Positions 1 through 32,000 of a stretch of DNA of 32,000 bases are shown here, one piece after another. Below the pieces are notes generated by a model. That model made no database searches. It was not told where the DNA came from and saw nothing but the letters and a program-made list of their open reading frames with translations. The stretch spans positions 2,100,001 to 2,132,000 of the forward strand of contig NC_009664.2 in assembly GCF_000017305.1 (NCBI RefSeq). Direction: 5' to 3'. Source of the stretch: Kineococcus radiotolerans SRS30216 = ATCC BAA-149 (GTDB taxonomy: Bacteria > Actinomycetota > Actinomycetes > Actinomycetales > Kineococcaceae). Numbering within the stretch: position 1 is the stretch's first letter; every line of letters starts with the position of its first letter. Made by a program: the position numbers and the translations under genes.

Positions 1-324
1 CCAGGTGAGGCGCTGCAGCGCAGCGGGTGCGGTGCGGGCCGCGCGGCCCAGGGCGTGACGGACCTCGTGGGTGCGGGGGCCGCGGCCGGGCACCTCGAGG
101 ATCCAGCCGCGCGGGGCGGGGCTGGTCCGGTCGCCGGTCTGGCGGCGCACCGAGACGCCCGCGGCGGCCAGCGCGAGGTCGGCGGTGTCGAAGTGCGTCT
201 CCTCGGTGGTCACGTGGACCGGGGCGGCGACGTCGGCCACGCCGGGCAGCTCACCGGCTCCGGGAGCCGGGGCGGACGTCGGCGCGAGGTAGGTGCGGGT
301 GAGGGCCAGGCGCGGGGACGGCAT
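1..324 (-). CDS. CYTH-domain protein (probable CYTH/CHAD family); N-terminal 108 codons only, gene runs off the left edge
   Basis: Absent from the ORF track because it is open at the window edge. My translation of the minus strand from ATG 324-322 gives MPSPRLALTRTYLAPTSAPAPGAGELPGVADVAAPVHVTTEETHFDTADLALAAAGVSVRRQTGDRTSPAPRGWILEVPGRGPRTHEVRHALG... The hFDTxDLxLxxAGxxLRRR and GWxL(K/E)hP strands are typical of CYTH triphosphate-tunnel domains that precede CHAD domains. Third codon positions are almost all G/C. Confidence 0.6.
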   Translation of the reverse strand, partial: MPSPRLALTRTYLAPTSAPAPGAGELPGVADVAAPVHVTTEETHFDTADLALAAAGVSVRRQTGDRTSPAPRGWILEVPGRGPRTHEVRHALGRAARTAPAALQRLTW

Positions 325-373
325 GAGCCGTAGATCTACCACGCGGCGGTGAACGGACCCGCATCCCCGCAGG

Positions 374-1027
374 TCAGCGGCGGTCCAGCCGCAGGACCCC
401 GTCCTGGCCGGCGGCGGTGCTCCCGTCCTCGCCGGTGGTGGTCCGCTCGACCAGCAGCTCGCGCGCGACGGTCCACTCCGCCTCGGGCAGGGCGAGGCGC
501 CGGCGCAGCTCGCCGGGGGAGGGCAGGTCGACCTCGGCGCCCTCGGCCCGCCAGCGCGCGGCCTGCTCCTCGGGGACGACGTGGTGGCCCAGGACGAGCA
601 GCGACCCGCCGGGGGCGACGGACCGCGCGGCGCGCGCGAGTACGGCCGTGCGGTCCAGGAAGGCGAAGGAGTGCAGGAAGGAGGCGGTGACGAGGTCGAA
701 GAGCCCCTCGGGGAAGGACTGCCCGAGGTCGTGGCGCTCGAAGCGGGTCAGGTCCCCGACCCCGGCCTCGGCGGCGTGGGCGGCGGCCCGGGCGATCGCG
801 GTGTCGGAGACGTCGACGCCGGTGACGCGCCAGCCGAGGCGGGCCAGGTGCAGGACGTCGCCGCCCTCCCCGCAGCCGAGGTCCAGGGCGGTCCCGGGGG
901 TGAGGTCGGCGATCGCGTCGACGAGGGCGGGGTTGGGGCGGCCGCTCCAGACGTGGCCGTGGCCGGAGGAGTACATCCCCTCCCACAGTTCGCGGGCGTC
1001 CCGGGCGGTGAGGTCGAAGTTCGGCAC
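374..1027 (-). CDS. Class I SAM-dependent methyltransferase
   Basis: 217-aa ORF with a GTG start at 1027. SAM-binding motif I is LDLGCGEGGD, followed by VTGVDVS, DLVTASFLHSF and PGGSLLVLG. Strong GC3 bias. Confidence 0.85.
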   Translation of the reverse strand: MPNFDLTARDARELWEGMYSSGHGHVWSGRPNPALVDAIADLTPGTALDLGCGEGGDVLHLARLGWRVTGVDVSDTAIARAAAHAAEAGVGDLTRFERHDLGQSFPEGLFDLVTASFLHSFAFLDRTAVLARAARSVAPGGSLLVLGHHVVPEEQAARWRAEGAEVDLPSPGELRRRLALPEAEWTVARELLVERTTTGEDGSTAAGQDGVLRLDRR

Positions 1028-1090
1028 CCCCCGATCGTGCGGCCCGCGCGCCGCGCGGTCGAGCCTCCTTGCCGACTCGGCAAGACCCGG

Positions 1091-1130
1091 CGGGACGGGG
1101 CGGGACGGGGCGGGACGGGGCGGGACGGGG
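1091..1130. repeat. Perfect tandem decamer CGGGACGGGG x4 (degenerate copies extend to ~1088-1140); G-quadruplex-capable
   Basis: Read directly: cgggacgggg cgggacgggg cgggacgggg cgggacgggg cggggcggcg. It lies in the 155-bp divergent intergenic region between the methyltransferase start (1027) and the ORF at 1183. Confidence 0.9.
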
Positions 1131-1145
1131 CGGGGCGGCGACGCG

Positions 1146-1174
1146 TCGACGGCGGGGCGCGTCGCACCTACACT
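1146..1174 (+). promoter_or_regulatory. Candidate housekeeping-type promoter: TCGACG (-35) N17 TACACT (-10), 8 nt before ATG 1183 (leaderless mRNA implied)
   Basis: -35-like TCGACG at 1146-1151 and a TAnnnT -10 (TACACT) at 1169-1174, with a 17-nt spacer. There is no Shine-Dalgarno before the ATG. An in-frame TGA at 1174-1176 means ATG 1183 is the first possible start. Confidence 0.3.
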
Positions 1175-1182
1175 GACGTTTC

Positions 1183-1503
1183 ATGCACGAAGGATCGTCG
1201 TCGGACGCGGCGCAGACCCCGCGCTCGCTGCAGCGTCCCCGGTCCCGCAACCGCTTCGTGGACCTCTTCCTCGACGCGGCGTTCAGCTTCACCGGCCCCG
1301 CCCAGGTGTCCCGGGACGAGGCACCCCCGCGCGGGCCGCGCACCGAGGAGGAGGCGCGAGCCGGGTACGCCCAGTGGGAACGGGTGACCCGCGGCGGCCA
1401 CACCTACCTCGTCGAGCGCCGGGTCCCCGCCGAGGACCCGGGCGAACCCGCAGGATCCGGGGAACCCGGGGAACCCGGGAGCTCCAGCACCTCCAGCAGC
1501 TGA
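1183..1503 (+). CDS. Hypothetical small protein (106 aa), no recognisable family
   Basis: About 90% G/C at third codon positions in this frame, whereas the antisense ORF 1168-1401 looks like noise. The last 100 nt overlap the 3' end of the convergent ligase gene. The C-terminal GEP/SS-rich tail may be non-functional. Confidence 0.4.
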   Translation: MHEGSSSDAAQTPRSLQRPRSRNRFVDLFLDAAFSFTGPAQVSRDEAPPRGPRTEEEARAGYAQWERVTRGGHTYLVERRVPAEDPGEPAGSGEPGEPGSSSTSSS

Positions 1504-2429
1504 TCGAACCCCCGGCCGATCGCCTCCCCGTCGATCGACCCGGGCAGGATCCGCACCTCCAGCACGTCGGGGCCCGGGCGCACGCCGAGGACCCGGGTGA
1601 GGTTCACGTCACTGAACTTCGTCACCCCCGTGCGGGCCGCGACCGCGCGCAGCGACGCCCAGTCCGGCCAGTCGGCGCGGACGAGTTCCACCAGGTCCGC
1701 GGGCAGCGACCCCAGCCGGGTGCAGCGCGGGTTGGTCCCGAACCGCTCCCGGAGCTCCTCGCGCCGCCCGGCGAAGGTGGACACGACGTGGCGGAACCTG
1801 GCCACGTCCCGGAACGGCCCGGCGTCGAGGTTCACGTGGACGGCCGCCTCGGCCGGGACGGTGAAACCCAGGTCCCGCGCGGGGGCGAGCAGTTCCTCCA
1901 GGTGCCGGACGTGGTCGCGCTCCCAGGGCGGGGTCACGACCTCGCAGGGGCGTTCGCGCTCCCCCGGCAGCGGGGCCGCCATCGCGATCGTCGCCCCGGC
2001 GCCGTCGTCGAGCCGGCGCACGCCCCGCACCTCGCGGACCGGTGCGCCGAACAGTTCCGCCACCGGGTCCAGCACCGACCCGATCCCCTCCGCCGGGTCG
2101 GCGTGGCGCTCGACGAGGCGCAGCAGGCGGGGGTCGTCGCTGAGGACCCGGTACCAGCCCGGGCGCGGCGGCGCGCCCGCGTCGAGGTCGGCGACGATCG
2201 TGGTGTCGTCCACCAGCGAGCACACCGGTGCCCCCGCCGCGTCGACGACGTCGAAGGCGGGGGTGAGGTGCCAGAACGCCGCCACCCCCGGCGTCGCGGA
2301 CGCCTCGGTGTCGACGTGGAACCTTCGGCGCACCGATCCCCCTGCGCGGGAGGCGATCTCCTGCGCGAGGTCGAGCCTGCTCGCCCCCGCGGGGGCGAGC
2401 AGCTCGACCTCGAAACCGGCGCGCACCAC
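1404..2429 (-). CDS. Glutamine-synthetase-like COOH-NH2 ligase of the putative amidoligase family (Pfam Amidoligase_2-like)
   Basis: 341 aa with a GTG start at 2429, 1 nt after the stop of the upstream gene. Motifs typical of the family: N-terminal GFEVELLAP, CEVVTPPWERDH, AAVHVNLDAGPF, KFSDVNLTRV and LEVRILPGSIDG. Low-complexity C-terminal tail SPGSPDPAGSPGSS. Confidence 0.75.
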   Translation of the reverse strand: MVRAGFEVELLAPAGASRLDLAQEIASRAGGSVRRRFHVDTEASATPGVAAFWHLTPAFDVVDAAGAPVCSLVDDTTIVADLDAGAPPRPGWYRVLSDDPRLLRLVERHADPAEGIGSVLDPVAELFGAPVREVRGVRRLDDGAGATIAMAAPLPGERERPCEVVTPPWERDHVRHLEELLAPARDLGFTVPAEAAVHVNLDAGPFRDVARFRHVVSTFAGRREELRERFGTNPRCTRLGSLPADLVELVRADWPDWASLRAVAARTGVTKFSDVNLTRVLGVRPGPDVLEVRILPGSIDGEAIGRGFDQLLEVLELPGSPGSPDPAGSPGSSAGTRRSTR

Positions 2430-2430
2430 G

Positions 2431-2991
2431 TCAGGGGGCGACCGGCAGGGTCTCGCCCGCGAGCAGGTCGCGCCCGCCGGTGACCTTCGCCTCCCAGGGG
2501 CTCACGTGCCAGATCCCGCCGAGGGCCACCGCGTCGTCGTAGGTGTACCCGGCGGCGAAGAACGCGTCGACCGCCGTGGACTCCTCCGTCGGGAGCTCGG
2601 AGACGGGAACGGTGGGGGCGGGAGCGGAACTGCCCGGCTCGATCGGCAGCGTCTCCCCCGCGGCCAGCTTCTCCCCGCCGGTGACCTTCGCCTCCCACGA
2701 GTCCTGCGCCCACTGCTTCCCGAGGACGACGGCGTCGTCGTAGGTGTAGCCCGCGTCGAAGAACACCTCGCGCGAGGCCTGGTCGGGGTCGACGGGTTCG
2801 TCGACGAACCCCGCGGGGGGCGCCTCTACGGCGGGGGCGGTGCTCGCCGCGCGGACGGGTTCCACGTCGGCGGAGTTGGCGTTCGCGTAGGCGGTGCCGC
2901 CGGCGAGGGCGATGCCCCCGGCCACGACGGTCGCAGTGACGATCCGCGCCGCGCGCCGGTTCGCCGGGGTCCTGGTCTCGTTGTCGCTCAT
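2431..2991 (-). CDS. Secreted or membrane-anchored protein with two copies of an unassigned ~43-aa Trp/Tyr-rich repeat (gene B)
   Basis: The internal ATG at 2991 of track ORF 2431-3522 gives 186 aa: MSDNETRTPANRRAARIVTATVVAGGIALAGGTAYA/NANS... (hydrophobic segment ending in AxA). Repeats at aa 74-116 and 141-183. The longer ORF version would overlap gene A and reads as Arg/Gly noise. Confidence 0.75.
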   Translation of the reverse strand: MSDNETRTPANRRAARIVTATVVAGGIALAGGTAYANANSADVEPVRAASTAPAVEAPPAGFVDEPVDPDQASREVFFDAGYTYDDAVVLGKQWAQDSWEAKVTGGEKLAAGETLPIEPGSSAPAPTVPVSELPTEESTAVDAFFAAGYTYDDAVALGGIWHVSPWEAKVTGGRDLLAGETLPVAP

Positions 2992-3000
2992 GCCGGGGAA

Positions 3001-3027
3001 GACGACGCGGGGGGCGGCGGGGTTGCC
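3001..3027 (-). promoter_or_regulatory. ECF-type promoter in front of gene B: GGCAAC (3027-3022) N17 CGTC (3004-3001), 9 nt before ATG 2991
   Basis: Minus-strand reading: GGCAACcccgccgccccccgcgtCGTCttccccggcATG. The geometry is identical, and the sequence nearly identical, to the element upstream of the sigma gene. Confidence 0.55.
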
Positions 3028-3032
3028 CCGGT

Positions 3033-3515
3033 TCACCGGGGGACCGGGAGTTCGTCGCCGTTCTGCAGCGCCTGCCCGCCGAGGGCCTTGGCCTCCCACG
3101 GGTCGACGTTCCAGAGCTCGCCCAGGGGCACCGCGTCCTCGTACACGTACCCCGAGTCGAAGAACACGTCCCGCGCGGCCTCCGCGTCCATCACCAGCAC
3201 CGGCGGTTCCGTCGCCACCCGTGACGCCTCGGGCGCCGGCGCCGTCGGGACGGGCGAGGTCACCGCGGTGCTCGACGGGGTCCCCGCCGGGGCGAGGGCC
3301 GGTGGCGGGGCGGAGCGGCTCGTGCCCGCCCACACCGCTCCCCCCGCGACGACGAGCGCGGCGGGCAGCGTCGCCAGCGCGCGCCGGCGCCGCAGCCGTC
3401 GCCGGCCCCCCTCGCGCGCGGCGCCGAGGAGGCCGTCCCCCGCCCGCACGTCGCGCACCGACGCGTCGAGCTCGCGACGCAGCCGGTCCTCCCAGCCGCT
3501 CAGCCGTTCGTCCAC
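3033..3515 (-). CDS. Single-pass membrane protein, candidate anti-sigma factor, with one copy of the ~43-aa repeat (gene A)
   Basis: 160 aa. GTG start at 3515 overlaps the sigma gene by 16 nt. Domain order: Arg-rich N-terminus (RRRLRRRR), TM helix ALATLPAALVVAGGAVWAG, Pro/Ala/Thr linker, then C-terminal repeat RDVFFDSGYVYEDAVPLGELWNVDPWEAKALGGQALQNGDELP. No HxxxCxxC zinc motif. Confidence 0.75.
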   Translation of the reverse strand: MDERLSGWEDRLRRELDASVRDVRAGDGLLGAAREGGRRRLRRRRALATLPAALVVAGGAVWAGTSRSAPPPALAPAGTPSSTAVTSPVPTAPAPEASRVATEPPVLVMDAEAARDVFFDSGYVYEDAVPLGELWNVDPWEAKALGGQALQNGDELPVPR

Positions 3516-4009
3516 CGCGCACCCACCCCTTCTCCGCTCGGCTCCCCCACCAGTGCCCGCAACGAGGCCAGCCCCTTGGAGGCCTGGCTCTTGACCGTCC
3601 CGCGCGTCACGTCGAGCTGGTCGGCGATCTGCTCCTCCGACCAGTCCTCGAAGTAGCGCAGGACGATGACGGCCCGCTGCCGCGGGGGCAGCCGGCGCAG
3701 CGCCTCGACGACCCGGGACCGTTCAGCGCGCTCGGCGGTGCCGTCGGGCACCGCCCGGTCGTGGTGGTCCTCGAAGCCGACCTCGCGGGGGCGGCGCGCC
3801 CGCGCCCGCCACCGGTCGGTGACCTTGCGGGTCAGGGCCGTGCGCGCGTAGGCGTGCGGGTCCTCGATGCGCCGCCAGCGGACGTACATCCGCTCCAGGA
3901 CGTCCTGGAGCAGGTCCTCGGCGTGACCGCGGTCCCCGGTCAGGAGCAGCGCGAAGCCCAGCAGCCGGTCGCTGCCGGTGCTCACGAACTCCTCGAAGGA
4001 ACCTTCCAC
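3500..4009 (-). CDS. ECF (sigma-70 group 4) RNA polymerase sigma factor, actinobacterial SigE-like
   Basis: 169 aa with a GTG start at 4009. Region 2 reads DRGHAEDLLQDVLERMYVRWRRI. Region 4 reads LPPRQRAVIVLRYFEDWSEEQIADQLDVTRGTVKSQASKGLASLR. Confidence 0.9.
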   Translation of the reverse strand: MEGSFEEFVSTGSDRLLGFALLLTGDRGHAEDLLQDVLERMYVRWRRIEDPHAYARTALTRKVTDRWRARARRPREVGFEDHHDRAVPDGTAERAERSRVVEALRRLPPRQRAVIVLRYFEDWSEEQIADQLDVTRGTVKSQASKGLASLRALVGEPSGEGVGARWTNG

Positions 4010-4018
4010 ACCGTTGCA

Positions 4019-4045
4019 GACGTCCGGGGGGCCCGCGGGGTTGCC
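4019..4045 (-). promoter_or_regulatory. ECF-type (autoregulatory) promoter: GGCAAC (4045-4040) N17 CGTC (4022-4019), 9 nt before GTG 4009
   Basis: Minus-strand reading: GGCAACcccgcgggccccccggaCGTCtgcaacggtGTG. This fits the classic ECF -35 GGAAC-like / -10 CGTC architecture. Confidence 0.55.
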
Positions 4046-4086
4046 TCGGAGCGCGGACCGGTCGCCGGTGCAGTCCGCGGCGGGGG

Positions 4087-4134
4087 TCGACGGCGCAAAC
4101 GGATAGTGCTACTTTCCGATAGTGCGAGTATCCG
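4087..4134 (+). promoter_or_regulatory. merR-family gene promoter/operator: TCGACG N17 TACTTT, 6 nt before GTG 4122, flanked by direct repeats GATAGTGC and an inverted repeat CGGATA/TATCCG
   Basis: -35-like element at 4087-4092 and -10 TAnnnT at 4110-4115. GATAGTGC occurs at 4102-4109 and 4118-4125 (the second copy contains the start codon). CGGATA at 4100-4105 pairs with TATCCG at 4129-4134. This is the lowest-GC patch of the intergenic region. Confidence 0.35.
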
Positions 4135-4769
4135 AGTTGGCCGAGCGAGCGGGCGTCCCCCTCTCCGCCGTGAAGTACTACCAGCGCGAGGGGCTGCTGC
4201 CCCCCGGCGTCCGGACCGCCCCCAACCAGGTCGCCTACGGCGACCCGCACGTGCGGCGCGTCCGGCTCATCCGCGCCCTCCTGGAGACGGGGGGCCTCTC
4301 CGTGGCGGCCACGAAGGAGGTCGTCGCCGCCCTCGACGCCGACGCGGCCCCGCTCGCCGAGGCGTTCGGCGTCACCCAGCGCGCCATGAGCGCCCGGCGC
4401 ACCCAGGAGTCCACGCCGAGCGCGGCCGCCCGCGCCCGCGTCGAGGCGCTCGCCGCCGCCCGCGGCTGGAACGTCACCGCCGGCAACCCCGGCGTCGACG
4501 CCGCCGCCCGCGCCCTCGACGGGCTGCGCGCCATCGGCTTCGACGCCCCCGACGCCTACCTCGAGGCCTACGCGGCCGCGGCCGCCACCGCCGCCGCCGC
4601 CGACCTCCACGCGCTCGCCGGGCGCGGTGACCGCGACGCCGTCGCGGAGCTCATGGTCGTCGGGACCGTCCTCGGCGACCCGCTCTTCGCCGGTCTGCGC
4701 CGCCTCGCCCACGAGGACGCCACCCACGCCCTCCTCCCCGCCCCCGAGCAGGAACGAGCCGAACCGTGA
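4122..4769 (+). CDS. MerR family transcriptional regulator
   Basis: 215 aa. N-terminal winged HTH: MRVSELAERAGVPLSAVKYYQREGLLPPGVRTAPNQVAYGDPHVRRVRLIRALLETGGLSVAATKEVV. Confidence 0.85.
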   Translation: MRVSELAERAGVPLSAVKYYQREGLLPPGVRTAPNQVAYGDPHVRRVRLIRALLETGGLSVAATKEVVAALDADAAPLAEAFGVTQRAMSARRTQESTPSAAARARVEALAAARGWNVTAGNPGVDAAARALDGLRAIGFDAPDAYLEAYAAAAATAAAADLHALAGRGDRDAVAELMVVGTVLGDPLFAGLRRLAHEDATHALLPAPEQERAEP

Positions 4770-5689
4770 TCCCACCCGCGCACGTCGTCCTCGGCGGCAA
4801 CGGCGTCGTCGGCCGCGAGACCCTCCGGGCCCTCCTCGCCGCCGGCCACGTCCCGGCCTCCGTCGGCCGCCGACCCCCCGCCGTCGAGGGGGTCGTGCCC
4901 GTCACCGCCGACCTCCTCGACCCCGCCGACGTCACCCGCGCCCTGCACGGGGCCGAGGTCGCCTACCTGGTGGCGGGACTGCCCTACTCCTCCCGCACGT
5001 GGGCGCGGCAGTGGCCGGTGATCGTCGGCAACGTCGCCGACGCCGCGCTCGCCGAGGGCACCCACCTCGTGCACCTCGACAACGTCTACGCCTACGGCCG
5101 CGTCGAGGGCGCCATGACCGAGGACACCCCGATCGCCCCGGTCAGCCGGAAGGGCCGCGTCCGGGCCGCCGCGCTGGACCTCCTCGCCGCCGCCGCCGCC
5201 CGCGGGCTCGTCGTGACCACCGCGCGCAGCGCCGACTTCTACGGCCCCGGCGCCTCGACCAGCGCGTTCAACACCTTCGCCCTGGACCGGATCGCCGCCG
5301 GGCGCACCGGCACCTGGCTCCTCGACGCCGACCAGCCCCACTCCCTCACCTACACCCCCGACGTCGGCGACGCCCTCGCCGTCCTCGGCACCGCGCCGCA
5401 GGCCCGCGGCCGCACCTGGCACCTGCCCACCGCCCCCGCCCTCACCGGCCGCGAGCACGTCCGTCTCGCCGCCGGCCCCGACGCCCGGACCGCCGTCATG
5501 GGCCTCACCGCGCTGCGGATCGGGGCCCTCTTCTCCACCGCCGCCCGCGAGACCCTGGAGATGAGCTACCAGCACACCGCCCCGTACGTCTTCGACTCCA
5601 CCGCCTTCGAGACCGCCTTCGGCCTCACCCCCACCCCGGCGGCGGAGGGCGTCGCCGCGGCGCTGGCCGCGGCGCGAGCGGGCTCGTGA
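4766..5689 (+). CDS. NAD(P)-binding epimerase/dehydratase-type (atypical SDR / NmrA-like) protein
   Basis: 307 aa. Rossmann motif VVLGGNGVVGRETLRALLAAGH. The GTG start overlaps the merR-family stop (GTGA at 4766-4769). Confidence 0.8.
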   Translation: MIPPAHVVLGGNGVVGRETLRALLAAGHVPASVGRRPPAVEGVVPVTADLLDPADVTRALHGAEVAYLVAGLPYSSRTWARQWPVIVGNVADAALAEGTHLVHLDNVYAYGRVEGAMTEDTPIAPVSRKGRVRAAALDLLAAAAARGLVVTTARSADFYGPGASTSAFNTFALDRIAAGRTGTWLLDADQPHSLTYTPDVGDALAVLGTAPQARGRTWHLPTAPALTGREHVRLAAGPDARTAVMGLTALRIGALFSTAARETLEMSYQHTAPYVFDSTAFETAFGLTPTPAAEGVAAALAAARAGS

Positions 5690-6645
5690 CGCTCACCGCG
5701 CTGCGCCGCGCCCACGCCTGGCACCGGCCGCTGACGACCGTCGCCGCCCTCGTCGCCGGGTGCGCGCTGGTCAGCGCGGCCGGTCTCGTCCTCGACCCCC
5801 GCGAGATCCTCGGCGCGCCCGCGTGGGCGAAACCGCTGAAGTTCTCCCTCTCCATCCTCGTCCATACCCTCACCTGGGCCTGGCTGATCGCCCACCTCCC
5901 CCGGTGGCGGGCGCCCGCCCACCGCCTCGGCACCGTCGTCGCCGTCACCCTCGCCGTCGAGCAGGTGCTCATCGTGGGCGCGGCCGCGAGCGGGACCACC
6001 AGCCACTTCAACGTCACCGACGGCCCGCACGCCACCGTCTGGGTGGTCATGGCCGTCTCCATCACGGTCATGTACCTCTGCACGTTCGCGCTCTCGGCCG
6101 CGGTGTTCCTCCTGCGCCTGCCCACCCCGGCCCTCACCCTCGCCGTGCGCGCCGGGGTCCTCGTCGCGCTCGCCGGGATCGGGGTCGCCTTCCTCATGAC
6201 CGCCCCCACCCCGGCGCAGCTCGCCGCACCCACCGGGGTCGTCGGCGCCCACGCCGTCGGCGTCGAGGACGGCGGGCCCGGCCTGCCGCTGCTGGGGTGG
6301 AGCACCACCGGGGGCGACCACCGCGTCGCGCACGCGGTCGGGATGCACGCCGTGCAGGTCCTGCCCCTCGCGGCGCTGCTGCTGGGCGCCCTGGCCCGCC
6401 GCGTCCCCCGCCTCGCCCCGCCGGCCGTGCAGGTCCGGCTCACCGCCACCGTCGCCGCCGCCTACGCCCTCGCGACCGGTCTGCTGACCCTGCAGGCGTC
6501 GCTCGGGCAGTCCGTCGCGCACCCCTCCGGCGTCGTCCTGCTCGCGGGCGGGGCGCTGGCCCTGGCCACCGCCGCGACCGCCGCCGCCGTCGTCGTCCGC
6601 GCCCCGCGGCCCCCCGCCGCGCGCCCCGCGGTGGCGGTCAGGTGA
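5686..6645 (+). CDS. Polytopic membrane protein of unknown function (~7 hydrophobic segments)
   Basis: GTG 5686 overlaps the upstream stop (GTGA). It is in frame with the 3' part of track ORF 4627-6645. The translation VTLTALRRAHAWHRPLTTVAALVAGCALVSAAGLVL...KPLKFSLSILVHTLTWAWLIAHL... is strongly hydrophobic, whereas the 5' part of that ORF is Arg/Pro noise. Confidence 0.7.
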   Translation: MTLTALRRAHAWHRPLTTVAALVAGCALVSAAGLVLDPREILGAPAWAKPLKFSLSILVHTLTWAWLIAHLPRWRAPAHRLGTVVAVTLAVEQVLIVGAAASGTTSHFNVTDGPHATVWVVMAVSITVMYLCTFALSAAVFLLRLPTPALTLAVRAGVLVALAGIGVAFLMTAPTPAQLAAPTGVVGAHAVGVEDGGPGLPLLGWSTTGGDHRVAHAVGMHAVQVLPLAALLLGALARRVPRLAPPAVQVRLTATVAAAYALATGLLTLQASLGQSVAHPSGVVLLAGGALALATAATAAAVVVRAPRPPAARPAVAVR

Positions 6646-8479
6646 CGTGCAGCGTGAACCAGACGCCCTTGCCGACGTCGTGCGCCCGGGTGGGCCACTG
6701 CACCCCCCAGTCGTCGGCGCAGGCCTGGACCAGGTGCAGGCCCCGCCCCGAGAGGGCCGACTCGTCCTGCTCCAGCAGCTCCGGGACGCGGTGGTTGTCG
6801 TCCCACACCTCCACCCGCAGCACCTCCGGGGTCGCGCGCACGGTGAGCAGGGTCTCGCTGCGGCCGTGCACGACGGCGTTGGTGACGAGCTCGCTGGTGA
6901 GCAGGACGGCGGTGTCGACGTCGGCGCCGGTCCAGCCGGAGCGGGTGCAGGTGCGCCGCACCACCTGCCGCGCCCGGGAGGGCGACTGCGGCTCGGCGGG
7001 CAGGGTCAGGGTGCGGGAGGCCACCGCCTCCGCCGGGGCCCGCCGGTCCCCCGGCGCGCCGGTCCCGTCCGCGGCCCGGCGGGCCCCCGCGCCGAGGACG
7101 ACGGCGAGCAGCAGCGTCCGGTCGTCCTCCACGCCCCGCACGTCGCCGGGGCCCCCGCCGGTGGCCGCCATCAGCTCCCGGGCGGCGGCCGCGGGGTCGG
7201 CCAGGTCCAGGGCGGCGAACCGCCCGGCCAGGCGCGCCAGCCCCGCGCCCAGCTCCTCCCCGCGGGTCTCGACCACCCCGTCGCTGTAGAGGAGCAGCGC
7301 GCTGCCGGCCCCCAGGTGGGCCCGGTGCTCGCGGCGCTCCACCGCCGGGTCGACGCCCAGGATCGGGTCGCGGTCGTCGAGCAGGCCCTCGTCGTCGGTG
7401 CCCGGGGCCCCGGCCGCGCGGGCCGCCGCCCCCGCGTCGCGGCTGCCCCCCAGGGCTCCGTCGCGCAGCAGGTCGACGCTGCGGTCGGGACGGCGCACCA
7501 GCGGCGAGGGGTGCCCGGCGCTGGCCCAGCGCACCGACACCCCCGCCGCGCCCTCGTCGTGCAGGACGGCCAGGACGACGGAGGCCAGGGTCCCCGGCTC
7601 CAGCGCGGTCAGCACCTCGTCGAGGTCGTGCAGCACCTCCCCCGCCGCCCGCTCGCTGCCCCAGACCACCCCGCGCAGCAGGACCCGCACCTGGCTCATC
7701 GCCGCCGCGGCCCGCTCGTCGTGGCCGGAGACGTCGCCGAGCACCAGCACCAGGTCCCCGGACCGGTTCTCGAAGGCGTCGTACCAGTCCCCGCCGATGT
7801 CGGCCGAGGCCTGCACCGGCTGGTAGCCCGCGGCGAGGGACAACCCGTCGCGCTCGGGCAGCACCGCCAGGGAGCTGCGCTGCAGCTGCGTGGACAGGCG
7901 CCGGACCCCCGTGGTCGCGGCCTCCTCCTCGCGGGTGGCCAGCAGCCGGGCCAGCGTCGGCGCGCACTGCGCCGCGAACGCGTCCAGGAGGGTCGCGGTC
8001 GCCGCGTCGAAGGGGCCCGGCTCCTCCCAGGAGAGGGCCAGGCTGCCGACGACGCTCCCCCCGGCGCGCAGCGGGAGCAGCGCCCAGCGGGGCCGGCCGG
8101 TCAGGTCGACGACGTCGGCCATCCGCGGGTGGTCCAGCACCGCGGCGGCGCGGTCGGGCAGGAGGCAGCGCACCCCGTCGCGGGCGGCGCGGATCGCCGG
8201 CAGGTCGCTGTCGCGGGGTTCGTCGGGGAAGCGGCCCGCGAAGCGGGGGTCCAGCGGGGCCGCGGCCAGCAACCGCCAGGTCCCCTCGGGGGTGGGCACC
8301 ACGACCCCGCACCCCGCGGCGGCGAAGACGGTGCGGGCGTGCCGCACGAGGCTGGTCTGGAACTCCTCGAGACCGGTGAGGGAGGAGAGCTCGACGGCGC
8401 AGCGGGCCAGCGCGCGCCACGTGGTGTCCGCGGCCGGCGGTCCACCGGCGGGACCGGGAGAACCGGGGGACCCGGCCAT
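6638..8479 (-). CDS. GAF - PP2C/SpoIIE phosphatase - HATPase_c (RsbW-like anti-sigma kinase domain) fusion protein
   Basis: ATG 8479 is preceded by GGAGGAGG; 613 aa. PP2C motifs DIGGDWYD, LGDVSGHD and LYSDGVVE. C-terminal ATPase motifs LLTSELVTNAVVHG and SGRGLHLVQACADDWGV. The N-terminal ~190 aa look GAF-like (WALLPLRAGGSVVGSLALSW). Confidence 0.85.
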   Translation of the reverse strand: MAGSPGSPGPAGGPPAADTTWRALARCAVELSSLTGLEEFQTSLVRHARTVFAAAGCGVVVPTPEGTWRLLAAAPLDPRFAGRFPDEPRDSDLPAIRAARDGVRCLLPDRAAAVLDHPRMADVVDLTGRPRWALLPLRAGGSVVGSLALSWEEPGPFDAATATLLDAFAAQCAPTLARLLATREEEAATTGVRRLSTQLQRSSLAVLPERDGLSLAAGYQPVQASADIGGDWYDAFENRSGDLVLVLGDVSGHDERAAAAMSQVRVLLRGVVWGSERAAGEVLHDLDEVLTALEPGTLASVVLAVLHDEGAAGVSVRWASAGHPSPLVRRPDRSVDLLRDGALGGSRDAGAAARAAGAPGTDDEGLLDDRDPILGVDPAVERREHRAHLGAGSALLLYSDGVVETRGEELGAGLARLAGRFAALDLADPAAAARELMAATGGGPGDVRGVEDDRTLLLAVVLGAGARRAADGTGAPGDRRAPAEAVASRTLTLPAEPQSPSRARQVVRRTCTRSGWTGADVDTAVLLTSELVTNAVVHGRSETLLTVRATPEVLRVEVWDDNHRVPELLEQDESALSGRGLHLVQACADDWGVQWPTRAHDVGKGVWFTLHVT

Positions 8480-8642
8480 CGCGCCTCCTCCGCGGGTCGC
8501 GTCGCGCGGGGTGCGTCGAGGTCGGCCGCCGGACGAGTCCACCACGACGGCGGCACCGTCGCCAGCCCCCGCCCCGCCCGCACCGCACGGACCGCGCCGG
8601 GGGTGGGCCCGGGCCGGTGCGGGGCCCCGGCATGCTGGGCCC

Positions 8643-9425
8643 GTGAGCGACGCCGCCCCCGCGCAGCCCCCGCCCGCGGGACCTCCCGCCGGCCCCCCGG
8701 ACCGCGCCGCCGTCGTCCGGCAGGGCCTGTCCGTGGCGGTGGCGACCGGCCTGTACGGGGTCAGCTTCGGCGCGCTGAGCGTCACCAGCGGGCTGAGCGT
8801 GCTGCAGACCTGCCTGCTGTCGCTGCTGCTGTTCAGCGGCGGGTCCCAGTTCGCGCTCGTCGGCGTGCTCGGGGGCGGCGGCACCGGCGGCGCCGCCCTC
8901 GCCGCGTCCTCCCTGCTGGGGGTGCGCAACGCGCTGTACGGCCTGCAGCTGAGCCCCACGATGCGCCCGCGCGGGTGGCGGCGCGTCGTCGTCCCCCAGC
9001 TGACCATCGACGAGTCCACGGCCGTCGCCGTCGCCCAGCCCGTGCGGGCGCTGCGGCGGCTGGGGTTCTGGGTGACCGGGCTCGGCGTCTACGCCGGGTG
9101 GAACCTCACGACCCTCCTCGGGGCCCTGGCCGGGGATGCCCTCGGCGACCCGCAGCGCTTCGGCCTCGACGCGGCGGCCGCGGCGTCCTTCGCGGCGCTG
9201 CTGTGGCCGCGGGTGCGCGGGCGCGAGCCCGTCGCCGTCGCCGTCGTCGCCGTGCTGCTGACGACGGTCCTGGTGCCGGTGGTCCCCCCCGGGCTGCCGG
9301 TGGTGGCCGCGGCCCTGGCCGGTTCGGTGCTGGCGTGGTCCTGGCGGGCCCGCCCGCCCGGCCCGTCCACCCCGCCGGGCGGGGACGCGCCGGGCCGGGA
9401 CGCGGCGGGCGGGAGCGCGGCGTGA
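8643..9425 (+). CDS. azlC: AzlC family branched-chain amino acid exporter subunit
   Basis: GTG 8643 is in frame with the 3' part of ORF 7890-9425. The translation GLSVAVATGLYGVSFGALSVTSGLSVLQTCLLSLLLFSGGSQFALVGVL... is typical of AzlC. Confidence 0.8.
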   Translation: MSDAAPAQPPPAGPPAGPPDRAAVVRQGLSVAVATGLYGVSFGALSVTSGLSVLQTCLLSLLLFSGGSQFALVGVLGGGGTGGAALAASSLLGVRNALYGLQLSPTMRPRGWRRVVVPQLTIDESTAVAVAQPVRALRRLGFWVTGLGVYAGWNLTTLLGALAGDALGDPQRFGLDAAAAASFAALLWPRVRGREPVAVAVVAVLLTTVLVPVVPPGLPVVAAALAGSVLAWSWRARPPGPSTPPGGDAPGRDAAGGSAA

Positions 9426-9733
9426 GCACCTGGACCGTCGTGCTCGCCGCCTCCGCGATCGCCTTCGCCACCAAGTTCGCCGGCTACGTGGTGCCGCCGG
9501 CGTGGCTGGAGGGACCCCGCACCCGCCGGGTGACGGCGGTGCTGCCCGTCGCCCTGCTGGCCTCCCTCGTCGTGCTGCAGACCTTCTCCACGGGGCAGCA
9601 CCTCGTCCTCGACGCCCGCGCCGCGGGGCTCGCGGTCGCCGTGCTCGCGCTGGTCCTCCGCGCCCCGTTCATCGTCGTGGTGGTGCTCGCCGCGGCGACG
9701 GCGGCGGGGCTGCGCGCCGCGGGCTGGGGGTGA
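9422..9733 (+). CDS. azlD: AzlD family small membrane protein
   Basis: The GTG overlaps the azlC stop (GTGA at 9422-9425). 103 aa: VSTWTVVLAASAIAFATKFAGYVVPPAWL... Confidence 0.75.
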   Translation: MSTWTVVLAASAIAFATKFAGYVVPPAWLEGPRTRRVTAVLPVALLASLVVLQTFSTGQHLVLDARAAGLAVAVLALVLRAPFIVVVVLAAATAAGLRAAGWG

Positions 9734-9837
9734 GCACCCCCGCGGGGCCGCGCCGCCCCGACTACGATCGCCCGGCGCCCCGCGGGCCCCGGCCCGCCCC
9801 GGAGCCGTCCCCGCACCACCCGACAGGAGGCCCGAGC

Positions 9838-11013
9838 GTGCCGTCCCGCCCGTCCCCGCGACGACCGGCCCCGCCCTCCCCCGCGACCGCCCCGGGGACG
9901 TCGGCCGCGCTGACGGAGCTGCCCGTGGTGGCGTGCAAGCTCTACCGCGCCGACGGGCGGCAGCGGACGGTGTCCCGCTCCGACGCCGACCTCGACGCCG
10001 CCCTGGAGACCGCCCGCGCCGACGGCGGCTTCGTGTGGATCGGCCTGCGCGGGACCAGCGCCCGCGACCTGGAGCGGCTCGCGGTGACCTTCCGGCTGCC
10101 GGCCCTGGCCGTCGAGGACGCCATCAACGCCCACCAGCGCCCGAAGTTCGAGCAGTACCCCGACCTGACCTTCGCCGTCCTCAAACCCGTCCGCTACGTC
10201 GACCACGACGAGGTCGTCGACGTCAGCGAGGTCGCCGTCTTCGTGGGCGCGCACTTCGTCATCACCGTCCGGCACGGGGAGTCCTCGGTCGTGGCCGACG
10301 TCCGCGCCGAGCTCGACGCCCCCGAGCTGGACCCCGCCGACCTCGCCGGGCTCGGTCTCGACGACACCGACGTCGACCTCGACGTCCCCCTCCCGCCCGG
10401 TCCGCACGCCCCCTCGCCGGCGTCGGTGCTGTACCGCCTGCTCGACCACGTCGTCGACGGCTACGGCGCCGTCGTGGAGGACATCGCCGTCGACGTCGAG
10501 GACATCGAGGAGCAGGTCTTCAGCGGCGGGGAGGACGAGCACGCCGAGCGCATCTACAAGCTGAAGCGGGAGGTGCTGGAGTTCCGGCGCGCCGTGGTGC
10601 CGCTGGTGAACCCGTTGCAGCGCCTCGTCGACGGCGGGCCCACCGGACCCTCCGCCACCGCGGTCGCGGAGGAGAAGCGGCCCTACTACCGCGACGTCCT
10701 GGACCACCTGCTGCGCGCCGCGGACGCCATCGACGGCTACGACCGGCTGCTGACCGACGTCCTGCAGGCCCACCTGACCCAGGTCAGCGTGCGGCAGAAC
10801 CGGGCCTCGGCCCGCCAGAACGAGGACATGCGCAAGATCTCGGCGTGGGCGGCGATCGCGCTGGTGCCCACCGCCATCGCCGGCATCTACGGCATGAACT
10901 TCGAGCACATGCCCGAGCTGAGCACCCGCTACGGCTACTTCGTCGTCCTCGCCGTGATCGTCAGCGCCTGCGTCTCGCTCTACGTCGTCTTCCGCGCGAA
11001 GAAGTGGCTGTGA
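9838..11013 (+). CDS. corA: CorA family Mg2+/Co2+ transporter
   Basis: GTG 9838 lies 9 nt after AGGAGG (9825-9830). The C-terminus carries the GMN signature YGMNFEHMPE plus two TM helices. The long upstream part of ORF 9502-11013 is noise. Confidence 0.85.
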   Translation: MPSRPSPRRPAPPSPATAPGTSAALTELPVVACKLYRADGRQRTVSRSDADLDAALETARADGGFVWIGLRGTSARDLERLAVTFRLPALAVEDAINAHQRPKFEQYPDLTFAVLKPVRYVDHDEVVDVSEVAVFVGAHFVITVRHGESSVVADVRAELDAPELDPADLAGLGLDDTDVDLDVPLPPGPHAPSPASVLYRLLDHVVDGYGAVVEDIAVDVEDIEEQVFSGGEDEHAERIYKLKREVLEFRRAVVPLVNPLQRLVDGGPTGPSATAVAEEKRPYYRDVLDHLLRAADAIDGYDRLLTDVLQAHLTQVSVRQNRASARQNEDMRKISAWAAIALVPTAIAGIYGMNFEHMPELSTRYGYFVVLAVIVSACVSLYVVFRAKKWL

Positions 11014-11020
11014 GGCGCGC

Positions 11021-12325
11021 TCAGCGCTCGTAGACGTCGGGGACGCCGTTCCCGTCGGCGTCGACGCGCTCCTCGGCCTCGATCCGGCGGTAGACGCGGT
11101 TGCGGCGCGAGAGCACGACCGCGGCGAGGACCGCGGAGAGCAGGGAACCCACGAGGACGCCGAGGGTGACGTGCTCGCCCGCCGCGGTGCCCTCGCCGAA
11201 GGCGAGGGAGCCGATGAGCAGCGACACGGTGAACCCCATCCCGGCGAGCATCGCCATGCCGAGGACGTCGACCCAGCGCAGGTTCTCGTCCAGCTCGGCC
11301 CTCGTCAGCTTCGCCAGCAGCCAGGTGGTGCCGACGATGCCGATCGGCTTGCCGAGGACGAGACCGGCGATGACGCCGAGCGCGACGGGGTCCTGCACCG
11401 CGGCGGTGAACCCGGACACGCCGCCGATCGCGACGCCGGCGGAGAACAGCGCGAAGACGGGGACGGCGAAGCCCGTCGACAGCGGGCGCCAGCGGTGCTC
11501 GAAGTGCTCCGAGAGCCCGGGGCCCGCCTCCGGTCCGCCGTGCTCCTCGCTGCGCAGCACGGGAACCACCAGGCCGAGCAGCACCCCGGCGACGGTGGCG
11601 TGGATGCCGGAGGCGTGCACGAGGGCCCACGTCGCCAGGGCCAGCGGGACGAGCAGCCACCAGGACCGGACCCGGCGCTGCACGGCGACGGTGAACGCGG
11701 CGAGGGTCAGCAGGGCCAGCAGCAGCGGGGTCCAGTGGACCTGCTCGGTGTAGAAGATCGCGATGACGGTGATGCCGAGGAGGTCGTCGACGACGGCGAG
11801 GGTCAGCAGGAACGTCCGCAGCGCCGACGGCAGGTGGGACCCGACGACGGCGAGGATCCCCAGCGCGAAGGCGATGTCGGTGGCGGTGGGGGTGGCCCAG
11901 CCGACGAGGGCGCCCTCCGGGGAGTCGGGGTGCAGGACGTTGACGAGGACGAACAGCAGGGCCGGGACGGCCATCCCGCCCACGGCCGCGGCGATGGGCA
12001 GCGCCGCGGCGCGGGGGCTGCGCAGGTCCCCGGCGACGAACTCCTTCTTCAGCTCCAGGCCGGTGACGAAGAAGAAGATCGCGAGCAGGCCGTCGGCGGC
12101 CCAGTGCTCGATCGAGAGGTCCAGGTGCAGCGCGGCCGGCCCGAGGTGGAACTGCCGCACCTCCTCGTAGCTGTTCCCGGCCACGTTCGCCCACACCAGC
12201 GCGATGACGGTGAAGACCAGCAGCAGCAGCCCGCCGGTCGTCTCCTGGCGCAGGACGTCGGCGAGGCGGCGGGCCTCGGGCCAGGAACCGCGGGAGAAGA
12301 GGGGGCGCTGGGGGGCGGAGGGCAC
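11021..12325 (-). CDS. nhaA: Na+/H+ antiporter NhaA
   Basis: 434 aa with a GTG start. Contains [23 protein letters not shown] and [13 protein letters not shown], typical of NhaA. Its stop is 7 nt from the corA stop (convergent genes). Confidence 0.9.
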
Positions 12326-12388
12326 GGGGGCACCTGCTTCCGGGATCGACGAACGGAGAGATCCCTGACGGGACCGCCGACCAGACTT

Positions 12389-12428
12389 CCCGGCACACCG
12401 GGGGTAGAGGTTACCCGGGTGCGCCGGG
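12389..12428 (-). terminator. Imperfect GC-rich hairpin downstream of kdgK (candidate operon terminator; also the nhaA upstream region)
   Basis: cccggcacacc (12389-12399) pairs with ggtgcgccggg (12418-12428) with one mismatch. There is no U-tract. Confidence 0.3.
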
Positions 12429-12433
12429 ACGGG

Positions 12434-13483
12434 TCACCGCGACACCGAGGCGTCCCCGGAGGCCAGGAGCGCCTCGACGTCCGCCGCCGACGCGGCCGAG
12501 GAGTCCCCCGGCGTGGTCATGACCAGGGCCCCGTGGGCGATCCCGAGGGCCACCGCGCGCGGCAGGCCCTCCCCGCCGAGCAGGCCGTGCACGAGCCCCG
12601 CGGTGAACGCGTCGCCGCTGCCGATGCGGTCCAGCACGGCGAGGTCGCGCAGCTCGGCGCCCTCGACGAGACCGGTGGCGGCGGACCAGGCCAGCGCCCC
12701 GAAGTCGTTGCGGGAGGCCGACACCACCCGCCGGGTGGTGGTGGCGACCACCCGCAGGTGGGGGTGGTCGGCGGCGTCGCGCAGGACCCGCTCGCGCGGG
12801 TCGCCGCCGTCGCCGGGCAGCCCCGCGAGCCCCGCGCCGACGAGGACGTCGACGTGCTCGACCAGGCGCCGGTTCAGCTCCTGCGCCGCCTGCGCGCCGC
12901 CGCGCCCGGCCCACAGGCTGGGCCGGTAGTTGAGGTCGTAGGACGTGGTCGTCCCGTGCCGGCGGGCGGCGGCGAGCGCCTCCGCGGCGACCTCGGCGGT
13001 GCTCTCCGAGAGCGCCGCGAAGATCCCCCCGGTGTGGAACCAGCGGACCCCCTGGACGCCGAAAAGGTCGTCCCAGTCGACGTCGCCGGGCTGCAGGCGG
13101 CTGACCGCGGTGCCGCCGCGGTCGGAGACCCCGACGGAGCGGCGGACCCCGAAACCGCGTTCGACGAAGTTCAGCCCGTTGCGCACGCCGCGGCCCGCGC
13201 CGTCGGCGGGGACCCAGCGCACCAGGGACGTGTCGACCCCGCCGGTGAGGACGAGGTCCTCCACGAGGCGGCCCACCTCGTCGTCGGCGAGGGCGGTGAC
13301 GACGGCGGTGCGCCGCCCGAAGCAGCGGCGCAGCCCGCGGGCGACGTTGTACTCCCCGCCGCCCTCGTGGACGTCGAAGCGGCGGGCGGTGCGGATGCGC
13401 CCCTCGCCGGGGTCGAAGCGGAGCATGACCTCGCCGAGGGAGACGAGGTCGTGGCGGCACCCCGCCGCGGGGCGCAGGCCCAC
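12434..13483 (-). CDS. kdgK: 2-dehydro-3-deoxygluconokinase (PfkB family sugar kinase)
   Basis: Motifs: DLVSLGEVMLRFDP N-terminus, GGGEYNVARGL, and DRIGSGDAFTAGLVHGLL near the C-terminus. The start is uncertain: in-frame GTGs at 13483, 13492, 13504 and 13513 all fall inside a 21-bp tandem duplication. The far-upstream part of ORF 12434-13651 overlaps eda. Confidence 0.85.
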   Translation of the reverse strand: MGLRPAAGCRHDLVSLGEVMLRFDPGEGRIRTARRFDVHEGGGEYNVARGLRRCFGRRTAVVTALADDEVGRLVEDLVLTGGVDTSLVRWVPADGAGRGVRNGLNFVERGFGVRRSVGVSDRGGTAVSRLQPGDVDWDDLFGVQGVRWFHTGGIFAALSESTAEVAAEALAAARRHGTTTSYDLNYRPSLWAGRGGAQAAQELNRRLVEHVDVLVGAGLAGLPGDGGDPRERVLRDAADHPHLRVVATTTRRVVSASRNDFGALAWSAATGLVEGAELRDLAVLDRIGSGDAFTAGLVHGLLGGEGLPRAVALGIAHGALVMTTPGDSSAASAADVEALLASGDASVSR

Positions 13484-13521
13484 CGGGTCCACCGCGCCGC
13501 CCACCGGGTCCACCGCGCCGC
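13480..13521. repeat. Perfect 21-bp tandem duplication CCACCGGGTCCACCGCGCCGC x2 at the eda-kdgK junction
   Basis: Read directly. It ends at the eda stop codon (tca 13522-13524). In the kdgK frame each copy reads GAVDPVG and carries two GTG codons. Confidence 0.9.
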
Positions 13522-14145
13522 TCACCGCGCGGCCAGGGCGACCGCGTGCGCGGTCAGGTCGCGCACGGCGTCGAAGTCGCCGGCGGCGAGGAGGTCGCGG
13601 GGCACCATCCACGACCCGCCGACGGCGGCGACGCTCGGCACGGCCAGCCACGGGGCGAGGTCGTCGGGGCCGATGCCGCCGGTGGGGACGAACCGGACCC
13701 CGCCGAAGGGGGCGGCGAGCGCCCGGACGGCGGCGGGGCCGCCGGAGGTGGCGGCGGGGAAGAACTTCACCGTGCTCAGGCCCAGTTCGAGGGCGGCCTG
13801 CACCTCGGTGGCGGTGACGGCGCCGGGCAGGACCGCCACCCCGTGCTCCAGGCAGCGCTCGACGACGGCCCGGCTGGTGCCCGGGCTGACGACGAAGCGG
13901 GCGCCCGCGGCGACGGCCTCGTCGACCTGGGCGGGGGTGAGGACGGTGCCGGCGCCGACGAGCACCCCGCCGTGGTCGGCCATGGCGCGCACCGCGTCGG
14001 CGGCGGCGGGGGTGCGGAAGGTGACCTCGGCGACGGGCAGCCCGCCGGCGACGAGGGCGTCGGCCAGGGCGGGCGCCGCGGCGGCGTCGTCGAGGACGAC
14101 GACGGGCACGAGGCGGGCGGCGGTGACGCGGTCGAGGACGTCCAC
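13522..14145 (-). CDS. eda: KDPG / 4-hydroxy-2-oxoglutarate aldolase
   Basis: GTG 14145 is preceded by AGGAGGAA; 207 aa. Contains LPVAEVTFRTPAA, VGAGTVL, and the Schiff-base lysine context STVKFFPA. Confidence 0.85.
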   Translation of the reverse strand: MDVLDRVTAARLVPVVVLDDAAAAPALADALVAGGLPVAEVTFRTPAAADAVRAMADHGGVLVGAGTVLTPAQVDEAVAAGARFVVSPGTSRAVVERCLEHGVAVLPGAVTATEVQAALELGLSTVKFFPAATSGGPAAVRALAAPFGGVRFVPTGGIGPDDLAPWLAVPSVAAVGGSWMVPRDLLAAGDFDAVRDLTAHAVALAAR

Positions 14146-14189
14146 GGGCGGTTCCTCCTGGGGGTTCGGGCGGGGACGGGGGGTCGGGG

Positions 14190-14945
14190 TCACCGGGCCA
14201 GCCACCCGCCGTCGACGGCGAGGACGTGCCCGTGCACGTAGGCGGCCGCGGGGGAGGCGAGGAAGACGACGACGTCGCCGACGTCCTGCGGCGTCCCCCA
14301 CCGCCCGGCGGGGATCCGCACGGAGAGCTGCTCGCGGCGGACGGGGTCGGCGAGCAGGGCCTCGTTCATGTCGGTGGCCATGTACCCGGGGGCCACGGCG
14401 TTGACGCCGACCCCGCGCCCGGCCCACTCGTTGCACAGCGCCTTCGTCAGCTGCGCCACCGCGCCCTTGCTGGCGGCGTAGGCGGGCACGGTGAGCCCGC
14501 CCTGGAAGGACAGCAGGGAGGCGATGTTCACCACGCGCCCCTCCCCGCGCTCCAGCATGGGCGCGCCGAAGAGCTGGCAGAGCTGGAACACCGCCCGCAG
14601 GTTCACGTCGAGGACGCGGTCGAAGGCGTCGAGGGGGAACTCGACGGCGGGGTGGCGCTCCTGGGTGCCGGCGTTGTTGACGAGGACGTCCACGCGGTGC
14701 TCGGCGAGGACGGCGGCCGCGGTCGCGGCGACGGCGGCGGCGTCGGCGAGGTCGACGGCGTGGTGCACCAGGCGCCGCCCGCAGCGCGCGGCCTCCTCCG
14801 CGAGGTCCGCGGCGGGCGCGCCGCGGCCCAGGACGACGACGTCGGCGCCGGCCCGCAGCAGGGACGTGGAGATCCCCAGGCCCAGGCCGCGCCCCCCGCC
14901 GGTGACGAGGGCCGTGCGGCCGGTGAGGTCGAAGGGGTGGTTCAC
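14190..14945 (-). CDS. kduD: SDR oxidoreductase, probable 2-dehydro-3-deoxy-D-gluconate 5-dehydrogenase (KduD)
   Basis: 251 aa. GTG 14945 is preceded by AGGAGGA. Contains TALVTGGGRGLGLG, NNAG, and YAASKGAV (catalytic YxxxK). Context with kduI, eda and kdgK. Confidence 0.8.
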   Translation of the reverse strand: MNHPFDLTGRTALVTGGGRGLGLGISTSLLRAGADVVVLGRGAPAADLAEEAARCGRRLVHHAVDLADAAAVAATAAAVLAEHRVDVLVNNAGTQERHPAVEFPLDAFDRVLDVNLRAVFQLCQLFGAPMLERGEGRVVNIASLLSFQGGLTVPAYAASKGAVAQLTKALCNEWAGRGVGVNAVAPGYMATDMNEALLADPVRREQLSVRIPAGRWGTPQDVGDVVVFLASPAAAYVHGHVLAVDGGWLAR

Positions 14946-15023
14946 GCGGTTCTCTCCTCCTGCGGTTCCGGGTGCGGGGTCACGGGGTCCCCGGGGCAGT
15001 CTCCGCCCCCGGCGCGGGGACGC

Positions 15024-16013
15024 TCACCGCCGCCCCCCGGCCGGGGTGCCGAGGGCCTCGGGGTTGAGCACGTCGGCCGGGGGGCGCCCGGCGCACACGT
15101 CGACGACGTTCTGCACCGTCCGGCGCTTGAGCTCCCCGTAGGACTCCTCGGAGTACCAGGCCAGGTGCGGGGTGAGGACGGCGGTGTCGAGGGTGGCGAG
15201 GGGGTGGCCGGGGGGCAGCGGCTCCTCCTCGAACACGTCGAGGCCGGCGCCGTGCAGGCGCCCGGCGCGCAGCGCGTCGGCGAGGGCGGCGGTGTCGAGG
15301 ACGCCGCCGCGGCTGGTGTTGACGACCACCGCGTCGGGGCGCATCCGGGCCAGTTCCGCGGCGCCGATCAGGTGGCGGGTGCCCTCGGTGAGGGGGACGT
15401 GCAGGGAGACGACGTGGGCCCGGGCGAGGAGGTCGTCGAGGGTGACGACCTCGACGCCGTCGACGGTGGTCCCCGGGGCGCGGCGGGCGTCGGTGGCGAC
15501 GACGCGGTAGCCCAGCCCGGCGGCCTTGCGGGCGGTGGCGGCGCCGATGAGGCCGAGCCCGACGACGCCGAAGACCCGCCCGCCGAACTGGTGCACCGGG
15601 CGCAGCGGGGCCAGCTCGCCGGCTCCGGCGCGCACCCGGCGGTCCATCCACGCGATGCGGCGGGCCGCGGCGAGGGCGAGGGCGATCGCGTGGTCGGAGA
15701 CCGACTCGGTGCCGTAGTCGGGGACGTTGCAGACGGCGACCCCGCGGGCGGTGCACGCGTCGACGTCGACGGTGTCGACGCCGACGCCGTAGCGGCCGAC
15801 GGCGCGCACGGTGGGCAGGGCGTCGAGGAGGTCGGCGTCGACGCGGGCGTACTGGACGACGAGGGCGTCGGCGCCGGTGGCGGCGGCGACGACGTCGGCG
15901 GCGGCGGCGGAGGGGGCGAGGAGGAGCTCGGCGCCGGCGGCGTCGGCCACGGCCCGTTCCTCGGCGAGGGAGTCGTGGTCGCAGTCGGTGATGACGATCT
16001 TCACGGCGTCCAC
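15024..16013 (-). CDS. D-isomer-specific 2-hydroxyacid dehydrogenase family protein
   Basis: 329 aa. NAD motif VVGLGLIGAATARKAAGLG. Also VNTSRGGVLD and the catalytic-region motif TPHLAWYS. Confidence 0.85.
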   Translation of the reverse strand: MDAVKIVITDCDHDSLAEERAVADAAGAELLLAPSAAAADVVAAATGADALVVQYARVDADLLDALPTVRAVGRYGVGVDTVDVDACTARGVAVCNVPDYGTESVSDHAIALALAAARRIAWMDRRVRAGAGELAPLRPVHQFGGRVFGVVGLGLIGAATARKAAGLGYRVVATDARRAPGTTVDGVEVVTLDDLLARAHVVSLHVPLTEGTRHLIGAAELARMRPDAVVVNTSRGGVLDTAALADALRAGRLHGAGLDVFEEEPLPPGHPLATLDTAVLTPHLAWYSEESYGELKRRTVQNVVDVCAGRPPADVLNPEALGTPAGGRR

Positions 16014-16088
16014 CCCGGGTGCGCGGTGGCGGTCGGGGGTGCGGTGGGTTCCACGGGGCTCTCCTGGTGGGGGGTGGGCGTCGGCGGG

Positions 16089-16886
16089 TCAGCCGACGTG
16101 GCCGAGGGCGGCGGACAGCCGCGCGGCCGTCGCGACGGCGTCGGCGGCCATCGCCTCGATCTGGGCGAGGCTGTGCTCGAGGGTGAGGGTGGAGATGCTC
16201 AGCCCGTAGCGGACGGTGCCGGTGTGGTCGTGGACCGGCGCGGCCACGCAGCCGACGCCGGGGACGTTCTCCTCGCGGTCCAGGGCGTACCCGTGGCGGC
16301 GGACCTCGGCGATCTCCGCCGCCAGCGCCTCCACGGTGGTGAGGGTGTTCGCGGTGCGCGCGGGCAGGCCGGTGCGCGCGGCGTAGCGCTCCACGCCCTC
16401 GTCGCTGAGCCCGGCGAGGACGACCTTGCCGATCCCGGAGGTGTGCAGGGGGATGGCGTGCCCCACGCGGGAGGGCATCCGGTACGGCTTGTCGGAGTCC
16501 GCGCGGATCAGGTAGACGATCTCGTCGCCGTTGGCGACGCCCACGTGCACGGTGCAGTGCACGCGGTCGACGAGCTCGTCGACGAAGGGCTGCGCGATGG
16601 CGGAGATGTCGATGCGCTGCAGGGCCTGCCCGGCCATCGACAGCAGCTTCGGACCCGGCAGGTAGCTGCCGTCGGCCGCCGCCACGACGAACTGGCGGTC
16701 GGCGAGGGTGGCCAGGATGCGGTGCGTCGTGGTCCTGGTGAGGCCGGTGGCGGCGACGACGTCGGTGAACCGGTGGTGCTGCAGCGCCGCCTCCAGGACG
16801 AGCAGGGTCTTCTCGCTCGCGCTGGTGGTGGGTCCGGCGTCCACGGCCCCGCCGTTCCCCGTGCCCGCTGCTCCGTCGACAGCCAT
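16089..16886 (-). CDS. IclR family transcriptional regulator (KdgR-like by context)
   Basis: ATG 16886 is preceded by GGGAGGA. HTH reads FTDVVAATGLTRTTTHRILATLADRQFV. The C-terminal effector domain contains HTSGIGKVVLAGL and GYALDREENVPGVGCVAAPV. Confidence 0.85.
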   Translation of the reverse strand: MAVDGAAGTGNGGAVDAGPTTSASEKTLLVLEAALQHHRFTDVVAATGLTRTTTHRILATLADRQFVVAAADGSYLPGPKLLSMAGQALQRIDISAIAQPFVDELVDRVHCTVHVGVANGDEIVYLIRADSDKPYRMPSRVGHAIPLHTSGIGKVVLAGLSDEGVERYAARTGLPARTANTLTTVEALAAEIAEVRRHGYALDREENVPGVGCVAAPVHDHTGTVRYGLSISTLTLEHSLAQIEAMAADAVATAARLSAALGHVG

Positions 16887-16938
16887 CGCCGTCCTCCCTC
16901 TCACCGCCGTGGCCCCGCCGGTCCGTCGCTGCGGCCGG

Positions 16939-17778
16939 TCACCGCAGCTCTGCGACCGGGACGCCGTCCATGTCGTCGAAGGCCTGATTCTCCCCGGCCA
17001 TGGCCCAGACGAAGCTGTAGGCGGCCGTCCCGACCCCGGAGTGGATCGACCAGCTCGGGGAGACGACGGCCTGCCCGTCCGCGACGAGCAGGTGCCGGGT
17101 CTCCGCGGGCTGCCCCAGGAGGTGCACGACGCGGTCGCCGGCGGGCAGGCCGAAGTAGAGGTAGACCTCGGTCCGGCGGTCGTGGGTGTGCGCGGGCATG
17201 GTGTTCCAGGTGCTGCCCGGGTGCAGGGTGGTGACGCCCATGACGACCTGGCAGCTCTTCACGCCGTTCTCGTGGACGTACTGGTTGAGGGTGCGCCGGT
17301 TGGCGGTGAGCTGGTCGCCGAGCTCGCGCACGGTGCCGCCGCCGGCCTCGACGAGGGTCGTGGGGTGGGCGGTGTGCGCGGGGGCGGAGAACAGGTAGAA
17401 GCGCGCCGGGCCGGCCTCGCCCGCGGGGTCCGCGGAGCGGAAGGACACCCCGTCCGCGCCGCGCCCGACGTAGAGGCAGGAGCCGTGGGCGAGGTCGTGC
17501 GTCTCGCCGTCCACGGTGATCGTGCCCGGGCCGCCGACGTTGACGATGCCCGCCTCGCGGTGCTCGAAGAACGTGGTGCTGGCGATCTCGGGGAAGGTCG
17601 GCAGGTCCAGGGCGTCACCGGTGGGGACGATCCCGGCGAGGACGACCCGGTCGTGGTGGGTGTAGACGGCGTGGACCTCGCCCTCGGCGAAGAGGTCCTC
17701 GACGAGGTAGCGGCGGCGCAGCTCGGCGGTGTCCATGCCGGGCACCTGCTCGGGGCTGGTGGCGTAGCGCTGTTCCAC
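16939..17778 (-). CDS. kduI: 5-dehydro-4-deoxy-D-glucuronate isomerase
   Basis: 279 aa; the GTG start is preceded by GGAAGGA. MEQRYATSPEQVPGMDTAELRRRYLVEDLF...WNTMPAHTHDRRTEVYLYF...WSIHSG is the typical KduI cupin signature. Confidence 0.9.
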   Translation of the reverse strand: MEQRYATSPEQVPGMDTAELRRRYLVEDLFAEGEVHAVYTHHDRVVLAGIVPTGDALDLPTFPEIASTTFFEHREAGIVNVGGPGTITVDGETHDLAHGSCLYVGRGADGVSFRSADPAGEAGPARFYLFSAPAHTAHPTTLVEAGGGTVRELGDQLTANRRTLNQYVHENGVKSCQVVMGVTTLHPGSTWNTMPAHTHDRRTEVYLYFGLPAGDRVVHLLGQPAETRHLLVADGQAVVSPSWSIHSGVGTAAYSFVWAMAGENQAFDDMDGVPVAELR

Positions 17779-17799
17779 GGGGGTCCTTCCAGGAGGGGG

Positions 17800-19113
17800 T
17801 CAGGGAGCGGCGATCAGGCCGAGGGCCTGGGGCAGCCAGAGGGAGAGGCCGGGGGTGAAGGTGACGACGACCAGGGTGATGACCAGGGCGCCGAAGTGGG
17901 GCAGGAGCTGACGGATGACCGGTTCGAGCCGGCAGCCGGCGATCTTCGCGCCGACGAACAGCACGGTGCCCACCGGCGGCGTGATCGTCCCGATGCTCAG
18001 GTTGTAGATCATGATGATGCCGAAGTGGATCGGGTCCACCCCGAAGCTCGTGACCACGGGCAGGAAGATCGGCGTGAAGATCAGCACCGCCGGCGTGGCG
18101 TCCATGAAGCAGCCGACCACGAGCAGGACGACGGTGATGAGCAGCAGGATGACCACCGGGTTCTCGCTGATGCCGAACATCAGCGACGAGGCCAGCTCGG
18201 GGATCTGGGCGAAGGACAGGACGAAGCCCATGACCGTCGACACGGCGATGAGGAACATGACCACGGCGGTCGTGCGCGTGGAGTCCAGCAGGATCCGCGG
18301 CAGGTCGCGCAGCGCCAGGCTGCGGTACACCACGGCGAGGACGGCCGAGTAGACCACCGCGATCACCGCGGCCTCCGTGGAGGTGAACCAGCCGGCCAGG
18401 ATCCCGCCGATGACCACCACGACGAGCAGCAGCGCGGGGACGGAGTCCAGGACGACCTTGACCCGCTGCGCCAGCGGGGGCTGCGCGGTGACCTTCAGCT
18501 CCGGGTGCTTGCGGGCGTACCACCAGACGACGACCATGGTGGCGACCGTCCAGAGGATGCCGGGCAGGTAGCCGGCGACGAAGAGCGCGGCGACCGAGGT
18601 GCTCGACACCAGCGAGTACACGATCATCAGGTTGCTCGGCGGGATGAGCATCCCCCCGGGCGAGGAGGCGATGTTCGCCGCCGCCGCGAAGTTCTTGTCG
18701 TAGCCCTCCTTGGCCTGCATCGGGGCCAGCGTCGAGCCGACGGCGGCCGCGGCGGCGATGGAGGAACCCGAGACGGCTCCGAAGAGGGCGTTCGCGGCAA
18801 TGTTCGTCTGCGCCAGGGAACCGGGCATCCGGCCCACCATGACCTTGCCGGCGTCGATGAGGCGCAGGGCTATGCCGCCGTTGTTCATGATGACGCCGGC
18901 GAGGACGAAGAACGGGATGGCCAGCAGGGGGAAGGAGTTGATCCCCCGGAACATCTGCTGCGCGGCGGTGAGGGCGCCGGTGCCGGTGCCGACGATGACG
19001 AACATCGCCGCGACGCTCGACACCCCGACGCCGATGCTGATGGGTGCGCCGATGGCCAGGAACAGGGCGATGCCCCCGATGAGGACGAGCCCTGCGAGTG
19101 CTGCGGGATCCAC
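17800..19113 (-). CDS. dctM: TRAP transporter large permease
   Basis: 437 aa, highly hydrophobic, with typical DctM blocks (FRGINSFPLLAIPFFVLAG, GSSIAAAAAVGS). The GTG start is preceded by GGGAGGA. Confidence 0.9.
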   Translation of the reverse strand: MDPAALAGLVLIGGIALFLAIGAPISIGVGVSSVAAMFVIVGTGTGALTAAQQMFRGINSFPLLAIPFFVLAGVIMNNGGIALRLIDAGKVMVGRMPGSLAQTNIAANALFGAVSGSSIAAAAAVGSTLAPMQAKEGYDKNFAAAANIASSPGGMLIPPSNLMIVYSLVSSTSVAALFVAGYLPGILWTVATMVVVWWYARKHPELKVTAQPPLAQRVKVVLDSVPALLLVVVVIGGILAGWFTSTEAAVIAVVYSAVLAVVYRSLALRDLPRILLDSTRTTAVVMFLIAVSTVMGFVLSFAQIPELASSLMFGISENPVVILLLITVVLLVVGCFMDATPAVLIFTPIFLPVVTSFGVDPIHFGIIMIYNLSIGTITPPVGTVLFVGAKIAGCRLEPVIRQLLPHFGALVITLVVVTFTPGLSLWLPQALGLIAAP

Positions 19114-19125
19114 GGTCGTCCTCCC

Positions 19126-19632
19126 TCAGACGGTTTCGACTTCGGCGTCCGGCTCGAACGGCGGCTCGTCGCCGCGGGCGATCCGGATCGCGTGGTGGAC
19201 GGTGTAGAGGGCGGTGAGGACACCGCAGATCGGCAGGGCGAGGTAGAGCTGCCCGACGTTGAACGGCAGACCGGTCACCTTCTGGTCCCAGGCGAGGTCG
19301 ACGACCTGGCCGCCGCCCCACGCGAGGGCGACGAGGGCGAACGCCAGGACGGAGAGCTGGACGACCAGGGCCAGCACCCGCTGCACGCCGGGAGGTGCCT
19401 TCTGCACCAGCAGTTCCACCCCCACGTGACCGCGCTCGCCGAACACCAGCGCGGACCCCAGGAGGCCGAGCCAGATGAACAGGTACTTCGCCAGTTCCTC
19501 CGACCAGGCGCTGGGGGCGTCGAGGACCTGGCGGGTGAACACCTGCCACACGACGTCGAGCACGAGCGCGGCGAACAGCACCACGCACACCCAGCTCAGG
19601 ACGCGGTCGAGGGCGTTCTTCGCCGCGGTCAT
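19126..19632 (-). CDS. dctQ: TRAP transporter small permease
   Basis: ATG 19632 gives MTAAKNALDRVLSWVCVVLFAALVLDVVWQVFTRQVL... with 4 TM segments. An alternative in-frame GTG at 19713 overlaps the dctP stop (GTGA) and would add 27 aa. Confidence 0.8.
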   Translation of the reverse strand: MTAAKNALDRVLSWVCVVLFAALVLDVVWQVFTRQVLDAPSAWSEELAKYLFIWLGLLGSALVFGERGHVGVELLVQKAPPGVQRVLALVVQLSVLAFALVALAWGGGQVVDLAWDQKVTGLPFNVGQLYLALPICGVLTALYTVHHAIRIARGDEPPFEPDAEVETV

Positions 19633-19709
19633 CGGTCCGGTCCGCGGCCGGGCCGGGGAGGCGCCGGCCGGCGGGTCGAGCTGTTCGGTCCCACCACCGT
19701 CCACGGCGT

Positions 19710-20759
19710 TCACCCCGCGGCCGCACGGGTCTTGGCGTGGAGGTCGCGCACGACGTCGTTGGTCAGCTTGGCCTCGGTCAGCGGTTCGATCGCCGCGTCG
19801 AAGGCCTCCTTGTCGACCTCGTTGAACACCGCGCCCGCGTCCTCCGCGGCCTTCTTGGCCCGGACGATCTCGTCCTCCCACAGCGCGCCCTCCTCCTCGA
19901 CGGCGGTGGCGAGCTCCTCCTCGAAGATCGTCCGCACGTCCTCGGGCAGGGAAGCCATGACGGTGGGGTTGGTGATGAGGTAGTCGGGGAGCATGAGGTG
20001 GCGGGTGTAGCTGTAGAACTGCGCGACCTCGGCGTGCTTGGAGTTGGCGTAGGTCAGTTCGTTGTTCTCGGCGCCGTCGATGACGCCGGACTGGATGGCG
20101 GTGTAGACCTCGCCCATGCCCATGGGGGTCCCGTTGCCCCCCATGAGCCGGATCATCTCGAGGTTGGTGTCGGACTCGATGACGCGGATCTTCATGCCGG
20201 CCATGTCGGCGGGGGTCGTGATGGCCCTCTCGGAGTTGTACATCGAGCGCACGCCGCCGTGGAACCCGGCGAGCACCGTCAGGTTCTGGTCCTCCAGGGA
20301 GGAGTACAGCTCGGAGACGATCCCGGGGTCGTTGGTCACCGCGCGCTGGTGCTCCTGGGAGTCGAACACGAAGGGCAGGTTGAAGACGACGAAGTTCGGT
20401 TCGTAGTTCTCCATCAGGGGGGAGGCGACCATCGCGAACTGGATGGTCCCGGCCTGGACGAGTTCGATGGTCTCCTTCTGCGCCCCGAGGGTCTCGTTGG
20501 GGAAGACATCGACGTCGTACTCCCCCCCGGTGCGTTCCTTGATGCGTTCGCCCATGGCGCTGAGGGCGACGAACTGCGGGTGGGCCTCGGACTGGTTGAA
20601 GGCGAGCTTGAAGACGTTCTCGGCGGCGGGGCCGGCGGCGGCGCTGCCGCCCGCGGTCGCCTCGGTGGCCCGCGTGCCGCTCCCGGCGCTGCACCCGGCG
20701 AGGGTGAGGGCGCCGATCCCGAGGAGGGCCGTGACCGATCTGCGCGTGTACTGCCGCAT
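19710..20759 (-). CDS. dctP: TRAP transporter solute-binding lipoprotein (DctP family)
   Basis: ATG 20759 is preceded by AAGGAG. Lipobox reads MRQYTRRSVTALLGIGALTLAGCSAG. The body is DctP-like (QFVALSAMGERIKERTGG, FHGGVRSMY). Confidence 0.9.
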   Translation of the reverse strand: MRQYTRRSVTALLGIGALTLAGCSAGSGTRATEATAGGSAAAGPAAENVFKLAFNQSEAHPQFVALSAMGERIKERTGGEYDVDVFPNETLGAQKETIELVQAGTIQFAMVASPLMENYEPNFVVFNLPFVFDSQEHQRAVTNDPGIVSELYSSLEDQNLTVLAGFHGGVRSMYNSERAITTPADMAGMKIRVIESDTNLEMIRLMGGNGTPMGMGEVYTAIQSGVIDGAENNELTYANSKHAEVAQFYSYTRHLMLPDYLITNPTVMASLPEDVRTIFEEELATAVEEEGALWEDEIVRAKKAAEDAGAVFNEVDKEAFDAAIEPLTEAKLTNDVVRDLHAKTRAAAG

Positions 20760-20858
20760 GGGTGACTCCTTCGTCAGCTGCTGCCTCGCGCCCGGGCGGA
20801 CCGGGTGCGCTGGTGGTGGTGCGGGTGGGGCGGGGTGCGGGTCGGCGGCCGGGGCCGC

Positions 20859-20926
20859 ACGGACGTCCACGTCCGTTCCGGGCTCCGGGAACTCCTCCTG
20901 ATGGAACTCTGTTCCGTGGGACGGAA
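20859..20926. promoter_or_regulatory. Array of palindromes built on GTTCCGT/ACGGAAC half-sites in the dctP-divergent control region (candidate IclR/KdgR operators)
   Basis: ACGGACG-tcca-CGTCCGT at 20859-20876. GTTCC-N8-GGAAC at 20875-20892. GGAAC-tct-GTTCC at 20903-20915. TTCCGT-ggg-ACGGAA at 20912-20926. Flanking TAnnnT boxes: TAGATT (minus strand, 20930-20925) and TACAGT (plus strand, 20933-20938). Confidence 0.45.
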
Positions 20927-21051
20927 TCTAGGTACAGTTCGCAGCGGCGTCAAGGGGGGCGGGCCGCGCGGCGCACCGCACCTCCCGGCGCCACCACGGG
21001 CTCCCCGGGCCTGCGCGGCAGCGCCCGGCCCACGACGACGACGGAGGAACC

Positions 21052-22050
21052 ATGAGCGCCCCCGCACCCGCCCCGACCCCCACCCGCCCCGGCACCCCGC
21101 CCACCCGCCCCGGCACCCTGGTCGCGGGCTACATGCTGGCCCCCACCGACCCGGCCGGGGAGGACGCCCTCTTCGCCGGCCTCGCCGACCTCGACCTCGC
21201 GGGCCTCGAGTACGCCCTGCCCCCCGAGGGGACCCGCAGCCTGGAACCCGGCTGGGTCGAGCGCAACGTCCGCCCCGAGTGGGACCTGCTCGTCACCCTG
21301 GTGCCCACGATGGTGCCGCGGCTGGGCACCGACCCCGCCTACGGGCTGTCCTCCACCGACCCCGGCTCCCGCGCCCGCGCCCTCGCCGACCTCGCCCGCG
21401 CCCGCGACCTCGCGCTCTCCCTCGCCGAGGGCTCGGGCCGCCGCCGCGTGGTCGGCATCGAGCTGCACAGCGCCCCCGGTCCCCGCGCGGGCTCGCTCGA
21501 CGCCCTCGCCCGCTCCCTGGAGGAGGTCCTGTCCTGGGACCTCGCCGGAGCCGGGGTGGTCCTGGAGCACTGCGACGCCCTGCTGCCCGGCGCCACCCCC
21601 GCCAAGGGGTTCTGGCCGCTGGAGGAGGAGATCGCGCTCGTGCAGGGGTTCGGCCTGCCCCCCGAGCGGCTCGGCCTGGGGTTCAACTGGGGGCGCTCGG
21701 CCATCGAGGGCCGCGGTCCCGCCCTCGCCCTGGAGCACGTGCGGACCCTGGCGGCCACGGGGCTGCTGCGCTCGGTCGTGTTCTCCGGCGCCACCGGGGA
21801 GGAATCCCCCTGGTCCCCGCCGTGGGCCGACACGCACATCCCCCCGCGCGGGGACGACCCCGCCCTGGCCGTCTCGGCGCCCTCCCTGCTGGGGGTGGAG
21901 GAGATCGCCGCGACGCTGCGCGCCGCCGGGGACGTCCCCCACGTCGGGCTGAAGGTCGCGGTGCGCCCCGAGGACGCCGACGTGGCCACCCGGCTCGCCG
22001 TCGCCCGGGCGTCCCTCGCGCTGATCGAGGAGGCGCGCGCCCGGGTGTGA
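21052..22050 (+). CDS. Conserved hypothetical protein, possibly a TIM-barrel (xylose-isomerase-like) sugar-acid enzyme
   Basis: 332 aa. ATG is preceded by GGAGGA. High GC3. Alternating strand/helix-like blocks: VVGIELHSAPG, VVLEHCDALLP, LGLGFNWGRS, VVFSGATGE and HVGLKVAV. From memory it resembles actinobacterial proteins labelled DUF4862; I cannot verify that here. Confidence 0.7.
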   Translation: MSAPAPAPTPTRPGTPPTRPGTLVAGYMLAPTDPAGEDALFAGLADLDLAGLEYALPPEGTRSLEPGWVERNVRPEWDLLVTLVPTMVPRLGTDPAYGLSSTDPGSRARALADLARARDLALSLAEGSGRRRVVGIELHSAPGPRAGSLDALARSLEEVLSWDLAGAGVVLEHCDALLPGATPAKGFWPLEEEIALVQGFGLPPERLGLGFNWGRSAIEGRGPALALEHVRTLAATGLLRSVVFSGATGEESPWSPPWADTHIPPRGDDPALAVSAPSLLGVEEIAATLRAAGDVPHVGLKVAVRPEDADVATRLAVARASLALIEEARARV

Positions 22051-22080
22051 GCCGCGGCGCGCGGGCGGGCCCGGCGGAGG

Positions 22081-22106
22081 GCCGGCGGGGGCCGGCGCCC
22101 GCCGGC
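22081..22106. terminator. GC hairpin between convergent genes (9-bp stem GCCGGCGGG / CCCGCCGGC, 8-nt loop)
   Basis: Read directly. A second small hairpin, CCCCC-ggc-GGGGG, sits at 22110-22122. No U-tract. Confidence 0.3.
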
Positions 22107-22126
22107 GCTCCCCCGGCGGGGGCCGG

Positions 22127-22489
22127 TCAGCCGAGGACGGCCAGCCCCAGCCCGAACGCCGCCGCGAGACCCGTGAGGGCCAGCGTCCCGGCGAGGTTCA
22201 GCAGCGCCGGGCGCACCGAACCGCGCCGGGCCAGCCGCACGGTGTCGGTCATGGCGGTGCTGAAGGTCGTGAACCCGCCGCAGAACCCCACGCCCAGGAC
22301 GAGGCGCCACGCGTCACCGGCCCCGTCGAGCACCAGCCCGGTGAGGAACCCCAGCAGGAAGGAGCCGAGCACGTTGACGACGAGGATCCCCCACGGGAAC
22401 TCCGAGGGCCACCGGTCGCGGACCGCGCCGTCGAGGGCGAAGCGGGCCGCGGCGCCCGCGCCCCCCGCCAGGGCCACCAGCAGGATCAC
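22127..22489 (-). CDS. crcB: Fluoride channel CrcB/FluC subunit
   Basis: GTG 22489 overlaps the stop of the upstream crcB (GTGA); 120 aa. Contains WGILVVNVLGSFLLGFL and the GFCGGFTTFST signature. Confidence 0.85.
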   Translation of the reverse strand: MILLVALAGGAGAAARFALDGAVRDRWPSEFPWGILVVNVLGSFLLGFLTGLVLDGAGDAWRLVLGVGFCGGFTTFSTAMTDTVRLARRGSVRPALLNLAGTLALTGLAAAFGLGLAVLG

Positions 22490-22914
22490 CGGGCCGCCCT
22501 CGCCGCCAGCGCGACGCCCAGCCCCACGGCCAGCAACCCGCCGAGCAGGCTCGCCCCGGCGTAGGCCAGCGCGGTCGCGGGGGCCCCGCCGCTGACGAGG
22601 CGGTCGAGCTCCACCGCGAAGCCGGAGTACGTGGTGAACCCCCCGCAGAACCCCGTGCCCAGGCCGAGCCGCCAGCGGCGCAGCCCCCGCGTCTCGGGCC
22701 CGCGCCGCAGCAGCGCCTCCAGCAGCAGACCCAGGACGAAGGACCCGGCGAGGTTCACCACCAGCGTCGCCAGCGGCCACCCCGCGGCGGCGGGGACCTG
22801 CGCCGAGACCGCCCACCGGGCCAGCGTCCCCACCGCGCCGCCGGCCCCGACCAGCAGCAGCGCCCGCGGGTCGCGGTGCGCCGGCACCTCGGGCGGACGC
22901 GCGGGCCGGGTCAC
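22486..22914 (-). CDS. crcB: Fluoride channel CrcB/FluC subunit (second paralogue, heterodimer partner)
   Basis: Contains LATLVVNLAGSFVLGLL and GFCGGFTTYSGF. The start is uncertain: GTG 22914 has GGGAGG 9 nt upstream, GTG 22887 is an alternative, and the track start at 22965 lies inside a 15-bp hairpin. Confidence 0.8.
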   Translation of the reverse strand: MTRPARPPEVPAHRDPRALLLVGAGGAVGTLARWAVSAQVPAAAGWPLATLVVNLAGSFVLGLLLEALLRRGPETRGLRRWRLGLGTGFCGGFTTYSGFAVELDRLVSGGAPATALAYAGASLLGGLLAVGLGVALAARAAR

Positions 22915-22955
22915 GGGGACGAGCCTCCCACGCGGCCCCGCCGCCCCGGACGACG

Positions 22956-22989
22956 GACGCCGCACCCGCCGGTCGGCGGGTGCGGCGTC
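22956..22989 (-). terminator. Perfect 15-bp GC stem with a 4-nt loop downstream of the DUF3349 gene
   Basis: ggacgccgcacccgcc ggtc ggcgggtgcggcgtc. I checked every base pair from 22956/22989 to 22970/22975. There is no U-tract, which is common in high-GC actinobacteria. Confidence 0.45.
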
Positions 22990-23015
22990 GGGGGGACGGG
23001 CCGGGGGGACGGGCC
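22990..23015. repeat. Tandem 13-mer GGGGGGACGGGCC x2, G-quadruplex-capable, abutting the hairpin
   Basis: Read directly. It shares the GGGACGGG core with the decamer repeat at 1091-1130. Confidence 0.85.
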
Positions 23016-23017
23016 GG

Positions 23018-23335
23018 TCAGGCCTGCGGGTGGTCGGCCAGCGGCCACCCGCCGGCGGCCAGGTGCGAGGACACCCGGGCGACGTCGGCGGCGGCGGGCT
23101 CGTCGAGGGTGGCCTCGTTGACGAGGCGCTCGACGTCGGCGACGGTGATGACCTCGCCCTGCCCGGCGAGTCCGGCGAGCTCGGCGGCGATCCCGTGGAC
23201 CTCCTCGTCGGTCAGCTTGCGGCGCAGCAGACCCAGCAGCACCACGTAGTCCTGCCGCGGGACCCCGCCGGGGTAGCCCGCGCGCAGCCAGTCGACGACG
23301 CGGGTCGCGAGGTTGGTGGAGCCGGTGGAGGTCAT
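23018..23335 (-). CDS. DUF3349-like small soluble protein
   Basis: The internal ATG at 23335 is preceded by GGGAGA; 105 aa. The translation MTSTGSTNLATRVVDWLRAGYPGGVPRQDYVVLLGLLRRKLTDEEVHGIAAEL... matches my memory of the DUF3349 N-terminal signature (WLRAGYPEGVPxxDYxPLLALL). Confidence 0.75.
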   Translation of the reverse strand: MTSTGSTNLATRVVDWLRAGYPGGVPRQDYVVLLGLLRRKLTDEEVHGIAAELAGLAGQGEVITVADVERLVNEATLDEPAAADVARVSSHLAAGGWPLADHPQA

Positions 23336-23348
23336 GGGTGGTCTCCCG

Positions 23349-23648
23349 TCACTTGTCGACGATGGTCGGGACGACGCCCTCGAAGCCGAGGGTCTTGCCG
23401 AAGCCACTGGCGACGATGTAGGTGATCCCGATCGCGACGGCCGCGACCACGACGGCGAAGCAGACGATGGCGAGGACCTTCCCGATCGGGTGCCCCGGGG
23501 CGTGGCTGGTCTCGGCGTCGCCGCCGGCCCCGTGGGCCATGGCCCGCACGCCGGCGGAGAAGAGCACCGGCAGGCCGGCGCCGAGGAGGAGGGCGAGCAG
23601 GAGGATCCTCCACAGCGCGTCGCCGACGAGGGTCAGGTTCTGGACCAC
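23349..23648 (-). CDS. Small membrane protein (2 predicted TM helices), Pit-associated
   Basis: GTG 23648 lies 5 nt after GAGGAA and 11 nt after the pit stop; 99 aa. Translation: VVQNLTLVGDALWRILLLALLLGAGLPVLF...KVLAIVCFAVVVAAVAIGITYIV. Confidence 0.65.
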   Translation of the reverse strand: MVQNLTLVGDALWRILLLALLLGAGLPVLFSAGVRAMAHGAGGDAETSHAPGHPIGKVLAIVCFAVVVAAVAIGITYIVASGFGKTLGFEGVVPTIVDK

Positions 23649-23659
23649 GTGCGTTCCTC

Positions 23660-24877
23660 TCAGACCGCGGCGGGGGTGCGCTCGGCACCCTCGCTCGCGT
23701 CCCACTCGTCGTTGACGTTGCCGGCGTGCACGGGGTTCTTGCGCGAGTGGCGCACCACCAGGAGGGTGAAGACGACCAGCACCGCCGTGATGGCGAGCGC
23801 CCCGACGGCGCCGCCGCCGAGCAGGTTCCCGATCCACCACGTGAGGGCGCCGACGATCCCGGCGGCCGGGATGGTCGTCACCCACGCGATCACCATGCGG
23901 CCCGCGACCCGCCAGCGGACGGTGGCGCCGGGCTTGCCGAGGCCCGCGCCGAGCACCGACCCCGTGGTGACGTGGGTGGTGGACAGCGCGAAGCCCATGT
24001 GGCTGGAGATGAGGATGACCGCGCCGGAGGCGGTCTCGGCGGCCATGCCCTGCGGGGGCGTGATCTCGATGAGGCCCTTGCCGAGGGTGCGGATGATGCG
24101 CCAGCCGCCGAGGTAGGTGCCCAGGGCGATCGCGAGCGCGCAGACGGCCTTCACCCAGAACGGGATGGTCTCGGTGCTGGACCAGTGCCCGGAGGCGATG
24201 AGCCCGAGGGTGATGACGCCCATCGTCTTCTGCGCGTCGTTCGTCCCGTGCGCCAGCGACACCAGCGAGGCGGAGCCGATCTGGCCCCAGCGGAACCCCT
24301 GGTCGGTGAAACGCTGGGCGACACCCGAGACGACCTTGTGCACGACGAAGGTGCCGACCGTCGCGACGACCGCGGCGAGGACCGGGGAGGCGATCGCGGG
24401 GATGACGACCTTCCCCACGACGCCGTCGATCTTGCTGCCGTCGCCGTTCCAGTTGACCCCGGCCCAGCCGAGACCGGCGACGGTGGCGCCGATGAGGCCG
24501 CCGAACAGGGCGTGCGAGGAACTGGAGGGCAGGCCGACCAGCCAGGTCAGCAGGTTCCAGGCGATCGCCCCGACGAGGCCGGCGAGGACGATGAGCAGCA
24601 GGGCCGACCCACCGCCCTCCAGGAGTTCGGGTCTCGGCGCCCCGGACGAGTCCTGGATCTTGACGACGGCGTTCGAGACGGTGAGCGCGACCTCCACGGA
24701 GAGGAAGGCGCCGACGAGGTTGAGGATGCCGGAGAGGCCCACGGCCACCTTGGGCGGCAGGGCTCCGGTGGCGATGGACGTGGCCATCGCGTTCGCGGTG
24801 TCGTGGAAGCCGTTGGTGAAGTCGAAGGTGAGGGCCACCACGACGACCAGCACGAGGATGAGCGTTGCTGTCTCCAC
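23660..24877 (-). CDS. pit: Inorganic phosphate transporter, PiT family
   Basis: 405 aa with a GTG start. The N-terminal FDFTNGFHDTANAMATSI and the second-half HGTNDAQKTMGVI are the paired PiT signature motifs. Confidence 0.9.
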   Translation of the reverse strand: METATLILVLVVVVALTFDFTNGFHDTANAMATSIATGALPPKVAVGLSGILNLVGAFLSVEVALTVSNAVVKIQDSSGAPRPELLEGGGSALLLIVLAGLVGAIAWNLLTWLVGLPSSSSHALFGGLIGATVAGLGWAGVNWNGDGSKIDGVVGKVVIPAIASPVLAAVVATVGTFVVHKVVSGVAQRFTDQGFRWGQIGSASLVSLAHGTNDAQKTMGVITLGLIASGHWSSTETIPFWVKAVCALAIALGTYLGGWRIIRTLGKGLIEITPPQGMAAETASGAVILISSHMGFALSTTHVTTGSVLGAGLGKPGATVRWRVAGRMVIAWVTTIPAAGIVGALTWWIGNLLGGGAVGALAITAVLVVFTLLVVRHSRKNPVHAGNVNDEWDASEGAERTPAAV

Positions 24878-24894
24878 GTGGGGAAAGGCTGCCC

Positions 24895-24938
24895 CTCCGC
24901 GGGCCGGCCGGACACCCGGATCGGCCGGCCCGCGGGAG
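24895..24938 (-). terminator. Strong GC hairpin (14-bp perfect stem plus a 2-bp extension, 11-nt loop) between ppk2 and pit
   Basis: 24897-24910 pairs with 24922-24935. On the minus strand it is followed by GGCAGCCTTTCCCCAC and then the pit GTG. It could be the ppk2 terminator or a pit leader structure. Confidence 0.45.
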
Positions 24939-24939
24939 T

Positions 24940-24961
24940 GTTCACCCCGAGTTCACGCTCG
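24940..24961 (+). promoter_or_regulatory. Two contiguous 11-nt direct repeats GTTCACCCCGA GTTCACGCTCG (PHO-box-like, candidate PhoP site)
   Basis: Read directly. The GTTCAC core recurs with an exact 11-nt period, 63-84 nt upstream of the pit start codon and 19 nt downstream of the ppk2 stop. Confidence 0.4.
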
Positions 24962-24979
24962 CGCGGGAACTCGTCGCGC

Positions 24980-25870
24980 TCAGGACGCCGGGCGGCGGTC
25001 CGCCTCGAGGATCGTGCGGGCGTGGACCACGAGCAGCGGGTCGGGGACCCCGACGACCTCGGGGTCCTTGCCGTCGTAGTCGAAGCGCGCCAGCACGTGC
25101 CGCATGGCGGCGAGGCGGGCCCGCTTCTTGTCGTTGGTCTTGACGACGGTCCACGGCGCGACGTCGGTGTCGGTGGTGGCGAACATCGCCTCCTTGGCGG
25201 CGGTGTACTCGTCCCAGCGGTCCAGGCTCTCGAGGTCCATCGGCGACAGCTTCCACTGCCGGACGGGGTCGATCTGGCGGATGAGGAACCGGGTGCGCTG
25301 CTCGGCGCGGGTGACGGAGAACCAGAACTTCACCAGGTGGATGCCGTCGTCGACGAGCATCTTCTCGAACAGCGGGGCCTGGGCGACGAAGCGGTCGTAC
25401 TCCGCGGGGGAGGCGAAGCCCATGACGCGCTCGACCCCGGCGCGGTTGTACCAGGAGCGGTCGAACAGCACGAACTCCCCGGCCGCGGGCAGGTGCTGGA
25501 CGTAGCGCTGGAAGTACCACTGGGTGGACTCGCGCTCGCTGGGCTTCTCCAGGGCGACGACGCGGGCCCCGCGGGGGTTGAGGTGCTCCATGAACCGCTT
25601 GATGGTGCCGCCCTTGCCGGCCGCGTCGCGGCCCTCGCACAGCACGACGATCCGCTCGCCCGACGCCTTGAGCCAGCGCTGCAGCTTGAGCAGCTCGATC
25701 TGGAGCAGCCGCTTCTCGGCGTCGTACTCCTTCCGGTCCAGCCGCTCGTCGTAGGGGTAGTCCTCGCGCCAGGTGTCGACGACGTTCCCGTCGGGGGTGA
25801 GGAGCTCGGGCTCGTCCTCGTCGTCTCGGACGGTCATGCCCAGGTCGGGAGTCAGCTGCACGTGCGGCAT
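24980..25870 (-). CDS. ppk2: Polyphosphate kinase 2 (PPK2)
   Basis: 296 aa. Walker A-like EGRDAAGKGGTI. Also FDRSWYNRAGVERVMGF, and the LSPMDLESLDRWDEYT lid/PPK2 motifs. Confidence 0.9.
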   Translation of the reverse strand: MPHVQLTPDLGMTVRDDEDEPELLTPDGNVVDTWREDYPYDERLDRKEYDAEKRLLQIELLKLQRWLKASGERIVVLCEGRDAAGKGGTIKRFMEHLNPRGARVVALEKPSERESTQWYFQRYVQHLPAAGEFVLFDRSWYNRAGVERVMGFASPAEYDRFVAQAPLFEKMLVDDGIHLVKFWFSVTRAEQRTRFLIRQIDPVRQWKLSPMDLESLDRWDEYTAAKEAMFATTDTDVAPWTVVKTNDKKRARLAAMRHVLARFDYDGKDPEVVGVPDPLLVVHARTILEADRRPAS

Positions 25871-26091
25871 GGAACCCCGGGCCCTCCCGCACCGGCCGAC
25901 GCCCCGGTGACCCGGCGGTGAACTCCGGGCGAACAGGGCGCGGGACGGTCGCGGGCGGCGACCCTCCCCCGCGCCCGTTACAGGGGGTCACCCGTTCGCC
26001 AGCACCCCACCGGCGGAGCAGGTGCGACCGGGGGCGACCCGATGTCAAGGGGGAGAACGCACCGGATCCGCTACCGAGGAGACCTCCCCCC

Positions 26092-27279
26092 ATGTCTCAG
26101 CACCTCGCCCCCCGCGCCCCCCGCACCCCCCGTCGTCGCGGCTCCCGCGCCCTGCTGGCCGCCGCCGCCCTGCTCACCGCGCTGGGCACCGGCGCCGGCA
26201 CCGTCCCGGCCGCCCACGCCACCTCCGCGCCGGTGATGAACTACGACGGCACCACCGTCAACAACGCCCGCATCCCCGCCGCGAGCATCGGCATCGAGAC
26301 CGCGACCGGGGTGGCCTTCGACCGCGGCGCCTACTTCGTGGGCACCACCCAGGTCGGGACCCTCGGCCCCGTCACCGCGTCCGGGGACACCTACCGCGCC
26401 ACCGGCACCGTGGACCTCACCGGTCGCAGCGGTTCGATCACCCTCGTGGCGAAGCTGTACAAGGGCAAGTACCTCGTCCAGAACGTCTACAAGGTCCTGC
26501 GCCTGGTGCCGCCGGCCCCGCTGGGGATCCCCGCCGGCTGGCCGAACGCGGCCACCACCGGGGTCCCCGCCGGCACCACCCTGACCCCCGCCGGCGACGT
26601 CGTGGTCACCACCCCCGGCACCGTCCTCACCGGCCTCGACATGGGGTGCCTCACCGTCCGCGCCGCCGACGTCGTCGTGCGCAAGTCCCGCGTCACCTGC
26701 ACCGACGGGCGTCAGCTCGCGGTGGCCCTGACCGGCGCCAAGGGCTTCGTCATGGAGGACTCCGAGATCGACGGCGGCGACGGCGGCACCGAGAACGCCA
26801 TCGGCTGGGGCGGCTACACCCTGCGCCGCGTCGAGGTCCGCGGCACCCAGGACGGCCCGCGCCTGGGCTACGACGTGACCATCGCCGACAGCTGGATCCA
26901 CGGCCTGGTGCGTCACGACGACGTCCACACCGACGCCCTGCAGTCCACCAGCGGCGAGCGGATCGTCGTGCGCCACAACACGCTGGACCCCCGGACCCCG
27001 GGCGTGGACGACTTCCTCAACGCCGCGGTGCAGCTGGGCACCGAGACGGGGACAGGGCGGCTGCGCAACGCCGTCTTCGAGAACAACTTCCTCAACGGCG
27101 GCGCGTTCTCGGTCAACGTCAAGTGCAGCGCGAACATCGACTCCAGCGTCGTCTTCCGCAACAACCGCTTCGGCCACGGCAGCCGGTTCGGCGCCGTCAT
27201 CGCCCCGGGCAAGCTGCGCCTGAGCGGCAACACGTACATCGACAACGGCGCCGCGGTGCCCGTCGCCCCGGCCTGCTGA
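26092..27279 (+). CDS. Secreted right-handed beta-helix repeat protein (possible polysaccharide lyase/hydrolase)
   Basis: ATG 26092 follows GAGGAG. Signal peptide MSQHLAPRAPRTPRRRGSRALLAAAALLTALGTGAGTVPAAHA/TS (Tat-like RRR). The C-terminal two thirds show the ~22-aa periodicity of parallel beta-helix coils (VVRKSRVTC, FVMEDSEIDGG, YTLRRVEVRG, VTIADSWIHG, IVVRHNTL, AVFENNFLNG, VVFRNNRFG). Confidence 0.75.
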   Translation: MSQHLAPRAPRTPRRRGSRALLAAAALLTALGTGAGTVPAAHATSAPVMNYDGTTVNNARIPAASIGIETATGVAFDRGAYFVGTTQVGTLGPVTASGDTYRATGTVDLTGRSGSITLVAKLYKGKYLVQNVYKVLRLVPPAPLGIPAGWPNAATTGVPAGTTLTPAGDVVVTTPGTVLTGLDMGCLTVRAADVVVRKSRVTCTDGRQLAVALTGAKGFVMEDSEIDGGDGGTENAIGWGGYTLRRVEVRGTQDGPRLGYDVTIADSWIHGLVRHDDVHTDALQSTSGERIVVRHNTLDPRTPGVDDFLNAAVQLGTETGTGRLRNAVFENNFLNGGAFSVNVKCSANIDSSVVFRNNRFGHGSRFGAVIAPGKLRLSGNTYIDNGAAVPVAPAC

Positions 27280-27308
27280 CCGGGGCGGGGCGGGGCGCGG
27301 CGCCGGGC

Positions 27309-27977
27309 CTACGGCTGCGGCGGGGTCTCCACGATGGCGAAGCCCCGCCCGCGCAGCCGCCGCCGCTCCTCGGCGAGGTGGGCCAGCAGCCGGTCGGCGG
27401 CGCCGCGGCCGTGGGCGGTGACGAGGTCGACGGCGGTGGGCGCGTCGCGGGCCAGGACGGCGTCGACGATGCCGAGGTGCTCGGCGCGCGCGGTGGCCCG
27501 CGACCGCGGCGAGCGCACCTCCAGCCACCGGGTCCGGGCGAGGCGGACCAGCGCCCCGCCGACCGCGTCGGCGAGGAAGCGGTTGCGGGACAGGCGGGCC
27601 AGCGCGACGTGGAAGTCGGCGCCGTCGCGCAGGCCGGAGGGCCCGTCGTCCGCGGCGGACTCCTCGACGAGGGCGCGCACGGCCAGCAGCTCCTCCTCGG
27701 TGGCGCGCTCGACGGCCAGCGCGACGGCCGCGGTCTCGACGGCCTCGCGGTGCTCGACGACGGCGCGGACCTCGGTGAGGTCGATGGGGGTGACCTGCCA
27801 CCCGCGTCCCACCCGGCCGGTGAGCCCCTCGTTCTCCAGCCGGACCAGCGCGGCGCGGATCGGGGTGCGGGAGGCGCCGAGGAGGTCCTCCAGGCCGCGT
27901 TCGCTGAGCTTCTCGCCGGGGACGAGGTCGAACCCGAGGATGGCGGCGCGCAGGGTCTCGTAGGGGCCGTCGGGCAC
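27309..27977 (-). CDS. GntR family (FadR/FCD subfamily) transcriptional regulator
   Basis: GTG 27977 lies 4 nt after AGGAGGAG; 222 aa. wHTH reads LVPGEKLSERGLEDLLGASRTPIRAALVRLENEGLT. The C-terminal domain is helical and FCD-like. Confidence 0.85.
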   Translation of the reverse strand: MPDGPYETLRAAILGFDLVPGEKLSERGLEDLLGASRTPIRAALVRLENEGLTGRVGRGWQVTPIDLTEVRAVVEHREAVETAAVALAVERATEEELLAVRALVEESAADDGPSGLRDGADFHVALARLSRNRFLADAVGGALVRLARTRWLEVRSPRSRATARAEHLGIVDAVLARDAPTAVDLVTAHGRGAADRLLAHLAEERRRLRGRGFAIVETPPQP

Positions 27978-28002
27978 GTCTCCTCCTGGGTCGAGGGGGT
28001 CC

Positions 28003-28036
28003 ACGTTGGTATACCGTCGTGGTATGCCACCAACGT
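28003..28036. promoter_or_regulatory. Candidate GntR operator: ACGTTGGT...ACCAACGT inverted repeat enclosing GGTATACC and GGTATGCC
   Basis: 8-bp arms at 28003-28010 and 28029-28036. A perfect palindrome GGTATACC at 28008-15 and a second copy GGTATGCC at 28021-28, which contains the MFS ATG. This fits the GntR-family GT-Nx-AC operator rule. It is the lowest-GC patch of the divergent intergenic region. Confidence 0.5.
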
Positions 28037-29217
28037 ACACCCCGCTCGCCCGCGTCCCCGCGGCCGCGTGGCGGATGCTCGCGCTCGGCGTCGCCGCCCA
28101 GGCGGCCGGGACCCTCCTCGTGAGCACGCCGGTGTACCTCATCCCCCTCCTGCACGTGGAGCGCGGCCTGCCGCTGGCGCAGGCCGGGGCCCTGGCCTCC
28201 GCCCCCACCCTCGGCATGGTCCTGACCCTGGTGGCCTGGGGGGCGCTGGCCGACCGGCTCGGGGAGCGCTGGGTCATCGCCGGCGGGCTGGCCGCCACCG
28301 CCCTCCTCGCCGCCCTCGCCGCCGGGGCCGACGACCTCGTCCGGCTCGGCGTCCTCCTCGGGCTGGGCGGCGCGGCCTCGGCCAGCACCAACGCCGCCAG
28401 CGGCCGCGTGGTCGTCGGGTGGTTCCCGCGCGAGCGCCGCGGCCTGGCGATGGGCCTGCGGCAGGTGTCGCAGCCGCTGGGGGTCGCCGTCGCCGCCCTC
28501 GCCGTCCCGCCGCTGGCCGCCTCGGGCGGGACCCGGGGCGCGCTGGTCCCGACCGCGGGCGTCCTCGCCGTCCTCGCCCTGGCCTGCGCGGCGGGCATCC
28601 GCAACCCGCCCCGCCCGGGCGCGGCGCAGGTCGCGGCGGCGGGGAACCCCTACCGCCGCGACCGCTTCCTGCTCCGCATCCACGTGGTGTCGGTCCTGCT
28701 GGTCCTGCCGCAGTTCACGCTGACGACGTTCGGGCTGGTCTGGCTGACCCTCGGCCTGGGCTGGGGGGCCACGGCCGCCGGGGTCGTCGTCGGCGGGGCG
28801 CAGTTCGTGGGGGCGCTGGGCCGGATCGGCGTCGGCGTCCTCAGCGACCGGGTCGGCAGCCGGGTCCGGGTCCTGCGCTGGGTCGCGGGATCGGGGGTCG
28901 TGGCCCTCGCCGCGCTGGCGGGCGTGGGCTTCGCGCAGTGGCCGGTCGCCGTGGCCGTGGTCCTCGTCCTCGCCTCCACGATCAGCGTCGCCGACAACGG
29001 CCTGGCCTTCACCTCCGTCGCCGAGGCCGCCGGACCGCGCTGGTCGGGCAGGGCGCTGGGGCTGCAGAACACCGGGCAGTTCGTCGCCGCCTCCGCGGTG
29101 GGCCCCGGCGTCGGCGCGCTGGTCACCGCGATCGGGTACCCGGCCTCCATCGCCCTGGTGGCCCTCGCCCCGCTCCTCGCCCTCCCCCTGGTCCCCCGGC
29201 ACGACCAGCACCGCTGA
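28024..29217 (+). CDS. MFS transporter
   Basis: 397 aa from ATG 28024 (an alternative TTG start lies at 28006). About 12 hydrophobic segments. MFS loop motif GALADRLGERW, repeated as GVLSDRVGSR in the second half. Confidence 0.85.
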   Translation: MPPTYTPLARVPAAAWRMLALGVAAQAAGTLLVSTPVYLIPLLHVERGLPLAQAGALASAPTLGMVLTLVAWGALADRLGERWVIAGGLAATALLAALAAGADDLVRLGVLLGLGGAASASTNAASGRVVVGWFPRERRGLAMGLRQVSQPLGVAVAALAVPPLAASGGTRGALVPTAGVLAVLALACAAGIRNPPRPGAAQVAAAGNPYRRDRFLLRIHVVSVLLVLPQFTLTTFGLVWLTLGLGWGATAAGVVVGGAQFVGALGRIGVGVLSDRVGSRVRVLRWVAGSGVVALAALAGVGFAQWPVAVAVVLVLASTISVADNGLAFTSVAEAAGPRWSGRALGLQNTGQFVAASAVGPGVGALVTAIGYPASIALVALAPLLALPLVPRHDQHR

Positions 29218-29234
29218 GGGGGGAGGATGGGGCG

Positions 29235-29768
29235 GTGGAACTCCTCGGCGACGCCGTCCTGCACGGCGGTGACCGCGCGACCCTGCGCCTGGCCCGCGAC
29301 TACGACCACCCGGTGGCGGCGGTGTGGACGGCCCTCACCGTCCCCGCGCTGACCCGGCTGTGGTGGGCGGACCTGCGCACCGACCTGCAGGTGGGCGGGG
29401 AGTTCTCCCTGGAGTGGCTCACCGGCCCGCCCGGCGAGCTGGAGTGGTGGCCCGGCGAGATCACCGCCATGGACGCCCCCCGGCTGCTGGAGCACACCAA
29501 CTCCGAGCACGGCCTGCTGCGCTGGGAGCTGGAACCCCTCGACGCCGGGGCGCTGCGCGCCCGGACCCGGCTGCGCCTGACGAACGACCTCGAGGGCGAG
29601 GACGCCTGGGTGCCGATGTCGCTGGCCGCCTGGCACCTGCACCTGGACCAGCTCGCGACCGCCCTCGACGGCGGCGGCGTCGACTGGAGCGCGTGGGCGA
29701 GCGCCACGAACCTGCGGATGCGGGAACTGCGCGCCGCCTACGCCGCCACCCTCCCCCGCACCTACTGA
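29235..29768 (+). CDS. SRPBCC/AHSA1-like (START-fold) domain protein
   Basis: GTG 29235 lies 8 nt after GGGAGG; 177 aa. LRLARDYDHPVAAVWTALTVPALTRLWW...GGEFSLEW...GEITAMDAPRLLEHT is typical of Aha1/SRPBCC proteins. Confidence 0.7.
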   Translation: MELLGDAVLHGGDRATLRLARDYDHPVAAVWTALTVPALTRLWWADLRTDLQVGGEFSLEWLTGPPGELEWWPGEITAMDAPRLLEHTNSEHGLLRWELEPLDAGALRARTRLRLTNDLEGEDAWVPMSLAAWHLHLDQLATALDGGGVDWSAWASATNLRMRELRAAYAATLPRTY

Positions 29769-29789
29769 CCCGGGTCCGGCCGCCGGGGT

Positions 29790-31475
29790 TCAGCGGACGC
29801 TGCGGGCGAGCTGGACCAGGGAGTCGGGGGCGTCGTCGCGCGGCAGCAGCAGTTCCACGAACGCCGCGTGGTCGGGGTCGGCCCGGACCTTCCCCAGGAC
29901 CTCGACGAGGTCCGCGGGGGTGGCGGCCCGGTAGGTGGGGGTCCCCGGCGAACCCAGCGCCGCGGGCAGCTTCGTCCAGTCCCACGCGACGACGTCCTGG
30001 TAGACCGCCTCGGGGCTGCGGATGGCCCGTTCCACGGTGTAGCCGGAGTTGTTGACCAGCAGGATCGTCGGGGTGAGGCCCTCGGCGAGGATCCGCCCGA
30101 GTTCCTGGATCGTCAGCTGCGCGGAACCGTCGCCGATGACCAGGACGGTCTCCCGGCCGGGACGGGCGAGCATCGCGCCGAGGGTCGCGGGCAGCGTGTA
30201 CCCGATGGAGGACCAGACCGGCTGCCCCAGCAGGTCGCAGCCGTCGGGGGTGGTGAGTTCCAGCGCCCCGTAGAACGAGGTCCCCGCCTCGGCGACGAGC
30301 AGGGTGCCCGGGTTCAGCCAGCGCTGCAGCAGCGGCCAGAGGTCGGCGTGGGTCAGCGGGCCGTCGGGTTCGGCGGGCACGTGCGGTGCGAGGGCCGGGA
30401 CCTCCTGGCGCGGCAGCGGCCCGGGACGGGGCGAGCGCGCGTCGAGGACCTCCTCCAGGATGCGCAGCGACTCCTCCAGGTACAGGCCGTAGAACGCCGT
30501 CCCCGCGATGCGGGCGTGGTCCAGCTGCAGGTCCACCGAGGCCTCCGGGTCGAAGGCGTGGCTGAACGAGCCGGTGAGGAAGTCGCTCATCAGCACCCCC
30601 GCGAGGACGAGCGGCCGGGCCCCGTCGACGGCGCGACGGGTCCGGGCGGAGCGGGTGAACTCCCCCGCGTACACCCCGAGGTTCGCGGGGTGGGACTCGT
30701 CGAGCATCGCCTTGGACGCCGACTGCGTCGCGACCCGGACGCCGTTCTGGGCGGCGATGGCCCGCACGAGGTCCTCCAGGTTCCGCCGGTGCAGCCGGGG
30801 ACCGGCGAGGACGGTGACCTCGGGGGCGTCCCCGAGGAACTGCGCGAGCGCGGTGCGGAACTCCTCCGCCGCCCCCGCGTCGCTGCGCAGGACGCGCAGC
30901 GGGCGCGACAGCGGGGCGGCCGGGACGGGGTGGACGGCGACGTCGGCGGGGACGCCGAGGTAGACGGGTTTCGACGTGCCGACCGCGGTGAGCAGGGCCT
31001 GGTCGATCGCGGTCGTCGCCCCCTGGGCCCGCACGACCACGGCCGAGGCCGTCACCTCGGCGGCGATCCGCACGAAGTGCCCGAAGTCGCCGTCGGCGAG
31101 GGAGTGGTGCAGCAGCGCCCCCCGGCTCATCGCGGTGGTCGGGGGGAGCCCGACGACGTGCACGACGGGGACGTCCTCGGCGTAGCTGCCGGCGAGGGCG
31201 TTGACCGCGGACAGCTCCCCGACGCCGAACGTCGTGACCACCGCCGCCGGCCCGCGCCGCAGGCGCGCGTACCCGTCGGCGGCGTACCCGGCGTTGAGCT
31301 CGTTGGACGACCCGACCCAGCGCAGGCCGGTCGCGGCCAGCACCTCGTCGAGCAGGGCGAGGTTGAAGTCGCCCGGCAGTCCGAAGACGTGGCCGACGCC
31401 GAGCTGCTCGAGGCGGCGGCCGAGGTAGCCCCCGACGGTGGTGGTCGAGGTGTCCGGGGCCGGTGCGGGGGTCAT
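29790..31475 (-). CDS. Thiamine-diphosphate-dependent 2-keto-acid decarboxylase (indolepyruvate/phenylpyruvate decarboxylase family)
   Basis: The internal ATG at 31475 gives 561 aa. N-terminal PYR domain: TVGGYLGRRLEQLGVGHVFGLPGDFNLALLDEV...SNELNAGYAADGYAR. C-terminal TPP motif: GDGSAQLTIQELGRILAEGLTPTILLVNNSGYTVE. Confidence 0.9.
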   Translation of the reverse strand: MTPAPAPDTSTTTVGGYLGRRLEQLGVGHVFGLPGDFNLALLDEVLAATGLRWVGSSNELNAGYAADGYARLRRGPAAVVTTFGVGELSAVNALAGSYAEDVPVVHVVGLPPTTAMSRGALLHHSLADGDFGHFVRIAAEVTASAVVVRAQGATTAIDQALLTAVGTSKPVYLGVPADVAVHPVPAAPLSRPLRVLRSDAGAAEEFRTALAQFLGDAPEVTVLAGPRLHRRNLEDLVRAIAAQNGVRVATQSASKAMLDESHPANLGVYAGEFTRSARTRRAVDGARPLVLAGVLMSDFLTGSFSHAFDPEASVDLQLDHARIAGTAFYGLYLEESLRILEEVLDARSPRPGPLPRQEVPALAPHVPAEPDGPLTHADLWPLLQRWLNPGTLLVAEAGTSFYGALELTTPDGCDLLGQPVWSSIGYTLPATLGAMLARPGRETVLVIGDGSAQLTIQELGRILAEGLTPTILLVNNSGYTVERAIRSPEAVYQDVVAWDWTKLPAALGSPGTPTYRAATPADLVEVLGKVRADPDHAAFVELLLPRDDAPDSLVQLARSVR

Positions 31476-31568
31476 GCCGTGATGACACGCCCGCCCGGGC
31501 GGATCGCGCAACAGAGCGCGGCGACGTTGGTCGTTCCGACCAGTCCCGCTCCCGCGCCCTCGCCTAGG

Positions 31569-32000
31569 GTGATCGACGTGACCACCCTGGACGGCACGGA
31601 CCGGCGCATCCTCGTCGCCCTCGACCGCGACCCGCGCGCCACCGTCGCGCAACTGGCCATGGACCTGGGCCTGGCCCGGGGCACGGTGCACAGCCGGCTG
31701 GAGAAGCTCGCCGGCGACGGCACGCTGCGGTTGAACTCGACGCGGCTGGACCCGGCGCGGGTCGGGTTGTCCATGCGCGCCCTGGTCACGGCGAGCGTGG
31801 AGCAGAGCGAGTTCGACGGGATGGTCGAGGACGTGTCCCGCATCCCCGAGGTCGTGGAGTGCCTCGGCATCTCCGGCGACTCGGACCTGATGATCCAGAT
31901 CGCGGCCCGCGACGCGGACCACGTCTACGACATCACCCAGCGGATCATGAGCTGCCGCGGGATCCGCCGGACCTCGACGTCGATCGTGCTGCGGGAGCTG
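31569..32000 (+). CDS. Lrp/AsnC family transcriptional regulator; 3' end beyond the window
   Basis: My translation from GTG 31569 (alternative GTG at 31578): VIDVTTLDGTDRRILVALDRDPRATVAQLAMDLGLARGTVHSRLEKLAGDGTL...VEQSEFDGMVEDVSRIPEVVECLGISGDSDLMIQIAARD. This gives an HTH_AsnC domain plus a RAM/AsnC_trans_reg domain. The ORF is open to the window end, so it is absent from the track. Confidence 0.8.
   Translation, partial: MIDVTTLDGTDRRILVALDRDPRATVAQLAMDLGLARGTVHSRLEKLAGDGTLRLNSTRLDPARVGLSMRALVTASVEQSEFDGMVEDVSRIPEVVECLGISGDSDLMIQIAARDADHVYDITQRIMSCRGIRRTSTSIVLREL

Follow-up and report, generated by a model that had tools for sequence, protein, structure and literature searches.

A conserved pairing of an Amidoligase_2 ligase with helical-repeat proteins, linked to an ECF sigma factor in Actinobacteria

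Amidoligase_2 systems of phages, plasmids, proteobacteria and firmicutes were reportedly predicted by Iyer, Abhiman, Burroughs and Aravind in 2009, who are also said to have proposed peptide or protein modification as the role of the family. The Pfam description of PF12224 likewise predicts peptide or protein modification. In the described systems, the partner of the enzyme is a GATase-like peptidase or an AIG2-like cyclotransferase. The locus of Kineococcus radiotolerans studied here shares with them the enzyme family, the strand-borne Glu, His and Arg motifs and a structural match to phage 'Amidoligase' proteins. In contrast, the partner is a predicted exported helical-repeat protein, and the cassette is chromosomal, occurs in several phyla and is apparently under ECF sigma control in Actinobacteria.

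The regulatory part of the locus also has described counterparts. In Clostridium thermocellum, the anti-sigma factors called RsgI bear carbohydrate-binding modules of the same kinds as those in the secreted proteins under their control. As in SigI-RsgI, modules paralogous to the ectodomain of the putative anti-sigma factor occur in secreted proteins that belong to the same regulon, and by this analogy the repeat may be read as a common binding module. However, the two sigma factors belong to different families, the sensors of RsgI proteins are established carbohydrate-binding modules or enzymes, and SigI-RsgI controls secreted glycoside hydrolases whereas the output here would be a cytoplasmic ligase. 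The sigmaV-RsiV and sigmaP-RsiP systems respond to lysozyme and to beta-lactams, respectively, and provide inducible resistance (PMC4183432; PMC8844934). As in these systems, the sigma factor has only sigma2 and sigma4 regions, a membrane protein gene lies directly downstream, the encoded protein has a predicted N-in topology with its sensor domain outside the membrane, and the operon is preceded by a two-block promoter. The locus differs from them in that an undescribed repeat serves as the sensor, an amidoligase is the enzyme under regulation, and the cytoplasmic segment of the membrane protein (~45 aa) matches no anti-sigma domain profile. Moreover, the sensor repeat is found as a free-standing exported protein too, and in this form is the conserved partner of the ligase outside Actinobacteria.

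Three further systems are relevant to what the ligase may do. PafA belongs to the glutamine-synthetase-like carboxylate-amine ligase class. This Pup ligase modifies protein lysines (pupylation review, PMC3511204). Our ligase falls within the same broad class, is also actinobacterial, and finds in PafA a precedent for an invariant Lys as acceptor; however, it is of another family, no Pup-like donor gene is present, and its putative targets are exported whereas those of pupylation are cytoplasmic. Graspetide (omega-ester/amide peptide) clusters associate an ATP-grasp ligase with precursors bearing repeated core motifs. They resemble the present two-gene unit, in which a ligase is paired with a protein whose Lys- and Asp/Glu-containing repeats vary in number, but here the ligase is glutamine-synthetase-like rather than ATP-grasp, and the partners are folded three-helix domains with Sec signals or anchors rather than leader-peptide precursors. 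Finally, SLH domains and the pyruvyl transferase CsaB pair cell-wall binding repeats with a cytoplasmic modifying enzyme. The logic could be the same, with tandem extracytoplasmic modules binding a ligand made by a co-encoded enzyme on an envelope precursor, although SLH domains have no sequence or fold relationship to the repeat.

The window analysed is a stretch of 32,000 nucleotides (NC_009664.2, positions 2,100,001 to 2,132,000), with four consecutive minus-strand genes encoding a stress-type ECF sigma factor, protein A, protein B and the ligase (Table 1). The sigma gene overlaps A by 16 nt, the A-B gap is 41 nt if B starts at ATG 2991, and 1 nt separates the stop codon of B from the start codon of the ligase. 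The four genes are probably co-transcribed. These coordinates and spacings agree in full with the original prediction made from this DNA, which had also remarked on the absence of GATase-like peptidase and AIG2-like cyclotransferase genes. Indeed, no such gene was found in the neighbourhood within the window or as a recurrent neighbour at other loci.

Table 1. Positions of the genes, promoter motifs and protein segments of the locus in the window.
Feature	Coordinates	Strand	Details and basis
ECF sigma gene	3500..4009	-	GTG 4009 to TGA 3500; 169 aa
Gene A	3033..3515	-	GTG 3515 to TGA 3033; 160 aa
Gene B	2431..2991	-	ATG 2991 to TGA 2431; 186 aa
Ligase gene	1404..2429	-	GTG 2429 start, end 1404; 341 aa
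ECF-type promoter motif GCAAC-N17-CGTC	4019..4044	-	upstream of sigma gene; pattern match
Second GCAAC-N17-CGTC copy	3001..3026	-	in A-B gap; pattern match
Predicted membrane span of A	3324..3380	-	residues 46-64, ALATLPAALVVAGGAVWAG; read from translation
Single repeat of A	3036..3194	-	residues 108-160; HMM domain match and alignments
Hydrophobic segment of B	2884..2943	-	residues 17-36, ending AYA before NA; read from translation
B repeat 1, three-helix unit	2635..2793	-	residues 67-119; HMM match and AlphaFold2
B repeat 2, three-helix unit	2434..2592	-	residues 134-186; HMM match and AlphaFold2

The sigma factor matches Pfam Sigma70_r2, Sigma70_r4_2 and Sigma70_ECF in profile searches and scores 170 bits against TIGR02983 SigE-fam_strep (cutoff 141.55). 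Judged from these profiles, it is an ECF sigma factor of the SigE-fam_strep subfamily with sigma2 and sigma4 regions; the first two matches confirm the clear regions 2 and 4 reported initially. Protein A has the layout first described for it: the N-terminus is rich in Arg, a single hydrophobic span follows, and a Pro/Ala/Thr linker leads to one repeat. The membrane span is preceded by RRRLRRRR and, following the positive-inside rule, the N-terminus should be inside and the C-terminus outside; 126 family members classed as A-like show this same arrangement. The putatively cytoplasmic N-terminal segment comprises residues 1-45. Protein A has no match in Pfam or NCBIfam, and none of the known anti-sigma domain profiles recognizes it. 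It is homologous over its full length to the proteins with 2-5 repeats that follow sigma in other genera. From gene position and topology, we infer that A is a putative single-pass anti-sigma factor, whose N-terminal segment would bind sigma. Against this role, the cytoplasmic segment, at ~45 aa, is shorter than would be expected of a class I anti-sigma domain.

Protein B aligns with residues 39-158 of A (41% identity over 128 aa) through the membrane segment, the linker and the repeat, as expected if it is a paralogue of the sensor domain of A. Since the alignment begins only at residue 39, B is a paralogue of A, predicted to be exported or membrane-anchored, without the cytoplasmic segment at the N-terminus. 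Both features that had been noted in B are present, namely two repeats and a hydrophobic segment ending AYA/NA; by the AXA rule for signal peptidase sites, this segment would be a signal peptide or a membrane anchor. No family match was obtained for B in Pfam, NCBIfam, PADLOC or PHROG. A public 201-aa homologue (P0121, a hypothetical protein of Kineococcus radiotolerans), 99% identical to B, points to an alternative start at GTG 3036, overlapping the stop codon of A; ATG 2991 is preferred, as it appears to fit the internal promoter better.

The ligase has no signal peptide and scores 50.6 bits against PF12224 Amidoligase_2 (cutoff 22). The four motifs by which it had been recognized (GFEVELL, CEVVTPPWE, AVHVNLDA, LEVRILPGS) all lie on predicted beta-strands (E4-11, E161-165, E196-202 and E289-296; model pLDDT 93). 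The motifs contain residues conserved in at least 90% of 81 orthologues, of which E163, H198, E291 and R293 never vary and E7 and E9 hardly do. By these residues, the enzyme looks catalytically intact and active. The structural model of the ligase matched phage amidoligases (E = 2e-7, TM-score 0.47), and a Foldseek search of the PDB gave no informative relative for either the repeat protein or the ligase. No match was found in NCBIfam, PADLOC or PHROG, and the profile searches place the ligase in no characterised housekeeping family, in line with the original prediction. An Amidoligase_2 enzyme under ECF control had been presented there as undescribed, and the literature searched contained no earlier description of such a link.

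The three repeat copies, one in A and two in B, are 49-57% identical to one another, and HMM matches agree with the proposal that they are of one kind. The repeat is predicted to be a three-helix bundle of roughly 45 aa (pLDDT about 95). In the AlphaFold2 model of B, helices span residues 69-79, 84-94 and 98-110 in the first copy (pLDDT about 95), and 135-146, 151-161 and 165-177 in the second, which reaches the C-terminus. Pfam, NCBIfam and the PDB have no matching entry, and even a cutoff of E = 10 brought up no Pfam repeat family; the helical repeat appears to be undescribed. One Lys is invariant in every repeat, and an acidic residue two positions before a conserved Ala is nearly invariant; both are kept even in the most divergent repeats, from cyanobacteria and a 'Deltaproteobacteria' MAG. 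Family proteins carry 2-9 tandem copies, the last of which extends to the C-terminus in 187 of the 265 proteins with a detected repeat, and no fused enzymatic domain is visible when protein length is compared with the number of repeats. Proteins of the family carry either signal peptides or a membrane span in N-in orientation. The repeat proteins are thus probably exported, and the repeat looks like a folded extracytoplasmic module.

In the ECF-type motif upstream of the sigma gene, 9 nt separate the end of the CGTC block from the start codon GTG 4009, which implies that the sigma transcript is leaderless or nearly so. A two-block motif of this type precedes sigma at 68 of 70 related loci (shuffled sequences: mean 3.3, maximum 9). 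The copy in the A-B gap is likewise 9 nt from a start codon, here ATG 2991, and such a copy is found at all related loci having two repeat genes (7/7). Hence, sigma seems to control the expression of B and the ligase directly. Together, the conserved motif before sigma and the second copy before B back the proposed ECF sigma control of the operon.

Conservation was surveyed in 80 actinobacterial genomes carrying a ligase orthologue. In 79 of them, a repeat protein is encoded directly upstream and ends within 116 nt of the ligase start, and in 73 a sigma gene lies alongside, so that on gene order the sigma-repeat protein-ligase arrangement is far beyond chance. Thus, the synteny on which the original prediction depended is observed, and the four genes belong to a conserved unit. 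Separate A and B proteins are not the general form: most genomes encode a single anti-sigma protein with 2-5 repeats, and the split is derived and confined to one clade of Kineococcus. The anti-sigma factor is the only repeat protein present in most Actinoplanes loci, and in Promicromonospora, Humibacter and Quadrisphaera the order is a B-like protein, the ligase, sigma, and an anti-sigma factor with repeats.

The repeat protein and the ligase also occur without sigma, in Cellulomonas fimi, an Egibacteraceae MAG, Nostoc, Calothrix, at least one 'Deltaproteobacteria' MAG (myxobacterium-like), and unassigned metagenome contigs of 43-72% GC. Ligase orthologues at 42-49% identity adjoin repeat proteins in other phyla, the two genes standing in either order and being separated, in many cases, by just a few nucleotides. 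Among 80 non-actinobacterial metagenome loci (GC 0.35-0.70), 63 have repeats within 1-1.5 kb of the ligase, most have no sigma gene in the cassette, and no third conserved gene family recurs beside it. Since the pair recurs without sigma in several phyla, the two proteins almost certainly act jointly in a process of the envelope. The core unit is the predicted exported repeat protein and the ligase, older and more tightly conserved than the sigma link; the sigma factor lies outside this core, and it was in Actinobacteria that the repeat was grafted onto the putative anti-sigma factor. The earlier view of the ligase as the output of the sigma pathway is therefore upheld in part, as the promoters back sigma control but the cassette exists without sigma in several phyla.

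We propose a two-gene cassette that pairs an Amidoligase_2 enzyme of the cytoplasm with an exported protein consisting solely of tandem three-helix repeats of ~45 aa. Our preferred reading, with a probability of about 0.4, is that the locus is a sigma-wired actinobacterial form of this cassette, in which the repeats bind a determinant made by the ligase. The ligase would use ATP to add a group, in amide linkage, to a molecule that travels to the cell surface by general export routes; candidate targets are an envelope precursor or a small exported metabolite. The repeats would be multivalent extracytoplasmic binding modules for this presumed product. In Actinobacteria, with the repeat fused to the single-pass anti-sigma factor, the ECF sigma factor would read the state of the repeat's ligand and, from ECF-type promoters, drive its own gene, A, B and the ligase, so that ligase output comes under feedback, inducing or homeostatic. 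In the clade of K. radiotolerans, B, with its own promoter copy, could be a non-signalling binder or a competitor for the same ligand. Synteny, sigma-free cassettes, promoters, the predicted repeat fold and the conserved ligase residues argue for this reading; against it, the cassette has no exporter gene, so that the product would depend on general export, and a protein made solely of binding modules has no obvious payload.

The strict two-gene conservation, the invariant Lys and the near-invariant acidic residue fit an enzyme-substrate pair equally well. In this main rival, which we consider possible if somewhat unlikely, the ligase acts on the repeat proteins while they are still in the cytoplasm, ahead of Sec export, and modifies them covalently. 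The invariant Lys in every repeat could receive an amino acid or a different carboxylate, the conserved Asp/Glu could receive an amine, or a Lys-Asp isopeptide could form. The anti-sigma factor would then carry sentinel substrate repeats, sigma activity reporting the extent of their modification. A repeat number of 2 to 9 is expected of a repeated acceptor motif, conservation across phyla is limited to two genes, whose order varies and whose distance is often short, both candidate residues persist in the most divergent repeats, glutamine-synthetase-like ligases such as PafA can modify protein lysines, and modification of peptides or proteins is what is predicted for PF12224. However, the repeats are predicted to be stable folded domains, and their Sec-type signal peptides or N-in/C-out topology would permit modification only on the unfolded chain before export. 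In addition, the sole possible substrate in most Actinoplanes loci is the anti-sigma factor itself, and four ligase orthologues (L072, L097, L110, L145) apparently have no repeat partner.

It is improbable that the repeats instead bind an external toxin or antibiotic bearing an amine or carboxylate, the anti-sigma factor then freeing sigma, the induced cytoplasmic ligase inactivating the imported compound by amide formation and secreted B sequestering it outside. The ECF sigma/anti-sigma/enzyme arrangement is typical of inducible resistance systems such as sigmaV-RsiV and sigmaP-RsiP, and B, with its own sigma-type promoter and no N-terminal cytoplasmic segment, would suit an induced decoy. 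But the sigma-free cassette is the widespread form, and its presence in organisms as different as Nostoc, Calothrix, the 'Deltaproteobacteria' MAG and the sources of 35-70% GC contigs argues for an endogenous partner rather than one common external toxin; moreover, no conserved importer or efflux gene was found near the cassette among the surveyed loci.

A diffusible amide-linked signal made by the ligase, with A as receptor, B as carrier and sigma giving positive feedback in the manner of quorum sensing, is a doubtful proposition. It would account for a synthase and a receptor-regulator autoregulated within one operon, and for carriers that are mostly multicellular or developmental (filamentous cyanobacteria, the 'Deltaproteobacteria' MAG, a Kofleriaceae MAG, sporangium-forming actinomycetes). 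However, the cassette has no attached regulator in most phyla, we know of no signal molecule from any Amidoligase_2 enzyme, and such a loop is a special case of the preferred binding reading rather than a separate mechanism. Lastly, that the ligase is merely co-located or co-expressed with sigma and the anti-sigma factor and acts on an unrelated cytoplasmic metabolite would fit its cytoplasmic location opposite extracytoplasmic repeats, but is very improbable and already disfavoured by the comparative data, since adjacency kept across phyla, a GC range of 0.35-0.70 and three different gene orders is not explained by chance or hitch-hiking.

In keeping with a folded extracytoplasmic module, the repeat proteins of several non-actinobacterial loci (L083, L085, L088, L090) contain regularly placed Cys residues, whose spacing suggests disulfides.

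In this ECF sigma/anti-sigma operon, the sensor domain is undescribed and the output is an orphan enzyme, and the cassette made up of this sensor domain and this enzyme recurs in several phyla. It comprises four minus-strand genes, encoding the ECF sigma factor, a putative anti-sigma factor (A), a paralogue of A carrying more repeats (B), and an Amidoligase_2 enzyme (hereafter the ligase). Their coordinates, as given in the original prediction, agree with the ORF list and with the sequence. The sigma and A genes have 16 nt in common, and the TGA of B lies 1 nt ahead of the GTG of the ligase. The A-B gap amounts to 41 nt provided that B begins at the ATG at 2991; a public homologue of B (P0121, 201 aa) suggests an alternative start at GTG 3036, overlapping the stop codon of A. 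GC content along the window is 68-81% per 1-kb segment, and its proteins share 96-99% identity with sequences of the Kineococcus radiotolerans type.

Genes of the operon and of its immediate flanks, with their coordinates in the window
Gene	Coordinates	Strand	Length	Position
ECF sigma factor	4009-3500	minus	169 aa	
A (putative anti-sigma factor)	3515-3033	minus	160 aa	
B (repeat-bearing paralogue of A)	2991-2431	minus	186 aa	
Ligase (Amidoligase_2)	2429-1404	minus	341 aa	
SAM-dependent methyltransferase	1027-374	minus		376 nt downstream of the ligase, same strand
MerR-family regulator	4122-4769	plus		divergent from the sigma gene
NAD-dependent epimerase/dehydratase	4766-5689	plus		4-nt overlap with the MerR gene

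The sigma factor matches Sigma70_r2, Sigma70_r4_2 and Sigma70_ECF in Pfam, with sigma3 absent, and scores 170.2 bits against TIGR02983 (SigE-fam_strep; cutoff 141.55). By these profile matches, it is a standard ECF (group 4) protein of the SigE-fam_strep subfamily. Class I anti-sigma domains (ASDI, including the zinc-binding ZAS) span about 80-90 aa and four helices, with or without an HxxxCxxC motif. A has only about 45 residues ahead of its membrane span and no Cys/His motif, and no anti-sigma domain is hit in Pfam or NCBIfam at E <= 0.01. Since profile match, long N-terminal segment and Cys/His motif are all missing, A is best described as a putative anti-sigma factor of unclassified type, a role suggested by its position, translational overlap and topology.

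Neither A nor B has a match in Pfam, NCBIfam, PADLOC, PHROGs or the PDB sequence set. The two proteins are nevertheless related to each other. Indeed, residues 7-117 of B align with residues 39-158 of A (BLASTP, 41% identity, E = 2e-18), over an Arg-rich stretch, a hydrophobic span, a linker and a repeat. B is thus A minus its first ~38 residues plus one extra repeat, the missing residues presumably being the sigma-binding part. Tat export was considered as a general feature of B and rejected, the RR pair being found in the Kineococcus and Cellulomonas versions and missing from the B-like proteins of Promicromonospora, Nostoc, Calothrix and a 'Deltaproteobacteria' MAG.

A profile built from the three repeat copies of the window, which are 49-57% identical in pairs, matches residues 108-160 of A (one copy) and residues 67-119 and 134-186 of B (two copies). 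In the AlphaFold2 model of B (106-sequence alignment), every repeat is a three-helix unit with a pLDDT of ~95, preceded by 63 disordered N-terminal residues. Among 53 non-redundant repeats, G15, Y16, A21, L24, W28, K36, G40 and P50 (repeat numbering) are invariant, and the Lys as well as an acidic residue just ahead of the conserved Ala are retained even in the most divergent cyanobacterial and 'Deltaproteobacteria'-MAG repeats. These 53 repeats have no meaningful family match in Pfam, including its repeat and binding families, even at E <= 10. A search of the PDB with Foldseek returned only generic three-helix matches (POU, homeodomain, UBA) with E > 1.

Several known folds were examined as candidates for this repeat. 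A LysM or other known wall-binding repeat was suggested by the ~44-aa length and the '...G..LP' ending; it has no Pfam match at E <= 10, and the beta-alpha-alpha-beta fold of LysM is incompatible with the predicted all-alpha three-helix unit. For a UBA-like fold, the Foldseek matches are generic and of low score, and we make no such claim. More generally, known small helical and extracytoplasmic repeat families (LysM, PG_binding, SLH, UBA-like and others) show no profile or fold match.

The repeat family is large. Searching 1.84 billion representative proteins with the profile gave 765 clusters (50% identity) at E <= 0.001. The 150 of them that were listed are all small proteins (113-642 aa) with 2-9 repeats, and their lengths and repeat counts suggest little room for a fused enzymatic domain. 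Among the listed family matches and the B homologues, two main layouts are found. In the A-like layout (126 proteins), the cytoplasmic segment exceeds 30 aa and leads through one membrane span to the repeats; in the B-like layout (80 proteins), the first 30 aa contain a signal peptide or anchor, and the repeats follow. In the proteins of four non-actinobacterial loci (L083, L085, L088 and L090), repeats of two subtypes, 'YTYCDA...' and 'C.F...G[FY].[FY].D..', take turns along the chain, and Cys residues recur at regular intervals; the Nostoc and Calothrix repeats have a Trp at the first Cys position ('YDYWDA'). The regular Cys can be read as forming disulfides, and hence as indicating an extracytoplasmic location. 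One member, P0276 (contig L086, 5915-7843), has 642 aa and 9 repeats without a hydrophobic segment, and there is no Amidoligase_2 gene within its 10-kb contig; the repeat may here serve in the cytoplasm or in some other way.

The ligase scores 50.6 bits against PF12224 (Amidoligase_2; cutoff 22, E = 3.2e-13) over profile positions 3-168 of 245. All 240 of its listed homologues carry a precomputed PF12224 assignment, and a cyanobacterial orthologue (L072) covers positions 2-243 of 245. In 81 orthologues, four residues (E163, H198, E291 and R293) never vary, and conservation of E7 and E9 reaches at least 90%. The four strand motifs by which the original prediction recognized the enzyme do lie on predicted strands, and they carry invariant or at least 90% conserved residues in these orthologues. 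In glutamine synthetase (GS)-like enzymes, the class of COOH-NH2 ligases to which Amidoligase_2 belongs, the metal and the ATP phosphates are held by acidic, His and Arg side chains of the core beta-strands; by analogy with glutamine synthetase, the conserved E, H and R residues of the ligase would bind metal and ATP. The AlphaFold2 model (pLDDT 93, pTM 0.89) finds its top matches in BFVD, a set of predicted viral structures, among phage 'Amidoligase' proteins (E = 2.3e-7, probability 1.00, TM-score 0.47), in accord with the PF12224 assignment. Foldseek against the PDB gave no meaningful match (best TM-score <0.25), a PDB sequence search returned nothing for the ligase or B, and PADLOC and PHROG (defence-system and phage families) gave no matches. 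The ligase is taken to be cytoplasmic because it has no signal peptide. Its last ~30 residues (window 1404-1500, ELPGSPGSPDPAGSPGSSAGTRRSTR) form a low-complexity, poorly conserved tail with pLDDT <50, the length of which varies among orthologues.

In Actinobacteria, a scan with one genome per species yielded 80 loci with a relative of the ligase. The sigma factor is found in 73 of them (tblastn with the window proteins), and in 79 a profile scan detects a repeat-bearing ORF ending at most 116 nt, and usually ~11 nt, from the ligase start. The commonest architecture is a single gene with 3 repeats (46 loci); other single genes have 2 (19 loci), 4 (6 loci) or 5 repeats (1 locus). The 1 + 2 split seen in the window occurs at only five loci, all in the K. 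radiotolerans clade, and a 2 + 3 split at two further loci. Gene order also varies. In Promicromonospora iranensis, the B-like protein and the ligase come first, followed by the sigma factor, the start of which is overlapped by the ligase stop, and by an anti-sigma protein with repeats; a similar order is found in Humibacter and Quadrisphaera. Finally, the B-like protein and the ligase stand alone, with no sigma factor within 6-7 kb, in Cellulomonas fimi and in two MAGs, one of Egibacteraceae and a second actinobacterial one.

A putative promoter motif, GCAAC-N17-CGTC, lies upstream of sigma at 4044-4019, ending 9 nt before GTG 4009, and a second exact match to the pattern lies within the A-B gap at 3026-3001, ending 9 nt before ATG 2991. 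The sigma-upstream motif is common to the Kineococcus loci. In Actinoplanes and its relatives, it takes the form of a TGCAC(A/G) -35 block, ~16 nt and CGTC, at a similarly short distance from the start codon. With one degenerate pattern applied in silico, the motif is found upstream of sigma in 68 of 70 loci, whereas 200 shuffles gave 3.3 on average and never more than 9. A copy is present in the corresponding gap at all seven loci having two repeat genes. This motif-level evidence suggests that the operon is autoregulated, that a separate sigma-dependent transcript, probably leaderless, serves B and the ligase, and that ATG 2991 is the genuine start codon of B. No sigma-70-type promoters or intrinsic terminators were detected in 900-4300, a result that is uninformative at 77% GC.

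A third match (24842-24868, minus strand, N18 spacer) reads as a hydrophobic coding stretch and is probably due to chance rather than a promoter; ~1.3 matches to GCAAC-N16-18-CGTC are expected by chance, and a resembling sequence occurs at a non-syntenic position in L004, a close relative. At the Actinoplanes and related loci (L023-L080), an A-rich tract (GAAAAA/GAAAAT) stands out in otherwise GC-rich DNA ~45-60 nt upstream of the sigma start, directly before the TGCACA block, and may be a UP-element-like feature.

The cassette is not restricted to Actinobacteria. Three of four divergent repeat proteins traced to their contigs (L083, L085 and L088, with a GC content of 43% in L085) are encoded directly upstream of an Amidoligase_2 gene, the product of which is 42-49% identical to the window enzyme. 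On the high-GC contig L083, a rhomboid intramembrane protease gene (2377-3444) directly follows the pair; it does not recur at other loci. A search with a profile made from these ligases retrieved relatives named from Nostoc, Calothrix, Scytonema, Rivularia, Fischerella, Anabaena, Kofleriaceae and 'Deltaproteobacteria'. A signal-peptide repeat protein is encoded immediately upstream of the ligase in Nostoc sp. CENA543 (2 repeats), Calothrix parasitica (2) and a 'Deltaproteobacteria' MAG (4). In one search at E <= 1e-10, the orthologue group comprised more than 1,200 protein clusters.

A scan of metagenomes added 80 ligase loci with GC contents of 0.35-0.70. Repeats are found on the same strand within 1 kb of the ligase either upstream (43 loci) or downstream (17 loci), or on the opposite strand within 1.5 kb (3 loci). 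None were detected near the remaining 17; in 14 of these, the flanking DNA is shorter than 1 kb on one or both sides. Sigma-like matches in these 80 loci are limited to a single weak one (L101). When neighbouring ORFs of 87 non-actinobacterial loci were clustered, the recurrent real families were the ligase (86/87) and the repeat protein (67/87). A third conserved gene, such as an exporter, a hydrolase or a rhomboid protease, was sought, and the next real family is present at only 8 of the 87 loci. The original prediction had also remarked on the lack of a GATase-like or AIG2-like partner; this holds in the window, and no such partner recurs across the 87 loci. At one Oscillatoriales locus (L072, 5971-9172), no repeat protein was detected near the orthologue, which shares 45% identity with the window enzyme. 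The gene after this ligase encodes a 666-aa PGA_cap (poly-gamma-glutamate capsule-type) protein, and those before it, on the opposite strand, encode an RTX/BOF protein and a two-component system.

The firm result of these comparisons is that the ligase and the exported repeat protein are an ancient two-gene unit, kept independently in several lineages. In many Actinobacteria, the repeat was placed on the putative anti-sigma ectodomain and the unit brought under that ECF sigma factor. This appears to be a case of regulatory capture, in which the sigma/anti-sigma pair took over a cassette that already existed and made a domain of that cassette its sensor. Because the repeat sits on the putative anti-sigma ectodomain, the relation between ligase and repeat, whatever its nature, would be what the sigma pathway reads.

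As to this relation, we favour, with a probability of roughly 40%, the reading that the repeats are multivalent binding modules. The ligase would make an amide-linked determinant and general routes would carry it to the surface, where the tandem exported repeats would bind it, the same repeat serving the anti-sigma factor as its sensor. This reading is preferred because the repeats are confidently predicted folded domains, tandem and exported, some with probable disulfides, and because they serve as an anti-sigma sensor domain, in parallel to RsgI-type systems. RsgI-type anti-sigma factors have binding modules in common with their regulon.

The main rival, which we consider rather unlikely, is that the ligase covalently modifies the repeats before export. 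In its favour are the strict conservation of the two genes, the variation in repeat number and the invariance of a Lys and an acidic residue in the repeats, and GS-like protein ligases such as PafA provide a precedent (PMC3511204). Its more precise form is slightly more doubtful: the ligase would be a protein-modifying enzyme with the exported repeats as dedicated substrates, forming an amide-linked adduct or isopeptide at the invariant Lys or Asp prior to export. Sensing and neutralization of a toxin is an improbable explanation, weakened because it is the cassette without sigma that is widespread; an autoinducer loop is not helped by this distribution either and seems a little less probable again. 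Mere co-location of the ligase with the sigma and repeat genes is contradicted by the comparative data and is very improbable.

Amidoligase_2 was described in the company of GATase-like thiol peptidases or of AIG2-like cyclotransferases; the partner here is a repeat protein instead. Graspetide-type RiPP clusters use an ATP-grasp macrocyclase and a leader-bearing precursor, whereas here the ligase belongs to Amidoligase_2 and its partners carry a signal peptide or membrane anchor and are predicted to fold as domains. Klebsiella CfmP, an ATP-grasp enzyme, was considered and is unrelated. Among the papers searched in full text, none links an amidoligase to an ECF sigma factor or describes this repeat, although the neighbourhood may have received passing mention in ECF group descriptions, in the 2009 amidoligase paper or in the actinobacterial ECF survey of Huang et al. 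2015; the main text of the ECF reclassification paper does not mention a ligase. We know of no biochemically characterized Amidoligase_2 member, and none was found among the papers searched.

The cassette supplies the orphan Amidoligase_2 family with a defined and testable partner. The repeat constitutes a new family of extracytoplasmic domains, which occurs in free exported proteins and also forms the sensor of an anti-sigma factor. If the repeats bind an envelope determinant made by the ligase, they would reveal an unknown cell-wall or surface modification common to actinomycetes, filamentous cyanobacteria and some myxobacterium-like lineages at least. Should the ligase instead modify the repeats, the cassette would be a new system by which surface proteins of bacteria in several phyla are modified post-translationally; the actinobacterial anti-sigma factors would then carry sentinel copies of the substrate, by which the ECF sigma factor would monitor modification capacity. 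Either mechanism would be new biology, and both models are experimentally tractable by knockout and mass spectrometry.

The genes flanking the operon appear to be outside the module. The methyltransferase is placed outside it because it adjoins the ligase in close relatives only (L004, L006). On the other side, the divergent sigma and MerR genes have a 112-nt intergenic region in common, and MerR and epimerase genes were found next to the cassette at none of the 80 loci searched. RNA scans of the whole window revealed no Rfam families or tRNAs. About 2.6 kb from the operon, a 793-aa ORF (6638-9019, minus) combines GAF, SpoIIE (PP2C phosphatase) and HATPase_c_2 (anti-sigma kinase-like) domains and looks like a fused partner-switching regulator; no sign of a link to the module was found. 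Farther away, the stretch 13522-20694 contains, on the minus strand, a KDPG/KHG aldolase gene (13522-14436) and TRAP transporter genes (DctM, 17800-19113; DctQ-containing, 19126-20694), and GC content drops to 0.68-0.70 at 18-21 kb vs. 0.75-0.80 elsewhere in the window.

Follow-up and report, generated by a model that had tools for sequence, protein, structure and literature searches.

A three-helix-bundle repeat shared by a putative ECF anti-sigma factor and a predicted secreted protein lies in a conserved gene module with an Amidoligase_2 enzyme

The window analysed here, a stretch of 32,000 nucleotides from Kineococcus radiotolerans, encodes three copies of a repeat that constitutes a domain undescribed in Pfam, NCBIfam, the PDB and BFVD. 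Structure prediction depicts it as an autonomous three-helix bundle of about 50 residues, a domain that is real and widespread, and its genes belong to a conserved three- or four-gene module made up of a SigE-family ECF sigma factor, a putative single-pass anti-sigma factor (protein A), often a predicted secreted protein (protein B), and an amidoligase that follows the repeat gene. At roughly even confidence, we favour a reading in which the repeat would be the extracytoplasmic sensing or binding element of a sigma/anti-sigma module, with B and the amidoligase as its direct output.

The three copies, translated from the minus strand, share a core of 43 aa located at residues 115-157 of A and at 74-116 and 141-183 of B, that is, at nucleotides 3045-3173, 2644-2772 and 2443-2571, respectively. 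The sequence-only reading from which this work started had given the same peptides, residue numbers and coordinates, all of them exact on retranslation (with B counted from the ATG at 2991). Its length of about 43 aa holds for the core; the full domain is slightly longer, with a model covering about 50-54 residues, and as features the copies span 3036-3197 in A (from translation and the repeat profile) and 2635-2793 and 2434-2595 for repeats 1 and 2 of B (from translation and AlphaFold), all on the minus strand. There are 21 invariant columns across the three window copies, and pairwise identities range from 67 to 74% at the nucleotide level and from 56 to 67% at the amino-acid level (56-58% between A and B repeats), a similarity far beyond chance. 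The copies are old duplicates. A repeat profile was run over six-frame ORFs from the window and from the first 33 loci fetched, which comprise L001 and 32 loci from a scan of genome contigs with motif patterns drawn from a four-sequence alignment. It matched A with E=2.8e-26 and B with E=2e-57, and none of the other six-frame ORFs of the window. The repeats are under constraint, since in 23 two-repeat B orthologues mean column identity reaches 0.73-0.75 within the repeats, against 0.38-0.48 for the linkers. As the region is 77% G+C and carries many overlapping spurious ORFs, a chance or compositional artefact was considered too; it is practically ruled out by profile E-values of 1e-20 to 1e-57, by hundreds of homologues across families, by the stronger conservation of repeats than of linkers, and by the confident fold prediction.

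For a single copy (the 54-residue unit of repeat 2 of B), AlphaFold predicts a three-helix bundle with a pLDDT of 96.2 and a pTM of 0.80, the helices comprising residues 4-14, 19-29 and 33-45 and being followed by an extended G-x-x-L-P-x-x-P tail. In the full-length B model the repeats reach block-mean pLDDT values of 93-97 (93-96 in repeat 1, with helices 71-79, 84-93 and 98-110; helices 135-146, 151-161 and 165-177 in repeat 2). The linkers score low and the overall pTM is 0.38, so no fixed packing of one repeat against the other is predicted in B. Linkers rich in Pro, Ala, Ser and Thr join the repeats, which we infer to be exported to the envelope.

Database searches returned no described family. 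Pfam gave no family for A, B or the single repeat even at E<=10, and NCBIfam yielded nothing for A or B above the curated cutoffs and nothing in the repeats, the best matches (15.4 bits for A, cutoff 37; 13 bits for B, cutoff 48.45) being N-terminal and outside them. When 145 diverse members were scanned with Pfam, no recurrent family emerged and none was matched by more than two members; one marginal Peptidase_M66 match was seen in P0155, a member of a distant branch, and other matches in the repeat regions were sub-threshold. DUF6971, DUF4933, Peptidase_M66 and UBA-like assignments were therefore dismissed, being sub-threshold or marginal, confined to one or two proteins each and mutually inconsistent. 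Neither single sequences nor a 47-sequence repeat profile found a significant match among PDB sequences (the best profile match, E=0.11, falls on a low-complexity stretch of ubiquitin), and Foldseek gave no significant match for the single-repeat model against the PDB (best E=2.3, probability 0.25) or BFVD (best E=0.67), nor for the full-length B model (best E=1.0). The initial failure to match the repeat to LysM, PG_binding, SPOR, PepSY or another known small envelope domain is borne out by these searches, none of which assigns it to a described family.

A module for binding cell wall, glycan or lipid, comparable to LysM, PG_binding or SPOR, in which the aromatic residues form the site and the repeats anchor A and B, would agree with the predicted extracytoplasmic location, with the conserved Tyr and Trp residues, and with the tandem copies on flexible linkers, an arrangement found in many wall-binding modules. 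We nevertheless regard it as unlikely: neither Pfam nor Foldseek reveals sequence or fold kinship to any wall-binding family, members outside the actinobacteria belong to lineages whose envelopes differ, and a wall anchor leaves the conserved amidoligase neighbour (see below) unexplained. That the invariant aromatics make up one ligand site, as first proposed, is doubtful because in the model Y17 and Y19 lie at the turn between helices 1 and 2, far from W29 at the distant end of helix 2. Sitting at opposite ends of the bundle, the conserved aromatics are more simply explained as core residues, and most invariant residues appear to be of the hydrophobic or Gly/Pro kind needed for packing a bundle of 50 residues. 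Binding of cations or polyamines, which the acidic and aromatic composition might suggest (the net charge of mature B is -18), was rejected, as 831 repeats have a median net charge of -2 and a spread of -12 to +9, and acidity is hence not a property of the family.

Concerning the family as a whole, an exhaustive profile search yielded 724 cluster representatives at E<=1e-3, of which 461 also pass E<=1e-10; each protein has 1-9 repeat copies. The repeat is distributed across Actinomycetota and a few other phyla, and a recent local duplication restricted to one genome, which the sequence-only reading had named as the outcome that would speak against it, does not describe its conservation. Many of the proteins listed are N-terminally incomplete fragments; among the full-length members only two architectures occur, and in both the repeats run to the C-terminus and are accompanied by no further Pfam domain. 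In the first, a cytoplasmic head of about 40 aa is followed by an Arg-rich stretch, a transmembrane (TM) segment beginning at about residue 40-50, and the repeats, the gene lying beside an ECF sigma gene; in the second, an N-terminal signal peptide precedes the repeats. In the repeat alignments K37 is invariant, D21 is near-invariant and an LPxxP C-terminus is conserved. P0155 carries nine repeats, has no detectable signal peptide, and lacks a sigma or amidoligase neighbour.

Protein A (160 aa, 3033-3515, minus strand) belongs to the first architecture. From its N-terminus, it is predicted to comprise a cytoplasmic head that extends to residue 37, the Arg-rich RRRLRRRR (38-45), a TM segment at 46-64, a linker rich in Pro, Ala, Ser and Thr, and a single repeat at the C-terminus. 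Its gene lies directly downstream of the SigE-family sigma gene, its start overlapping the sigma stop by 16 nt, in agreement with the ECF context first suggested, and A-type proteins likewise follow a sigma gene in several actinobacterial orders. The arrangement of head, TM segment and repeats recurs in more than 100 homologues, whose heads, only about 37-45 residues long, share the motif (D/E)xLRxxF..HE..APD...V. Class I anti-sigma factors are defined by an N-terminal anti-sigma domain of about 80-90 residues, and no such domain (anti-sigma, zf-HC2 or RskA type) was found in A or in 145 relatives with Pfam and NCBIfam. The designation of A as an anti-sigma factor derives from its position and topology, and on these two features we treat A as a putative anti-sigma factor. 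The extracytoplasmic placement of the repeats, also part of the original proposal, is the consistent prediction, homologues having either an Arg-rich stretch with TM segment or an RR-type, Sec-type or lipobox signal before the repeats.

The sigma factor (169 aa, 3500-4009, minus strand) belongs to the SigE family, scoring 170.2 bits against TIGR02983 (cutoff 141.55), and contains Sigma70_r2 (E=1.3e-8) and Sigma70_r4_2 (E=1.3e-17). An ECF-type promoter motif, GCAACC-N16-CGTCT, has two exact copies in the window versus 0.01 expected. The first copy (4018-4044, minus strand) ends 8 nt before the GTG start of the sigma gene (4009), and predicts a leaderless, probably autoregulated transcript; the second (3000-3026, minus strand) lies in the gap between A and B and likewise ends 8 nt before a start codon, the ATG of B at 2991. 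The motif resembles the AAC...CGTCT type, which we take to be that of SigE-group promoters. In other loci, related motifs precede the sigma start by about 10 nt, and the promoter pair is present in four other Kineococcus loci (L002-L005). One locus without B (L006) has a single motif copy, and in two loci with the order B-amidoligase-sigma-A (L035 and L036) a related motif precedes B, the first gene. The sequence-only reading had overlooked this duplicated sigma-type promoter before B.

Protein B (186 aa, 2431-2991, minus strand) is predicted to be secreted and has no domain other than its two repeats. It has 368 homologues, the closest being 99% identical and also from Kineococcus radiotolerans. 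Its predicted signal peptide (2884-2991, minus strand) has an RR pair at residues 12-13 within N-R-R-A-A-R-I, a hydrophobic core at 17-36, and A-Y-A before the cleavage site; residues 1-57 have pLDDT values below 50 in the AlphaFold model. Its match to the Tat-signal profile TIGR02811 is weak (E=0.096), and RR before a hydrophobic segment is itself weak evidence for Tat export because Arg generally replaces Lys in a genome of 77% G+C. The twin-arginine consensus is S/T-R-R-x-F-L-K, followed by a hydrophobic region and an AxA site. A distant homologue, encoded in locus L025, shows a classical RRGLL motif, and export signals upstream of the repeats vary by lineage between RR-type, Sec-type and lipobox.

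One nucleotide after the B stop starts (GTG) the gene for an Amidoligase_2 (PF12224) enzyme of 341 aa (1404-2429, minus strand; Pfam E=3.2e-13, 50.6 bits against a cutoff of 22), which has no signal peptide and is predicted to be cytoplasmic. Across 32 loci 70 residues are near-invariant, including GxExE, E163, E194/H198 and E291xR293, and the catalytic-type residues are kept. The original reading had overlooked this conserved enzyme. In 98 of 112 loci the gene directly preceding the amidoligase encodes repeats, with its stop -1 to 129 nt from amidoligase residue 1 (most commonly 11 nt), and stop and start often overlap. The amidoligase is present in 31 of the first 33 loci fetched and the sigma factor in at least 23 of them, with weaker sigma matches in four more. 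Searching in reverse, from amidoligase homologues, recovered repeat proteins in 3/3 genomes and in 66/72 metagenome loci. Three amidoligase homologues without a repeat partner have W92 changed to R and P167-P168 to A-V, at otherwise invariant residues. No further neighbour genes are conserved across the loci examined, and the methyltransferase (374-1027), MerR (4122-4769) and transporter genes were rejected as module members on this ground.

Gene content around this core varies. Sigma factor, three-repeat protein and amidoligase is the commonest order; in most loci the A-type protein carries 3-4 repeats and B is absent, and the total number of repeats per locus runs from 2 to about 6. Proteins of both types, A and B, are found together in Kineococcus, Humibacter, Promicromonospora, Pseudonocardia and Acidimicrobiales. 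B and the amidoligase are found without adjacent sigma factor or A in Cellulomonas fimi (L034) and in L025, L032 and L033, which indicates that the repeat-amidoligase pair has a function of its own. The idea that A and B represent a three-repeat anti-sigma factor split in two was rejected as a general rule, the counts in A and B being 1+2, 2+3, 2+0, 2+2, 3+0 and 4+0; in L010, what looks like a 1+3 split is one four-repeat gene broken by a frameshift, since its downstream piece has no signal peptide.

These features can be brought together in the following model. The short cytoplasmic head of A would presumably hold the sigma factor, and its ectodomain, consisting of repeats only, would decide upon sigma release. 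Free sigma factor would then transcribe its own operon and, from the second identical promoter, B and the amidoligase. Because of that promoter, B would be an induced, soluble copy of the sensor domain; binding the same partner as A, be it a ligand or A itself, it may feed back on signalling, and the amidoligase may act as the cytoplasmic effector of the response. Several observations temper this model. The head of A, 45 residues, matches no known anti-sigma domain; a pure sensor does not explain repeat-amidoligase pairs that lack sigma factor and A; and the nine-repeat branch represented by P0155 has no detectable signal peptide and no sigma or amidoligase neighbour. Moreover, so strict an order of repeat gene and amidoligase, in which stop and start often overlap, would be expected of proteins with a mutual action rather than of simple co-regulation, although mutual action is at odds with the predicted compartments, repeats outside and amidoligase inside.

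If the repeats were only a homotypic surface without external ligand, B would dock on A and control its proteolysis, much as RseB docks onto RseA. The shared domain (56-58% identity), the co-occurrence of A- and B-type proteins in several distant lineages and the sigma-type promoter of B, as expected of a feedback component, could all be read in this way. Such an arrangement seems improbable, since most loci have a 3-4-repeat A-type protein and no B, some have B and no A, and the total repeat number per locus varies; moreover, in the AlphaFold model of B (pTM 0.38) the two repeats are not predicted to pack together.

The repeats might instead serve the amidoligase as its protein substrate, or be a protein partner that it requires, a reading to which we give a somewhat better, still rather low, chance. 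An amine might be ligated to a repeat carboxylate, e.g. at the near-invariant Asp that starts helix 2 or at the conserved C-terminus, or the Asp might be cross-linked to the invariant Lys. Modification would precede export, possibly via the Tat pathway, which carries folded proteins, and the modification state of A would report amidoligase activity because A carries the same repeat. This would account for the gene order seen in 98/112 loci with its frequent stop/start overlaps, for the persistence of the pair without a sigma factor, for an association that holds in both search directions, and for the altered W92 (R) and P167-P168 (A-V) in the three partnerless homologues; the conservation of K37, D21 and the LPxxP C-terminus and the RR in several B-type signals, one of them the classical RRGLL, point the same way. 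It is set against an enzyme without signal peptide and repeats predicted outside, modification before export being unusual. The RR pairs weigh little at 77% G+C, with a Tat profile match of only E=0.096, and in the model D21 would fit a helix N-cap box and K37 could form a structural salt bridge. Also, no protein substrate of Amidoligase_2 is reported in the amidoligase literature within our reach. A broader version, to which we likewise assign a rather small probability, is a new, protein-directed envelope ligation system in which the Amidoligase_2 enzyme would modify the repeat or make its small-molecule ligand, the repeat would be exported, and the repeat-bearing ECF anti-sigma factor would read its state, closing a homeostatic loop. 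If this is true, an Amidoligase_2 clade would gain its first assigned function, and ECF signalling a new type of input.

Pairs of ECF sigma and anti-sigma factors are a major route of bacterial transmembrane signalling, and to our knowledge the sensed signal is not known for most actinobacterial ECF groups. Returning to the sensor reading, the finding defines a compact, confidently folded putative sensor domain together with its full gene module, and the promoter pair can be used as a reporter. It also supplies the first strong genomic context for an Amidoligase_2 clade. In the literature that we reached, we found neither an assigned substrate for the family nor any report that links Amidoligase_2 with ECF sigma factors or exported repeat proteins. 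Why a cytoplasmic ligase should be paired so strictly with a repeat protein that is exported is a directly testable question.

What is new here is a putative sensor domain and a gene module within a known kind of system. One close parallel in organisation is Escherichia coli sigma-E/RseA/RseB, where a single-pass anti-sigma factor with an extracytoplasmic domain (putative here) restrains an ECF sigma factor, a second, exported protein from the same operon acts on that domain, and the operon is transcribed by its own sigma factor. The two systems are unrelated in sequence and fold, however; here the exported B shares its domain with the anti-sigma ectodomain and has its own sigma-type promoter, and the cytoplasmic amidoligase has no counterpart there. 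In clostridial SigI/RsgI, the extracytoplasmic modules of the anti-sigma factor also occur in sigma-induced secreted proteins, and because these modules are common to both, sensor and output recognise the same target. The RsgI modules adopt known folds, of CBM or glycoside-hydrolase-like type, and their polysaccharide ligands are known, in contrast to the three-helix bundle described here; the present sigma factor belongs to the SigE family (TIGR02983) rather than to SigI. The SigE-CseA-CseB-CseC system of Streptomyces coelicolor has a sigma factor of the same NCBIfam subfamily, S. coelicolor SigE being the founder of TIGR02983, but is controlled by a two-component system without an adjacent membrane anti-sigma factor; CseA is an unrelated lipoprotein, and the operon has no amidoligase. 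Amidoligase_2 proteins, putative carboxylate-amine ligases with a glutamine-synthetase-like fold, are paired in published contexts with amidotransferase-like peptidases or cyclotransferases, and the neighbour found here keeps their typical acidic, His and Arg residues. Finally, UBA, homeodomain-like and HTH modules, the top Foldseek matches, are of similar size and have the same up-down-up three-helix topology, but the matches are non-significant (E>=0.67, probability <=0.28, mostly with rmsd above 4 A), and those modules are cytoplasmic or nuclear, whereas the repeat is predicted to be exported.

Within the window, whose G+C is ~77%, the genes for the sigma factor, A and B form three contiguous minus-strand genes, namely an ECF sigma factor of the SigE family (3500-4009; TIGR02983, 170 bits) and two proteins defined by ORF and translation: A, a putative single-pass anti-sigma factor of 160 aa (3033-3515), and B, a secreted-type protein of 186 aa counted from ATG 2991 (2431-2991). 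Starting 1 nt past the B stop on the same strand is an Amidoligase_2 (PF12224) enzyme with no signal peptide (1404-2429). The three copies of a 43-residue Trp/Tyr-rich repeat recognized in the sequence-only reading (A 115-157, B 74-116 and 141-183) were recovered exactly, peptides and residue numbers alike, upon translation of their coordinate ranges, and their alignment has 21 invariant columns. A profile of repeat copies retrieves A (E=2.8e-26) and B (E=2e-57) and no third ORF of the window. Identity among the copies is 67-74% at the DNA level, hence they are old duplicates. Across 23 two-repeat B orthologues the repeats are conserved far above the linkers, with mean column identities of 0.73-0.75 vs 0.38-0.48.

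A single 54-residue unit was modelled with AlphaFold2 from an alignment of 47 sequences (pLDDT 96.2, pTM 0.80), yielding helices at 4-14, 19-29 and 33-45 and, beyond them, an extended G-x-x-L-P-x-x-P tail. In the full-length B model block-mean pLDDT is 93-97 in both repeats, low scores are seen over residues 1-57 and in the linker joining the repeats, and the pTM of the whole model is 0.38; the modelled repeats therefore look like independent beads, flexibly connected. The suggestion that the unit matches no known small domain is borne out by all searches performed: Pfam-A gave zero matches at E<=10 for A, B and the single repeat, NCBIfam only sub-threshold matches for A and B, confined to their N-terminal regions, and PDB sequence searches with B and the repeat profile nothing meaningful. 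Scanning 145 diverse relatives against Pfam turned up no recurrent family, and Foldseek against PDB and BFVD returned generic three-helix modules with best E-values of 0.67-2.3. Concerning the aromatic residues, proposed to form a glycan or peptidoglycan site, the model lends no support, since Y17 and Y19 are placed at the helix 1-helix 2 turn and W29 at the other end of the latter helix. By inference from the model, the invariant residues look mostly structural.

The family is widespread. With B as query, a word-indexed search retrieved 368 relatives, none of them a named protein, from Kineococcus, Actinoplanes, Krasilnikovia, Virgisporangium, Mycobacteriales and others, which rules out a local duplication restricted to one genome. 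When 1.84 billion representative proteins were searched exhaustively with HMMER, 724 passed E<=1e-3 and 461 passed E<=1e-10, and single proteins held as many as nine copies. Many of the entries are fragments lacking part of the N-terminus, and the full-length members show two architectures only. The A type has a ~40-residue head with a conserved (D/E)xLRxxF..HE..APD...V motif, an Arg-rich stretch, a TM segment from about residue 40-50, and 1-5 repeats; the B type has an N-terminal signal and 2-9 repeats. In actinobacterial members the last repeat forms the C-terminal end, LP(I/V)xP. B-type signals carry RR in Kineococcus, Humibacter and Pseudonocardia (the classical RRGLL motif in locus L025), are Sec-type in loci L030 and L032, and include a lipobox in a Myxococcota MAG. 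That different lineages use different export signals independently supports the predicted extracytoplasmic location of the repeats, as first proposed. Among full-length members the repeat, an autonomous and putatively exported domain, occurs in A-type and B-type proteins only. An apparent split into 1+3 repeats in an uncultured actinomycete MAG (L010 5045-6162) was rejected as a frameshifted four-repeat anti-sigma-type gene, because the downstream piece has no signal peptide and L012 holds an intact relative.

The repeat is obligately linked to the amidoligase and frequently to the sigma factor. Scanning one genome per species gave 32 loci, to which the Virgisporangium locus L001 (sigma, three-repeat A-type protein, amidoligase) was added; the amidoligase is present in 31 of these 33 and the sigma factor in at least 23, with weaker matches in four more. 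No further gene is conserved in the 33 loci. Viewed from the enzyme, the unnamed genes flanking amidoligase homologues in Cellulomonas fimi, Promicromonospora iranensis and a third genome encode repeat proteins, as do neighbours in 66 of the 72 metagenome loci with usable flanks (80 fetched with the amidoligase profile). The commonest order is sigma, A with 2-4 repeats, amidoligase; Kineococcus has sigma, A, B, amidoligase, and Humibacter, Promicromonospora, Pseudonocardia and Acidimicrobiales have B, amidoligase, sigma, A. In C. fimi, L025 and L032, B and the amidoligase lack an adjacent sigma gene, and in L033 the sigma gene is absent, with repeat gene and amidoligase on opposite strands. 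The many loci with A alone or B alone weaken a purely homotypic docking of A to B, one of the surfaces initially envisaged. From the repeat gene end to amidoligase residue 1 there are -1 to 129 nt in 98 of 112 loci (commonest 11 nt, median 24.5 nt), hence the two genes are contiguous or overlapping in most. That the repeat gene strictly precedes the amidoligase gene, that the two persist together where no sigma factor is present, and that K37 of the repeat is invariant and D21 nearly so would all suit a repeat that is substrate or partner of the amidoligase. The two are predicted to occupy different compartments, which speaks against this main rival, and we consider it improbable. It should be noted that a distant branch (P0155, 642 aa, L037 5001-6929), with nine copies of a YADSxYSYxDAxxLAxxWG..AKLxIG unit, lacks a detectable signal peptide and neighbours neither a sigma nor an amidoligase gene; the amidoligase-linked clade is thus only part of a wider domain superfamily. 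In C. fimi (L034 6120-6911) a convergent aminoglycoside N-acetyltransferase (Antibiotic_NAT) gene follows the B-amidoligase pair, at this single locus.

The amidoligase is probably active, since 70 near-invariant residues are kept across 32 loci, including GxExE, E163, E194/H198 and E291xR293. Homologues with no repeat partner occur in three metagenome loci (L092, L093 and L115), each directly 3' of a CopA-like heavy-metal P-type ATPase gene; they form a sister group of ~53% identity in which W92 is R and P167-P168 are A-V, positions invariant in the repeat-linked enzymes. In the window, a tandem DNA repeat of 9/18-nt period (1433-1479, within the minus-strand gene) encodes a Pro/Gly/Ser-rich C-terminal tail, PGSPGSPDPAGSPGSS, absent from most homologues. 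A second, near-perfect tandem repeat, GGCGGGACGG x5 with 97% matches (1089-1138), is intergenic, between a methyltransferase gene (374-1027) and the amidoligase gene.

The sigma-type promoter is duplicated. The 32-kb window holds two exact copies of GCAACC-N16-CGTCT vs 0.01 expected, both on the minus strand: one, 4018-4044, stops 8 nt before the sigma GTG at 4009, and the other, 3000-3026 in the short A-B gap, stops 8 nt before ATG 2991. This spacing implies leaderless transcripts, and the geometry at 3000-3026 supports ATG 2991 as the true B start. For the K. radiotolerans orthologue P0006 (201 aa, 99% identical) the annotated start lies 15 codons further upstream (window 2991-3036, minus), probably too far, because the motif would then fall inside the coding region. 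The pair recurs in Kineococcus loci L002-L005, and L006, which lacks B, has one copy. In other clades a related motif, (T)GCAC(A/G)T or ACAC with CGTCT or GCATCT behind it, precedes the sigma start by ~10 nt, and L035 and L036, ordered B-amidoligase-sigma-A, have CCACAT-N(15-16)-CGTCT or CGTTCT upstream of B. From this motif placement, B and the amidoligase appear to be direct, dedicated output of the sigma factor.

Concerning other neighbours, a minus-strand gene at 6638-9019, at a distance of 2.6 kb from that of the ECF sigma factor, encodes a 793-aa protein with GAF, SpoIIE (PP2C phosphatase) and HATPase_c_2 domains, as is typical of regulators that control sigma factors by partner switching; in Promicromonospora (L035), too, a SpoIIE/HATPase_c_2 protein is encoded near the module, along with a STAS protein. 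Divergent from the sigma gene are a MerR-family regulator (4122-4769) and an NAD-dependent epimerase (4766-5689) on the plus strand. A weak MerR-like gene lies 3' of the amidoligase in Virgisporangium; MerR pairing with the module is not conserved across loci.

Neither the repeat nor its amidoligase linkage is described in any family model, solved structure or accessible paper, and a brief earlier mention of the neighbourhood is possible. The repeat is, as predicted here, a new sensor domain, with a new gene module, in a known kind of system, ECF sigma/anti-sigma signalling. Our best inference, which we hold to be roughly evenly balanced between right and wrong, is that the repeats serve the module as its extracytoplasmic element for sensing and binding, that those of A would control release of the sigma factor, that B would be an induced soluble copy binding the same partner and feeding back on signalling, and that the amidoligase would act as the cytoplasmic effector. 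Such a module, although homologous to neither, resembles in its logic the sigma-E/RseA/RseB and SigI/RsgI systems.

Follow-up and report, generated by a model that had tools for sequence, protein, structure and literature searches.

Predicted ECF-type promoters conserved upstream of a SigE-family sigma factor gene and a repeat-protein gene in Kineococcus radiotolerans

In Kineococcus radiotolerans SRS30216, two short motifs resembling ECF promoters occur on the minus strand of one operon, the first ahead of an ECF sigma factor gene and the second ahead of a downstream gene, here called gene B. The locus raises the question of whether both motifs act as promoters, and whether the sigma factor encoded between them is the one that reads them. 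We consider it most likely, at a probability of roughly 0.8, that they are two functional ECF-type promoters of the form rGGCAACc-N17-CGTCt read by the sigma factor of 3500-4009, which very probably would switch on itself and its neighbours.

The operon and its two motifs

The window, i.e. the whole 32-kb stretch of DNA that was analysed, contains the following features, with P_sig and P_B denoting the sites upstream of the sigma gene and of gene B.

4040-4045, minus strand: -35 element of P_sig, GGCAAC (extended aGGCAACc); read directly, without variation in all 12 sigma loci of the Kineococcus clade
4019-4022, minus strand: -10 element of P_sig, CGTC, then T, 17 nt past the -35 element; read directly, invariant in orthologues
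4007-4009, minus strand: start codon (GTG) of the sigma gene, with transcription predicted to begin at base 4009, the first of the codon
3500-4009, minus strand: ECF sigma factor gene, 169 aa, SigE family; Pfam and NCBIfam profiles
3033-3515, minus strand: putative single-pass membrane anti-sigma factor, 160 aa; open reading frame, gene order and topology
about 3042-3179, minus strand: C-terminal repeat domain of the putative anti-sigma factor; HMM mapping
3022-3027, minus strand: -35 element of P_B, GGCAAC; read directly, unchanged in all ten loci that have gene B as a separate gene
3001-3004, minus strand: -10 element of P_B, CGTC, then T, 17 nt past the -35 element; read directly and found by pattern search
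2989-2991, minus strand: start codon (ATG) of gene B, with transcription predicted to begin at base 2991, the first of the codon
2431-2991, minus strand: gene B, 186 aa; open reading frame, homologue alignment, repeat HMM and AlphaFold2 model
about 2632-2781 and 2434-2577, minus strand: repeat copies of gene B; HMM mapping
1404-2429, minus strand: Amidoligase_2 family gene, 341 aa; Pfam PF12224

The gene order is thus sigma factor, putative membrane anti-sigma factor, gene B and Amidoligase_2 enzyme. The product of 3500-4009 is an ECF (group 4) sigma factor of the SigE family TIGR02983: the Pfam domains Sigma70_r2 and Sigma70_r4_2 are the sole sigma domains present, and the score against NCBIfam TIGR02983 ('SigE-fam_strep') is 170.2 bits (cutoff 141.55, 3e-50). 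The closest solved structure is that of M. tuberculosis SigL (6dv9). The gene of the 160-aa protein overlaps the sigma stop by 16 nt, and its counterpart follows the sigma gene in most of 29 related loci. [quoted passage not shown] Gene order, translational overlap with the sigma gene and topology mark it as a putative anti-sigma factor. Gene B encodes a paralogue of the outer part of this protein, with an N-terminal hydrophobic helix (signal peptide or anchor) and two repeats of ~45 aa, each of which forms a three-helix bundle with pLDDT above 90 in an AlphaFold2 model. The repeat domain had no significant match in Pfam, in NCBIfam or, using the AlphaFold2 model, in Foldseek against the PDB (best E-value 1.0). 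The gene that a preliminary description of this DNA had called a ligase is indeed present downstream of gene B, starts 1 nt past its stop codon and encodes specifically an Amidoligase_2 protein (PF12224; 50.6 bits, cutoff 22, E = 3e-13 in Pfam). An amidoligase gene lies immediately 3' of the repeat protein in 28 of 29 related loci, L024 being the exception. No two-component genes adjoin the sigma operon.

Read on the minus strand, P_sig consists of GGCAAC (4045-4040), the 17-nt spacer cccgcgggccccccgga, CGTC (4022-4019) and tgcaacggt, followed by GTG (4009-4007). P_B consists of GGCAAC (3027-3022), the 17-nt spacer cccgccgccccccgcgt, CGTC (3004-3001) and ttccccggc, followed by ATG (2991-2989). 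The arrangement GGCAAC-N17-CGTC-N9-start codon, as first described, is thus exact at both sites (4045-4007 and 3027-2989), and neither 9-nt stretch contains the Shine-Dalgarno-like run whose absence had been remarked upon. Both sites have the bipartite form of ECF promoters, with an AAC-bearing -35 element, a CGT(C)-bearing -10 element and a spacing within 16-18 nt. The -35 element of P_B begins 5 nt past the anti-sigma stop codon (TGA, 3035-3033), and the 41 nt that separate the anti-sigma gene from gene B are nearly filled by P_B.

A search of the window for the exact pattern, covering both strands, gave two matches, namely these sites, with 0.12 expected; one of 100 dinucleotide shuffles of the window reached two. 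Scored with a position weight matrix derived for the most part from orthologous sites, the two sites reach 24.5 and 26.5 bits. The next best score in the window is 11.2, compared with a mean maximum of 13.6 (highest 19.3) in shuffled windows, so that the window holds no third site. None was returned by the exact pattern, by a relaxed pattern with three mismatches or by the weight matrix with 16-18-nt spacers, so pattern search and weight matrix agree with the earlier statement that no third GGCAAC-N17-CGTC exists on either strand. A plus-strand GGAAC-N18-CGTC at 3998-4022 scored 10.1 bits, below the shuffle maxima, and was dismissed as a chance match. Positions 1000-4800 yielded nothing in a scan for sigma-70-type promoters and intrinsic terminators, which is uninformative because the consensus used is of the E. 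coli type whereas the host is an actinobacterium with 76% G+C.

The two elements had also been called near-identical. This is accurate for the -35 element, the -10 element and the spacer length, but overstated for the spacers themselves, which are identical at only 12 of 17 bases. Such identity is above random for the base composition (P about 0.008); in other genomes the spacers of P_sig and P_B have just 6-13 of 17 bases in common. Their likeness reflects a weak common consensus (C-rich past the -35 element, G two bases before CGTC) and not identity of the whole elements. A recent duplication of one promoter was considered as the source of the 12 identical bases and rejected: mean spacer identity is 10.0 within genomes versus 9.0 between genomes, and within-genome identity goes down to 6-9 of 17 in four genomes.

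Conservation and start codons

Scans of the window were extended to related loci of about 8 kb each. GGCAAC-N17-CGTC is kept in all 12 Kineococcus-clade sigma loci and in all ten loci with a separate gene B, and P_B was found only where gene B is a separate gene. Over 11 sigma sites and nine gene B sites, the -35 and -10 elements are 100% identical, while identity is 54-61% in the spacer, 41-47% in the upstream 20 nt and 48-71% in the N9 stretch. A G two bases 5' of CGTC occurs in 20 of 20 sites and a T just 3' of CGTC in 17 of 20. The related loci, about 0.5 Mb with both strands included, contain 25 exact matches, of which 22 are at these two positions and three are unrelated to them. It is extremely improbable that the two sites lack a function and reflect a short G+C-rich pattern turning up twice by chance in a genome of 76% G+C. 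The pattern fixes only 10 bases, two matches also arose in one of the 100 window shuffles, and three unrelated exact matches exist elsewhere in the related loci; however, exactly 9 nt separate each site from the start codon that follows, the genes concerned are neighbours in one operon, and the sites are invariant across 10-12 species in which the surrounding DNA is down to 41-61% identity. At the level of sequence, conservation effectively refutes the chance reading and confirms the observation of two evolutionarily conserved ECF-type promoters.

For P_B, the DNA could alternatively be coding. Gene B would then have its start at GTG 3036, within a GTGA that also holds the anti-sigma stop, the bases 3001-3027 would encode Gly-Asn-Pro ... 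Val-Phe, and N-terminal peptides would cover NRGNPAAPRVVFPG. The frame is open from GTG 3036, and public records of K. radiotolerans and three close relatives annotate products of 201-220 aa. However, 15 of the 19 retrieved gene B homologues in alignment A1 have as their first residue the Met that corresponds to ATG 2991, this residue (M16) is invariant in A1, and the N-terminal extension is missing from most orthologues. Three loci (L002, L027, L028) have no in-frame start upstream of the gene B ATG and yet keep GGCAAC-N17-CGTC-N9-ATG; in L027, an in-frame stop lies 18 nt upstream, inside the promoter. Moreover, the hexamer and the tetramer alone are conserved while the codons between them vary freely, and the same motif precedes the sigma gene in clearly non-coding DNA. 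A start at GTG 3036 was ruled out by the homologue starts and the missing upstream starts in relatives, which makes the coding reading very unlikely. Since three genomes lack any in-frame upstream start, the public 201-aa annotation, which covers the promoter, is wrong. These comparisons indicate that P_B is non-coding, that gene B starts at 2991 and not at 3036, and that public annotation also sets the starts of some sigma orthologues wrongly. In the sigma factor itself, the TIGR02983 alignment begins at residue 2, and the same GTG serves as the start in orthologues.

The N9 distance is kept at ten of ten gene B sites (always N9-ATG) and at eight of 12 sigma sites. Four species (L003, L004, L009, L012) keep the motif before the sigma gene and place a ~30-nt leader with AGGAGG behind it, which indicates that the motif is independent of the start codon. 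According to a published rule for ECF promoters, transcription starts at the 9th or 10th nt past the flipped -10 base, at a pyrimidine-purine pair (PMC7776599). At both sites, the start codon begins with the 10th nt past CGTC, and a pyrimidine precedes it (c before A, t before G), so the rule predicts +1 on the A of ATG 2991 and on the G of GTG 4009. In the open-complex scaffold of sigma-H, 8 nt separate GTT from +1 (PMC6411747). The SigL structure paper numbers CGT '-14 to -12', which would shift +1 one base later, and with this nominal numbering the predicted start is uncertain by about 1-2 nt. Transcription would begin at the first base of each start codon or no more than 1-3 nt away from it. 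With such a start, both mRNAs would be leaderless and need no Shine-Dalgarno sequence. The hallmarks of leaderless genes, i.e. no Shine-Dalgarno sequence and a -10 element about 6-10 nt before the start codon, are present at both sites. The leaderless or near-leaderless mRNAs envisaged in the preliminary description are thus supported by a geometry that agrees with the published rule (PMC7776599), from which the start sites are predicted.

Proposed regulation

The ECF architecture ascribed to the motifs fits the gene behind P_sig, which encodes a SigE-family ECF sigma factor, and the motif matches sigma-E promoters of S. coelicolor that were validated by S1 mapping and in vitro transcription (PMC6767563), such as that of hrdD (GGCAACCC...-CGTCTT; PMC6767563). 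Distant relatives of the sigma factor (~40% identity) carry [TC][GA]CAC-N17-C[GA]TCT once per locus, 7-8 nt before GTG. A different motif at the same place in a distant clade would be as expected if each sigma factor reads its own promoter. The motif thus shifts with the sigma clade (AAC/CGTC in Kineococcus, CAC/C[GA]TCT in the distant relatives) and always lies directly upstream of the sigma gene, and in every genome P_B stays with this operon. About half of ECF sigma factors autoregulate, and leaderless ECF promoters have been reported in Actinobacteria (PMC7776599); ECF sigma factors are also said to 'usually autoregulate' (PMC7826278), and autoregulation is the standard route to finding such promoters. 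These points argue against an unlikely alternative, in which the sites are genuine ECF promoters read by another SigE-family sigma factor of the same genome and the adjacent sigma gene is a cascade target that is not autoregulated. This alternative draws on S. coelicolor, where GGCAAC-N17-CGTCT is the general sigma-E consensus, several ECF sigma factors recognise the same promoters, and most such promoters depend just partly on one sigma factor (PMC6767563). Because the motif is common to other SigE-type sigma factors, a paralogous ECF sigma factor could read one or both sites, and Actinobacteria average about 18 ECF sigma factors per genome (PMC7826278). Furthermore, transcription of S. coelicolor sigE depends on a two-component system and not on sigma-E itself, so membership of the SigE family does not guarantee autoregulation.

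Recognition by the adjacent sigma factor remains the preferred reading. The original proposal, autoregulation together with a second promoter serving gene B and the ligase, is backed by the sequence conservation, by the link of P_B to a separate gene B and by the covariation of motif and clade. P_sig would drive the sigma factor and the co-translated, putative membrane anti-sigma factor in a positive autoregulatory loop. The system's output would be gene B and the Amidoligase_2 gene that is tightly coupled to it, both transcribed from P_B. The inducer may be an envelope or extracellular signal sensed via the three-helix repeats. A broader proposal, which we put forward only tentatively, is that the locus represents an undescribed, widely conserved actinobacterial ECF module composed of a SigE-family sigma factor, a membrane anti-sigma factor with an uncatalogued three-helix repeat-array sensor and a fixed Amidoligase_2 output. 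One Kineococcus lineage might have split the array, and the distal part (gene B) might have gained its own sigma-dependent leaderless promoter, so that a free sensor copy, possibly a decoy or feedback element, would be induced together with the enzyme. A full-text literature search found no paper joining ECF sigma factors with amidoligases, and a search for K. radiotolerans ECF promoters also found none.

The locus flags a conserved module of sigma factor, repeat-bearing anti-sigma factor and amidoligase that is so far uncharacterised, and two start codons are fixed against public annotation. It offers a precise, operator-free promoter pair, rGGCAACc-N17-CGTCt-N9-start, usable to scan Kineococcus genomes for the regulon, and a clean natural example of one ECF promoter that sister species use either with or without a leader. 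It leaves the general picture of ECF regulation as it was: leaderless transcripts in actinobacteria, promoters inside operons and autoregulation are all established, and the locus is a clean but ordinary case of an ECF sigma factor very probably acting on its own operon.

Comparison with known systems

The sigma-E of S. coelicolor (SigE, ECF39) belongs to the same NCBIfam family, TIGR02983. Its targets hrdDp1, cwg, sco2807 and sco2974 carry the same GGCAAC(C)-N17-CGTCT(T), and some targets lie just 4-5 nt from the start codon (PMC6767563, Table 1). S. coelicolor sigE is not autoregulated, has no anti-sigma factor and is under CseBC two-component control, whereas in Kineococcus the motif stands before the sigma gene itself, and a membrane protein is encoded behind that gene, where an anti-sigma factor would be expected. 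The gene set of a SigE/CseABC-type system (cseA, cseB and cseC after the sigma gene, no anti-sigma factor) is not the one found here. Judged by its downstream genes and its own motif, the Kineococcus system is thus SigE-type at the promoter level but not CseABC-type.

In E. coli rpoE-rseA, B. subtilis sigW-rsiW and M. tuberculosis sigL-rslA and sigH-rshA, the sigma gene likewise lies behind a promoter with a -35 AAC and a -10 CGT-type element. These classical autoregulated operons co-transcribe the sigma factor with a membrane anti-sigma factor, and the order is the same here, with a putative anti-sigma factor. Unlike in the classical operons, the extracytoplasmic part of this protein is a novel three-helix repeat, and an internal second promoter precedes the paralogue of the sensor part and the amidoligase. 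Todor et al. 2020 (PMC7776599) found, specifically among Actinobacteria, predicted ECF promoters whose 5'UTR is about 0, and both promoters fit the start-site rule of that study exactly; the initiating base in their study is enriched for A, whereas the sigma gene described here would start with G (GTG). In four sister species, the same promoter is retained and the leaderless arrangement of the sigma gene is replaced by a Shine-Dalgarno leader of ~30 nt.

Organization of the sigma factor operon and its neighbours

The window has a G+C content of 76% and contains a minus-strand operon of four genes, in which two of the encoded proteins share a repeat of about 45 aa:

3500-4009, minus strand: ECF sigma factor, 169 aa, with Sigma70_r2 and Sigma70_r4_2 domains
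3033-3515, minus strand: single-pass membrane protein, 160 aa, overlapping the sigma stop by 16 nt
3042-3179, minus strand: repeat copy at the C-terminus of this membrane protein
2431-2991, minus strand: gene B, 186 aa, with a hydrophobic helix at the N-terminus
2632-2781 and 2434-2577, minus strand: the two repeat copies of gene B
1404-2429, minus strand: Amidoligase_2 protein (PF12224, 3e-13), starting one base past the gene B stop

The sigma factor matches the NCBIfam 'SigE family' (TIGR02983; 170 bits versus a cutoff of 141.6), and its closest solved relative is SigL of M. tuberculosis. No known domain in Pfam or NCBIfam was matched by the 160-aa membrane protein, which is regarded as a putative anti-sigma factor from its position and topology only. 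Gene B shares 99% identity with a K. radiotolerans protein. The three repeat copies share the consensus FFxAGYxYDDAVxLGxxWxxDxWEAKxxGGxxLxxGxxLP, and gene B and the sensor part of the putative anti-sigma factor are paralogues. In an AlphaFold2 model each repeat forms a three-helix bundle (pLDDT >90). A search with this model retrieved no significant PDB match and no Pfam or NCBIfam family matched the repeat, which is contained in approximately 368 database proteins.

Divergent to the operon lie a MerR-family gene (4122-4769) and an epimerase-family gene. A TANNNT-type -10 (TACTTT, 4110-4115) located 6 nt ahead of the GTG start of the MerR-family gene (4122) suggests a leaderless housekeeping-type promoter. 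The plus-strand segment 4101-4135, GGATAGTGCTACTTTCCGATAGTGCGAGTATCC, holds a direct repeat of 16 nt (GATAGTGC...), which extends across the same GTG and is possibly an operator. At its 3' end, the amidoligase gene carries a 9/18-nt tandem repeat (1433-1479, minus strand) coding for a Pro/Gly/Ser-rich tail (PGSPGSPDPAGSPGSS), and a small plus-strand ORF (1183-1503) convergently overlaps this repeat-coding end. Similar small convergent genes have been called in two related loci (L027 and L029). Five perfect-looking copies of a tandem decamer, GGCGGGACGG (1089-1138, 97% matches), sit between the small ORF and a methyltransferase-like ORF (374-1027, minus strand).

Promoter elements and their conservation

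Direct reading of the minus strand located two elements of identical geometry, base for base as in the preliminary description:

P_sig, minus strand, ahead of the sigma gene: GGCAAC 4045-4040, 17 nt, CGTC 4022-4019, 9 nt, GTG 4009
P_B, minus strand, ahead of gene B: GGCAAC 3027-3022, 17 nt, CGTC 3004-3001, 9 nt, ATG 2991

Both strands of the 32-kb window together contain just these two exact matches, against an expectation of 0.12; two matches were reached in 1 of 100 dinucleotide shuffles. An extended pattern with three mismatches allowed revealed no additional sites in the window. A weight matrix based on 20 sites (18 taken from other genomes) assigned 24.5 and 26.5 bits to the two elements. 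Because the runner-up in the window reached 11.2 bits, as compared to maxima averaging 13.6 (top value 19.3) in shuffled windows, the earlier claim that a third site is absent from the window holds. An antisense GGAAC-N18-CGTC (3998-4022, plus strand) directed towards the MerR-family gene overlies the first sigma codons; the palindrome GACGTC is common to it and the -10 of P_sig. With 10.1 bits it stays below the shuffled maxima and thus is probably a chance occurrence.

Loci of about 8 kb were fetched from species-representative genomes via alignment of gene B homologues (26 loci), and three further loci were added by exact-protein look-up. They stem from Kineococcus, Krasilnikovia, and MAGs of Mycobacteriales and Frankiaceae, and most keep the order sigma factor, repeat-bearing membrane protein (2-5 repeat copies per locus), amidoligase. 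In Cellulomonas cellasea and K. vitellinus, by contrast, sigma is encoded downstream of the amidoligase; no sigma match was found at two loci (L024, L025). GGCAAC-N17-CGTC precedes all 12 sigma genes of the Kineococcus clade, whose products are 70-89% identical to the sigma factor in the window. In 10/10 Kineococcus-clade loci that have gene B as a separate gene, a second copy occupies the short gap ahead of it, and the distance from this copy to the ATG is invariably 9 nt. In two other loci (L009, L012) the repeat array resides in one long membrane protein, and both gene B and the second promoter are missing. Of 25 exact matches in approximately 0.5 Mb of locus sequence, counting both strands, 22 fall at these sigma or gene B positions. 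This strong comparative evidence supports the proposed interpretation of both elements as ECF promoters, probably read by the sigma factor of the operon.

Pairwise identity of promoter segments across species
-35 and -10 elements: 1.00
Spacer: 0.54-0.61
20 nt upstream: 0.41-0.47
9 nt between CGTC and start codon: 0.48-0.71

Positions that had not been used for site selection are conserved as well, namely a purine ahead of GGCAAC (20/20 sites), C directly after it (17/20), G two bases ahead of CGTC (20/20), and T directly after it (17/20), giving the working consensus rGGCAACc-N17(..Gn)-CGTCt. The spacers of P_sig and P_B agree at 12 of 17 bases, as originally described, which exceeds random expectation for this composition (P ~0.008). 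The two spacers of one genome share 6 to 13 of 17 bases, and mean identity within genomes (10.0) only just exceeds that between genomes (9.0). The likeness therefore reflects a weak spacer consensus rather than a recent duplication.

Predicted transcription starts and start codons

The final C of CGTC was taken as the flipped-out -10 base, by analogy to the last T of GTT in the sigma-H structure; E. coli sigma-E, with its GTC element, provides a second analogy. Counting from CGTC, position 9 is occupied by c or t and position 10 by the A of ATG 2991 or the G of GTG 4009. Todor et al. located the start site at the 9th/10th nucleotide past the flipped-out base, at a pyrimidine-purine pair (PMC7776599). 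Hence, the predicted +1 of both transcripts coincides with the initial base of the start codon. The spacing in a sigma-H open-complex scaffold, 8 nt from GTT to +1 (PMC6411747), and the nominal SigL numbering bracket the predicted +1 within 1-2 nt. Predicted ECF promoters with a 5'UTR of about zero length occur specifically in Actinobacteria (PMC7776599).

In four relatives (L003, L004, L009, L012) the promoter is followed by a leader of about 30 nt with an AGGAGG Shine-Dalgarno sequence and then by the same sigma GTG (for example, L003 2686-2745). These leaders confirm the sigma start codon and show that the promoter is conserved independently of it. Since they replace the 9 nt, one conserved promoter appears to yield a leaderless sigma mRNA in some sister species and a Shine-Dalgarno-led one in others. 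In L029 (1956-2004) the public gene call places the sigma start at a GTG that precedes the -35 element.

In the public annotation, gene B begins 45 nt further upstream at GTG 3036, a codon that forms GTGA with the anti-sigma stop (2989-3036, minus strand); the resulting 201-aa protein covers P_B. This start is rejected because 15 of 19 retrieved homologues begin at a Met equivalent to ATG 2991, three loci (L002, L027, L028) keep the full motif and the 9 nt before ATG without any in-frame upstream start, and the only conserved residues of the extension, where annotated, are Gly-Asn-Pro (-35) and Val-Phe (-10). In L027 the frame is interrupted by a stop codon 18 nt upstream. Start codons seem to be systematically miscalled because of the leaderless layout.

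Probable autoregulation and comparison with known systems

A second sigma clade (about 40% identity) in Mycobacteriales, Krasilnikovia, and Frankiaceae has a distinct though equivalent element, [TC][GA]CAC-N17-C[GA]TCT, 7-8 nt ahead of the sigma GTG:

About 35-45 nt upstream of sigma in L007, L008, L010, L011, L013, L015-L017, and L019-L022: second-clade element

Each locus carries one copy, confined to the region upstream of sigma, and the -10 of this element divides into CGTCT and CATCT subgroups. In this clade a single long membrane protein carries a 2-5-copy repeat array, and neither gene B nor a second promoter is present. The predicted region 4.2 recognition helix differs by clade (TVKSQASK versus TVRSNASK), an observation on a candidate specificity determinant. 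The promoter type tracks the sigma clade and always lies directly upstream of sigma, as autoregulation would predict.

At rest, the membrane protein would keep the sigma factor inactive. A signal sensed via the three-helix repeats may release sigma, which could then transcribe its own operon from P_sig in a positive feedback, and gene B and the amidoligase from P_B. As gene B lacks a Shine-Dalgarno sequence and P_B takes up nearly the whole 41-nt gap past the anti-sigma stop, efficient translation of gene B probably needs the leaderless P_B transcript rather than read-through from P_sig. Gene B might, speculatively, serve as decoy or co-sensor.

Autoregulated ECF promoters, internal sigma-dependent operon promoters, and actinobacterial leaderless transcripts are known. 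Less ordinary is the module of sigma factor, repeat sensor without Pfam or PDB match, and amidoligase; a literature search found no paper linking ECF sigmas with amidoligases. ECF sigmas 'usually autoregulate' (PMC7826278), and such control has been predicted or reported for about half of them (PMC7776599). Validated sigma-E promoters of S. coelicolor have the same motif as P_sig and P_B, such as those of hrdD (GGCAACCCTCAGGCGGTACGGGC-CGTCTT) and sco2807 (GGCAACCCGAGGGGCGATGCCCG-CGTCTA; PMC6767563). Most of them are only partly sigma-E-dependent and are also read by other ECF sigmas, and sigE is not itself a sigma-E target (PMC6767563). For these reasons, cross-recognition of P_sig and P_B by a paralogous ECF sigma remains the main alternative to autoregulation. 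Whereas S. coelicolor sigE is free of sigma-E control, the sigma gene in the window carries its own motif.
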